Shown here: positions 1-64,000 of the stretch, one piece after another
Layout of the letters: every line of letters begins with the position of its first letter
Position numbering within the stretch: the stretch's first letter is position 1
DNA from: Chloroflexota bacterium
GTDB taxonomy: Bacteria; Chloroflexota; UBA11872
DNA: 64,000 nucleotides
Assembly: GCA_965219705.1 (NCBI GenBank)
Contig: OZ244789.1
Span: 2,221,627 to 2,285,626 of the forward strand
Reading direction: 5' to 3'
Made by a program: the position numbers and the translations under genes
Notes under the pieces: model-generated
What the model was told of the DNA's origin: nothing
What the model saw: the letters and a program-made list of their open reading frames with translations, nothing else
Databases searched by the model: none

Positions 1-290
1 CCGTAGTCGTGGGCGATGATCGGCATGGGATCGAGCTGATTGGCCTGATGCAGGGCGTGGTGCAGCAGCGTGGCGGCGTGCTCGATGTCCCCCGCAAAGC
101 TTTCGGGCGGGCTTTCGCCGAATCCCGGGAACTCCAGCATGAACGCTCGGTGCGTCTCCGGCAGTCCCTGGGTCAGCAGGTCCCATACAACCGCTCCGGG
201 TCCAAGCCCGTGCAAGAAGAGGATGGCCGATCCCCGCACGCCCTTCGTCGCCAAGTTGATGCGCTGTCCGCGCACGTCGAGCATCGGCAT
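1..290 (-). CDS. alpha/beta-hydrolase fold protein (epoxide hydrolase / haloalkane dehalogenase-like); 3' end runs off the window start
   Basis: Minus-strand translation gives MPMLDVRGQRINLATKGVRGSAILFLHGLGPGAVVWDLLTQGLPETHRAFMLEFPGFGESPPESFAGDIEHAATLLHHALHQANQLDPMPIIAHDYG. Motifs: HG-x-G N-terminal, PGFGES, and an HDYG(G) nucleophile elbow with Asp as in epoxide-hydrolase-type a/b hydrolases. Not in the supplied ORF track because there is no stop codon inside the window. Confidence 0.55.
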   Translation of the reverse strand, partial: MPMLDVRGQRINLATKGVRGSAILFLHGLGPGAVVWDLLTQGLPETHRAFMLEFPGFGESPPESFAGDIEHAATLLHHALHQANQLDPMPIIAHDY

Positions 291-453
291 CAGGTCCGCC
301 TGGGCGTTGGCGCGGCGCCGGGGCAACGCGGCATGGCTGTCGTTGGGGTGCCGGGCACAGCTGGTGACGACCGGGAGGCCGCCGGGCGCGCTCGTCTAGG
401 CGCGTGCGGGTCGCGGGGACGGCGAGGGGCGTTTCGCATGCGGGACTCCCGGC

Positions 454-780
454 TCAGGCCTCGGATGGCGTATCGGTGCCATTCCGAGCGTTGCGCAGCT
501 CCTCCTGCAGGCTGGCTGCATAACTGTCGATCGCGGCGCGCACGCGCTCGATTCGCACGACCGATGCCAGCACCCGCTGGCGCGCGGTCGTGTTGACCGC
601 GTCCTGCACGCGCTCCGTCGAGCGCGCGGTCCGGCGCAGTCCCTGCCTGATCTTTACGGTTGTCTCGATAATGGCGATGGACCCGACGAGACCGCCGACG
701 AACAGCGCCAAGAACACCAGGCAGCCCTGAATGACCAGGATGATGATCGCAATGTCGCGGGCGACGTCCCACCCGTCCAT
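454..780 (-). CDS. DUF948-like small membrane-anchored stress protein
   Basis: 108 aa. N-terminal TM helix (IAIIILVIQGCLVFLALFVGGLV) followed by a charged coiled region, the YtxG/DUF948 architecture. Paralog of 1029..1316. Confidence 0.55.
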   Translation of the reverse strand: MDGWDVARDIAIIILVIQGCLVFLALFVGGLVGSIAIIETTVKIRQGLRRTARSTERVQDAVNTTARQRVLASVVRIERVRAAIDSYAASLQEELRNARNGTDTPSEA

Positions 781-1025
781 CAGCGGCTTCGCCGGCGGCG
801 CTTGCGCGATCGGCCGCGGCGGCGCCGCGACTGCTCATGCCGCACCTTGGTGGTGTTTCCGGCGGTTTCGGCGGCGCGCTGTGCGGCCTCACGGGCTGTA
901 CGCAGCCGGGCGCCGACTTGCGCGACCAACTCGCTGCCCCGCTGCGGAGCGAACACCGTGCCAATCGCGCCGCCGACGATAAACCCAAGCGCGACGCCGA
1001 GCATGATCCAAGCCATATCCGGCAC
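780..1025 (-). CDS. YtxH-domain general stress protein
   Basis: 81 aa. N-terminal GVALGFIVGGAIGTVFAPQRGSE is the YtxH signature (glycine-zipper helix then APxxGxE), followed by an Arg/Lys-rich tail. ATGA-type overlap with the downstream DUF948 gene. Confidence 0.6.
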   Translation of the reverse strand: MPDMAWIMLGVALGFIVGGAIGTVFAPQRGSELVAQVGARLRTAREAAQRAAETAGNTTKVRHEQSRRRRGRSRKRRRRSR

Positions 1026-1028
1026 GGC

Positions 1029-1316
1029 CTAGCGCCAGCTCCCGCGCAGGAGGCTTAGCGCGCGGCGCGCGACTCGAACCCCGCGCGACGTCGTGCGCGA
1101 GCTTGCCGCGACGGTCTCCTGGACGGTCTCTGCCGTGGCACGAACGGTGTCGACGGTGTCGCGAGCCGAATCGATAATCGGGATGACCTCGGCGCGGATG
1201 GCGGCCAGCATGCGCCACAGCAGCAGCCCTGTCGTCACCAGCATCACCGCAGCCAGCAGGCCCACGGCCGCGAGCACCACGACGGCAACGTCTCGGACGA
1301 CTTCTAGCGATTCCAC
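1029..1316 (-). CDS. DUF948-like small membrane-anchored stress protein (second copy)
   Basis: 95 aa. Single N-terminal TM helix plus charged alpha-helical remainder, similar layout to 454..780. Confidence 0.5.
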   Translation of the reverse strand: MESLEVVRDVAVVVLAAVGLLAAVMLVTTGLLLWRMLAAIRAEVIPIIDSARDTVDTVRATAETVQETVAASSRTTSRGVRVARRALSLLRGSWR

Positions 1317-1331
1317 AATCCCGCCCTGCGG

Positions 1332-3749
1332 CTACGCGCGCTGGAAGCGCTCCCACATGCGCGCCGGTCGCACGATGCGTCGGATGAGTCGCTGCCGGGT
1401 GACCCGCCACGCTTCGTCAACGGCTCGCCTTTCTGCCCGCGTCACGCGGTGCTGACTATACGTGGCCCGCATGAACGCAACAGCCACCGTCTCGGGCGGA
1501 CTTGCCCCGTCAGAGCCTACCGCCTCGGCCGCGGGGAACAGCCACGCAGCCAGGCGCCGTGACACCTCATGCGGCGTCTCGGATGGGTTTGTATTGTAGC
1601 CAGCGCGGCGTGCGTATCTCACCATCCGCGCATAGACCCGCTGCACTCCCGTGCTCGGCTTCTGCAGGCGATCTCGGGCGAACGATGCGCCCACCGTGGC
1701 CACCACGATCAACGCCACCACGCCCAGCAAAAAGGCCACCCCGATCAGGACTCCCCTGAGGTTTTCGAGCACCTCGGCGAGACCGGTGGGCTCATCGGCG
1801 TCGAGCGGCGAAAACCCCCCAGCGGCGCCGCCGCCCATCAGCTCGAGGTCCTCGAGCAAGTCGTCGAATGCCGGTCCCAGTCCGCCGACGCCGCCGCCCT
1901 CGACGAGGTTGCCTTCGCCGGCACCATCCGTTCTGCGCTCCACCGCCAGTCGGAAGCCCGACGGCTCGAACGCCACCCAGCCATACCCCGGGAAGTAGAC
2001 CTCCACCCACGTATGGGCGTGGTCGGGGTTCACGAAATAGCGGTTGGTCGACTCGTCATAGTCGCCGACGACGAAGCCATTGACGAGCCGTGACGGCACG
2101 TCCAGCGCGCGCACCAGGACGGCCATCGTGGACGCAATCATCACGGCTGAGCCCCGCCGCGCTTCCGCAAGAAAGAAGTCGGTTGCGTCGCGATCGCCGG
2201 GGAGCGCCGGGGCGTCCACCGCAAACGGAAACCGCCGCATGAAGAACTCGATGGCGAGCACGCGATCGAACGCCGTGTCGCCGGCCTCGGCGAAGCGTTG
2301 CGCGAGGGCGAGCACTCGCGGCGGCATCTCTGGGAGTTCCAGATAGGGCGCGATCCAGGCGGGGTACTCCGTCGATGCCGCGCGGAGCTGTGCGACCGTG
2401 GCCCCGGCAAACGTCGAGTCGACCGAATACACCAAGCGCTGCCCCACGCGTCGTGTGGCGCGAATCGAGGCGTAGTCCTCAACCGGGGCTCCGGCATCGT
2501 CCACCTGCGCGAGATACCGGCGGTTCACGCGAATCACGTCGCCGGGCGAGTACAGCACCGAGGTAGTGAAGTCCAGCATCTCCACGTTGGTTCGCACCGG
2601 CACCCGTGCATCGAGATCAAACGTCTCCGCCAGGGGTGTGCTCGGATCGCGCTCGGCCAGCTGGCGGTAGGTGCTGCGCCACCCCTGCCCGGTATAGATA
2701 TCGAACGTCTGCCCCTTCCAATAGTTCGGGGACGTCGACTCGATGATCATGCTGCCCTGCGGCTGAAACGGTTGGGGCCCAGTCAGTCCCAGCGACTCTC
2801 GTCCGGCAAGGGCGGCCCCGGCGGGATTGGATACACCGCCGAACAGGCGCTGGATGCCGGTCTCCACGTTGCCCCAACCGTCGCCCAGATAGGTCCAAAA
2901 CGCTTCCGCAACAGGGTTGCCGGCCGCCCGAGGCAGCGCCACGGACAGCGCGACCACCAGCGCGATCACGCCCAGGGTCGACGCCAGCACGGTGTGGCCC
3001 AAACCGCTCGAGTACGCCGTGCCAGACGTGGCCCACTTGGACTCCAGCGAGGTCGTGCGGAGGTGCACGGTGAGCGCCAGGGCTGCCGACAGGAACACGA
3101 CGAACGACACCCAATCGGGACCGATGTAGGTGACGTTGATGCCCAGCGCCAGCATGCCGGGGGTCAGGGCCCACAGAGGGCTGCGATGTCGAAAGGCCAT
3201 CCATCCCGCGAAGAACCCCATGCCCCATGCGGCCATGGTCATCCAGAACAGGAACACCACGTTGTCGCGGCTGACTTGAAAGGCAAAGGCCGAGAGAAAC
3301 CAGCCTTCCAACCGGAAGTACAGATCCCGCAGCAGCTCCCAACTCTCGCCGGCCGCGGCATTGAGCGGCTGCTCGCCGCCGATGGCCCCGGACTGGCGAA
3401 TCTGGACCCACTCCACCGTTTCGCCGAAGAGGGCGGCAAAGTTTCGTACGCCGTCGATGGGCCCGGGGAACGCCTCGGACGCCACAAAATAGGCCACCGC
3501 CAGGTCGCTCACGACCCCAATGGCCACAATCCAGACTGAGGACATGCGGCGGGCTGACAGCCACCATGCCGCCAGCACGGCCAGAATCGCGACCGCGAAC
3601 AGCACCTGAGTGCCTGGCGCCCAACCGACGAAGTGAATGCTGGCAAGCGGCGCCAGCGTGGCGGCCAGCAGCAATGCAAACGTCAGCAACGAACCGACGG
3701 GCAGGCTCACGTAGCGAACCCGGCTGAGCGTCTGTGCGGCGGCGCTCAT
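1332..3749 (-). CDS. transglutaminase-like (TGc) domain membrane protein, DUF3488-TGc-DUF4129 type
   Basis: 805 aa. Multi-TM N-terminus. Core motif ...RRGSAVMIASTMAVLVRALDVPSRLVNGF...NPDHAHTWVEVYFPGYGWVAFEPSG matches the transglutaminase-like His and Asp/Glu core. 4-bp gap to the upstream DUF58 gene. Confidence 0.8.
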   Translation of the reverse strand: MSAAAQTLSRVRYVSLPVGSLLTFALLLAATLAPLASIHFVGWAPGTQVLFAVAILAVLAAWWLSARRMSSVWIVAIGVVSDLAVAYFVASEAFPGPIDGVRNFAALFGETVEWVQIRQSGAIGGEQPLNAAAGESWELLRDLYFRLEGWFLSAFAFQVSRDNVVFLFWMTMAAWGMGFFAGWMAFRHRSPLWALTPGMLALGINVTYIGPDWVSFVVFLSAALALTVHLRTTSLESKWATSGTAYSSGLGHTVLASTLGVIALVVALSVALPRAAGNPVAEAFWTYLGDGWGNVETGIQRLFGGVSNPAGAALAGRESLGLTGPQPFQPQGSMIIESTSPNYWKGQTFDIYTGQGWRSTYRQLAERDPSTPLAETFDLDARVPVRTNVEMLDFTTSVLYSPGDVIRVNRRYLAQVDDAGAPVEDYASIRATRRVGQRLVYSVDSTFAGATVAQLRAASTEYPAWIAPYLELPEMPPRVLALAQRFAEAGDTAFDRVLAIEFFMRRFPFAVDAPALPGDRDATDFFLAEARRGSAVMIASTMAVLVRALDVPSRLVNGFVVGDYDESTNRYFVNPDHAHTWVEVYFPGYGWVAFEPSGFRLAVERRTDGAGEGNLVEGGGVGGLGPAFDDLLEDLELMGGGAAGGFSPLDADEPTGLAEVLENLRGVLIGVAFLLGVVALIVVATVGASFARDRLQKPSTGVQRVYARMVRYARRAGYNTNPSETPHEVSRRLAAWLFPAAEAVGSDGASPPETVAVAFMRATYSQHRVTRAERRAVDEAWRVTRQRLIRRIVRPARMWERFQRA

Positions 3750-3753
3750 ACGG

Positions 3754-5037
3754 CTATTGGTACGCGAGCGGCGCGGTCCGATGCCGCTGCTGGTCCACCA
3801 CGGGGCCGCCGTGGCGGCTGGGCTGCACGGTCGTGAACGCCGCCCCCTGGGTCACGGTCGTATACGAAATGCCGGCTGTCTCGGCCCCCGCCTTGAGCCC
3901 CACGTTGGATGGCGCGTCAGCGAACGTCGCGGCGTCCACGCCGATCGCGAGCGGATACACGGCCCGCTGGGCGAGATGCGTCAGACTGTCGATCCAGGCT
4001 GGGTCCGCGGATGGGGAAATCGCGACCATGCTCACCCCGCGGCCCAAGATCGGGTTGGCGCTGGCGAGCACCTCGCCGAACGGTCGCGTGCCGCGCGCCT
4101 GCACAATGGCCAGCGATTCGAGGATGCGCCAAAGCTGCCGCAAACCCCGTTGCGGCTCGATGATGTATCGGCTGCCGCGTCCCTCCGCCAGGAAGCCGAC
4201 CGACTTTCCGTCGCGTACAAATTGGTATGCGAGCGACGAGACGATTTTCACGCCGTACTCTTCCGTGGATTCGTCGCCGTGGCCGGCCTGTACGGAGGCG
4301 TCGAGATCGAGCGCCACCCATAGGCTGGCCGTCGGCTCGAGATCGAACTCCTTGACGAGCAGCGTGTCGCGCCGCGCCGACGACGGCCAGTGAATGCGCT
4401 TGAGCGGATCGCCGGGCCGAAACTCGCGTAAGCCGCCCGCATCCGTCGTCACCTGCTGTGTGCGCAACGAGGATCGCGCCGCGCCCACCAGCGATCCCGC
4501 GGGCACGGCCACGTCTCGCATCACCGAGATTGGCGGGTACACCACGATCGAGTTTTCCTGCGCCAGCCGGCGCTCGGCCGAGAACAGGCCGAACGGGTCG
4601 CCGACGTAGACGTCCGCCGGCCCGAGCTTGTACATCCCGCGCCGTCCAGCTTCCCCGTGCGTGCGCCAGCGGCGCGACGCGCGGCTGCCCAGGCTGATGG
4701 CGATCGACGCGCGGTATCCGGGAAGCTCGGAATAGTCCTCGATCTCGAGCATCAGGATGGGCAGCCGGCTGCGGCTGTGCAGCGCGAACTCTTCCTCGAT
4801 CGTGTCGCCCACCGTGGCCCACTGGGTCCGGAGGTGGCGCTGGACGGTGAGTCCCCGCGAGGCCACCCGCGTCCATACGTAGGACACCACCACAATGCTG
4901 AGCAACGCGTACATCAACCAATACGCGATGGGTGATGTGGTCACCAGCGCCACAACGACCAGCAGTCCGAGCAGCACAATGATCACTGGTCGTTGCAGGG
5001 TGACCGCAGGTTTAGGCTGGCTGGCCGCGACCGACAC
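3754..5037 (-). CDS. DUF58 family protein (vWA-like; usual partner of MoxR ATPase and TGc proteins)
   Basis: 427 aa. N-terminal TM helices and the DUF58 hallmark REFRPGDPLKRIHWPSSARRDTLLVKEFD. Confidence 0.8.
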   Translation of the reverse strand: MSVAASQPKPAVTLQRPVIIVLLGLLVVVALVTTSPIAYWLMYALLSIVVVSYVWTRVASRGLTVQRHLRTQWATVGDTIEEEFALHSRSRLPILMLEIEDYSELPGYRASIAISLGSRASRRWRTHGEAGRRGMYKLGPADVYVGDPFGLFSAERRLAQENSIVVYPPISVMRDVAVPAGSLVGAARSSLRTQQVTTDAGGLREFRPGDPLKRIHWPSSARRDTLLVKEFDLEPTASLWVALDLDASVQAGHGDESTEEYGVKIVSSLAYQFVRDGKSVGFLAEGRGSRYIIEPQRGLRQLWRILESLAIVQARGTRPFGEVLASANPILGRGVSMVAISPSADPAWIDSLTHLAQRAVYPLAIGVDAATFADAPSNVGLKAGAETAGISYTTVTQGAAFTTVQPSRHGGPVVDQQRHRTAPLAYQ

Positions 5038-5268
5038 AGGGCCCTCCGCCGGACGTGCGATGCGAGCAACTACCGCCCGGTCACGAGGTGGACTCTAGCA
5101 TGCAACCCCGGCGCGGACTTGCAGGCCAGCGACGCGAACGTGCCTTCGGCGCCGGGCGTGCGGCGCGCCAGGTGGGCAACTGCGAGCCTCGATGACGACG
5201 GCTCGATCGCTCACGCTCCGGCCTCCACGATTCCGCGGGAGCGCCGCATCCCTGGGATAGACTCCAGT

Positions 5269-5356
5269 GGAGGGGTGCCCGAGTGGTTGAAGGGGACCGT
5301 CTCGAAAACGGTTTGGCGTGTTGAGCGCCACGTGGGTTCGAATCCCACCCTCTCCG
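5269..5356 (+). tRNA. tRNA-Ser (anticodon CGA)
   Basis: Cloverleaf: acceptor GGAGGGG/CCTCTCC, D-arm, anticodon stem ACCGT/ACGGT with loop CTCGAAA (U33, CGA, A37), long variable arm TTGGCGTGTTGAGCGCCAC, T-arm GTGGG-TTCGAAT-CCCAC, discriminator G. Confidence 0.85.
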
Positions 5357-5381
5357 CCGGGCCGCCGCGGATGACATCTCC

Positions 5382-6542
5382 ATGAACGCTCCCACCCCGT
5401 CTCTCCTGATTCGCGCCGGGCGTCTCGTGTGCCCGGCGACGGGTCTCGACGGTCCAGGCGCAGTGGCCGTCGCCGCCGATCGCATCGTCGGCGTAGGGCT
5501 TGACCGTCCCGGCGCGCCGGCGCCGGCGTCGCCGGCCGCTCGCGTGCTCGACGTTCCGCACGGCATCCTCCTGCCCGGCCTCATCGATCTCCATGCGCAT
5601 CCGGACCTTGGCGGCTCTCGCCACGCCGTGGAGCCCGATCGGCACCTGGTTGCCCGCGGCACCACCACCGCCATGTCGCAGGGCGACGCCGGTGCGGCGA
5701 ATTGGCGGGTGTATCGCGACTCCGTGATAGACGTTGTGCAGACACGCCTCAAGCTCGCGCTGCATCTGGCGATCCCTGGCGAGTGGGCGCCGCATCCGAG
5801 CTACTCCAAGCTCGACGAGCTTGACGTGGACGCCTGTGCGCGCGCCGTCCGCGAGGGCGGGGACCACATTTGGGGCATTGCCGTCACGACGAACTTCCGG
5901 GTCACGGGCGACCTCGATCCGCGCGAGATTCTGGCTCGCGGCATTGCGGCCGCGCAGGCCACGGGCCGACCCATCCTCTACGGCTCCCGCTACCACACCG
6001 ACTGGCCGCTCGAGGAGCAACTCGAGCTGTTGCGGCCGGGAGACCTGGTGACCTACTGCTACCACGACGGTCAGGACCGCATCGTGCGCGACGGACGGGT
6101 GCTCGACTGTGTCCATGAGGCGCGAGCCCGCGGCGTGCTGTTCGATATCGGGCACGGGATGAACTCGTTCATCTACGACATTGCCGAGGCCGCGCTCGCC
6201 GACGGCTTCCCGCCCGACACGATTTCGACAGACCTCCAGCGGCGGCATATCGGGGCGAGCCCGCCGCATGACCTCCCGCTCGTCATGTCCAAGCTGCGCG
6301 CGGCGGGTATGCCGGAGTCGGATATATGGCCGTGCGTGACGGCGCGGCCGGCGCAGGTCCTTGGTATGGCCGATGAAATTGGCTGCCTGGCGCCAGGGGC
6401 TTGCGCCGACCTCACCGTCCTCAATTGGGCGTCCGCACCCGAGTCGCTGACGGATGCGAAGGGCGTGACGCGCCCCGGCGGCCGGTGGCGCGTCCAGCTG
6501 GTCGTTCGCGCCGGCCAAGTCGTCGATACACCCGTGGCGTAG
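5382..6542 (+). CDS. metal-dependent amidohydrolase family protein
   Basis: 386 aa. LPGLIDLHAHPD metal-binding His-x-His motif near the N-terminus and a C-terminal ADLTVL...VVRAG motif typical of the amidohydrolase superfamily. The antisense ORF 5211..6518 is rejected. Confidence 0.75.
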   Translation: MNAPTPSLLIRAGRLVCPATGLDGPGAVAVAADRIVGVGLDRPGAPAPASPAARVLDVPHGILLPGLIDLHAHPDLGGSRHAVEPDRHLVARGTTTAMSQGDAGAANWRVYRDSVIDVVQTRLKLALHLAIPGEWAPHPSYSKLDELDVDACARAVREGGDHIWGIAVTTNFRVTGDLDPREILARGIAAAQATGRPILYGSRYHTDWPLEEQLELLRPGDLVTYCYHDGQDRIVRDGRVLDCVHEARARGVLFDIGHGMNSFIYDIAEAALADGFPPDTISTDLQRRHIGASPPHDLPLVMSKLRAAGMPESDIWPCVTARPAQVLGMADEIGCLAPGACADLTVLNWASAPESLTDAKGVTRPGGRWRVQLVVRAGQVVDTPVA

Positions 6543-6612
6543 GCCCGCGCCTTCGCGCGCCCCACGCGGCGCTGCTAGCCTCGAATGAACTTGGCGAACG
6601 AGGTCGAAGGCG

Positions 6613-7686
6613 ATGGCGCGGGTGCTCGTGGCGATGAGTGGCGGTGTGGACAGCTCCGTCGCCGCGGCGCTGCTTGCCCGCGAGGGTCACGACGTGATCG
6701 GCGTCACCTTCAACCAGTGGCCCGCGAGCCGCACCCAGCGCAACGCGCATAGCGGATGCTGCACGCCGCGAACCATCGATGACGCGCGGCACGTCTGCCA
6801 GATTCTGGGCGCGCCGCACTACGTGCTGAACTTCCGCGCCGAGTTCGAAGCGGCGGTGATTCAGCCCTGGGCCCGCGCCTATCTCCAGGGCGAGACGCCG
6901 AATCCCTGCATGCTGTGCAATGACCGCGTGCGGTTCCCCGAGATGCTGCGCAAGGCCGACGAGCTGGGCGCCGAGTTCGTGGCGACGGGCCACTACGCGC
7001 GCGTGGCGAACGGCGCTTCCTGGCGGCTGCTTCGCGCCCGTGATACGGCAAAGGACCAGTCGTATGTGCTGCATATGCTGCATCAGGACCAGCTGCGCCG
7101 TATTCGGCTGCCGCTGGGCAATTTGCTGAAGCGGGACGTGCGACGAATCGCCGCCGAGTTCGGCTTGCCCGTAGCCGACAAGCCCGACAGCCAAGAGATC
7201 TGCTTCGTTCCCGATGGTGACTACGCCGCCGTGGTGCGGCGCCAGGGCACCAGCGGCGAAGGCCCGATCGTCGAGGTCGATGGACGCGTGGTCGGCCGTC
7301 ACGACGGCATCGAGACCGTGACCATTGGCCAGCGGCGCGGCCTCGACTTGGGTGGGGGAGCCGCGCGCCGCTACGTCACCGCGATCGACGCCGAGCGGAA
7401 CACGCTGGTTGTCGGCCCGCGCGACGCGGCGTTTGTGGATACGATAATCGTGCGCGACGTGCGCTGGACGACTGGACCCGCGTCGACGCCGCCGGCGCGA
7501 GCCGAGGTGCAGACTCGCTCTCACGCCGCCGCGTCGCGAGCACGCCTCGAGCCGCTATCCGCGTCTATCTTGTCGGTCGTGTTTGACGAGCCGGCCTGGG
7601 CGCCGGCGGCGGGCCAAGCCGCGGTGTTCTACCGCGATGACGAGGTCCTTGGCGGCGGCGTGATCGACGGACCGGAGGAGAGCTGA
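6613..7686 (+). CDS. mnmA: tRNA-specific 2-thiouridylase MnmA
   Basis: 357 aa. PP-loop VAMSGGVDSSV, catalytic cysteines (NPCMLCN), HYAR...DQSY motifs, full-length collinear with MnmA. Confidence 0.9.
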   Translation: MARVLVAMSGGVDSSVAAALLAREGHDVIGVTFNQWPASRTQRNAHSGCCTPRTIDDARHVCQILGAPHYVLNFRAEFEAAVIQPWARAYLQGETPNPCMLCNDRVRFPEMLRKADELGAEFVATGHYARVANGASWRLLRARDTAKDQSYVLHMLHQDQLRRIRLPLGNLLKRDVRRIAAEFGLPVADKPDSQEICFVPDGDYAAVVRRQGTSGEGPIVEVDGRVVGRHDGIETVTIGQRRGLDLGGGAARRYVTAIDAERNTLVVGPRDAAFVDTIIVRDVRWTTGPASTPPARAEVQTRSHAAASRARLEPLSASILSVVFDEPAWAPAAGQAAVFYRDDEVLGGGVIDGPEES

Positions 7687-7967
7687 TGGCCGACGTCTAC
7701 TGTCCGCGGTGCTTCGAGCTGGTCGAGGATCTCCGCGTGTTCTGCGAGACCTGCGGCCAGTTCATCCACGAAAACGCGCCGGCCGATTCCCGCGAATGGG
7801 ATTCGCGACCGCCGGATGTATTCCAGGTGGCTCCCGTGGCGGCTGAAGCGCCCCTCGTCATCAACCTTCCAGACCAATACATGCCCGATGCCGAGCCCGA
7901 TGCCGAGCCCGATGCCGAGCCCGATCCGGCGCCTAACGAAGAAAGCGGTAGCGAAGCAGCGACCTGA
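7686..7967 (+). CDS. zinc-ribbon protein with acidic PDAE repeat tail (hypothetical)
   Basis: 93 aa. CPRC-x12-CETC zinc ribbon, then PDAEPDAEPDAEPDPAP low-complexity tail. Start overlaps the mnmA stop (ATGA), implying translational coupling. Confidence 0.45.
   Translation: MADVYCPRCFELVEDLRVFCETCGQFIHENAPADSREWDSRPPDVFQVAPVAAEAPLVINLPDQYMPDAEPDAEPDAEPDPAPNEESGSEAAT
7884..7931 (+). repeat. 12-bp tandem repeat (cccgatgccgag x3 plus a degenerate fourth unit)
   Basis: Direct reading of the sequence. Encodes the PDAE repeats of the zinc-ribbon ORF. Confidence 0.8.
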
Positions 7968-8607
7968 CGGCCGACGGACCGTCTATCCACCAGCGCAGCT
8001 TCTTCGCGGCCCGTGCGTGATACGCGATTGGGATCTGCACAATGCGTTCCCCGCGCTGCAGGAAACGGGCCGTGAGCTCGACCTCGATGTCGAACGAATT
8101 GGCGCTGAGCGCGACGCCGGACAGCACGTCGCGGCGCCACATCTTGTGGCAGGTCTCCATGTCGCGCACGGACGCGCCATAGAGCAGATTTGTGAGCAGT
8201 GTCAGGAAGCGATTTCCCGACCGGTAGAGCGGCGACTGCGTTCCCAGCTGACGGTAGCCGTAGACGACGCGGGTTTCGTCGCGCAGGATCGGCTGAATCA
8301 GCATCACGAAGTCCTGCGGGTCGTACTCCAGATCGCAGTCGTGGATGACCACCACGTTTCCGCGAGCCTCACGCAGACCCGAGCGCACGGCGGCGCCCTT
8401 TCCCCGATTTTCGGGATGATCGATGATCCGGATCCCGGGGATCGCGGCAGCCTTGATCGCCGTCGCCGTCGCGTCAGTTGAACTGTCGTTGACGACAATG
8501 ATCTCCAGATCGAGATCTACGGCCGCGACCCGCTGAAGCGCCTCGGTGATCGTCGGCGCCTCGTTAAACGCCGGCATGATCACGCTCAAGGTCACCGCAG
8601 CCGCCAC
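7933..8607 (-). CDS. family 2 glycosyltransferase (dolichyl/polyprenyl-phosphate sugar transferase-like)
   Basis: 224 aa. LSVIMPAFNEAPTI...VVNDSSTDAT...D-x-D (HDCDLEYD), a GT-A fold GT2. Confidence 0.8.
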   Translation of the reverse strand: MAAAVTLSVIMPAFNEAPTITEALQRVAAVDLDLEIIVVNDSSTDATATAIKAAAIPGIRIIDHPENRGKGAAVRSGLREARGNVVVIHDCDLEYDPQDFVMLIQPILRDETRVVYGYRQLGTQSPLYRSGNRFLTLLTNLLYGASVRDMETCHKMWRRDVLSGVALSANSFDIEVELTARFLQRGERIVQIPIAYHARAAKKLRWWIDGPSAVRSLLRYRFLR

Positions 8608-9314
8608 CGCAACCGAGCGATATCCACGAAGGAGTTAAGCACGACCATGGGGCTGTTGCCTGACGACTCGCCGGCTGTTCGCGAAAAGTGCTGGACGCCA
8701 ACCTCCGTAAAGGTATGTCCGGAGCGTATGGCCCGAGCCACCAGTTCCGCTGAAATCACCGCGCCTCGACCGGCGATGAACTCGACGTCCTGCACCACCT
8801 CGCGCCGAAATAGCTTGAACCCGCAGTCGATGTCGCGCACGTTGAAGCCCATTGCGAGCCGCACGACCTGCTGCCAAAGACGGGCGTTCAGCGAGCGGTG
8901 GGCCGGATCGGCCCGCTTGATGCGATACCCCAGGACGAAGCCGTGCGTCCCCAGCGCGTCCACCACGGCGGGCAGGTCCGCGAGCGAAAACTGGCCGTCC
9001 CCATCGACATAGCAGATCAGGGAGGCTCTCGCGGCGGCGAATCCCGTGCGCAGCGCGTGCCCATAGCCCAGATTCGTGGGGTGCTGCACCACGTGCACGC
9101 GGTCATCACCGGCGGCCGCCTCGCGGGCGCGTTCGGCGGTGTCGTCCACCGACCCGTCGTCCACCACGACGAGCTCGTAGTCGTCGCCGAGCGCGCCTGC
9201 ATGCTTCTGGGCGTCCGCAATGACCGCCGCGACGTTCTCCGCCTCGTTATGGCAGGGGAATATCACCGAGATGCGCGGCGAAGGCGGCCCGGCTGGTGTA
9301 GAGGCAGTCGACAT
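8592..9314 (-). CDS. family 2 glycosyltransferase (DPM1-like), second tandem copy
   Basis: ISVIFPCHNEAENV...VVVDDGSVDDT...YVDGDGQ (DxD) motifs. The start is probably the internal Met (MSTASTP...); the ORF-track start at 9377 gives a 21-aa low-complexity extension. Confidence 0.75.
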   Translation of the reverse strand: MSTASTPAGPPSPRISVIFPCHNEAENVAAVIADAQKHAGALGDDYELVVVDDGSVDDTAERAREAAAGDDRVHVVQHPTNLGYGHALRTGFAAARASLICYVDGDGQFSLADLPAVVDALGTHGFVLGYRIKRADPAHRSLNARLWQQVVRLAMGFNVRDIDCGFKLFRREVVQDVEFIAGRGAVISAELVARAIRSGHTFTEVGVQHFSRTAGESSGNSPMVVLNSFVDIARLRWRLR

Positions 9315-9471
9315 AGAAGGTGGCACGCGAGCGTCGGCGCGCGGGACGCGCGGCGCTTGTGAATCGACGCCCGACATCTACCGCCACGCTCCGGGGCGCC
9401 GAACCCTAGCACACCGGTGCCCCGATCGGTCCGCTAGGATGACGGCTGGGATTACGCCTGGAATTTGCCTG

Positions 9472-10284
9472 ATGCAACTGGCCGTTACGACCTACTCCGC
9501 TCCCGCATGGACGATCGACGAGCATGCGCGCGTCGCGCGTGAGATCGGCTGTGACGGCCTCGAGATACGCATGCTCGCCGGGCAACCGCTCGCACCAGAC
9601 CTGCCGTCCGCGGAGCGACGACGCATCGCCGAGATCGTCGCGGACGCCGGCCTCGAGATCTGCGTGGTCGGCAGCGATTGCCGCTTGGCGCAACCGGTCC
9701 GGCAGCGTGGGCATGAGGTCGATCGCGCGTCAGGGTTCGTCGAGTTGGCCCGCGAGTGGGGGGCGCCCGTGGTGCGCGTGTTCGGCGGCGCGCAGAGTGC
9801 TGACGCGCCGCCGGCGGAGGCCGACGCCTGGGTTGTGGAGGGTCTGCGCGCTGCCGCGGCGCATGCCGCGCCGCACGGGATTCGCGTGGCGCTGGAAACC
9901 CATGACGTGTTCAACTCCGCTGTGCGTGTTGGGGATATCGTGCGCGCCGCGGCGCATCCCAATGCCGCGGTCGTGTGGGATCTGGGACATCCACATCGCG
10001 CGGGCGAGAGCGTTGCCGAAGCGTGGGCGGCCATCGGCCCGTTCGTCGTCCACGTCCACGTCAAGGACATCGTCCGTACCGACGACGAGCGGGAGTGGGA
10101 AAGCGTCCTCGCCGGACGGGGCGAGGTTCCGATTGCCGACATGCTTGGCGTTCTCCGCGGCGCCGGCTACGACGGCTACCTGTCGACCGAGTGGGAGCCG
10201 CGGGATGCCCGAACGGGCGGCGGGCGCAAGGCCGCGCTGGCCCAGCACGCCGCCTACCTCCGCGCGATCTTGGACGCCGCCTAG
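9472..10284 (+). CDS. sugar phosphate isomerase/epimerase (xylose isomerase-like TIM barrel)
   Basis: MQLAVTTYSAPAW..., GCDGLEIR, VALETHD and HVHVKD motifs of the AP-endonuclease-2/xylose-isomerase TIM-barrel family. The ORF-track start at 9220 is an upstream in-frame extension overlapping the divergent GT2 gene; an alternative start is at 9439. Confidence 0.7.
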   Translation: MQLAVTTYSAPAWTIDEHARVAREIGCDGLEIRMLAGQPLAPDLPSAERRRIAEIVADAGLEICVVGSDCRLAQPVRQRGHEVDRASGFVELAREWGAPVVRVFGGAQSADAPPAEADAWVVEGLRAAAAHAAPHGIRVALETHDVFNSAVRVGDIVRAAAHPNAAVVWDLGHPHRAGESVAEAWAAIGPFVVHVHVKDIVRTDDEREWESVLAGRGEVPIADMLGVLRGAGYDGYLSTEWEPRDARTGGGRKAALAQHAAYLRAILDAA

Positions 10285-11636
10285 CGCGGCAGGTCGAGCA
10301 GCGAGCGCCGCAGCGGCCCTTCATCGCGCGGGAGGACCGTGCGCACGTCGAGCCACACGTCGTCGCCGCGCACGCGGCCGATCACCGGCGGGTCCGCACG
10401 CCGCAGCCGCGCGGCCAGCGCCTGCCCGCCGCCCGCAAGCCGGATGGCGTAGCTCGGGAGCACTTGCCCGGGAAGCGCGCCGCCGCCAACCGCCGACTCC
10501 GATGCCTCGACGCTGGCTCCGGCGACGCTGCGCGCCATCCGGCGCGCCCGCGCGCGCAGGGCCGCGGGCTGAGCGGCGATCATCTGCCAGACAGGAATGC
10601 TGGTCTCGGCTTCGCCCAGCAAGTAGTGGGCGAGCGTGGCCTGCAGCGCCGCGAGCGTGAGTGCGTCGCACCGCAGCGCGCGCGCCAGCGGGCGCCGGGC
10701 AATCCGCTCAACATATGCGGCGTTTCCGGCCGCAATGCCGGCCTGCGGACCGCCCAGGAGCTTGTCGCCCGAGAACGTCACGACGTCGCAACCCGCGGCA
10801 AGCGCGTCTTGCACGCGCGGCTCGTTGACCAAGCCGAACGGTGTGGGGTCGAGCAAGGTTCCCGAGCCAAGGTCGCTGATGAGCGGCACGGCGTGCTCGT
10901 GCGCCAGACGCGCCAGCGCGGCGAGATCGGGGGACTCCGTGAAGCCAATCTGGGCAAAGTTGCTCCGATGCACGTGCAGGATCGCCGCCGTGCGATCGCC
11001 CAGAACCTCCGCATAGTCCTCGAGCCGCGTCCGATTGGTCGTGCCCACGTCGCGGAGCACGGCGCCGCTGGCGGCGAGAATTTCCGGCACGCGAAACCCG
11101 CCGCCGATCTCGATCGCCTCGCCGCGACTCACCAGCACTTCGCCGCCGGCGGCCAGCGCCTCGAGGGCGAGGAATGTGGCTCCCGCATTGTTGTTGAGCG
11201 CGATGGCGGCCGGTGCGCCCGTGATCGCGCGCAGGCTCGCGGCCACCGCCTCCCCGCGCCGTCCGCGCCGGCCCGTGTCGAGGTCCATCTCCAAAGCGGC
11301 ATATCCCGCGCCGGCCGCCTGAGTGGCGGCAAGCGCTCGGTCGCTCAGGGGCGCTCGTCCGAGATTCGTGTGGATGATTACGCCGGTTGCGTTGATCACG
11401 GGTCTTGGGGCATCGCGCAGCAGCAGCTCGGCTCGCAGCGCGGCCGCGTCCGCCAGTGCTTCGAGGCTTGGTGCGGCGCGTCCGCGGCCTATGGCGTCGC
11501 GGGCTGTGGCGATCTCCGCGCGCGCGGCCGACACCAGAAGCGCGTTTGGCATCTCACTGTCAAGCGCCGCCGCCTGCGCGACGCGATCGACCGACGGCAG
11601 GTCCCGCCAGGCCGCGCTGCCGTCGTTAGGCGCCAT
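10281..11636 (-). CDS. selA: L-seryl-tRNA(Sec) selenium transferase SelA
   Basis: VINATGVIIHTNLGRAPL, PLP-lysine region FSGDKLLGGPQAG, full-length collinear with SelA. Start chosen at MAPNDGSAAWRDLP; the longer ORF-track start adds an Arg/Ser-rich extension overlapping apgM. Confidence 0.85.
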   Translation of the reverse strand: MAPNDGSAAWRDLPSVDRVAQAAALDSEMPNALLVSAARAEIATARDAIGRGRAAPSLEALADAAALRAELLLRDAPRPVINATGVIIHTNLGRAPLSDRALAATQAAGAGYAALEMDLDTGRRGRRGEAVAASLRAITGAPAAIALNNNAGATFLALEALAAGGEVLVSRGEAIEIGGGFRVPEILAASGAVLRDVGTTNRTRLEDYAEVLGDRTAAILHVHRSNFAQIGFTESPDLAALARLAHEHAVPLISDLGSGTLLDPTPFGLVNEPRVQDALAAGCDVVTFSGDKLLGGPQAGIAAGNAAYVERIARRPLARALRCDALTLAALQATLAHYLLGEAETSIPVWQMIAAQPAALRARARRMARSVAGASVEASESAVGGGALPGQVLPSYAIRLAGGGQALAARLRRADPPVIGRVRGDDVWLDVRTVLPRDEGPLRRSLLDLPR

Positions 11637-12900
11637 ACTTCGCGAGCCGCTGCCCGTGCGCCAGCATGAGCGGCAGGATCGAGCGCGCTGGGATGTGGCC
11701 CAGCCCCCCGCTGAAGCAGGCGGGCTCGCTGAACGCCTCGACGTTGTCCGATCTGGCAAGCGCCCCCCACAAGATGAGCGGTACCGGATGCCATGAATGT
11801 GCCCGAAGCTTGGCTGGCGTCGAATGGTCGCCGGTCACGACCAGCACGTCCGGATTGAGGGCGCGCACCCGCGGCAGCCAGCGGTCGACCGCCTCGATGG
11901 CGCGCGCCTTGCCGTGGAAATCCCCGTCCTCCCCGAGCGTGTCCGTCTCTTTGATGTGCACGAAGAACAGGTCAAACGCGTCCCAGGCCTTCTCAAGTTC
12001 CGCAATCTGGTTGCCAGGCTCGTCGGTGACCGGCAGCACGGTCATCCCGACGGCGCGGGCGACGCCCCGGTACATGGGATAGGCGGCCAGGCACGCCGCC
12101 CGCAGGTTGAATCGGGACTCCAGCGACGGCAACGGGCGGTACCGGCCGTAGCCGCGCATGAGCACAAAGTTGACCGGCTGCTCGTCGCCGATGCGCTCGT
12201 GGACCTGGTCGGTAATGCTGGCCAGGACCCGGCTCGTATGCTCCGCCGCGGGATGCAACGCCTCGGGAGGCAGCGGCGGCACGCCCGTCGCTTGCGGATC
12301 GGTTTCGCGCACGCGCGCGTCCAATCCCTCGCCTCGCAGCACCAGCACGGCACGGTGCCGCCGCTCAGTCGCCAACTCGATGCTGACGCCCGGCGCTTCG
12401 ATGCCGTTGAGCCTCGCGATGAGCCGCTGGTTGAGTTCCGTTGAGATGCGACCCGCCCGGCGGTCACTGATGTTGCCGTCGGCCTCGAGGGTGCAGAAAT
12501 TCAACCGCACGGCGAGGTCGTGCTCGCCTAGGTTGATCCCAAGGCCAATCGCCGAGAGCGCGCCACGCCCGATGCTATCGGCGACCGGGTCGTAGCCGAA
12601 CAGCGACAGGTGACCGGGCCCGCTGCCCGGCGTGATCCCGATTTCCATCGGGTGGTGCACGCCCGTCACGCCCTCGCGCGCCAGCTGATCGAGATTCGGC
12701 GTGTCGGCCGCCTCGAGTTCGGTCGGCCCTCCCGGAACCATAGGCAATCCGCCAAGGCCGTCGAGAACGATGAGCACTAGCTTGGTCGTCGCTGGCTGCG
12801 CCAACGAGGACAGTAACTCGCCCGTGACTGCTCCGCCGGTGGGGATCCCGGCGCAGAGCTTATCATCGGGCCGGTGCGGCTTCTCTGAAGTTGCGGACAT
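11626..12900 (-). CDS. apgM: 2,3-bisphosphoglycerate-independent phosphoglycerate mutase, archaeal type (ApgM)
   Basis: 424 aa. LVLIVLDGLGG, HIKETDTLGEDGDF, VTGDHSTP motifs of the ApgM branch of the alkaline-phosphatase superfamily. Confidence 0.85.
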   Translation of the reverse strand: MSATSEKPHRPDDKLCAGIPTGGAVTGELLSSLAQPATTKLVLIVLDGLGGLPMVPGGPTELEAADTPNLDQLAREGVTGVHHPMEIGITPGSGPGHLSLFGYDPVADSIGRGALSAIGLGINLGEHDLAVRLNFCTLEADGNISDRRAGRISTELNQRLIARLNGIEAPGVSIELATERRHRAVLVLRGEGLDARVRETDPQATGVPPLPPEALHPAAEHTSRVLASITDQVHERIGDEQPVNFVLMRGYGRYRPLPSLESRFNLRAACLAAYPMYRGVARAVGMTVLPVTDEPGNQIAELEKAWDAFDLFFVHIKETDTLGEDGDFHGKARAIEAVDRWLPRVRALNPDVLVVTGDHSTPAKLRAHSWHPVPLILWGALARSDNVEAFSEPACFSGGLGHIPARSILPLMLAHGQRLAKYGA

Positions 12901-12916
12901 CTAGCGAGAGGCGCCG

Positions 12917-13879
12917 GTGAATGCAGACGCGCCCGGGCGCGTTCCGGGCATCGCGGACAGCGTGACGGAACTTGTTGGCAATACACCCCTCGTGCGGCTG
13001 AATCGGCTTACGCAAGGGCTCTCCGCCAGCATCGCCGCCAAATGCGAGTTCTTCAATCCGGGCGGCAGCGTCAAAGATCGCATCGGGCTGGCGATGATCG
13101 ACGATGCGGAGCGGGAGGGCCGCATTGCCCCCGACCGCACCGTGATCGTCGAGCCGACCAGCGGCAACACGGGCATTGCCCTCGCCATGGTGGGTGCGGC
13201 CCGTGGCTATCGCGTCATCATTACGCTGCCCGAGACCATGACCATCGAGCGCCGCAACCTGCTGCGCGCCTTTGGCGCGGAGGTGGTGCTCACGCCGGGC
13301 GCGCAGGGCATGGTCGGCGCCATCGATCGCGCGCAGCAGATCGTCGACGGCACTCCCAACGCGTGGATGCCGCAGCAATTCCGCAACGCCAGCAATCCCG
13401 AGGCGCACGCGCGAACGACCGCCGAGGAGGTTTGGCGCGATACCGACGGCGCGGTTGAAATTTTTGTGGCCGCGGTCGGGACCGGGGGCACCATTACGGG
13501 TACGGCGCGCGCCCTCAAGCAACGCAAACCGTCCCTGCAATTCATTGGCGCCGAACCCGTTGGCAATCCGGTCATCACCAGCGGCCGCGCCGGACCGCAT
13601 CGCATTGAAGGCATCGGCGCCAACTTCGTGCCTGAAGTCTTCGAGCGCGACCTCGTGGACGAGATCTTGCTCGTGGACGACGGCGACGCGGAGGAGACGG
13701 CCCGCCGCCTGGCCGCGGATGAGGGCCTGCTGGTTGGCGCCTCGGCCGGGGCGAACGTTTGGGTCGCCCTGCAGGTCGCCGCGCGGCCCGAGAATCAGGG
13801 CAAGCTCATCGTGACGGTGCTTTGCGACGGCGGCGATCGCTATCTGACCCACCCGATGTTTGCCGGCTTGGACGTCTGA
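12917..13879 (+). CDS. cysK: cysteine synthase A (O-acetylserine sulfhydrylase)
   Basis: 320 aa. [16 protein letters not shown]-lysine region [25 protein letters not shown] motifs. Confidence 0.9.
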
Positions 13880-13911
13880 GGGCGCGGCTCCCGTTGGTAG
13901 CATGCCCGTGT

Positions 13912-13995
13912 GGAGAGGTCGCCTAGAGGCTTAGGGCGCACGCCTGGAAAGCGTGTAGGGGACTCCCCTCGTGGGTTCGAATCCCACCCTCTCCG
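13912..13995 (+). tRNA. tRNA-Ser (anticodon GGA)
   Basis: Acceptor GGAGAGG/CCTCTCC, anticodon stem CACGC/GCGTG with loop CTGGAAA (GGA), long variable arm TAGGGGACTCCCCTC, T-arm GTGGG-TTCGAAT-CCCAC. Shares an identical 27-nt 3' half with the tRNA at 5269. Confidence 0.85.
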
Positions 13996-14081
13996 CCCAC
14001 CATCCCGACGATTTGCGACTCGCCCGCTGCCCCAGTCGGTGCATCCCGTTGGGGCGCCACTCGTAGGACGACGCTGCGATT

Positions 14082-14136
14082 TCTCCCGTGCGGGAGAGGG
14101 CCAGAGACTGCCCCGGACCCCGTATCGAGTACGGGG
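14082..14136. repeat. paired-hairpin palindromic element (tctcccgtgcgggaga + ccccgtatcgagtacgggg)
   Basis: Two perfect stem-loops, seen directly. The same two hairpin types recur at 60632..60767 and 61764..61816. Confidence 0.7.
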
Positions 14137-14404
14137 CGGGCTTTGATCCGGGGGTGAGGACCTAGCCCCCTGCCTCATGGGAGAACACTGGAGCGGTGAT
14201 CACACCACGACATCGCTTCGAGACTACATGGCCCAGCCTCGCAGACTCGCGCCGGCCGACATGTCGGTCGTTGGAGTGCGCGTGGGAACCCATGTCCTCC
14301 GCCAGGGACTATTAGCCATGACTTGCATCGTCTCTTAGTAGATACTAACCTTCGCGCATAGGGCCCGCTTGCATGTGCGGACCCCAGCCTGTCGGGAGAT
14401 CCAT

Positions 14405-15478
14405 ATGGCGCTCACCCGCCGCGCTCTCATCGGTGGAGCCGTGGCCTCTACGGCCGCCTTGCCCTTGCTTGCCGCCTGCGGCGAACCCAAGGTTGTCGAA
14501 AAGGTCGTCGAAAGGGTCGTCACGGTCACTGTGACCGAGCCGCCCAGCGAGCCGCAGCGCCTGGTCGTCTACTCGGGTCGCAGTGAGTCCCTGGTCGACC
14601 CTGTCATCCAGCAGTTCGGCGCCACGTCCGGTCTGGACGTGCAGGTCAAGTACGCCGGCACGCCGGCGCTCGCCGCCACGTTGCTGGAGGAAGGCGATGC
14701 CTCGCCGGCCGACGTGTTCTTCGCCCAAGACCCTGGGGGACTGGGCGCGGTGGAGTCGCTGCTGTCACCCCTGCCCGCATCCGTTTTGAGCCGAGTGCCC
14801 GCCTGGGCCCGCTCGCCAAAAGGCCTCTGGACCGGCATCTCGGGCCGCGCGCGGGTCGTCGTGTACAACACCGACCGCCTCAGCCCTGCCGACCTGCCCG
14901 ACGATCTGTGGGGCTTCACCGACCCCAGCTGGCGCGGCCGCCTCGGCTGGCCGCCGACCAACGCCTCGTTCCAGACCATGGTCACCGGCATGCGCGCCTT
15001 GTGGGGTGACGACCGCACCCGTGAATGGCTCGATGCCATGCACGCCAACGAGATTGGGATCTACCCCAAGAACACCCCCATCGTCGCCGCCACGGCCGCG
15101 GGCGAGATCGACGGCGGCCTCGTGAACCACTACTACCTGCACCGCTTCCTGGCCGAGGAGGGCGAGACCTTCGCCGCCCGGAACTATCATCTTCCCGACG
15201 GCGGACCCGGGTCGCTCGTAATGGTCGCGGGCGCCGGCATTCTCGGCACCGCCGCCAACCGACCCGCGGCCGAGCGATTCCTCGACTTCCTCCTCTCCGC
15301 CGTCGGTCAGCAGTACTTCGCCAGCGCCACGCATGAATACCCCTTGGTCGAAGGCGTGAAGGCGTCGCGGCTGCTGACGCCGCTGGCCGACATCAAGAAG
15401 CCGGAGATCGCGCTGAGCGATCTCGCCGACCTGGAAGGAACCCAAGCCATGCTGAGGGAAGCTGGAATACTGCCCTAA
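14405..15478 (+). CDS. ABC transporter periplasmic binding protein, Fe(III)/thiamine (AfuA/FbpA-like) type, Tat/lipoprotein signal
   Basis: MALTRRALIGGAVASTAALPLLAACGE twin-arginine signal plus lipobox Cys; overall length and motifs of the FbpA/AfuA binding-protein family. The ORF-track start at 14369 is an upstream extension. Confidence 0.7.
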   Translation: MALTRRALIGGAVASTAALPLLAACGEPKVVEKVVERVVTVTVTEPPSEPQRLVVYSGRSESLVDPVIQQFGATSGLDVQVKYAGTPALAATLLEEGDASPADVFFAQDPGGLGAVESLLSPLPASVLSRVPAWARSPKGLWTGISGRARVVVYNTDRLSPADLPDDLWGFTDPSWRGRLGWPPTNASFQTMVTGMRALWGDDRTREWLDAMHANEIGIYPKNTPIVAATAAGEIDGGLVNHYYLHRFLAEEGETFAARNYHLPDGGPGSLVMVAGAGILGTAANRPAAERFLDFLLSAVGQQYFASATHEYPLVEGVKASRLLTPLADIKKPEIALSDLADLEGTQAMLREAGILP

Positions 15479-15480
15479 GC

Positions 15481-17142
15481 ATGGTGTCGATCGCGCGCGT
15501 GATTCGCGTCGCCGCGCCCAGCGGTCCCATTGGGCGGATGGGCCGCTGGCCGCGTGCGCCCGCCGCGCTCTGGGTCCCGGCGCTGGCGGTCGGCCTGCTG
15601 CTCGCGTTGCCGCTCGTCTATCTCGTGATCCGTACCGCCGGGGCCGGTGACGACGCCTGGGCTCTCCTGCTGCGTTGGCGCACCGCCATGATTCTGCTGC
15701 GCACCCTGGCCCTGGTGGTCACGGTGACCGTGGCATCGGTCGTCATCGCGGTGCCGGTTGCCTGGCTCACCGTCCGCAGCAACCTGCCGTGGCCGCGCTT
15801 CTGGAGCGTTGTCGCGGCCCTGCCCCTCGTGATTCCCAGCTTCGTCGCCGGGCTGGTCGTCCAGGTGGCGCTCGGCCCGCGCGGCATGCTGCAACAGGCG
15901 CTCGAGCCGCTCGTCGGCGTCACCGAGCTGCCATCGATCTACGGATTCCCCGGCGCCGCGCTGACGCTGACGCTGCTCAGCTACCCCTACGTTCTCCTGC
16001 CCGCGCAATCGAGCTTGCGGCGGCAGGACCCATCGCTCGAGGACGCCAGCCGATCCCTCGGGCACGGCCGCCGCGCGACCTTCCGCCGCGTAACGCTGCC
16101 CTTGCTTGGCCCGGCCGTGGCCGCCGGTTCACTGCTGGTGGCGCTCTATACCCTCACCGACTTCGGCGCCGTGTCGCTGCTTCGGTACGAGACCTTCACC
16201 TGGGCGATCTTCGTGCAATTCGAGTCGGCCTTCGATCGCGGGTTGGCCGCCGCCTTGTCGCTGGCGCTGGTCGCGCTTGCCGCCGCCATCCTGGCCGTCG
16301 AGGCCCTGGCACGAGGACGCGCCCGCTTTCACGGCGTGGGTCCAGGGGTAACCGCTGAGCCCAGGCGCGCCCACCTCGGACGCTGGATGCTTCCCGCGCT
16401 TGGTTTCATGGCGGCGCTGGGCGCGCTTGCCTTGGTCGGACCGATGGGCGTGCTGGTGTACTGGGTCGGCCGAGGCCTCGCAGCGGGTGAGGCGGTGATT
16501 GGCGTCTGGGAGCCCCTATTGAACTCCGTGCTCGTCGCCGCGCTTGCCGCACTCGCGGCGGCCGTCGCGTCATTGCCGGTCGCCGCCCTTGTCGTCCGCT
16601 ACCCCAGCCGGTTCGCCTGGCTGATCGAGCGGGCCACCTATACCGGCTTTGCCCTGCCGGGCATTGTGGTTGCCATCTCGCTCGTCTTCTTTGCCGTCAA
16701 TCTCGCGCGACCGCTTTACCAGACGTTGCTCTTGCTCGTTTTGGCCTACGTCGTGCTGTTCTTTCCCGCCATGCTCGCCGCCGTGCGCACGTCGCTCGCG
16801 CAAGTGCGTCCGAATGTGGAAGACGCCGCCCGCACCTTGGGGCGGTCCCCCATCGCCACGCTCCTCCACGTCACGCTGCCGCTGATCTGGCCGGGCATCG
16901 CCTCGGGGATTGGGCTGGTATTCCTGCTGACGATGAAGGAGCTCCCCGCAACCCTCATCCTCGGGCCCATCGGCTTCAAAACGCTGGCTACGACGACTTG
17001 GTCGGCGGCCTCGGAGGCCTTCTTTGCGCGCGCGGCAATGTCGGCGCTGCTGATCGTCCTGGCCGCCGGCGTGCCGTTGCTGTTGCTGCGTCTCCGCATG
17101 GGGCGGGCGCCGCGGCAGGCCGCACCGCTCCCGCGACTCTAG
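15481..17142 (+). CDS. ABC transporter permease with two fused transmembrane domains (FbpB/AfuB-like)
   Basis: 553 aa. Two repeated six-TM permease modules, each with an EAA-type loop. Adjacent to and co-oriented with the binding protein. Confidence 0.75.
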   Translation: MVSIARVIRVAAPSGPIGRMGRWPRAPAALWVPALAVGLLLALPLVYLVIRTAGAGDDAWALLLRWRTAMILLRTLALVVTVTVASVVIAVPVAWLTVRSNLPWPRFWSVVAALPLVIPSFVAGLVVQVALGPRGMLQQALEPLVGVTELPSIYGFPGAALTLTLLSYPYVLLPAQSSLRRQDPSLEDASRSLGHGRRATFRRVTLPLLGPAVAAGSLLVALYTLTDFGAVSLLRYETFTWAIFVQFESAFDRGLAAALSLALVALAAAILAVEALARGRARFHGVGPGVTAEPRRAHLGRWMLPALGFMAALGALALVGPMGVLVYWVGRGLAAGEAVIGVWEPLLNSVLVAALAALAAAVASLPVAALVVRYPSRFAWLIERATYTGFALPGIVVAISLVFFAVNLARPLYQTLLLLVLAYVVLFFPAMLAAVRTSLAQVRPNVEDAARTLGRSPIATLLHVTLPLIWPGIASGIGLVFLLTMKELPATLILGPIGFKTLATTTWSAASEAFFARAAMSALLIVLAAGVPLLLLRLRMGRAPRQAAPLPRL

Positions 17143-17187
17143 GCTTCGGCCGTTGTTGGCCGCGCTGACCGTGAGTACCATGCGACC

Positions 17188-18486
17188 ATGCTTGCGCTGC
17201 TAGGCGGGGACCCGGTTCGCCCCGACCCCTATCCCGCATGGCCGGTCTTCGACGAGTCCGAGGTCAACGCCGTGGCCGATGTCGTGCGCACCGGTGAGTG
17301 GGGGCGGCTCGGCAGCCACCGCGTCATCGCCTTCGAGCGCGCCTTCGCCGCCTTTCAGGGCGCGGCCTACGGCCTGGCCGTCAACAGTGGTACCAGCGCC
17401 CTCGAAATGGGGCTCGAAGCCTTGCGGCTCCCGCGGGGCTCCGAGGTCATCCTGGCGCCGTTCACGTTTATGGCCAGCGCCACGTCGATCCTCAACGCGG
17501 GCTTGGTGCCGGTCTTTGTCGACATCGACCCCGCGACCTACAACCTGGACCCGGCGTGCATTTCCTCCGCGATCACCCCGCGCACCTCGGCCATCATGGT
17601 GGTGCATTTCGGCGGGCTGGCCTGCGACATGCAGGCGGTGCTCGACATCGCGTCCGCGCACGGCTTGCGCGTCATCGAGGATGCGGCGCATTCCCACGCC
17701 GGCACCTGGCGCGACCGTGGTTTGGGAACGATCGGCGACGTTGGTTGCTTCAGCTTCCAGGCCAGCAAGAACCTCAACTCGGGTGAGGGCGGCGCGGTGC
17801 TCACCAATGACATCGGCATCTTTTCGCGCGCGATCGCCGAGCACGACCTGTGGGGCGGCGGCGTGCTCGAGCGCGGTGGACAGCTCGGACGCGGCAGCCT
17901 GAGCACCGGGGAGGGCTGGGACTTCACCGTATCGGCCGGTGATCGGCGCATCACCCCGATTCAGGCCGCCTTGCTCCAGGCGCAGCTCGGCCGGCTGGAG
18001 GAGCAGGCGCAACGGCGGGCGGCCAGTGGGAGCTACCTCAACGGCCTGCTGGACGATCTCGAAGGCATCGCGGTGCGGCGCATTGACGCGTTCGCCACCC
18101 GGCCGGCGCATCACGTGTATGTCTTCCGCTATGACCCCGAGCCCTTCATGGGCCTGAGCCGTGCGCGCTTCATCGAGGCCATGAATGCCGAGGGGATTCC
18201 GGTAACCCAGGGCTACCGGCAACCGCTGCATCGCACGGCGCTGTTCGCCAACGTCGACGGCGCGCTGGCGCGCGCCTGGCCCCGGGGCGACGGAACGCCG
18301 GATATCGACTATGCCGAGGTTTCGTGCCCCCACGCCGAGCGCCTCTGCGCCGCCGAGACGGTGTTCCTCACACAGAATGTGCTGCTGGATGACGAGGCCG
18401 GCATGGAGCACATCGCCGACGCGATCGAGAAGGTCCGCGAGCACGCGGACGCGCTGCTCGACACCGACCGTATGGCTGGAGACTAG
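17188..18486 (+). CDS. DegT/DnrJ/EryC1/StrS family PLP-dependent sugar aminotransferase
   Basis: 432 aa. GGDPVRP...WPVFDESE N-terminus, SGTSALEM, FSFQASKNLNSGEGG (PLP-lysine) motifs. Confidence 0.85.
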   Translation: MLALLGGDPVRPDPYPAWPVFDESEVNAVADVVRTGEWGRLGSHRVIAFERAFAAFQGAAYGLAVNSGTSALEMGLEALRLPRGSEVILAPFTFMASATSILNAGLVPVFVDIDPATYNLDPACISSAITPRTSAIMVVHFGGLACDMQAVLDIASAHGLRVIEDAAHSHAGTWRDRGLGTIGDVGCFSFQASKNLNSGEGGAVLTNDIGIFSRAIAEHDLWGGGVLERGGQLGRGSLSTGEGWDFTVSAGDRRITPIQAALLQAQLGRLEEQAQRRAASGSYLNGLLDDLEGIAVRRIDAFATRPAHHVYVFRYDPEPFMGLSRARFIEAMNAEGIPVTQGYRQPLHRTALFANVDGALARAWPRGDGTPDIDYAEVSCPHAERLCAAETVFLTQNVLLDDEAGMEHIADAIEKVREHADALLDTDRMAGD

Positions 18487-35015: not shown

Positions 35016-35834
35016 CTACGGCTGATGTGCCGGTGGGAGGAGATGCCGCGCCAGCGGCTTGACCGCGTCGGGTAGGGCGCGGTAGACGGCAGGCGAGAGG
35101 TCGTCAACCGCAAACAGGTGGCTGTTCTCGTCGTACTCCGACGAGCTTGGCCGGACGAAATTCAAGTTGAGCCACCAGGCGGCAAAGCGGACCACCACCG
35201 CGACGCGTGTGTCCCGGCTCGTGTTGGCGGCGCTGGCGTGCCACAAGCGGCTGTCGCACACGGCAACCGTACCGGCCTTCCCGATGAGCTGCGTCTCACC
35301 TGCGAGGGCCTCCATCGGGTCTCCGTGTCCGGCCCCGTCGCGCGGGTGATCCCCCACGCGGTGGCTTCGGGGCATGACGTGGGTGGCGCCATTGTCGGCG
35401 CGGAAGTCGCTCAACATCCAGAACGTGGTCAAATGCAGCGGCACGTCAGGATAGGGCGCTGGAATGTGCGAAGGAAGACCCTGGTCATAGGGCCAATCCG
35501 CATGCAACCGCGCCCGTTGAGCGCCGGGAGGCGTTACAAATCCGGTGAAGAAGGAAATCCGATTGCGAGGTCCGAGGGCTGCGTCAATGACACTGCGGAA
35601 GCGTTCGTCGACCAGATAGGGCGCCAGCGTCTGGTTGAACCGCAGCAGGTTGCCGACCTTGCCCCCTCTGACCGCCGCGGGATCTTTGGGCGGTTGACTG
35701 TCGTTATGACGCATGACATCGGCGCGGACACTGTCACGGATGCGGCCGACTTCCGCGGCAGGGATCACGTTATCGATGTAGCAATATCCGCGTTCGTGCA
35801 GCTCGTTCACGGGGGACACCTCTTCGATTTCCAT
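35016..35834 (-). CDS. phytanoyl-CoA dioxygenase (PhyH) family Fe(II)/2-oxoglutarate oxygenase
   Basis: HADWPYD (HxD) ... RLWHASAANTS (distal His plus Arg) motifs typical of PhyH. Confidence 0.65.
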   Translation of the reverse strand: MEIEEVSPVNELHERGYCYIDNVIPAAEVGRIRDSVRADVMRHNDSQPPKDPAAVRGGKVGNLLRFNQTLAPYLVDERFRSVIDAALGPRNRISFFTGFVTPPGAQRARLHADWPYDQGLPSHIPAPYPDVPLHLTTFWMLSDFRADNGATHVMPRSHRVGDHPRDGAGHGDPMEALAGETQLIGKAGTVAVCDSRLWHASAANTSRDTRVAVVVRFAAWWLNLNFVRPSSSEYDENSHLFAVDDLSPAVYRALPDAVKPLARHLLPPAHQP

Positions 35835-36058
35835 GATGGCGGACGCTTCTACAGTTCGTGGGCGAATTTTCCCAAACCGCGGTATTTCGATCAATCGCGC
35901 CGGCGAAGCGGTGCGGCCTGGAACTCTATCCGCTCAGGGACCGCAGGCCGATAACCTGGCCGGGCACCTGCCCGTTCGGTCGAATCTTCGTGGGTGCGAC
36001 GACCGTCAGGGCCGCTGACGCGGGTGAGCCCGACCGACCGTCAGGACCGCTACCCAGC

Positions 36059-36817
36059 TCACCGGCCGCTACCGGGCGCGCCCCAGTCGATGGCCTGCTG
36101 CGCGATCATCGGTATCTCGGTGAGAAAGCGATAGCAACGCCCTGTTGGCCCGTCGTCGTCAAGCGAAGCGAGCCACAGCGCCGTGGGGACGGACGCTGCG
36201 GCCGGGGTGTCGGCGGTGGGATTCATGGCGGTCCGCACCGAACCCGGGCTCATGGCGTTCACCAGGACGTTGTGTTCCCGACCTTCCTTCGCCATCACGG
36301 CAGTCAGCGCGTTGACGGCGGCCTTCGATGACGCATATGCCCCGCCGGTGGGACCACAGATGAGCGCGGCGCCTGACGAGACGTTCACGATGCGTCCGTA
36401 GCGGCGTTCGACCATGTGCGGCATGACCGCATGACAGCAGGAATAGAGCCCGAGCACGTTCACGGCAAACACTTCGCCGAACGACGCCGTTGCGACATCG
36501 GCCACGAGGCCGACCGCTGAGTTGACGCCGGCGTTGTTGCACAGCACATCGATGCGCCCAAGCTCGGCCACTACGCGTTTCACGATATCGGCAACCGCCG
36601 CATCGTCCGTGACGTCCATGCGATAGGCGGAACAACTTCCGCCTTCCGCGCGAATCTCGCCGGCGAGTTGCTCCAGTTGCCCTGTATGGCGTGCTGTCGC
36701 GACGACGTGAGCGCCGGCCTTGGCATAGCCGAGCGCAATCTCACGCCCGATGCCGCGGCTTGCGCCTGTGACGAGCGCGACTCGGTTTGCAAGCTCCACG
36801 ATCATGCTCCTCGGCAA
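36059..36817 (-). CDS. SDR family oxidoreductase (FabG-like)
   Basis: VALVTGASRGIGREIA (TGxxxGxG), NNAG, YASSKAA (YxxxK) motifs. Confidence 0.85.
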   Translation of the reverse strand: MPRSMIVELANRVALVTGASRGIGREIALGYAKAGAHVVATARHTGQLEQLAGEIRAEGGSCSAYRMDVTDDAAVADIVKRVVAELGRIDVLCNNAGVNSAVGLVADVATASFGEVFAVNVLGLYSCCHAVMPHMVERRYGRIVNVSSGAALICGPTGGAYASSKAAVNALTAVMAKEGREHNVLVNAMSPGSVRTAMNPTADTPAAASVPTALWLASLDDDGPTGRCYRFLTEIPMIAQQAIDWGAPGSGR

Positions 36818-37002
36818 CGATTAGGCCGCAGCTTAGCCGACATCGCGTGCACAGGTGCGCCTCTGGTATTGCGGAACTCGTAGAACGCAGGGAGCCGCCG
36901 CAATCTCCTGAGATTTCCATGCATCGTGTTCCCCGCCGCGCCCGCCCCGCATCGAAAGGGGCCCTGGGTGCATGCCTCCCACGGGCCTGGCCCTGATCTC
37001 CG

Positions 37003-37905
37003 CTACCCCTTCAACGCCCCGATCGTGATCCCGCGCAGGAAATAGCGTTGGGCTGCAAAGAACACGGCGAACATGGGCACGGCCGCAACGGCCGCCCCCG
37101 CCATGAGCAGTCCGTAGTCCCTGGAGAGATTGTGCATGCTGGCGAACAACTCCAGTCCGTACGGCAGCGTGCGGAGCTCGGTTGTGCTGATGATGACCAC
37201 GGGCCATAGGAATGCATTCCACGATCCAATGAACATAAAGATGCCCAGCACCGCCAGAACCGGCTTGGACATCGGCAGCACGATCTGCCAGAACACGCGG
37301 ATTTCACCCGCTCCATCAACGCGTGCGGCGTCCAGGATCTCGGTTGGCAACGTCTGCATTCCCTGCTTGATGAGGAAGATTGCGAATGGACTCCCCAGCC
37401 ATGGGAGGATAAGGCCGAAATATGTATCGTCGAATCCCCACCGCACCATCAGCTCAAACAGCGGTAGTAGTTTAACCTCGAATGGAATGGTGATGGTTGC
37501 AATCGTAAGCCAGAACAACACTCGCCGACCGGGGAAATCCCGTTTGGCGAACGCGTAGCCAGCCGTTGCCGAGGATAGGACGACTAGTACGGTAATCGCA
37601 GTCGATGCAATCGATGAATTGAGCAACCAGCGAAACATGCGACCGTCTTCGATGAGCAGCTCAAAGTTCCGCAGCGTGCCTGGGTTCGGCCAGAAGTCCG
37701 GCGGAATGGCCTCCACGCCGATCTGCGTCTTGAAGGCCGTCACCAGCATCCAGTAAATGGGCAACAGCATGATCAATGCCCAGATGGTCAGGATGCCGTA
37801 GGTCAAGAGGTTGGCGGCGAGTGGGCGTGACCAGCTTAGGCTTCCCACCGCAGCGGCAACGTTGTTCAATCGACCTCGAGCTGCGCGCTCTATGTTTGTC
37901 GCCAT
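37003..37905 (-). CDS. carbohydrate ABC transporter permease (MalG/UgpE-like)
   Basis: Six TM helices; EAA loop ILDAARVDGAGEIRVFWQIVLP. Confidence 0.85.
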   Translation of the reverse strand: MATNIERAARGRLNNVAAAVGSLSWSRPLAANLLTYGILTIWALIMLLPIYWMLVTAFKTQIGVEAIPPDFWPNPGTLRNFELLIEDGRMFRWLLNSSIASTAITVLVVLSSATAGYAFAKRDFPGRRVLFWLTIATITIPFEVKLLPLFELMVRWGFDDTYFGLILPWLGSPFAIFLIKQGMQTLPTEILDAARVDGAGEIRVFWQIVLPMSKPVLAVLGIFMFIGSWNAFLWPVVIISTTELRTLPYGLELFASMHNLSRDYGLLMAGAAVAAVPMFAVFFAAQRYFLRGITIGALKG

Positions 37906-37906
37906 C

Positions 37907-38821
37907 TTAGTACTCGAAGTCGCTGCGCAGCGCGCGGTACTGAATACCTGCGATGATAACGAGGATTACCAAGAGAACGACCGCCATAGCGCTCGCTGAA
38001 CCGAACTGAAGGAATTCAAAGGCCCGGCTGTAGATGTAATACGAAATTGTCGATGTAGCGTGTGCCGGACCACCACGAGTCATCAGCAGGACTGGGCCGA
38101 AGACCTGAAATGAACTGATGGTGAGAATGATGGTGAGATATACGATCGTGGGCTTTACCAATGGAATGGTGACGTGCCAGAACTCGTGCCAGACATTGGC
38201 GCCATCAATACGGGCGCTTTCGTAAAGCTCCTTTGGAATGCCGCCCATCGCGGCCGTAGTCAAGATGATGCCCGCGCCAGCGCCGGTAGCTATCTCCATG
38301 ATGACGAGGGACCAGAGCGCGATGTGTGGATTGGCCAGCCAGATCACCGGCTCCATTCCGACCAATGAGAGAAGGTAGTTGAGCAAGCCGATGCCGGGCT
38401 CATAGAGCCACTTCCAAACCAATGCAATGACGGCGACGGAAGCGACGGATGGCAGGTAGAAGGCGCTCTTGAAAAACGTCTGAAAGATGCTGCGGCGCAA
38501 GCGGACGATGAGCTGGGCAAGCACGAGGATCATGAGGAGAAGTGGGGGCACCGTGCCGAGCGTATAGAACGCGGAGTTGATGAGCGATCGGTAGAAGACC
38601 TTGTCGTTGAAGGCCTTTTCGAAATTCTCAAAGCCGACCCAGTCAACAGACGCGGTGCGAAAGTCGATTTCACCGAACCCGAGCATCACCGAGCGGGCGA
38701 TCGGGTAAACCCAAAAGATGAAGAGGGCGATGACGGCAGGTCCAATGAATACGTAGGACCAGAGGATGTGCCGCGTTGATGACCGAGCTGCGTATTTGCG
38801 CGATGAGGCAATGATGCTCAC
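37907..38821 (-). CDS. carbohydrate ABC transporter permease (MalF/UgpA-like)
   Basis: EAA loop YESARIDGANVWHEFWHVTIP. 1-bp gap to the downstream permease. Confidence 0.85.
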   Translation of the reverse strand: MSIIASSRKYAARSSTRHILWSYVFIGPAVIALFIFWVYPIARSVMLGFGEIDFRTASVDWVGFENFEKAFNDKVFYRSLINSAFYTLGTVPPLLLMILVLAQLIVRLRRSIFQTFFKSAFYLPSVASVAVIALVWKWLYEPGIGLLNYLLSLVGMEPVIWLANPHIALWSLVIMEIATGAGAGIILTTAAMGGIPKELYESARIDGANVWHEFWHVTIPLVKPTIVYLTIILTISSFQVFGPVLLMTRGGPAHATSTISYYIYSRAFEFLQFGSASAMAVVLLVILVIIAGIQYRALRSDFEY

Positions 38822-38990
38822 GGGCGGCCTAGTGCTCCCGAGGTATGCGGTGGTGCATCGGACCGGATATTTCGAGCAACTCTCACAGGATCGGCAGTGT
38901 CTGAGGTTCGGCTGAGGAGCTTCGGACGACCATAACTCAGAGACGGCGGTGCGCGGCAGGCACGCACCGCCGTCTCGTCATGAGCCGGTG

Positions 38991-40538
38991 CTACTCTTCC
39001 GCTTCCTCGTAGAGGTCGTCGAGAAGCAGCTGGCCTTCGGCCGCGGCATCGTTGAGCGCCTGTTCGGGTGAGGCCTGATCCGTCATGACCGCCTGGTACA
39101 TGGGCGTGTTGACCGCGCGCAGTGCAAAGTATCCAGGCTGCAAGACATCGATGGCGGTGTACTTGCCCATGCGGCGCATGAAGTCCATGTATGGGTTGCC
39201 CGCGAATAGGTCACCCACCGATCGGCGAGTGGGCAGGTTATTCGTCGCCAGCGCCGGTATGCGTTGATTTTCGGTGTTGCTCAAAAAGCGCACCCACTCG
39301 ACAGTGGCCTGAAGACGGTTGTCGTCTTCCCATTGCCACAAGGCGTGCATTTGGCTCAAGCTGAACTGGTGGCCCGAGTTGTCGCCTTCGAACGGATAGT
39401 TCATCGGGTAAACGTCAATTTCGTCGGCGCTCGCCTGGCCTTCGGCGATCCAATCCGTGTACCTCTGGCCTGAGCCGTGGTGGCCTTGGACGAACGCCGT
39501 CTGGCGGCGAATGAACTTCTGCTCGGTATCACCCCAACCCAGCGTGGGCGAATCGGGACTGATGAGGCCCTCGTGGAACATGTCCGAGAGATAGGTCATC
39601 CCCGTGACGCCCTCCGGGCTGTTGAAGGTGTATTGGCGGCCGGAGCCTGACATCATCTTGGCGCCGCGCCCCCACAGGAACGAGTGCCGATAGTAGTCAC
39701 CAGATCCTTCGCTCATGTTGAAGGAAATTGCGTGGCGGCCTGCATCAGGGTCGGTTACGGCGCGGCAGGCCTCGAGAAACTGCTCGTAGCTCCAATTCCG
39801 ATCGCCCTCGGTCGGGAGCAGGTCGGCGGCTCCGGCCTCCTCGAAGAGGCGGCGATTGGAAACGAGCGAAGTGCCCGTCACAAACTGCGGGATTCCGTAG
39901 CGCTTTCCGAGCACCTCACCCTGCTCAAGACCCAAGAAGTCGTCCAGGTCGTCCTGACTGAGAAAGCGGTCAACCGGCTCCAGGAATCCTTCCAGGGCGT
40001 ACCGACGGATGTTCGTCGACCCATCCTGGATCGTGTCCGGGTGCGCAGCTCCGGTGGCCGCTGATATCGCGATCTTGTTCCGATAGTCGTCCCACGGGAA
40101 CATCGCGAAGTTGACCGTGATCTGCGGAAACTGCTTCTGAAACTCGCCGACGATGTACTTCATGTAGTCATCTTCAGCGCCGGACGCCGCTTCCTCGCCT
40201 CGCCCAGTCACGCCTTTCCAATACGGCGGGGTCCAGGTAAGGATGGTCGTGTCAGGCAGCTGCGGCGCCACTTCTTGCACGACGATCTTCTCGACCTGGA
40301 CTTCCTGAGTTACGACGCGCTCAACCTCGACTTCCTTGATGACCTCCTGAGTTACGACCCTGTCAACCGGGACCTCTTTGATCACTTCTTTCGTGACGAT
40401 CACCTCTTGCGTGATGATCTTCTCGACGACTTCGGCCTCGCCGCATGCGGCGAGGATCGTGGCCGCCGCGGTGGCACCGCCGATCAGGAATCCGGCCTGT
40501 AGGAGGCTCCGCCTCGACATCGCGCGCGAATTACGCAT
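38991..40538 (-). CDS. ABC transporter extracellular solute-binding protein (family 1, sugar) with Tat/lipoprotein signal and repetitive tether
   Basis: MRNSRAMSRRSLLQAGFLIGGATAAATILAACGE signal, then about 70 aa of (V/I)TQEV(I/Q)VEK-type repeats, then the SBP_bac_1 body. Start chosen at the Tat-signal Met. Confidence 0.75.
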   Translation of the reverse strand: MRNSRAMSRRSLLQAGFLIGGATAAATILAACGEAEVVEKIITQEVIVTKEVIKEVPVDRVVTQEVIKEVEVERVVTQEVQVEKIVVQEVAPQLPDTTILTWTPPYWKGVTGRGEEAASGAEDDYMKYIVGEFQKQFPQITVNFAMFPWDDYRNKIAISAATGAAHPDTIQDGSTNIRRYALEGFLEPVDRFLSQDDLDDFLGLEQGEVLGKRYGIPQFVTGTSLVSNRRLFEEAGAADLLPTEGDRNWSYEQFLEACRAVTDPDAGRHAISFNMSEGSGDYYRHSFLWGRGAKMMSGSGRQYTFNSPEGVTGMTYLSDMFHEGLISPDSPTLGWGDTEQKFIRRQTAFVQGHHGSGQRYTDWIAEGQASADEIDVYPMNYPFEGDNSGHQFSLSQMHALWQWEDDNRLQATVEWVRFLSNTENQRIPALATNNLPTRRSVGDLFAGNPYMDFMRRMGKYTAIDVLQPGYFALRAVNTPMYQAVMTDQASPEQALNDAAAEGQLLLDDLYEEAEE

Positions 40539-40756
40539 CTCTATCTCCTCCCAAAACGAAGGCTTCGCACGGTAGCGAGGGCCTCCACTCTTTAGAACGC
40601 GACTGTACCACAACTATTCGGTGCCGATTTATATATCGGATAGCGGCCGTCGCGCAGCGGCCTGCCAGCTGTCGCTGGCATGGCACTGTCTCGCAGCTAT
40701 GCGGCGGAACGCGGAGGAGAGGTCTTTGCCCGACCGCTTGGCCGAGAGTGCTTGGG

Positions 40757-43408
40757 CTAGGGTCGGCCGTGGTCGGGCGCCGTGGCGAGGTCGAAGGTGT
40801 GCCGACCGCCCGGCAGCCGACACTGGATGGCGTCCGCCCGCACCGTGATGCCGTGCGCCGAGGATCGTTGCGCATCGCCGAGATCGATCGCCGTCTCGTT
40901 ATGCCGCAGGTGTGAGCCGCTCGTGCGCGTCCAGTCGAGAATGAGGTCGGCGTTGATGGTCTGCGGCACAGCGGCGGTTAGGCTCAGGCGCCCGCCCGCC
41001 CGGCTCCACTCGACCTCGATATTGCCCTTGGGTGTTGGAACCACCCCGCGCGCCCAGTCCAAGTCGGCAGTCTGGGGGTGGATGCGGCACGTCTTGAACC
41101 CCGGACCCGTCGGCGTCACCCCCAGGATGCGCGACACGAGGAGGTAGCCGATCAACGTTCCGCCGGTGTGAACCAGGCTGAGCAGTGGCTTCGGTTGCAC
41201 GAGGTTTACGGTTGTGCGCTCGGCGGCCTCGGCCTCCGTCGTGATGCGCAGGCCGCCGGTGAAGGGGTCCCACAGCTCCCACATGGTGGGAGCATCGGAG
41301 GCCTCCAGCATGGTCTTGAAGCGTGCTCGCGTGAGGTCGAGGGCGGCTTGCGCATGGCCGCGTGCAAACAGCCCGTCCGCGACATACCCGAACCAGAGCG
41401 GCGATGCGCGCAACAGGTCTGGTTCAGGGGCCGCCAGGCGGGCCGCGATTCCGGAAGCCTGCTCATCCGAGGCGATGCCATAGAGCAGCGCGAACCCATT
41501 GGTGAGCTCGCTGGTCACGTCAGATGCGCGTCCCTCCCGATAGGAATCGGCAAACAGCGAGCGTGCTTCGTTCCAATGGAGCGCGCGGAGCGCTGCCCTA
41601 ATGTGGGCGGCGCCGCCCCGCCATCGTTCGGCGTCGCGCGCCGCGCCCATTTCGTCGGCGAGCCAGGCAGCGTCCTCCAGGCCCTTGACGTACAGCGCGT
41701 TGGTGATGAAGCTCGTTCCGCGAAAATCATTGGGCACCCAGTCAATGGTGTTCTGGAGCGGCAGATCGCGCAGGAGCCCCGATGCATCCCGGTGCGGCTC
41801 AAACCAGTCGATTTGGGCGACCACGCTGGGATAGAGCTCCTCGACGACCCACCGCCTACCGGTGAACAAATAGTGGTCGCGAACCCGACTGCTCCACTGC
41901 AGCTGAAACTGTGGATGGACGCCTCGGGTGGGGTTGTTCGGCGGGTACACCATCTGCAGCATCCCATCGCCCCGACCGCTGAGCGGCGCCATGCGCAAAT
42001 ACCGATCCGCCAGCGGCAGGTCGCCGTATGTCGCGAAGAGCATGTAGAGACCGTGCCCGCCGTCCCCGGTCGGCCACGGGACTCGCTCCCGGTAGGCGTC
42101 GCAGACCAACGTGTCCTCCATGTGCAGATATGTTGTATCCACACAGGCCCGCCAAAGTTTCGATAACATTGCATCTGAACAATTGACGTTTCCCCGCTCA
42201 TCAGCCGGATATACATACTCATTAACCGAGACCGACTCGATGGTCAATGGTTGGTAATTGCTGCGCACCGTCAACTGGAGATAGCGAAACTGCTTATACT
42301 CTGACACTTCCCATGTCTGATGGCCATCCCGCGCGATGTATCGGTCACCGTAGCGTACGGCCGGTGGAATCCGTCCGGCCTGTATTTGTTGCCCGTACGT
42401 CATGTCAAGTATGGCTCCCCTTTGCGCCCGCATTCGGACGCGTGGAAAGCCGAACACCTGGCGACCGAAGTCAAGGAGAATGTAAGGAGCTCGCAGGCCT
42501 TTGCCCTCAACGAACCGGCTCTGAAACGTAGCCACGGCATCGCCGCCATGCAAGAGTTCGTCCACATCCACCATGCTCGAATGCTCGTGTGGAAAGTGAG
42601 GTTCCGCGCCCATCAATTCGGGAATGTCGACCTGCCCGGGAAGTCCGAGATCGATGAGTTCGCCGGCTTCAATGACACGGACAGGAAAACGGGTTCGTTC
42701 CAAGAGCATGGGAAGCTCACGGGCTTCGAGCAAAAACCATTCCAAGTCGCTTGTGGGCAGCTCCCATGCGCGCTCCCAGTCCGAGTCATCGAAGCTGACG
42801 CTCATCCAGTGGCTGGGATCGACGTTGGCATTGAAGACCTCAGTGCTGCCGAGCAGTGAGTTGATCAACCGCACGGATCGATTCCATGCCTGGGCTGGGC
42901 GAAGCCTCCACGTGTCATCGCTTCCGACCACCGTCTTCGATCCTGAGGCCGCCGTGACGTCGAGTTGGACCCACAGGCCGGCTCGCTCGCCAATCGAGTA
43001 GCTGCCTCCCGTCCAGCTTCCCCATCCTTCTCCGAGGAGCGGAGATTCGTAGAAGTACTGCGTCACCGCGCGGGGCTCGCCTCGAGCCGGCATGCCGTAG
43101 TGGTACGCGCGCACGCCGATGACGTTTGCACCTTTCTGAAGACTCGCGGCCACGTCGTACGTGTCGTAGCTCTTCCGTCGTGGATCGCTGCGGGCCGGGC
43201 CGCGCCCTAGATATCGTCCGTTGACGTATAGGACATAGCGATCTGAAGCCGTGATGTGCAGTAGCGCTGACGTTGGTTTATCGTCGAGGATGAAGGTCTT
43301 CCGCGCGTACAGAAAAAAATGGTATGGCTTCGCTTCACCCGTGCACCAAATCCATTGACCATCCCATTGGCGTACGGACTTCTGCGGCGGGCGCGAATTG
43401 GAACTCAT
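40757..43408 (-). CDS. alpha-L-rhamnosidase, glycoside hydrolase family 78
   Basis: About 880 aa. N-terminal WIW...YVNGRYLGRGP (Bac_rhamnosid N-domain), central six-hairpin catalytic region with WELWDP-type motifs, C-terminal beta-sandwich. Confidence 0.8.
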   Translation of the reverse strand: MSSNSRPPQKSVRQWDGQWIWCTGEAKPYHFFLYARKTFILDDKPTSALLHITASDRYVLYVNGRYLGRGPARSDPRRKSYDTYDVAASLQKGANVIGVRAYHYGMPARGEPRAVTQYFYESPLLGEGWGSWTGGSYSIGERAGLWVQLDVTAASGSKTVVGSDDTWRLRPAQAWNRSVRLINSLLGSTEVFNANVDPSHWMSVSFDDSDWERAWELPTSDLEWFLLEARELPMLLERTRFPVRVIEAGELIDLGLPGQVDIPELMGAEPHFPHEHSSMVDVDELLHGGDAVATFQSRFVEGKGLRAPYILLDFGRQVFGFPRVRMRAQRGAILDMTYGQQIQAGRIPPAVRYGDRYIARDGHQTWEVSEYKQFRYLQLTVRSNYQPLTIESVSVNEYVYPADERGNVNCSDAMLSKLWRACVDTTYLHMEDTLVCDAYRERVPWPTGDGGHGLYMLFATYGDLPLADRYLRMAPLSGRGDGMLQMVYPPNNPTRGVHPQFQLQWSSRVRDHYLFTGRRWVVEELYPSVVAQIDWFEPHRDASGLLRDLPLQNTIDWVPNDFRGTSFITNALYVKGLEDAAWLADEMGAARDAERWRGGAAHIRAALRALHWNEARSLFADSYREGRASDVTSELTNGFALLYGIASDEQASGIAARLAAPEPDLLRASPLWFGYVADGLFARGHAQAALDLTRARFKTMLEASDAPTMWELWDPFTGGLRITTEAEAAERTTVNLVQPKPLLSLVHTGGTLIGYLLVSRILGVTPTGPGFKTCRIHPQTADLDWARGVVPTPKGNIEVEWSRAGGRLSLTAAVPQTINADLILDWTRTSGSHLRHNETAIDLGDAQRSSAHGITVRADAIQCRLPGGRHTFDLATAPDHGRP

Positions 43409-43843
43409 GATGGCGTCACCATATTGCTTCGTGCATTTTCCGGTTCCCAAGAATATCGCTAAGCGCCGTCGACCGAGAAACTGCGGTGAGGGTTAGCGAG
43501 CTTGATCACTGGCTCGTCTCGGCTGCGCACCGCGCATATAGCTGGGACCATGTTCCATGGGAGCGACCGGCGATGTCAACTCTGATCGGACGAAGGATGT
43601 CGGCGTGCTCGTGGGTTTCGGAGCCTGACGCTGCCGGCCCTGCCGACTGTTTCCACGTTGACGAATCGTGGCCTGTTAGTTAACGTTCTTGCGGGCCGGT
43701 TTGGAGGCGGGCGCTCGGGCTCGACGCGAGGTCGCCATGCGCAGCCGGATCGGCGAGGTAAGGAACGGCTTTTGCCGAACAGTTCTGTCCTTGCCTGACA
43801 CCGCGGCGCTGCTGCGGCATCGGCAGGGCGGGGAGCTTGCTGT

Positions 43844-44944
43844 ATGGCCAGCGTCACGCTCGACCGCGTCTCGAAACGTTTTGGCGATGTTGTCGCCGTC
43901 GATGACGTGTCTATCGAGGTTCAGGATCGGGAGTTTCTCGTGCTTGTCGGGCCCTCGGGCTGCGGCAAGTCCACCACGCTGCGCATGGTCGCGGGACTCG
44001 AGGAGCTGACCGGGGGCTCCATCTATATCGCCGACCGCCTGGTGAATGACGTGCCGCCCAAGGACCGCGACATCGCCATGGTGTTTCAGAGCTACGCCCT
44101 GTATCCCCACATGAGCGTCTACGACAACCTGGCGTTCGGGTTGAAGCTGCGCAAGACGCCCAAGGCCGAGATTCGGCGGCGGGTGGCCGAGGCCGCCGAC
44201 ATGCTGAACATCAGCGAGCTGCTGGAGCGGAAGCCGCGCGCGCTGTCCGGCGGACAGCGGCAGCGCGTGGCGGTCGGACGGGCCATCGTGCGCGACCCCG
44301 CCGTGTTCCTGATGGATGAGCCGCTGTCCAACCTGGACGCCAAGCTGCGCGTGCAGACGCGGGCTGAGCTGATCCGCCTGCACGAGCGCTTGCAGGCCAC
44401 GGTGATCTACGTGACGCACGATCAGATGGAAGCCATGACGATGGGGTCGCGCATCGCGGTGCTGCGCGACGGCGTCTTGCAGCAGCTCGGACCGCCGCAG
44501 GACGTCTACGCCTCGCCCAGCAACGTGTTCGTCGGCGGCTTCATCGGCAGCCCGGCCATGAATTTCTTCGACGCGCACATCTCGGGTGAGGGCGGCTTGT
44601 GGGTGGAGACGGAGACCTTGCGCGTCGCCGTGCCGCCGGATCGGCGCGAGGCCGTCGCACCGCACGTCGGCAAAGACGTCATCTTCGGTATTCGTCCGGA
44701 GAACATCGCCGACCCGCAATTCTCGGCGGGCGGCGCGAAGGGCGAGATGACCATCACCGCGACGGTCGATGTCATGGAGCCGCTTGGCAGCGAGGTCATC
44801 CTCTACATGCTCGCGGGCTCCGACTCGTTCGTCGCCCGCGTCGACCCCCGCACCGTGGCGCAGGCCAATCAGTCATTCGAGCTCGCCTTCGAGATGGACC
44901 GCATGCACCTGTTCGACCGGGCGACGCAGGAGGCGATTGCGTAG
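43844..44944 (+). CDS. ABC sugar transporter ATP-binding protein, MalK/UgpC/MsmK type
   Basis: Walker A GPSGCGKST, Q-loop, signature LSGGQRQR, Walker B FLMDEPLSNLD, C-terminal TOBE/MalK regulatory domain. Confidence 0.9.
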   Translation: MASVTLDRVSKRFGDVVAVDDVSIEVQDREFLVLVGPSGCGKSTTLRMVAGLEELTGGSIYIADRLVNDVPPKDRDIAMVFQSYALYPHMSVYDNLAFGLKLRKTPKAEIRRRVAEAADMLNISELLERKPRALSGGQRQRVAVGRAIVRDPAVFLMDEPLSNLDAKLRVQTRAELIRLHERLQATVIYVTHDQMEAMTMGSRIAVLRDGVLQQLGPPQDVYASPSNVFVGGFIGSPAMNFFDAHISGEGGLWVETETLRVAVPPDRREAVAPHVGKDVIFGIRPENIADPQFSAGGAKGEMTITATVDVMEPLGSEVILYMLAGSDSFVARVDPRTVAQANQSFELAFEMDRMHLFDRATQEAIA

Positions 44945-44990
44945 CGGCTCGAATGTCGGGACGGAGCATTCGGTTCGCGCGTTTCGCGCG
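44642..44990. repeat. direct repeat copy 1 (3' 300 bp of the MalK-type gene plus about 45 bp downstream)
   Basis: About 85-90% identical to 47092..47440. Confidence 0.7.
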
Positions 44991-45002
44991 GGTCGGCGCG
45001 AC

Positions 45003-46976
45003 TCAACAGAAAGGCAGATTGAGCGCGCCAAGGTCATTATTCGCGACGCGTTGCAATGCACCTGGGATGCATCCCGTGAAGTGATTGCCGCCGGCGAGCC
45101 AGAGCCATCGCAGGTTGGCGAGGTGGCCCAGTTCCGGTGGAATCGACCCACTGAGCCGGTTGTTTCGGAGCAGCAGAAATTGCAGGTTGGTGAGGCGGCC
45201 GAGTTCAGGCGGGATCTCGCCGGTCAACAGGTTGTCGTGGAGCCGAATGTCTCCGAGCCTAGTGTTGGCCAACTCGTGCGGGATCCCTCCACTCAGCTGG
45301 TTTCCCTGGAGGTACAGGGCTGACAAGTTGGCGAGGCGGCCCAGCTCGGGCGGGATCTCCCCATCGAGCCGGTTGTCCCCGAGCGAGAGAATCCCCAGGT
45401 TGGTGAGGCGGCCGAGTTCAGACGGTATCGTCCCGCGCAACAGATTGTCGTTGAGCGAGAGCTCGTACAGGTTGGTGAGGTGAGCTAGCGCGAGCGGGAT
45501 AGTCCCGCTCAGCCAATTCCCGAATAGCCTGAGCGAAACCAAGTTAGAAAGCTGACTGAGCTCGGGCGGGATCTCGCCACTCAGATGGTTTTTTGCGAGC
45601 GACAGAAGCCTCAAGTTGGCGAGGCGGCCCAATTCGGGCGGGATCGTCCCGGTGAGCAGGTTTTCGTCGAGAGAGAGCTCGTACAGGTTGGGGAGGTCCG
45701 CCAGCCAAGCGGGGACGCTTCCACTCAGTTCGTTGTAGTCGAGCGCGAGGTCCGACAGCTTGGCAAGATGTCCCAGTTCGGGCGGAATCTCTCCGGTTAG
45801 CTGATTCCCCTGGAGCCTGAGCGATGTCAGGTAGGTGAGGCGGCCCAGCTCGGGCGGGATCACGCCATGCAGCCGGTTCCACGACAGACTCAGGGATTCC
45901 AGGTTTAGGAGACGGCCCAGCCCGGGCGGGATTTCGCCTTGCAGCTGGTTCTGGTCGAGGGTCAGCACCCTTAGGTATGCGAGTTGGCTCAACTCGGGCG
46001 GCAGCTTCCCAGTCAGCTGATTTTCTCCGAGCCGTAGTTCCGTGACCAGGCTGCGGCTCGTGCTCACGCCGTACCAGGTGGTGAGGGGCATGTCGCTCAG
46101 CCAGTTGGTGTTGTTCGCCCAGTTCGCCCCGTCGGTGGCGTAGTAGAGCGCGACCAGCGCGGCCCGGTCGGACAGCACGGCCAGGAATCGCTCGGCCTCG
46201 CCGCGCTCGAGCGGCGCCTTGGCCGCGTCCGGAATTATCACGTTGCTCAGCTTCTTCACCTTGTCCGGCACGTTCTGCAGGTTCACCCGCCCCACCGTGG
46301 TCCCCGGCGCCGACACGTTCCAGATCACGAACACTGTCCGCTGCGCCCGCAGCATCTGCAGGCCCCGCGGGTTGCCGTTGACCTCCCGCTCCTCGTAGCT
46401 GATCGGCAGCCCGTAGAGGTTCAGCCAGTCCGGCTCGCTGAGGAAGCGCTCCTTGATGGCCGCGTTCTGCTCCAGCAGCGCCAGGTGGTTCCGGGTGATG
46501 GTGGCGAAGTCGGCCCCTCGATCGGCTTCCAAGACCTGATGCGGCGGGACGTTGGGCAGCTCCACCTCGGGATAGCGATTCGCCAGCACGTCGAGGGTGT
46601 TGTAGTAGTTCATCCGGTACTTGCCGGGGTCCCACTGCAGGATCACCTTCTGGAAGGCCTGCAGGGTGAAGGGGCCGCTCATCCAGCGCTGGCTGATGGG
46701 ATAGCCGATGGCCTGGAGGTCGCGCTGGCGCACGAAGTCCCACAGCGGCACGTCGTTGGCGTTAGTGACGGCGTAGCCATCGTCCGGCTGGAGCGTGTCG
46801 CCGCCGGTGATGGTGAAGAGGCAGCCGTCCTCGAGGGTTACGCCCTCGCACTCCAGCGCCGCCGCTGACGGCCAGATTGTCAGCGTGGCCACGGCGGTGA
46901 CGGTCAGTACCGCCAGCGCCACGCGCAGCCGGCGCCAACCATTGCGCACTCGGAGTCTTGACACGAGGCCCCTCAC
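45003..46976 (-). CDS. secreted leucine-rich-repeat protein with plant-specific-type 24-residue LRRs
   Basis: 657 aa. Signal peptide, about 270-aa N-terminal domain of unknown function, LRRNT-like cap (ALVALYYATDGANWANNTNWLSD...W.GVS), about 13 repeats of LxxLxxLxLxxNxLSGxIPPELGxLxN, C-terminal FTGCIP...LPFC cap. Confidence 0.8.
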   Translation of the reverse strand: MRGLVSRLRVRNGWRRLRVALAVLTVTAVATLTIWPSAAALECEGVTLEDGCLFTITGGDTLQPDDGYAVTNANDVPLWDFVRQRDLQAIGYPISQRWMSGPFTLQAFQKVILQWDPGKYRMNYYNTLDVLANRYPEVELPNVPPHQVLEADRGADFATITRNHLALLEQNAAIKERFLSEPDWLNLYGLPISYEEREVNGNPRGLQMLRAQRTVFVIWNVSAPGTTVGRVNLQNVPDKVKKLSNVIIPDAAKAPLERGEAERFLAVLSDRAALVALYYATDGANWANNTNWLSDMPLTTWYGVSTSRSLVTELRLGENQLTGKLPPELSQLAYLRVLTLDQNQLQGEIPPGLGRLLNLESLSLSWNRLHGVIPPELGRLTYLTSLRLQGNQLTGEIPPELGHLAKLSDLALDYNELSGSVPAWLADLPNLYELSLDENLLTGTIPPELGRLANLRLLSLAKNHLSGEIPPELSQLSNLVSLRLFGNWLSGTIPLALAHLTNLYELSLNDNLLRGTIPSELGRLTNLGILSLGDNRLDGEIPPELGRLANLSALYLQGNQLSGGIPHELANTRLGDIRLHDNLLTGEIPPELGRLTNLQFLLLRNNRLSGSIPPELGHLANLRWLWLAGGNHFTGCIPGALQRVANNDLGALNLPFC

Positions 46977-47091
46977 TCAGCGGCAGGCAGCCCGGCGGCC
47001 CGCCACACACCGCCCATCCAACCCGGCAGCGTCAATCTACGTCAAGCGCCGGTCCCTGTCGCACCATGCTAGGGGGCGTGGGCCCCTGAAC

Positions 47092-47398
47092 CGGCGCGAG
47101 GCCGTCGTGCCCTATGTCGGCAAAGACGTGATCTTCGGCATTCGACACAAGAACTATCGACGACCCGCAGTTCTCGGCCGGCGGCGTGCAGAATGAAACG
47201 ACCATTACGGCGACGGTGGACGTCATGGAGCCGCTGGGCAGCGAGGTCATCCTCTACATGCTGGCGGGATCCGATTCATTCGTCGCCCGCGTCGACCCGC
47301 GCACCTCGGCGCAGGCCAACCAGCCGTTCAAGCTCGCCTTCGAGATGGACCGAATGCACCTGTTCGACCGCATGACGCAGGAGGCGATCGCGTAGCGG
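47092..47398 (+). pseudogene. degenerate duplicate of the 3' end of the MalK-type ATPase gene (direct repeat copy 2, repeat extends to about 47440)
   Basis: Translation fragments ...EAVVPYVGKDVIFGIR... and ...TITATVDVMEPLGSEVILYMLAGSDSFVARVDPRT.AQANQ.F.LAFEMDRMHLFDR.TQEAIA match MalK residues about 270-366, with frame-disrupting indels, no start and no N-terminal ATPase domain. Confidence 0.7.
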
Positions 47399-47445
47399 TT
47401 CGAATCTTGAGACGGCGCGACGGTTAGCCCTCGTTTCGCGGACCT

Positions 47446-48294
47446 CTACGGCTTGCAGAACGGCAGCCCAAGCGTGTCGAGGTCGCTGAGCAGTACGTGG
47501 CTAAACGCATTCTCGTGCAACCCCTGGGGAATGCAGCCCGTGAACTGGTTGCCGCCGAACTCCAGCATTTGCAGGTAGGGGATGTTCCCCAACTCAGGCG
47601 GGATCTCGCCACTCAACTGGTTATTGTCGAGCCGCAGATTACTCAGGTTGGCGAGACGGCCCAACTCGGGCGGGATCTCGCCACTCAGTTGGTTCTCCTG
47701 GAGCAGCAGCGTATCCAGAGCGGCAAGACTGCCCAGCTCGGGTGGGATCTCGCCACGCAACTCGTTTCCATTGAGGAACAGCAGTACCAGATTGGTGAGA
47801 TGGCCCAACTCGGGTGGAATCTCCCCGCGCAACTGGTTCTCGTGGAGCCACAGCGACGTGACTCGGCCGCTGGGATCAGTGTTGACGAGGTTCCATCGAC
47901 CGAGCGGTGCCTCGCTGAGCCAGTTGCTGTTGCGCTTCCAGTTTGGCCCGTCGGTCGCGTGGTAGAGCGCCACCAGTGCGTCCCTGTCCGAGACAAGGGC
48001 GGGTGTGGACGTCGCGGCCGGCGCTCTAGCCGAGTCGGGAGTGGGTGAGGGCGCTGGAGTGAGCGTCGCGACCGGCGCCGCAGACCTGGCAGCAGTGCGA
48101 GTCGGCGCGGGCATCGCCATCGGCGTCGCAGACCCTGTTGCAATTGATGTGGGTGCAGGCGCCGGGATCGCCGCCGCTACGGCCTGTTCGGGAGCAGGCG
48201 CCGGCCCCGCCGCCTGAGGTATGTCAGAGGAAGCGTCGCACGCGACGGCTGCGAGCACGAGCATGACCATGAGAAAGGCGGAACGGAGCGTCAT
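47446..48294 (-). CDS. secreted leucine-rich-repeat protein (short paralog of 45003..46976)
   Basis: 282 aa. Signal peptide, Ala/Pro-rich linker, LRRNT-like cap (ALVALYHATDGPNWKRNSNWLSEAPLGRW), 5 plant-type LRRs, same FTGCIP...LPFC C-terminal cap. Confidence 0.75.
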   Translation of the reverse strand: MTLRSAFLMVMLVLAAVACDASSDIPQAAGPAPAPEQAVAAAIPAPAPTSIATGSATPMAMPAPTRTAARSAAPVATLTPAPSPTPDSARAPAATSTPALVSDRDALVALYHATDGPNWKRNSNWLSEAPLGRWNLVNTDPSGRVTSLWLHENQLRGEIPPELGHLTNLVLLFLNGNELRGEIPPELGSLAALDTLLLQENQLSGEIPPELGRLANLSNLRLDNNQLSGEIPPELGNIPYLQMLEFGGNQFTGCIPQGLHENAFSHVLLSDLDTLGLPFCKP

Positions 48295-48497
48295 TGGGCC
48301 GAGTCTGCAAGAGGCCGATCACGCGCCCAACCCTATGATAGCGAGCCGGCAGGCGGCGAATGCGCCCGTGTCGAGACACCAGTGGCCATCGGGGGCATGG
48401 GATCGCTGCGGTAATCTTGGGGCAGATGTGCCTCGCCAGGGCGCGGCGTCGCTGGCGCCGCCACGCCTCGTGCGGTGCCCGGAGTCTCACCCGGCCC

Positions 48498-49979
48498 ATG
48501 GTAACTATGCTCCCGCGGCAACGCTCGCGCCGGGCCCTGCTGCTCGTGGCGGCGGCGGTCAGCGCGCTGCTCGTTGCCCACGATCTCCTCCGGATCAATG
48601 GTTTTGTGTATGGGTCGGCGGCCTCATACCTCGATGGGATGGACGTTCGCAACTGGGGGAGCTCGGGCCACACCCTGGCCTTCATCGTGGGCCTGCCCAC
48701 GTGGGGCAAGCTGTCGGATCTCTACGGGCGGCGACCGCTGTGGATGGCCTCGCTAGCCGTGGTGATGATCGGCGCCCTCCTCGCCGGGACCAGCCAGGTG
48801 ATGGAGCAGCTCATCATCGGTCGCATCGTGCAGGGTCTCGGGAGCGGCGGTCTGGTGGCCATGGCGTTGGCGCTGATCGCGGACCTTTTCCCGCCGGTCT
48901 CGCGGGCCAAGTGGCAGGGGGCCTGGACCGCGCTCTTCGGCCTCTTGGTGGTGTTGCTGCTCGCTGTGTTCAACAGCGTCGTTCCCTGGACGCAGGACTG
49001 GTGGCGTGGGGAGTTCTTCACCTTCCTCTGGCTGGGCGGCTTCGCGGCGCTTGCCGCCTGGTTCGGTCTGCCCGCAAGGCCGGCCGGCGCGCGACCAACG
49101 TTCGACGTCGCCGGCGTGTGCGCGGCGACCGCAGCCATGACCCTGCTGCTGCTGGCGATCAGTTGGTCCGGCGGGGCCTTGCCATGGGGATCGGCGCAGA
49201 ACGTCGGGCTGCTGCTGGGCGCCGCCGCCGCGCTTGGGGCGCTGGTCGTCGTCGAGCGGCGGGCCGTCGAACCCGTGGTCGACTGGGGTTTCCTGAAGAA
49301 CCGAATCTATGTCGTCGCGCTCGTCTTGATGTTCCTGCTCGGGGCAACTCGCCTAGGCGTCGGGACGCTCATCTGGCCGTTCTTGCAGCATTCAGGCACT
49401 GCCGTTCTCACGGGTCCGGTGACGGCGCCACTCGTGCTGGCGGCGGTTCTGAGTGCCGTTGTGACCGGGCTGATCATGTGGCGCACGGGCCGCTACAAGT
49501 TGCTGTTGATTGCGCTGTTCGCCATCGGCACGGCGGGCGCCGTGCTGCTGACGCTCATGGAGGCATCGACGACCGAGGTTGACCGCGCGCGCAACATGGC
49601 GATTACGGGGCTGGGATTCGGCGGCCTGTCGGTAGTGCTGTTCGTTGTCGCCCAGAACGCCTTGCCCGACCGCAACCTGGGCGCGGTGACGGCCGGATTG
49701 CTGGTCGTTGGGTGGCTGGGAGCCTTCATCGGTGCCAGGCTCAGGCACGTATCCGCCCTCGGGGATTTGGGTCCCGATCCGCAGGCCTTCGGCCAACAAA
49801 TGCAGCGGTCGCTCCCACTCCTTGCCCAGTCGTGGGCCAGCCTTGTTGGCGGCACGGTCGTGGTTCTAGCTCTAGGACTGCTCATCACGGTGGTGTTGCC
49901 GGAGATTCCCCTGCGCGGGCGGCAGGAGGACGACGCAGCCGCGGCCGAGGCGGAAGCGCCACCGACTCCCAGTCCCTGA
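48498..49979 (+). CDS. MFS transporter (14-TM drug:H+ antiporter-like)
   Basis: GKLSDLYGRRP (MFS motif A region), about 14 predicted TM helices. Start chosen at MVTMLPRQRSRRALLLVAAA; the ORF-track start at 48360 is an Arg-rich extension. Confidence 0.75.
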   Translation: MVTMLPRQRSRRALLLVAAAVSALLVAHDLLRINGFVYGSAASYLDGMDVRNWGSSGHTLAFIVGLPTWGKLSDLYGRRPLWMASLAVVMIGALLAGTSQVMEQLIIGRIVQGLGSGGLVAMALALIADLFPPVSRAKWQGAWTALFGLLVVLLLAVFNSVVPWTQDWWRGEFFTFLWLGGFAALAAWFGLPARPAGARPTFDVAGVCAATAAMTLLLLAISWSGGALPWGSAQNVGLLLGAAAALGALVVVERRAVEPVVDWGFLKNRIYVVALVLMFLLGATRLGVGTLIWPFLQHSGTAVLTGPVTAPLVLAAVLSAVVTGLIMWRTGRYKLLLIALFAIGTAGAVLLTLMEASTTEVDRARNMAITGLGFGGLSVVLFVVAQNALPDRNLGAVTAGLLVVGWLGAFIGARLRHVSALGDLGPDPQAFGQQMQRSLPLLAQSWASLVGGTVVVLALGLLITVVLPEIPLRGRQEDDAAAAEAEAPPTPSP

Positions 49980-50056
49980 CCGAGATCCCACGCGCTGTCC
50001 GAGCCTTGCGGCCGAACGCTACGCTGGGGCGTTGCTCCCACCATCCCCGAGGCGCC

Positions 50057-51580
50057 ATGTTTCTGGCCTACGCTCCCGATCGGATCGCCAAGGACATCGG
50101 CGCCGATCGCCAGCTCTTCATCGACGACGACGTGGTCGCGGTGGTCAAGAACGTCACCCGCCGCTTCCATCACCCGGTCAAGCACCCGGCCAACCCGGTG
50201 ATCGAAAACGATCAGCCGTGGGAGGTGGTGCCCTACTTCCGCAGCTGCTCGTTCAACGTGCTGCGCGATCCGGAGGACGGCCTCTTCAAGTGCTGGTACG
50301 AGGACTATCCGAACTACTGGGGCAGCAAGGGCGTGCCGCGGCTAGGGAGTCGCATCTACTACGCCCAGTCGACCGATGGCATCACCTGGGAGAAGCCGCT
50401 GCTGGGGCGCCACGCCATCGACGGCCGCGACACCAACACCCTCATCGTCTCGCCCGATGCCAACGACGAGTCCACCCTGTTCCCGTCGATCATGCTGGAC
50501 CCGACCGAGACGGACCACAGCCGCCGGTTCAAGAAGGTCCACGTGTACCGCGTCGGCAGACGCGGGATGGGGCTCGGTTTAGCGATGTCGGGCAACGGCC
50601 TGGACTGGACCCGACATCCCGCGAACCCGATCATCCCGGAGTGGGCGGCCGACTGCCAGGTGCTGACCTACGACCGGATCGACGAGAAATACGTGCTCTG
50701 GGGCCGCTACGGCGACTCCGCGGGTGAGGCCTGGCACCCCGAATTCGACCACTGGTTCGCCCCGGTGTGGCCCAGCCAGCCCGAGGGCGTCTGGGGGACC
50801 CGCCGCCGGGTCTGGCGGCTGGAGAGCCAAGACCTCGTCAACTGGTCACCGGCTGAGTTGGTCTTCGAGCCGGGCCCGGCGGACAACCTGGACGATGGGC
50901 ACTACAGCTTCGTCCCCTGGCGGGCGGGCGAGATGCACCTGGGCATCCTCAACGTGCTGCACACGGTGGACGACACGCTGGACCTGTACCTGCTGTACAG
51001 CCGCGACGGGCGCCAGTGGCATCGGTTCACCGAGCACCGGCCGTTCATACCGCGCGGTCCTGAGGGCGCCTACGACGCGCTGGACAACGAGACGACGGTG
51101 CAGCCGCTCGTGGTCGGGGATGAGCTGTGGTTCTACTACGGCGGCAACAACGTGCATCACGACTGGTGGATCATCGGCAGCGGGCAGGGGCTCGACGTGC
51201 CGGAGGTCCACGACCCGAGCATCGCCGCGAATGGCCACCACCTGTGCCTGGCGACGCTGCGTTACGACGGCTACGTGTCGCTCGACGCCACGGTGCGCGA
51301 GGGCTACGTGGAGACCAAGCCGGTGAGGCCGACCGGCGGCCAGCTCTTCATCAACGCCCGCTGCGAGCCCGGCGGCTATGTCGAGGCCGAGGTGATGGAT
51401 CCCTTCAACGACGTGTGGCCGGGCTTCGAGCGCGCCGACTGCCAGCGATTCGAGGGCGACAGCATCAGCCACAACCTCACCTGGTCGGGCGGCGCTCCCG
51501 GTGACCTGCGGGGCGGCGTCAAGCTGCGCTTTCACCTGCGGCGCGCCGAGCTCTACAGCTTCCGCTTTGGCCGCGACTAA
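50057..51580 (+). CDS. hypothetical protein, possible beta-propeller glycoside hydrolase fold
   Basis: 507 aa, start MFLAYAPD. High-GC3 coding signal and repeated W/Y/D-rich blade-like segments. Family not identified. The ORF-track start at 49712 lies inside the MFS gene. Confidence 0.5.
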   Translation: MFLAYAPDRIAKDIGADRQLFIDDDVVAVVKNVTRRFHHPVKHPANPVIENDQPWEVVPYFRSCSFNVLRDPEDGLFKCWYEDYPNYWGSKGVPRLGSRIYYAQSTDGITWEKPLLGRHAIDGRDTNTLIVSPDANDESTLFPSIMLDPTETDHSRRFKKVHVYRVGRRGMGLGLAMSGNGLDWTRHPANPIIPEWAADCQVLTYDRIDEKYVLWGRYGDSAGEAWHPEFDHWFAPVWPSQPEGVWGTRRRVWRLESQDLVNWSPAELVFEPGPADNLDDGHYSFVPWRAGEMHLGILNVLHTVDDTLDLYLLYSRDGRQWHRFTEHRPFIPRGPEGAYDALDNETTVQPLVVGDELWFYYGGNNVHHDWWIIGSGQGLDVPEVHDPSIAANGHHLCLATLRYDGYVSLDATVREGYVETKPVRPTGGQLFINARCEPGGYVEAEVMDPFNDVWPGFERADCQRFEGDSISHNLTWSGGAPGDLRGGVKLRFHLRRAELYSFRFGRD

Positions 51581-51660
51581 CCCCGCCGCCGGCGCGGAGA
51601 CTTCGCCACCCGGCGCGTTCGGTACCGTGACGGCCTGAGCGGCGAGGACGGGAGAACGCC

Positions 51661-52602
51661 ATGACGAATCGAGAACTCGGGGCGACGGGCGCGCGCGTGA
51701 GCAGCCTCTGCATGGGGTGTTGGGAGATCGGTGGCTTGTCGTGGGGCCCGATGTCCTCGCTCGACGCGGTGGACCTCGTGCGCGCGGCGTTTGACGCGGG
51801 CGTCACGACCTTCGATACCGCCGAGCAATACGGCGGAGGCCGCAGCGAGACCGTGCTCGGCAAGGCGCTGGAAGGCATACGCCACGAGACGGTGATCGTC
51901 ACCAAGGTCGGGTACCTGCCCGGCACTGACGGCGCGCAGGACCTTCACTCGGACTACGAGCCCCAGGACTTCTCACCGTCCCGCATTCGCCAGGCGTGCG
52001 AGCTGTCGTTGCGGCGTCTTCGCTCCACCTACCTTGACGTGTTGCTGTTGCACGACCCGCCGTTGCATATCGTGCGGCAAGCGGCCCCATTCGAGGCGCT
52101 GCAGCGCTTGCAGCAGGCCGGCAAGATCCGCTGGTGGGGCGTGTCGGCGTCTCCCGAGGCTGCCGCCGAGGCCATCCGACGCTGGGACGCGCCGGTCGTC
52201 GAATCCCCATTCAGTCTCGCGGATGACGGCGTCGCCAAGCACGTGCTCCCCCTGGCCGCCGAGCGCGGCACGGGCGTGCTGGCGCGGTCGCCCTTCGGCA
52301 GCGGCGTGCTCATGCTCGACGAGGCGGCGGTCGACCGCCTTCCGGCTACCGACTGGCGCCGCCGTCCGGGCTTCCGCGAGCGGATCCGCACATCGGCCGG
52401 CCTGCGCCAACGCCTGCACGCGGCGGCGGACGCGCGTGACGAACCGCCGCACGAGACGGCCATCCGGTACGTGCTCGGTCACGAGGCGGTGTCCTGCTCC
52501 ATCGTCGGGATATCGAGCACCCAGGACATCCAGCGCAACGCCCCCGCGGCTGAACCGCCCTACCTGAGCACCGAGGAGATCGGCGAACTCAGGGGAGCCT
52601 AG
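51661..52602 (+). CDS. aldo/keto reductase
   Basis: LGATGARVSSLCMGCWEIGG, FDTAEQYGGGRSE, catalytic Tyr/Lys/His context of the AKR family. Confidence 0.85.
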   Translation: MTNRELGATGARVSSLCMGCWEIGGLSWGPMSSLDAVDLVRAAFDAGVTTFDTAEQYGGGRSETVLGKALEGIRHETVIVTKVGYLPGTDGAQDLHSDYEPQDFSPSRIRQACELSLRRLRSTYLDVLLLHDPPLHIVRQAAPFEALQRLQQAGKIRWWGVSASPEAAAEAIRRWDAPVVESPFSLADDGVAKHVLPLAAERGTGVLARSPFGSGVLMLDEAAVDRLPATDWRRRPGFRERIRTSAGLRQRLHAAADARDEPPHETAIRYVLGHEAVSCSIVGISSTQDIQRNAPAAEPPYLSTEEIGELRGA

Positions 52603-52617
52603 CGGCGCGAAGCTTCC

Positions 52618-53448
52618 CTATCGGCCGAACTCGGCGCGGAACCGCTGGAACAATCCGTTGATGTCCACGTCGTCCGGGCCGCCGTCATGGGCCACGAAGC
52701 GCGCGCCGAGCGTGAAGGACTCACCGGGTGCCAGCGTCATGCCGCGGTGCCGCCACGGACCCACGTAGATCGGGCCGTAGTCGCGCGTGAACCAGGGCGT
52801 CTCGGCGACATCGGGATAGGGGAACACGGCAACCCCGGCGACGTGCTCGTGGGTCACCGGACCGGAGTAGTCCATCCAGTCCGCCTGGGTGTCGAAGGTC
52901 GCGGCCTCGTTGCGGGCGCCCGTGGCGCTGCGAATCTCACCGCCGTCCAGCACGTCGATCTGATCGGCGACCCGCAAGGCCAATCCGGCATCCTTTTCTT
53001 GGCCTAACTCCACCGGCGCATCGGCCGCTGAGAGCGTGGTGGTCACGTCCACGGCCACCTGTCCGGCCCAGAGCCGCACACCGACACGCCGCCGCTCGTG
53101 CAGCATCAGGCCGCCGGCGCCGTCAACCCACTCGATGCGCTGGTCGAAGGCGACCCCGCCGGCTGAGATATCGGTGCGCGTGTCTCGCACCAGGATGCGC
53201 GGCGCCGGATGCATGCCCAGCGTCTCCGGGGCCCAGAAGTTGAGGCCGTTGACGCTGGCGTGCCCGAGCCAGATCGACAAGTGGTGCGGATGGTCGGCTG
53301 GCCCGGCCTGCGTGACCACGTGGCCCTGCACGGTCCGTACCGGATAGACGTAAGGGCGATAGCGCCCCTGCTGCACGGCGGCCAGGTAGCGCCCGTCCGC
53401 GTAGACCTTGAGTTGGGCCTGGCGCTCGAAGACCTCGTATGTGGGCAT
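52618..53448 (-). CDS. PmoA-like / DUF6807 family protein
   Basis: ADHPHHLSIWLGHASVNGLNFW resembles the HHHSLWxxHGxVNGxDFW signature of the DUF6807 (PmoA-like) family that co-occurs with xylose-isomerase-like genes. Assignment tentative. Confidence 0.45.
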   Translation of the reverse strand: MPTYEVFERQAQLKVYADGRYLAAVQQGRYRPYVYPVRTVQGHVVTQAGPADHPHHLSIWLGHASVNGLNFWAPETLGMHPAPRILVRDTRTDISAGGVAFDQRIEWVDGAGGLMLHERRRVGVRLWAGQVAVDVTTTLSAADAPVELGQEKDAGLALRVADQIDVLDGGEIRSATGARNEAATFDTQADWMDYSGPVTHEHVAGVAVFPYPDVAETPWFTRDYGPIYVGPWRHRGMTLAPGESFTLGARFVAHDGGPDDVDINGLFQRFRAEFGR

Positions 53449-53686
53449 GGCCGTCCATCGCGGTGTGGCTTGATCCCGGGCAGTCTACGCAAGCGGACGG
53501 TGGCTGCGGCGGGCGTTGCCCTTGACGGCCGCGGGTGCGCGATTGTCTTACGCGCCCACCAACGAACGCGCTGTGAGTCCGCTGACGCAACGTCGACGCA
53601 CCATGCCGACCAATCTTCCACGGCGCCTATAGTTTGCTCAGGCGGGCCTGATGGCCGCCCGCCGGTGACCGAGGCTGGGTGCGTCC

Positions 53687-54928
53687 GTGGCGGCACGAAT
53701 AGGGGACATGCTGCGAGTCGTGTTGGGCACCGGGTCGGCCGGCCCGCTCACGGGGGCTGCGAGGGCCAACTTCCGGCGCGACCTCGCCTTTCAGCTGCTC
53801 ACCGGCGTGTTCCTGGGAGTGGTGCTCAACTTCTATCCGGTGGTGGCGCGCCGTCTGGGCGCCGGCGAGTTTCTTCTCTCGCTGCTCACGGCGGGCTCGT
53901 ATCTGGGAGCGCTGCTGAGCCTGGGCGCGCCATATGTGCTGCGCACGCTGCAGCCGGCACGCCGCATCGCGCTGATCTGGGCGGTCGGACGGGCGCTGTG
54001 GATCGCGGCGTTGTTTGTGACGTCGCCCGCGTTGTTCGCTGTCGTCGCACTCGGCTACTTCCTCCTCTCCGGTCTACCGCGGCCCGGCGTCACCTGGCTC
54101 ATGCAGGGGGCCTATCCCGCCCCCATCCGCGGGCGCCTGCTAGCCGCCGCGCGCATGGCCATGGCCGTCGCGGCGCTGATCACCGCTCCGATCGCCGGCC
54201 TGCTGCTCGACGTCGTCGGCCATGGTCTGATCTTCGCCGGCGCAGCAATCATCGGCATGCTCGCCCTGGCGGCGTTCGCCGGCATCAAATCTTCGAACCC
54301 CCGCCCGTATCGACGTCGAAACCCCTGGTCGCTCGCGCGCGGGGCTTTTGCCACGCCGTCCTTCCGCGGCTTCGTGGGCGCCTGGAACACGATGGGCTTC
54401 GGGGTCGCCGTCATGATGCCCGCGATTCCCATCGTGCTGGTGGATCATCTGCACGCCAGCTTCAGCACCGTGGGCGTGCTCTCGCTGCTCGCCGGAGTCG
54501 CGCAGGCGGTCTGCTACCCGCTGTGGGGACGGCTGATCGACCGGCGCACAGGGCCTTTCGGCGCCGCGCTGGCCATCGCCGTTCAGGTAGCGGCGCCGGT
54601 CATGTTCATCGTCGCCATGGCCACGACCCAGGTGGGGGTCCTCGCGGCGGCCTATGTGGCGATGGGCGTCGCCGGCGCGGGATTCGTCCTCGGATCGCAG
54701 ACGACCCTGATGTCGCTGGCGCGCCCCGAGGACACGCCGCCGCTGGCCACCACATTCAACGCCTCTGCCGGCCTCTTTGGCGTCGCGGGTCCGTTTGTCG
54801 GCGGCCTGCTCCTCATCACGGGCGGGCCGAACGCCGCGCTCTCCGTCGCCGCCGCCCTGATATTTGCCGGGGCCGTTCAGATGCTCCGCGTCGCGCGCTC
54901 GTTTCGGCCCGTCGATGCCCTAGCGTAG
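53687..54928 (+). CDS. MFS transporter (12 TM)
   Basis: 413 aa, 12 hydrophobic helices in a 6+6 layout with an Arg-rich central loop. Confidence 0.7.
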   Translation: MAARIGDMLRVVLGTGSAGPLTGAARANFRRDLAFQLLTGVFLGVVLNFYPVVARRLGAGEFLLSLLTAGSYLGALLSLGAPYVLRTLQPARRIALIWAVGRALWIAALFVTSPALFAVVALGYFLLSGLPRPGVTWLMQGAYPAPIRGRLLAAARMAMAVAALITAPIAGLLLDVVGHGLIFAGAAIIGMLALAAFAGIKSSNPRPYRRRNPWSLARGAFATPSFRGFVGAWNTMGFGVAVMMPAIPIVLVDHLHASFSTVGVLSLLAGVAQAVCYPLWGRLIDRRTGPFGAALAIAVQVAAPVMFIVAMATTQVGVLAAAYVAMGVAGAGFVLGSQTTLMSLARPEDTPPLATTFNASAGLFGVAGPFVGGLLLITGGPNAALSVAAALIFAGAVQMLRVARSFRPVDALA

Positions 54929-54959
54929 GGACCATCCGGACATCCGACCGCGGCTCCCC

Positions 54960-56045
54960 CTATGGCGCCAGCAACCCAACGCAGTCGAGGTCGACGACCG
55001 CGCCCGCGACGCGCTCCGCCAGCACGTCGAACACCGACCATGCCGCTGTGCCTTCGGGCATGACCCTTGTGGTGAGGACGACGATTCGCGACAGCACGTC
55101 CGCCATCGCGAGCCGGTAGTCGGTCATGCACTGCTCGGCGGTGTAATCGGTGACGCCATCCCGCGCCAGCCCCGCCTGATACGCGCGCAGCACGGCCATC
55201 TCCAGCGAGTGCCGCGTCCCGCGGGCCGTTGCCGACACCAGGAAATAAGCCACGTCCATCAGGCCCGGCCCGCGAAGCATCACCTGCCAGTCGACCAACG
55301 CCGCGGGTGCGCCGGCTCCACCCGCCGCGAACATCACGTTGTCGGGACGGAAGTCGCCGTGCAACAGGGTTGGCGGTGCTTGGGCCAAGGCGTGCCGGAC
55401 GGTGTCCAAGCCATCGATTAGCGCCGGACCGATGGTGTCGAAAAAGTCGGGAAAATGGTTTCGATACCGTTCCACGAACTCCGGCCAGGCCTCGCGGCAG
55501 ATCGCGTGGCGGGTCCCGGTCAGCTGGTCGAAGACCGGGATCCAGTCCAGCGACGCGAGCGCGTCGCTCTCCCACCACGCGCTGTGCATGCCCGCCACGC
55601 AGGCGACGGCCGCGTGGACCTGCGCCGGTGAGCAACCCGCCACCGGGTCGCCGGCGCGGGCCGGGGCCAGGTCTTCGAGCAGCAGCGCGTACCGCGGTCC
55701 GTCCGAAACTGCAAAGTACATCGACGCCGTCGGGACGCTCGCCCGATGTGCCAATTCCCGATAGAAGCGGATTTCCCGGTCGGCCGCGCGCAGACGCCGG
55801 ATCAGGTCGCGCGTGATCGCGTTGGGGCTGTGCAGTTTGACGACGAAGCTGGTCGGCGTGTCACCGGCCTCGCTGTCATAGGTCGCGCGCAGGCGCCGTA
55901 ACTGTCCCGCGAACCCCTGGCTCCCGCCCAGCGCCTCCACCTGAACGGCTGTGACCGTGCCGTCGGTGAGCACCCCGCTCAACCGCAGCGCGCGCGTGAG
56001 CCACGGCGCGTCGATCGCCGCCGCGTCGGCGGGCACGTCAGGCAT
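54960..56045 (-). CDS. phosphotransferase enzyme family protein (APH/choline-kinase-like)
   Basis: Brenner catalytic loop LLHGDFRPDNVMF (HGDxxxxN) and downstream DWQ (Mg-binding Asp) motif. Confidence 0.65.
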   Translation of the reverse strand: MPDVPADAAAIDAPWLTRALRLSGVLTDGTVTAVQVEALGGSQGFAGQLRRLRATYDSEAGDTPTSFVVKLHSPNAITRDLIRRLRAADREIRFYRELAHRASVPTASMYFAVSDGPRYALLLEDLAPARAGDPVAGCSPAQVHAAVACVAGMHSAWWESDALASLDWIPVFDQLTGTRHAICREAWPEFVERYRNHFPDFFDTIGPALIDGLDTVRHALAQAPPTLLHGDFRPDNVMFAAGGAGAPAALVDWQVMLRGPGLMDVAYFLVSATARGTRHSLEMAVLRAYQAGLARDGVTDYTAEQCMTDYRLAMADVLSRIVVLTTRVMPEGTAAWSVFDVLAERVAGAVVDLDCVGLLAP

Positions 56046-56141
56046 GGATAGCTACCAGCATGTGGTGCATTGAGGGCTGCCGCACGGGTTAATCATGCCT
56101 GGCTGGCTCCCCGGCCGAAGTGTGGCGGCTCGTAGAGTTCC

Positions 56142-56166
56142 GTCATTCCCGCGAAAGCGGGAATCC
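56142..56166. repeat. ATTCCC-N8-GGGAAT palindrome (gtcattcccgcgaaagcgggaatcc), inverse-oriented copy of 30567..30589
   Basis: Seen directly. Produces the spurious RHSRESGNP peptide at the start of ORF 56120. Confidence 0.7.
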
Positions 56167-56269
56167 ACGCCACCCCACCGGTGGGCCAACAGAGCGCGCT
56201 GGGCGTCTCCCCGCAGGGACTACACTTCGGCTGCGTCGTCCGATCGCGTCACACGCCGGTCTTCCCCCC

Positions 56270-57184
56270 ATGCCCAAGATCCCGTTTGCCTACAGCCTTG
56301 TGGCTAACGAGGTGAGCGACGACCTCGACAAGTCCATGTCCTTCGCCGTGACGCACGGCATGTCGGCGCTGGAACTCGACACGGCGTGGGGCGTGCCCAT
56401 CGAGACGTCCGACGCCGCTGCCCGCGCGCGGGTCCGTGATGCCCTGCACGGTGCCGGCCTCGAAGCGACCATGGTGCTGTCGCCTGCCTTCAAGGCCCTG
56501 CGGCTGGCGGATGCCGACCGTGACAACCTCTCGTCACTTCCCGGCTGGCGGGAGCACCTGGACCTGCTGACGGCCGCGATGGACTTCGCCGCGGCCATCG
56601 GCTGCCCGCGGGTGCGGCTGTTCACCGGACGCCGCGACGTGGGCGGCGACAACCCCAGCCCCCGCCTGCCCGACGGCGGCGGCCTGCCCGCCGAGCGCCT
56701 CGACGTGATCCGCCTGATCTTGCTCGACGCGGCCCGTCGCGCCGAAGACCTCGGGCTCACGCTGTGCGTTGAGAACGTGCGCAGCTGCTTCGGCAATACC
56801 GGCGGCAACACGGCGCAAATCCTGGCGGCCGTCGACCACGCGTCGGTGCGCGCCATCTGGGACCCCGCCAACGATTTCGTCTCCGGCGGCGAGGGCTTCC
56901 GCGCGGGCTACGAGGCGGTCAAGCCCTGGATGGTCCACGTCCACGCCAAGGACGCCACCGTGGTCGATCCGGCCACGGGACTCACGGCCTGGACCGCCAT
57001 CGGCCAGGGCGATCTCGACTGGCCGGCACAGATTCGCGCCCTGCTGGACGATGGCTATAGGGGCCGCATCAGCCTGGAAACTCACTGGCACCCGGAAGGC
57101 CGCAGCCGCGCACAGAACTCTCACGACTCCTTCACCGGCCTGCGCCGCGCGCTTCAAGCAGCCCTCCGGTCCCCTCGCCCTTGA
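56270..57184 (+). CDS. sugar phosphate isomerase/epimerase (xylose isomerase-like TIM barrel), third copy in the window
   Basis: Start MPKIPFAYSL; CVENVR, WDPAND, HVHAKD motifs. The ORF-track start at 56120 runs through the palindromic repeat. Confidence 0.75.
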   Translation: MPKIPFAYSLVANEVSDDLDKSMSFAVTHGMSALELDTAWGVPIETSDAAARARVRDALHGAGLEATMVLSPAFKALRLADADRDNLSSLPGWREHLDLLTAAMDFAAAIGCPRVRLFTGRRDVGGDNPSPRLPDGGGLPAERLDVIRLILLDAARRAEDLGLTLCVENVRSCFGNTGGNTAQILAAVDHASVRAIWDPANDFVSGGEGFRAGYEAVKPWMVHVHAKDATVVDPATGLTAWTAIGQGDLDWPAQIRALLDDGYRGRISLETHWHPEGRSRAQNSHDSFTGLRRALQAALRSPRP

Positions 57185-57375
57185 TGGGAGATGGCTAGGG
57201 TGAGGGTGCAACCGAGCGACGCTTCCACTGGATGCCTACCAAAGGAAGCAACCTGATCCACGGGGCGGTTGACTGAGCCGCGCGGCGCGCGCATTCTCAT
57301 TTGGTTGGATAATGTCGGTGGCGCGTCGCCGTGATCCGGCGAACGTGACGACGTTCGGGTCGACGCGAGGGGGAC

Positions 57376-57648
57376 ATGGCCGAGGAACGCCAGCAAATCC
57401 TCATCCTGCATTCGGGCCGTCTTGATCTCGGGGGACCTGTCGTTGCCTGGGCGCTGTTTGACGGCGCGCAGGCTGACGACGACCGCCAGATGAAGACCGG
57501 CGACGCGGACGAGCCGCCCTACGCCAGCGTGGTGGATGCCATGCGCGACGGCTGGCGAGTCATTCAGTTGCCTCAACCGCCGAGCGAGCTTGATCGTGGT
57601 CACCTCGACCACGAATACGTGCTGGAGAGGATGGTGTCCATCCCATGA
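57376..57648 (+). CDS. hypothetical small acidic protein (90 aa)
   Basis: ORF whose stop overlaps (ATGA) the start of the downstream PhyH gene, suggesting coupling. No motif. Confidence 0.35.
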   Translation: MAEERQQILILHSGRLDLGGPVVAWALFDGAQADDDRQMKTGDADEPPYASVVDAMRDGWRVIQLPQPPSELDRGHLDHEYVLERMVSIP

Positions 57649-58460
57649 TTACCGCCGCCCCGCCCGCCGATACCGCCGCGCGTCTGGATATCCGCCAGAT
57701 GGCCCAGTTCGTCATGGACGGATTCATCGAGTTCGACGACCTGGTGCCTGACGACCTCAACGCTGCGGTCTACGAAGAGCAGTTCCGAGCCCCGGACAAC
57801 GCCCGCTGGGAGCCCAATACGCCCAACGTGTTCCTGGACGCGTCGCCCGCGACCCAGGCCGTGCTCGAGCTGCCGCGCGTGCGGGCGATCCTCGCCAGCC
57901 TGCTCGGCCCATCGTTCATCCACGACCACTCGTATCTGCACATCACGCCGGCAGGCCAGCGCAGCGCCCAGCCCTGGCACGTCGATCACGACCGGGCCGG
58001 CCGGCGTCTGACGCGGGACGACATCCACCGCTTCAACGTCCTGATCGCCTACTTCAGCCACGACGTGCCGCGCGAGATGGGACCCACGCTGATCCTGCCC
58101 GGCTCGCACTTGCGCGACGTGGCCCACGACATCTCGCGCTATCGCAACATCGACGGGCAAAAGCACCTGTCCGGTCCCGGCGGGCGCATCGCGTTCCTGC
58201 ACGACGCCCTGTGGCACTGCGCCCAGCCCAACCTCACCGACCAGCGGCGCTTCATGTTCAAGGTGCGCTACCACCCCGCCGAGCCCCAACGCGGCCACTT
58301 CGACGCCACGGGCTGGGACAGCCCCGAAACCTGGCGGCTGTTCCGTGACAACGTGAACCGTCACGCCTGGCAAGGCTCATCCAGCGACCGCGTCGCCGCC
58401 CTCCGCGACGACTGGTGGGGTTACCTCTGCGGGGCCGAGTCCGACAACGGAGCGGCGTAG
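57645..58460 (+). CDS. phytanoyl-CoA dioxygenase (PhyH) family protein
   Basis: WHVDHD (HxD) and downstream His/Arg (ALWHCAQPN...RR) in the PhyH arrangement. Confidence 0.6.
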   Translation: MITAAPPADTAARLDIRQMAQFVMDGFIEFDDLVPDDLNAAVYEEQFRAPDNARWEPNTPNVFLDASPATQAVLELPRVRAILASLLGPSFIHDHSYLHITPAGQRSAQPWHVDHDRAGRRLTRDDIHRFNVLIAYFSHDVPREMGPTLILPGSHLRDVAHDISRYRNIDGQKHLSGPGGRIAFLHDALWHCAQPNLTDQRRFMFKVRYHPAEPQRGHFDATGWDSPETWRLFRDNVNRHAWQGSSSDRVAALRDDWWGYLCGAESDNGAA

Positions 58461-58500
58461 GCTTCGTCGCCAAGCTTCCGCGCGGTCGGAGCTTGCAATT

Positions 58501-58827
58501 TCAGGCGTGCAGCAAGCGCCGCTGCAGCAGCGTCTGCATGTCGCGCCGGCCGTCGGCGATCACCAGCACGTAGACGCTGCTGGCCTTCACGCGGTAAATG
58601 ATGCGATACGGCTTGAAGAAGATCTCACGGTACTCGCGAATCCCGACGTCCAGCAGTTCCTTCGGATAGCTCCCGCGGTGGGGGTGCTCGGATAGGCCGC
58701 CGAAGGCTCGTTCGATGCGCTCCAGCACATAGTTCGCCTCGCCGAGTGAGCGGCGCTGGCTGATGTCGTCGTAGATGTCCTCCAAGTCGCGCGCCGCGTC
58801 GGCGGTCAACTGGACCACGAGGGGCAT
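58501..58827 (-). CDS. parE: type II toxin, ParE/RelE superfamily
   Basis: 108 aa. ...IREYREIFFKPYRIIYRVKASSVYVLVIADGRRD C-terminal motif typical of ParE/RelE. Confidence 0.8.
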   Translation of the reverse strand: MPLVVQLTADAARDLEDIYDDISQRRSLGEANYVLERIERAFGGLSEHPHRGSYPKELLDVGIREYREIFFKPYRIIYRVKASSVYVLVIADGRRDMQTLLQRRLLHA

Positions 58828-59102
58828 CAGCGGGTCGGTTGCCGCTCCCGCAGCCGCGCGACGACCTCGGCGGCGGGCTGCACCTCACCCGCGGCGATCT
58901 GGCGGTCGCCCAAGGCCAGGATCTTGAGCAGCGCCAGGCTCTCCTGCATCTGTTCATAGCTGCCGATGTCCTGCAAGACCGCTTTGGCTTCGCCGTTCTG
59001 CGTGATGATCAACGGCTCGGGCCGCTCCGCAAGCGTGCGCACGATCTCGGCGGCATGGGCCTTGACATAACTGATCGGCTTGATCTGGCTGGACAGTTTC
59101 AC
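58827..59102 (-). CDS. phd: type II antitoxin, Phd/YefM family
   Basis: 91 aa. ISYVKAHAAEIVRTLAERPEPLIITQNGEAKAVL is the Phd/YefM N-terminal fold. ATGA overlap with the parE start. Confidence 0.8.
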   Translation of the reverse strand: MKLSSQIKPISYVKAHAAEIVRTLAERPEPLIITQNGEAKAVLQDIGSYEQMQESLALLKILALGDRQIAAGEVQPAAEVVARLRERQPTR

Positions 59103-59222
59103 GCGCCACCTCTCCTTCAGGCCAAATATAGACCATAAACAGGTCGTCAGCCGGCGTCTGTCTCGGAGGTCGCCAGACGCCGGTCGATTTTGGGTGCTCT
59201 GACGCCGGACCGCGTTCTTGCG

Positions 59223-59615
59223 CTACGTCGAAGGCTTCGGACGTACAGCGGCGAGCGATTGATCGAAGGTCATGATCTCGCGCACGCCGCGGCGCCGGCA
59301 GCTTGCCAGGTGGCAATGGTCACGCGCGCCCAGCTCGGGATGTTGGTCGTGAAGCTGTCGAGCCAGCGTGACGTCCGCCGCTTCCAGCGCCCACACCTGC
59401 ACCGCCGCTCGCCTCATCAGATCCAAGGCATCGTCCAACGCGCCGTATCTCCGGACGGGCAGATAGGCATGCAGCAGCTCCTGCAGGACCTCGGCGGATG
59501 TGCAGAGCGGTTCGGCATTGAGGAGTGACTCGTCGAAGAAATCACGCGCGCGAGATTGAAGCGGGTGCGGTTTCCCAATGGCATACATGAAGACGTTGGT
59601 ATCGACGAAAGTCAT
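59223..59615 (-). CDS. vapC: PIN-domain toxin VapC
   Basis: Start MTFVDTNVFMYA (first acidic residue of the PIN domain), with downstream conserved Asp/Glu positions. Confidence 0.75.
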   Translation of the reverse strand: MTFVDTNVFMYAIGKPHPLQSRARDFFDESLLNAEPLCTSAEVLQELLHAYLPVRRYGALDDALDLMRRAAVQVWALEAADVTLARQLHDQHPELGARDHCHLASCRRRGVREIMTFDQSLAAVRPKPST

Positions 59616-59887
59616 ACGTTGGGAATTCCCGCTGCCCGCGACTCGTCGATCGCACGCAAATGCTCTTCCCAATCAGGTTCAATACCCGAGCCTCGCCGGG
59701 CGTCGCATTCTTCGAAGAACCGCCTCAGGTCCCCCGGGGATTTGAACCGTTCGACCCGCTGGCGGTCTTCGAAACGCTCCTGAGCGGCGGCCCGAAGCCA
59801 CGCGCTGAACGTCAGGCCCTCTTTGCGCGCCTGATGCACAAACCGGTCGCGGTCCTCGTCGGGGATGATCAGCTGAACTCTGGCCAT
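59612..59887 (-). CDS. vapB: ribbon-helix-helix (CopG-like) antitoxin VapB
   Basis: Start MARVQLIIPDEDRDRFVHQARKEGLTFSAWLRAAAQERF, the RHH fold pattern. Stop overlaps the vapC start (ATGA). Confidence 0.7.
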   Translation of the reverse strand: MARVQLIIPDEDRDRFVHQARKEGLTFSAWLRAAAQERFEDRQRVERFKSPGDLRRFFEECDARRGSGIEPDWEEHLRAIDESRAAGIPNV

Positions 59888-59911
59888 CGGGACCGCAGCC
59901 TGCATGTGGAT

Positions 59912-59932
59912 ATGTGTATACAGGATACACAT
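59912..59932. promoter_or_regulatory. palindromic operator atgtgtat-acagg-atacacat upstream of vapB
   Basis: Perfect 8-bp inverted repeat 25 bp upstream of the vapB start, in the only AT-rich patch nearby. Type II antitoxins of the RHH class autoregulate at such sites. Confidence 0.5.
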
Positions 59933-59986
59933 CACTGGTCCGGCAGCGCTCGTGTGCTCGGTGGCGCAGGCCGTTATGGTTCCCGC

Positions 59987-60598
59987 ATGGGCGATCGACT
60001 GCCGGCGGACCTGACGTTTCGAGCGGTTGAGGCGTCGACCTGGGCTGACTTTGAGCACCTCTTCGAGTCGCGCGGCGGGCCGTCGTACTGCTGGTGCATG
60101 CCGTATCGGGCGACGGCGGATGAGAACCGGCGGCTTGACCGCGAGACCCGGAAAGCGGGCATGCGGGCGCGCGTGATGGCGGGCGTGCCGGTGGGGCTGC
60201 TGGCCTACGCCGGCGGCGAGCCCGTCGGGTGGTGCTCCGTCGCGCCGCGGACCACGTTTCCGCGGCCCAACACGGCGGCCGTCCCCGGCGCCGCCCGCGC
60301 CGATGACCCGTCGGTCTGGTCGCTCACCTGCTTCTTCGCGCCGCGGCGCTTGCGCGGTTGCGGCCTGGCGTCGCGTCTGCTGCGGGCCGCGATTGCCTAT
60401 GCCCGCGAGCAGGGCGCGTCGGCGGTCGAGGCCTATCCCGTCGATCCCGACTCCCCGAGCTATCGCTATGGCGGATTAAGCCCCATGTTCGAGGCTGTCG
60501 GCGCCCGAGATCTTGGGCCGCTGGGCCGACGGCGGCACGTCGTGCGCATCGATCTGGCAGACGCGGCGGCGTCGGAGGGCTCTCAGGAGCGGCGCTAA
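59987..60598 (+). CDS. GNAT family N-acetyltransferase
   Basis: Start MGDRLPADLTFRAVE; GPSYCWCMPYR and RGCGLASRLLRAAIAYAREQGA (acetyl-CoA binding R/Q-x-x-G-x-G/A-like) motifs. Confidence 0.65.
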   Translation: MGDRLPADLTFRAVEASTWADFEHLFESRGGPSYCWCMPYRATADENRRLDRETRKAGMRARVMAGVPVGLLAYAGGEPVGWCSVAPRTTFPRPNTAAVPGAARADDPSVWSLTCFFAPRRLRGCGLASRLLRAAIAYAREQGASAVEAYPVDPDSPSYRYGGLSPMFEAVGARDLGPLGRRRHVVRIDLADAAASEGSQERR

Positions 60599-60631
60599 AC
60601 AGGGCTGGTCGGCGCGGAAATGGGTCCGGTC

Positions 60632-60767
60632 CCTTCTCCCCTGGCGGGAGAAGGTGAGAGCCTGCCCCGTACCGCGATACGGGGATGAGGGGGGATTCCT
60701 CGCCGGCGCGGCCGGTCCCCCTGCCCACCCCCCCTCACCCCAACCCTCTCCCACGGTGGGGAGAGGG
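60632..60767. repeat. cluster of three stem-loops of the paired-hairpin repeat family
   Basis: ccttctcccctggcgggagaagg (60632..60654), ccccgtaccgcgatacgggg (60665..60684), ccctctcccacggtggggagaggg (60744..60767). Confidence 0.7.
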
Positions 60768-60842
60768 GGCTAGGACCACCGGCTCGCGGCATTTGCGCCG
60801 CGTGTCGTGCGGCTGCACTGATATGGGAGCCTAGCCGCCGTA

Positions 60843-61742
60843 ATGGGATACCTCGTAGCCGCCGTGGTCCTCGCCGTGACGTTTGGGCTCATTCAGCGCG
60901 CGGCTCAGCGGCGGCGGGTCCATTACTTCCACGTGGCGTGGACCAACTACGTCGTCGCCGCGCTCGTGGCGCTGGTCTGGGTGGCTGCTCGGGACGGCTG
61001 GGCGGCCGAGCCACTGGTCTACTGGGTCGGCGTGCTCAACGGCGTCGGCTTCGCCGTCCTCATCGTGTTGCAGTACTTCATGCTTGGGCAGCGGGGCGTG
61101 GGCGTCACGTTTGCGCTCGGCTCGCTGGCGTTGATCGCGCCGATCACGGCATCGCTGGTGGTGTTCGGCGAGCCGGCCGAGGCGGTCACGCTCAGCGGCA
61201 TCGCGCTGCTCGTCATCGCCGCGCCCCTGATCGCCTATCGCCGCATGCCCTTGCTCCCCGCGGCCAAGGTGGGTCTGTATTGGGCGCTGGTTGCGGGTCT
61301 GCTGGGATTCACCGCGGCCACGCTGGTTTCATGGAAGTTCATCAACGAGGTCACGCCCGCCGCCGATCGCGGGGCCTTCGTGTTCGCGACGTTTGCCGGC
61401 GCGACGGCGACGGCGGCCCTGACGCTCGCCATACGGCGCTGTCGTGATGGTCCGGGACCGCCATTGCGAAGGGAGCGCTTGGACCGGCCCCGTGCCCTGT
61501 CGTTGATCCCGTTGCCAATCGCCATGGGCGTCGGCCTGGGCCTGTGCAACGTCGTGCAGCTCTGGCTGTTCCTGGCCGCGCTGCGTGAGGTCCCGGGCGC
61601 CGTGGCATTCCCGGTGCACAGCGCGGGCACCGTGTTGCTCATCACTCTGGCCGGGTGGGTCGTCTGGCGCGAACGGCACGGTCCCGTCACCTTGCTGGGG
61701 ATCGCGGCGGCGCTTGCGGGGCTGGTGCTGGTCAATCTCTGA
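60843..61742 (+). CDS. EamA/DMT-family transporter (10 TM)
   Basis: 299 aa. Two 5-TM halves; hydrophobic profile of the drug/metabolite transporter family. Confidence 0.6.
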   Translation: MGYLVAAVVLAVTFGLIQRAAQRRRVHYFHVAWTNYVVAALVALVWVAARDGWAAEPLVYWVGVLNGVGFAVLIVLQYFMLGQRGVGVTFALGSLALIAPITASLVVFGEPAEAVTLSGIALLVIAAPLIAYRRMPLLPAAKVGLYWALVAGLLGFTAATLVSWKFINEVTPAADRGAFVFATFAGATATAALTLAIRRCRDGPGPPLRRERLDRPRALSLIPLPIAMGVGLGLCNVVQLWLFLAALREVPGAVAFPVHSAGTVLLITLAGWVVWRERHGPVTLLGIAAALAGLVLVNL

Positions 61743-61763
61743 GCAGTGCGCCATCCCCTTCAC

Positions 61764-61816
61764 CCCCGTATCGCGGTACGGGGCAAGCTCTAGCCATCTT
61801 CCTCGGTGGGAAGAGG
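61764..61816. repeat. paired-hairpin element (ccccgtatcgcggtacgggg + tcttcctcggtgggaaga)
   Basis: Same two hairpin types as at 14082..14136 and 60632..60767. Confidence 0.7.
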
Positions 61817-61919
61817 GAACCGGACTGCCGCAGGGACGGGCTCTGACCGCTGCTCTGCCCGGTCCCCGGCGTCGCTCCAACCCGACGCCAGATGTCGCGC
61901 TATTGGGAAAGAAGACAAC

Positions 61920-62477
61920 TCAGCCGGCCGCGTCATAGTCGGCCCTGGTGAGCGCCAGATCGTACTCGGCGTCGGACCCAGGCCCGGCGGCGTGGTCGAT
62001 GCCTGCGGCGACCGCGAAGCCGAGCGATTCGAACATGCGCCGGCTGCGCACATTCTCCGCGTCGACGCACGCGTAGATGACGTCCACGCCCTCGCGGCGG
62101 AAGCCGAAGTCCAGCAGCAGCCCCACCGCCTCGCGACCCAGCCCTTGCCCCCAGAGCGCCGGCACGCCGATGGCGATGTCGATGCGCCGCACGTCCTGGC
62201 CGTGATGGCGCGCCACGAGCCGTTGCAGGTTCATGCGCTGCAGCCAGCATTCACCGATGGGCTCGCCGTTCAATTCCATGAGAAAGCAGTGGGCGTTGAC
62301 GGATATGGCGCGATAGATCCGCTGCACCTCGTCCAGCGTGCTTGACTGCCCTTCGTTGCCCTCGGACCACTGGAGCACCGAGGGGTCGTTGTTCCAGGCC
62401 AGCAGCGGCGCCCAGTCGTCCTCGGTCAGCGGGCGCAGCAGCCCTCGCGGTCCACGCAGGGTGACATCGTGCGTCTG
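61920..62477 (-). CDS. GNAT family N-acetyltransferase (RimJ/RimL-like)
   Basis: ...VTLRGPRGLLRPLTEDDWAPL (typical RimL-type N-terminus), ALWGQGLGREAVGLLLDFGF (motif A), and C-terminus. No in-frame ATG at the expected start, so a GTG/TTG start is likely. The ORF-track start at 62936 is a 150-aa non-homologous extension. Confidence 0.6.
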   Translation of the reverse strand, partial: QTHDVTLRGPRGLLRPLTEDDWAPLLAWNNDPSVLQWSEGNEGQSSTLDEVQRIYRAISVNAHCFLMELNGEPIGECWLQRMNLQRLVARHHGQDVRRIDIAIGVPALWGQGLGREAVGLLLDFGFRREGVDVIYACVDAENVRSRRMFESLGFAVAAGIDHAAGPGSDAEYDLALTRADYDAAG

Positions 62478-62712
62478 GAGCTTGGTCGGCGGTCGCGCAA
62501 GTGCTCGACGATGCTCCGGCGTTGTCTCCGGGTTCAGTCCCTGGCGGGGCGTTCCACTTGGACGCCCTGATTCCAACTCGCCGCCACTCACATTTGCCTG
62601 CTGATGTAGGGGCGGTTCGCGAACCGCCCGATGCCAGCTCAGCCTCAGCCTGCCACAGGGCCCAACACGCCTATACTCCCGGCGCAGCCCTGCCGTTCTA
62701 CGCCGCGTCCCC

Positions 62713-64000
62713 ATGAAGCTGCGCAACGTCAACACCACCGATATCGCCGCCGCCATCGAGGCGGGCGCGCGCACGATGGCCAGCGTCTTCAACGCGGACG
62801 ACGACGACATCCCGTTCTTTCGCTCCGAGGTGTGGCCCGACCCGCACCTGGCCTTCAGCTCGGTCCACTCCGAGGCCCACGTCCCCGGGCGGCATCTCAA
62901 CGCGCTGTTGACGGCCGAGTCCCTTGGGTTCGCCATCGACGAGGCGGCGGTTGAGAAGCACGCGCGGGCGGCGTTCTTTTCCTATGGCGGACCGTTGCCG
63001 TTGCCGCTCAACCGCGAGCGGATCGACGGTCCGCTGGTGAACTTTCGCCCGCACAACGTGCGCGAGGGCTTCCACGCGCTCTACGCGCTGGCGCGCTTCC
63101 GGGACTCGGCGCGCGCCCGCGAGCTGGCGGAAGCGAGCATCGCCACGATCAACCGGCTCTGGGACCCCGACCGCGGCTGGGACGGCGAGGGGGCCGCCCG
63201 CGCCCACGGCATCGACGTCAAGATTGAAACCACGTTCATCCGCGGACTGGGGCGCGCCATCGGTCCGCTGGTCAAGTACTACCGCGCGACGGGATACGGC
63301 CCGGCGCTCGACCTGGCCATCCGGCTCAAGGACAAGGCCGTGGCGGACCACTTCACCGCCGACGGCAGCTACGACACGGCGCGATTCGGCCCGCACACGC
63401 ACTCCACCACCTGCGTGATGTCCTCACTGGCGCAGCTGGCCGACCTGCTGACCGATGCGCCGCTCATGGAGCGCGTCAGGACGTTTTACACCCGCGGACT
63501 GTGGGAGATTCGCGATGAGCTTGGGTGGGTCATCGAGAGCAGCCTGCCGGACGCGCCACCCGACATGGGTGAGGTCAACAACACCGGCGACATTCTGGAA
63601 ACCGCGCTCATCCTGGGACGGTGGGGCTACCCCGAGGCGTATGACGACGCGGAGCGCATCCTGCGCGGCCATTTGCTGCCCAGCCAGCTGCGCGACGTGT
63701 CATGGATATCGGAGCCGTCCGGCCCGGCTGGCGAAGATGGGCGTCGGGACGTGGCCCGGCGCCATTTGGGGGCCTACGGATTCCCCGCGCCCTATGGCCA
63801 CCGGCCGGTCGAGGCGTCTCGCATCTCATTCAACATGGATGTCGTCGGCGGCGCCGTGGCGTCGCTCTGCGAGGCCTATCGCGACGTGACCCGGCATGAC
63901 GCAACGGGCCATTGGGTCAACTTGCTCTTCGACCATCGGAGCGAAGCCATCGAGGTCGAGTCGCCCTATTCCGGCGGTGTGCTCGGCGTCACCCTCAAGC
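62713..64000 (+). CDS. hypothetical protein, 3' end beyond the window (429+ aa)
   Basis: Uninterrupted reading frame from ATG 62713 to the window end with strong GC3 bias (MKLRNVNTTDIAAAIEAGARTMASVFNADDDDIPFFRSEVWPDP...). Absent from the ORF track because no stop lies within the window. Confidence 0.5.
   Translation, partial: MKLRNVNTTDIAAAIEAGARTMASVFNADDDDIPFFRSEVWPDPHLAFSSVHSEAHVPGRHLNALLTAESLGFAIDEAAVEKHARAAFFSYGGPLPLPLNRERIDGPLVNFRPHNVREGFHALYALARFRDSARARELAEASIATINRLWDPDRGWDGEGAARAHGIDVKIETTFIRGLGRAIGPLVKYYRATGYGPALDLAIRLKDKAVADHFTADGSYDTARFGPHTHSTTCVMSSLAQLADLLTDAPLMERVRTFYTRGLWEIRDELGWVIESSLPDAPPDMGEVNNTGDILETALILGRWGYPEAYDDAERILRGHLLPSQLRDVSWISEPSGPAGEDGRRDVARRHLGAYGFPAPYGHRPVEASRISFNMDVVGGAVASLCEAYRDVTRHDATGHWVNLLFDHRSEAIEVESPYSGGVLGVTLK

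Follow-up and report, generated by a model that had tools for sequence, protein, structure and literature searches.

In the 64,000-nucleotide stretch of Chloroflexota DNA analysed here (the window), the 3' end of a malK gene recurs as a truncated fragment beyond a convergent LRR gene, and the join that created the repeat is shared with several related lineages. The locus probably preserves what is left of an old tandem segmental duplication affecting the malK 3' end, in which the gene of the second unit has been replaced by an LRR and MFS gene pair (LRR2-MFS) at a site prone to recombination. L-numbers denote related assemblies, contigs or loci and P-numbers denote database proteins. A refers to the malK tail and B to the fragment. 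The features of the locus are as follows.

43844..44944, plus strand: intact MalK/MsiK-type ABC ATPase gene, 366 aa (Pfam ABC_tran, OB_MalK, TOBE_2)
44632..45002, plus strand: repeat copy A, malK codons ~264-366, stop codon and 58-nt spacer to the LRR1 stop codon
45003..46976, minus strand: LRR1, 657 aa, 13 LRRs of 24 residues and cap (from ORF, Pfam and alignment)
46977..47081, minus strand: LRR1 upstream region ('up'), right-hand end of the duplicated unit
47081..47082, no strand: duplication junction, unit end joined to malK codon ~264 (microhomology CGTG..C.CC)
47082..47395, plus strand: repeat copy B, malK 3' fragment, codons ~264-366 and stop codon, frameshifted
47396..47454, plus strand: remnant of unit 2, LRR-type spacer up to the LPFC codons
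47446..48294, minus strand: LRR2, 282 aa, with lipoprotein signal, Pro/Ala linker, N-cap, 4-5 LRRs and cap
47455..50012, no strand: putative replacement module of LRR2 and MFS gene, by sequence orthologous to a conserved pair elsewhere
48360..49979, plus strand: divergent MFS transporter gene, start uncertain
50057..51580, plus strand: right-flank gene, 507 aa, no Pfam match

The repeat, its junction and its age

In a repeat search, positions 44705-44967 match 47156-47418 at 86% identity and positions 44632-44704 match 47082-47154 at 79%. Copy A as a whole (44632-45002) recurs at 47082-47445 with 84-86% identity. MAFFT and local alignment concur with the search, giving 63 nt at 82.5% followed by 263 nt at 86.3%, and the similarity that the earlier note had seen by eye between 44642..44990 and 47092..47440 is confirmed by all three. 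The copies are spaced 2450/2451 nt apart, so copy B is longer by one base, a T at 47155 that shifts the frame. The likeness extends beyond the malK stop codon across a spacer of 58 nt in A and 50 nt in B. This spacer alignment scores 17, compared with 6.9 +/- 1.9 for dinucleotide shuffles (z = 5.3), and none of 500 shuffles reaches 17. When the spacer after fragment B is compared with the copy A spacer of L083, three of 500 shuffles reach the score. Beyond the spacers, similarity of 65-88% continues into the 3' ends of both minus-strand LRR genes.

RNA folding of the spacers and the LRR1 leader gives no stability above that of shuffles (z -0.7 to 0), so no obvious RNA structure accounts for the conservation of spacer and leader. 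Rfam has no match over 43000-50500. Scans of 44800-48500 return zero promoter-like sites and one terminator-like site, which lies within LRR1 and is outnumbered by those in shuffled sequence.

The product of the gene at 43844-44944 contains the ABC_tran domain and the OB_MalK/TOBE C-terminal domain of MalK-type ATPases, and the last ~104 codons of the gene form repeat copy A. Other assemblies carry an identical protein. Its best relatives among GTDB representative genomes are 75% identical and come from Chloroflexota MAGs. No LRR gene lies downstream of malK in these relatives, and they serve as a distant outgroup only, being of no use for synteny.

The two copies are direct, head-to-tail and adjacent, as in a tandem segmental duplication, and support the duplication of a unit of ~2.45 kb. 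The unit begins at malK codon ~264, runs through the stop codon and the spacer, and takes in the convergent gene together with ~115 nt of its upstream region. At 47081|47082 (...GGGGGCGTGGGC|CCCTGAACCGGCGCGAGG) the distal end of the unit is joined to its proximal start, forming a novel junction with a short microhomology to the malK sequence CGCCGTGCCGCCGGATCGG. This join of the LRR1 upstream region to malK codon ~264 bears out the tandem unit of about 2.4 kb that had been proposed from the sequence.

The same 'up'|malK join is present in L083, L084 and L090-L101, and the window's 'up' sequence is 96% identical to that of L083 and 100% identical to that of L090. In L083, L085 and L086, the second copy of 'up' continues into the unique right flank. 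Unit 2 is complete in L083, L084 and L092-L097. Its gene encodes a 714-aa protein in L083, which shares the 255-aa N-terminal domain but ends in another C-terminal domain (HExxH), and a 794-aa protein with the N-terminal domain and LRRs in L090. Three parts of unit 2 are absent from the window, namely the body of its gene, the N-terminal domain and the second copy of 'up', and the spacer at 47396..47454 is all that remains of the gene of unit 2. The junction microhomology is short and has diverged since the event, which counts against the explanation preferred here.

Orthologues in the window and L083 differ by dS 0.25-0.33 (~0.28). Because the junction is common to lineages at this distance, the duplication is not recent, as the earlier note had supposed; L090 and L091 even have the T-insertion frameshift. 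The divergence between A and B (dS 0.50) cannot date the duplication, a use that had also been suggested for the repeat alignment, because divergent alleles have taken the place of the functional copy and the fragment moves along with exchanged cassettes.

LRR genes and the proposed history of the locus

LRR1 consists, in order, of a signal/TM anchor, a domain of ~220 aa (residues 36-263), an LRR N-cap, 13 plant-type LRRs and a C-cap (FTGCIP...LPFC). Databases place the start of this gene at 46964 (P0013, 653 aa), and an exact-protein look-up with the longest-ORF start returns no record. The 24-residue pattern LxxLxLxxNxLxGxIPxxLGxLxx is found in both LRR1 and LRR2, and the LRR genes match Pfam LRR_1, LRR_8, LRR_4 and LRR_14. 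Neither protein contains the LRRNT_2 cap (PF08263) at E <= 0.01; a conserved N-cap, DRxALVALYxATxGxNWxxNxNWLS, is present and does not fit the PF08263 model. More than 7000 proteins match LRR1 at E <= 1e-5, and those among them that are named come from Chloroflexi MAGs. Across 17 LRR1 homologues, the A2 consensus terminates in ...NQFTGCIP...LGLPFC, and the FTGCIP...LPFC cap occurs in every LRR relative whose sequence was inspected. The cap shared by LRR1 and LRR2 is thus no evidence of duplication, for which it had been taken.

The duplicated gene belongs to a family in which a conserved N-terminal domain is followed by variable C-terminal domains (LRR, RCC1, HExxH). This N-terminal extracellular domain is unannotated but widespread (788 cluster representatives), and in relatives it is fused to secreted and wall-acting enzymes. 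Pfam has no match to it, to the HExxH C-terminal domain of the 714-aa L083 protein or to the 507-aa flank protein. Specifically, LGFP (PF08310) does not match the domain in the window at E <= 1 and matches weakly in 4 of 60 relatives (best E 0.0033). A structure predicted from a diverse 60-sequence alignment has a pLDDT of 96 and 6swz as its top structural match, with a low TM-score (0.29) and 13% sequence identity; a model from 17 close homologues is unusable (pLDDT 37). By the former model, the closest solved fold would be the LGFP-repeat cell-wall-binding domain, a distant match of low similarity, and the domain may anchor these proteins to the wall.

LRR2 is 55% identical to LRR1 and 76% identical, over 218 aa and including the cap insertion, to P0182, a 239-aa lipoprotein LRR. 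It has the traits of the P0182/P0263 cluster: a lipoprotein signal, an N-cap, LRRs, the ...FTGCIPQ.LHE.AF.HVLL.DLD.LGLPFC cap and a divergent MFS gene. The MFS protein is 73% identical in amino acids to its counterpart. At the DNA level, LRR2-MFS is 83-86% identical to the MFS/LRR pair of L089 over 47455-48025 and 48510-50012. L089 and L102-L105 (at least five assemblies) have this pair in the same divergent arrangement, within a gene neighbourhood that is conserved among them and differs from that of the window (cysS-SpoU-FolB-MT). These sequence comparisons make LRR2 and its MFS neighbour orthologues of a conserved lipoprotein-LRR/MFS pair that has its place elsewhere, and the idea that LRR2 had lost an N-terminal domain and most of its repeats does not hold.

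The homology of the LRR2 region to L089 begins only at the LPFC codons. The ends of the module coincide with breaks of synteny with L083, and synteny with relatives restarts ~45 nt upstream of the ATG of the right-flank gene. LRR2-MFS is absent from this position in L083, L085, L086 and L092-L098. LRR2 itself was found neither by exact-protein look-up (longest-ORF start) nor by a search among homologues. The pair could have been inserted here, or it could have been lost here in the relatives and gained elsewhere.

We infer the following order of events and recombination mechanism. An illegitimate join at the level of microhomology would have linked the region ~115 nt upstream of a convergent surface-protein gene to malK codon ~264. 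Its product would have been malK, the gene and its upstream region, followed by the malK 3' fragment, the gene copy, the second upstream region and the right flank. This duplication would predate the split of the window lineage from the L083, L090 and L092 lineages. The locus would afterwards have been a recombination hot spot, bounded by the malK 3' sequence and by the conserved stretch that codes for the N-terminal domain, which would provide the homology for exchange, loss or replacement of what lies between. In the window, unit 1 would have retained LRR1, and unit 2 would have been reduced to the malK fragment with its frameshift and ~55 nt of spacer. The unit-2 gene, its upstream region and ~230 nt of flank would have been replaced by a foreign LRR2-MFS two-gene module, with the left crossover in the conserved LPFC cap codons and the right end 45 nt upstream of the next gene.

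Exchange between strains and the malK fragment

At least four architectures occur at this site among relatives. Only one unit is present in L085. In L086 there is an independent malK-tail repeat of 201 nt, whose fragment is cut at another point and fused to unrelated sequence, and the 347-nt spacer in L086 resembles neither the window nor any of the retrieved loci. L096 alone carries an rve-type IS insertion at this site. In L090, the fragment is embedded in a five-gene array of N-terminal-domain genes. The fragment's stop codon is followed by three different sequences.

Identity profiles across the locus are mosaic. Among L083-like strains, the flanks are 93.6-95.9% identical, compared with 98.4-100% for the cassette block, 99.4-99.7% for fragment B and 100% for 'up' and both spacers. 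Between the window and L090, 'up' is 100% identical, fragment B 97.1% and the adjoining coding sequence 84.5%. In the first 129 nt of the repeat, copy A of the window, copy A of L083 and the B type form three roughly equidistant allele classes (78-83%). The nominally orthologous A copies are 79% identical in these 129 nt, compared with 93% over the rest of malK.

Near-identical cassettes between flanks that differ by 4-6%, the variety of architectures, the independent malK-tail duplication in L086 and the fragment within the L090 array all favour a wider reading, put forward here tentatively. The malK tail and the anchor-domain coding sequence may be the homology arms of a cassette-exchange locus in uncultivated Chloroflexota, at which wall-anchored eukaryote-like proteins (LRR, RCC1, HExxH) would be swapped, stacked and swept between strains and species. 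The malK fragment would then be both a footprint and a reusable landing pad. Expression of the TOBE fragment as a small regulatory protein is a less likely addition to this reading.

A doubtful account of how the repeat arose is Campbell-type single-crossover integration of circular or foreign DNA carrying a malK 3' fragment and a cassette, in which case the repeats would have been divergent alleles from the start. The mainly synonymous divergence between A and B is as expected between functional alleles, there are three equidistant allele classes, cassettes demonstrably move between strains, and L085 has the structure expected after excision by A/B recombination. However, the first 'up'|malK junction would still require an illegitimate join, the unit is without an integrase and no circular form was observed. 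An in-place duplication whose copy A was later replaced by another allele would leave the identical end structure, so the two routes are indistinguishable from the data.

Fragment B lacks codons 1-263 and carries the +1 frameshift at 47155, so it is both truncated and disabled. Its malK frame is otherwise free of stop codons over 104 codons. Databases list the residual 69-aa ORF at 47186-47395 as a gene (P0258). It matches Pfam TOBE and TOBE_2 only and is therefore not a MalK-type ATPase in its own right. The corresponding ORF in the L083 fragment is 88 aa. Fragment B of the window is 92.4-92.6% identical to that of L083 and 84.9% identical to copy A of the window, and its conservation between the window and L083 equals that of bona fide coding sequence. 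Differences between the two B copies at the three codon positions number 3, 3 and 1 in the first 129 nt, which is neutral-like, and 3, 1 and 12 in the last 183 nt, the shared part of the ORF, which is coding-like, and both the codon-position and the omega tests on the fragment are confounded by recombination and hitch-hiking. In the window, four derived GC->AT non-synonymous changes and the frameshift lie in the first 129 nt, a signature of decay.

It is unlikely that fragment B is a functional small gene for a stand-alone TOBE/MalK regulatory-domain protein (69 aa, or 88 aa in L083), such as a decoy or modulator of MalK-dependent regulation. The ORF over the barrel is retained in at least seven sequence variants on more than 20 contigs, gene callers annotate it and Pfam recognizes it as TOBE. 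Purifying selection would yield the mostly synonymous pattern in the shared ORF, and among L083-like strains the fragment varies less than does the tail of functional malK. However, diversity is equally low in the non-coding neighbours, which fits hitch-hiking and not selection on the ORF. In the window and L090, the T insertion interrupts what in L083 is an ORF of 88 aa, and the fragment of a close relative has a non-conservative G->R change (in LAGSD) and an M->I change. The scan finds no promoter-like site and inspection of the sequence no convincing ribosome-binding site, and the fragment in L086 is cut elsewhere and fused to unrelated sequence.

Fragment B is most likely a non-functional scar, a lack of function that we infer from these features. 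It is well preserved because it hitch-hikes with recently exchanged cassette DNA and recombines with functional malK alleles. Gene conversion from malK was considered and rejected as the sole cause of the low omega, since conversion resets divergence yet cannot lower pairwise omega below ~0.5 and fragment B of the window is nearer to that of L083 (92.6%) than to copy A of the window (84.9%).

The history given in the earlier note, a recent in-place tandem duplication of the malK 3' end and an LRR gene followed by decay of the second malK copy and truncation of LRR2, is very improbable. The repeat and its head-to-tail geometry are real, both downstream genes are LRR genes with the same cap type, and the spacer after fragment B is homologous to that after malK. 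Against this, LRR2 has its own lipoprotein signal and is closer to P0182 (76%) than to LRR1 (55%), the LRR2-MFS pair has orthologues elsewhere, and the junction is common to lineages differing by dS ~0.28. The omega between A and B is 0.17, a mostly synonymous divergence, whereas decay in place predicts at least 0.53 (p ~0.003). The fragment has the frameshift and truncation of a pseudogene, and decay in place is not supported as the sole cause of its divergence.

There is next to no chance that faulty assembly, by chimeric joining or by mis-collapse, produced the repeat. The difficulty in principle of assembling repetitive LRR DNA is all that speaks for it, whereas a circular contig of 3.28 Mb (113x) and more than 10 contigs obtained from other samples and with other assemblers show the same junction and gene order, contig L001 matches the window at 99.9% across malK and into LRR1, and the copies differ by 14-16%, so an assembler cannot confuse them.

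Relation to known systems

Bacterial tandem segmental duplications form at short homologies or microhomologies and later diverge or collapse by RecA-dependent unequal recombination. The locus resembles them in its head-to-tail units, its novel join, the truncated gene at the join and a single-unit variant (L085) that looks like a collapse product. Unlike typical tandem duplications, it is old and fixed across several lineages rather than transient, its cargo has been exchanged between copies (LRR, HExxH domain, LRR2-MFS) and its truncated copy is unusually well preserved.

The intact gene, cargo and displaced copy of a 3' end also recall att-site duplications at tRNA, tmRNA and protein-gene 3' ends, and in several contexts the homology stops exactly at the stop codon. 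Unlike in att-site islands, the repeat is at least 313 nt of diverged coding sequence rather than a short identical att core, and the right end is the cargo gene's own upstream region. No integrase or recombinase lies in or beside the unit in the window, where LRR1 is the only gene inside and malK, LRR2 and the MFS gene are the neighbours.

Orphan cassettes of polymorphic surface or toxin loci (Rhs, CdiA C-terminal) are similar in their conserved region with swappable domains, paralogue arrays (as in L090) and leftover gene fragments, and in having cassette DNA that is far less diverged than the flanks. Unlike in these systems, the conserved part is N-terminal here and, by the structure prediction, may resemble a wall-binding anchor. 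In place of toxins, the variable parts hold eukaryote-like repeats or peptidase-like domains, there are no immunity genes, and one homology arm is the tail of a housekeeping gene.

Eukaryotic-like ANK, TPR and LRR proteins are described as a general feature of sponge symbionts, Chloroflexi included (PMC6306507). The locus shares with them plant-type 24-residue LRRs in Chloroflexota relatives and genes beside carbohydrate-uptake genes. Unlike in symbiont LRR proteins, the LRRs here are joined to an anchor domain with a distant LGFP-fold similarity or to a lipoprotein signal. That domain is N-terminal, whereas the LGFP domain of Corynebacterium glutamicum PS1 / mycoloyltransferase A (PDB 6swz) is C-terminal and from another phylum. 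As for the MalK/MsiK regulatory domain, copy A is the OB/TOBE C-terminal part of an intact ATPase and copy B keeps the TOBE barrel sequence, but copy B has no ATPase domain and is frameshifted.

This hypervariable surface-protein locus holds a fossil duplication and the remnant of a gene tail, an ordinary and well-known kind of feature that matters little in itself. It calls for caution in annotation: gene callers label the TOBE remnant of 69 or 88 aa as a gene, and LRR2, which by eye looks like a decayed paralogue, is an intact member of another conserved gene pair. If the organisms are host-associated, the locus would be a plausible generator of surface-protein diversity, built from LRR, RCC1-like and peptidase-like modules.

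The repeated malK end and the duplicated unit

A direct-repeat search over positions 43000-49500 recovered two abutting repeat families, and MAFFT and local alignment agree with this search, with fainter similarity extending further downstream. The repeats and the surrounding genes (ORF list and Pfam) are as follows.

44705-44967 and 47156-47418: repeat family 1, 263 nt, 86% identical, spacing 2451 nt
44632-44704 and 47082-47154: repeat family 2, 73 nt, 79% identical, spacing 2450 nt
43844-44944: complete MalK-type ATPase gene (ABC_tran, OB_MalK, TOBE_2)
45003-46976, minus strand: LRR1, leucine-rich-repeat (LRR) protein, 657 aa
47186-47395: 69-aa ORF (TOBE and TOBE_2)
47446-48294, minus strand: LRR2, LRR protein, 282 aa

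The two spacings indicate that the downstream copy (B) has one base more than the malK 3' end (copy A), a T at 47155. Without this base, the malK frame of copy B is open over 104 codons with no stop. The spacers 3' of the two stop codons (58 nt and 50 nt) are also similar, with a score matched by none of 500 dinucleotide shuffles. The repeat coordinates and identities in the earlier note are thus correct.

When the copy B translation is used as a query, it retrieves short proteins (88, 69, 89 and 167 aa) and not full-length MalK, and the syntenic locus is present in the contigs that encode them. In L083, a circular 3.28-Mb contig with 113x coverage, the gene order is permeases, substrate-binding protein (SBP), GH78-like rhamnosidase, malK (366 aa), LRR gene (778 aa, minus strand), fragment (88 aa), 714-aa gene (minus strand), 507-aa gene and aldo/keto reductase. 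BLAST aligns the window with L083 over 38000-45651 (89.8%), 46209-47395 (87.6%) and 50012-54000 (88.8%). The LRR1 N-terminal domain and its upstream region (46218-47087) also match a second L083 site, the 5' portion of the 714-aa gene, at 82.5%.

The limits of the unit are seen in the alignment of the region upstream of the convergent gene ("up"). In L083 unit 2 and in the related loci L085 and L086, the "up" end ...GGGGCGTGGGCGCC continues into unique flank (TAGGCTGAG...). Unit 1 of the window, of L083 and of the related contig L090 has ...GGGGGCGTGGGC joined instead to CCC(T/C)GAACCGGCGCGAGG, malK sequence starting at codon ~264. At this point malK itself (CGCCGTGCCGCCGGATCGG) has a short CGTG..C.CC motif in common with the other partner. 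The unit therefore consists of malK from codon ~264 to the stop, the spacer, the convergent gene and approximately 115 nt upstream, which bears out the proposed tandem duplication of a malK 3' end with an LRR gene. This type of feature, a relic of segmental duplication, is already known. The join is common to the window, L083/L084, L090/L091 and L092-L101, and the T-insertion frameshift is also present in L090/L091. Orthologous genes of the window and L083 have a dS of 0.25-0.33 and an omega of 0.06-0.14. Because the join predates the split between these two genomes, the duplication is not recent, contrary to what had been suggested.

The genes around the repeat (two ABC permeases, an SBP, a GH78-like rhamnosidase and the MalK-type ATPase) are consistent with a sugar-utilisation locus, as first described. 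MAGs of Chloroflexota or Chloroflexi are the source of the MalK relatives and of the named LRR1 homologues. "Eukaryotic-like proteins" of the LRR, ankyrin and TPR types have been described as a general trait of sponge-associated symbionts, including Chloroflexi (PMC6306507). The G+C content of the window is ~68%. Elsewhere in the window, 24000-28000 forms a low-G+C island (0.51-0.59 vs ~0.68) that was possibly acquired horizontally and may be a module for modification or defence. Pfam matches none of its ORFs (23066-24247, 24244-25977 and 26024-27649), and PADLOC gives only weak matches to them (MTase_II, mad2). A few kb away, the 998-aa product of a plus-strand gene (31966-34962) has AAA_27/AAA_23 at its N-terminus, matches LmuB and mad3 weakly in PADLOC and is possibly an SMC-like defence ATPase.

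The LRR2-MFS module

The window sequence 47396-50011 has no corresponding DNA in L083, L085 or L086. LRR2 has a lipoprotein-type signal (MTLRSAFLMVMLVLAAVAC) at its N-terminus, and a Pro/Ala-rich linker comes next. The signal, the N-cap and the unusual C-cap (...FTGCIPQELHESAFGHVLLTDLDELGLPFC) are all shared with P0182 (239 aa), the best full-length relative of LRR2. LRR2 is 76% identical to P0182 over 218 aa vs 55% to LRR1. In L089, the contig that carries P0182, this gene is divergent to an MFS gene, the same arrangement as in the window, and 47455-48025 and 48510-50012 are 83-86% identical to L089 DNA. The context (cysS, SpoU, FolB, methyltransferase, MFS, LRR, SBP, two GFO/IDH genes and a rhamnosidase-like gene) is conserved in L089 and four other contigs. 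LRR2 with its MFS neighbour thus matches a conserved pair found elsewhere and is not a truncated copy of LRR1, contrary to the earlier note. The FTGCIP...LPFC cap, offered there in favour of a common duplication, is no evidence for one, as it occurs in every LRR relative inspected by sequence. The A2 consensus of 17 LRR1 homologues terminates in ...NQFTGCIP...LGLPFC, and the LRR1 family contains more than 7000 proteins at E <= 1e-5.

Both ends of the module are sharp. L089 homology starts at the LPFC codons (about 47455) and stops ~33 nt past the MFS stop (about 50010), where L083 homology restarts 45 nt 5' of the 507-aa gene ATG (50057). Because the module ends coincide with the synteny breaks, all that persists of unit 2 here is ~55 nt of LRR-type spacer together with the malK fragment. 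The module would have replaced the unit 2 gene body along with its anchor domain (the N-terminal domain shared by LRR1 and its paralogues), the second copy of "up" and approximately 230 nt of flank, with a left crossover that may lie within cap codons common to all these LRR genes. In L090, the gene after the fragment encodes an anchor-domain LRR protein of 794 aa, which probably resembles the original unit 2 gene.

In the window, the MFS gene (48360-49979) and the 507-aa gene (49712-51580) overlap when each is read as its longest ORF. Relatives place the 507-aa gene start at 50057, and comparison suggests a later MFS start (homologue alignment from residue 41). LRR2 with this exact start has no entry in the exact-sequence gene index, and its homology search gave no 100% self-match among the 120 matches listed. 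Unlike LRR2, LRR1 and the 69-aa fragment ORF (P0258) of the same genome are on record; the source annotation may omit LRR2 or call it differently.

The malK fragment

Copy B and the malK tail have a dS of 0.50, a dN of 0.087 and an omega of 0.17 (Nei-Gojobori), with differences by codon position of 9:10:28. When neutral in-place decay of B is modelled with A under selection, the expected pairwise omega is at least ~0.53. The non-synonymous share of the A-B differences is below this expectation (p ~0.003), and simple decay in place, the original explanation, is not congruent with these values.

The wider comparison accounts for the low omega through allele classes, a conserved island and the recent spread of a cassette block. 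In the first 129 nt, window A, L083 A and the B type form three roughly equidistant allele classes (78-83% identity, mostly synonymous). Window A and L083 A are 79% identical here vs 93% over the remaining malK, so the functional malK tail was swapped for divergent alleles in at least one lineage. Fragment B and the adjoining "up" show 92-97% identity in the window-L083 comparison (82-88% alongside) and 97-100% in the window-L090 comparison (84.5% alongside). L083-like strains from different samples have 93.6-95.9% identity in malK-5' and the 507-aa gene and 98.4-100% across the block that runs from the malK-LRR spacer to the 714-aa gene. This block includes fragment B, at 99.4-99.7%, and both spacers and "up", each at 100%. 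The non-coding neighbours of the fragment vary as little as the fragment itself, so the block spread recently by recombination, with the fragment hitch-hiking.

The first 129 nt of the window fragment differ from L083 in a neutral-type pattern ([3,3,1] by codon position) and contain four derived GC->AT replacements and the frameshift. The last 183 nt show [3,1,12], a pattern that would follow from crossovers with functional malK tails being resolved in this part. In a close relative, G->R and M->I changes fall within the residual ORF. Fragment B is very probably a scar, a functional TOBE mini-protein being an improbable alternative, and the A-B distance is unusable for dating the duplication.

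Architectures at the site and the anchor domain

The related loci differ in what lies beside malK or the fragment.

Window: LRR1, fragment, LRR2-MFS
L083 type: LRR778 (778-aa LRR gene), fragment, HExxH-714 (the 714-aa gene; L083 10527-12671, minus strand, unit 2; also in L085 and L092-L099)
L085: single unit, malK followed directly by fragment-type downstream sequence and the 714-aa gene
L086: malK, 331-347 nt of unrelated DNA, an independent 201-nt malK-tail repeat, LRR866
L096, 1480-2397: IS-type transposase gene (rve, HTH_29) between malK and the LRR778 gene, in one strain
L090/L091: fragment between two members of an anchor-domain array of at least five genes, one with RCC1 repeats

The L085 layout is the structure expected after collapse between copies A and B. 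In L086 (9557-10286), the repeat contains the last 185 nt of malK and 16 nt downstream, is 97% identical to its own malK and is a second, independent duplication of the malK tail in another lineage; the ~331-nt spacer matches nothing among the sequences fetched. The array in L090 (1-20210) and L091 consists of same-strand genes of 1067, 1321, 1426, 794 and 1078 aa, including double LRR domains. The orphan malK fragment in this array shares its frameshift with the window and has no malK within 10 kb. In three contexts, the fragment stop codon is succeeded by three different sequences. The anchor-domain coding part of LRR778 (L083 9071-9838 vs L092-L097) is the most variable stretch, with 89.5-95% identity, while adjoining cassette DNA of the same strains is at least 99.4% identical. 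This part has mosaic similarity to the two paralogous units, which suggests gene conversion among paralogous anchor-domain copies.

The anchor domain of LRR1 (46188-46871, minus strand, ~220 aa; relatives P0276-P0421) has no Pfam match, and 788 cluster representatives (50% clustering) were found at E <= 1e-3 in a 1.84-billion-protein library. It is an unannotated yet widespread extracellular domain. Its confidently predicted model (pLDDT 96) is distantly similar to the LGFP-repeat domain of C. glutamicum PS1 (6swz). In relatives it occurs in fusions with many secreted enzymes; the partners recorded are M23 and trypsin-like peptidases, muramoyl-alanine amidases, GH5/GH10/GH113, sortase and M1 peptidase. 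Fold and domain context point to a putative cell-envelope anchor that would present plant-type 24-residue LRRs, RCC1 repeats or an HExxH domain as variable modules. The 714-aa protein of L083 shares its first ~255 residues with LRR1 and continues into a different domain of ~460 aa. This domain, which Pfam does not match, contains the motif HEVGHYYWH and is possibly a new module of metallopeptidase-like type.

The malK site is a recombination hot spot. It is a tentative suggestion that cassettes are exchanged here with the malK tail and anchor-domain sequence as homology arms. In these uncultivated Chloroflexota, the segmental-duplication relic sits in a hypervariable locus of surface-protein cassettes.
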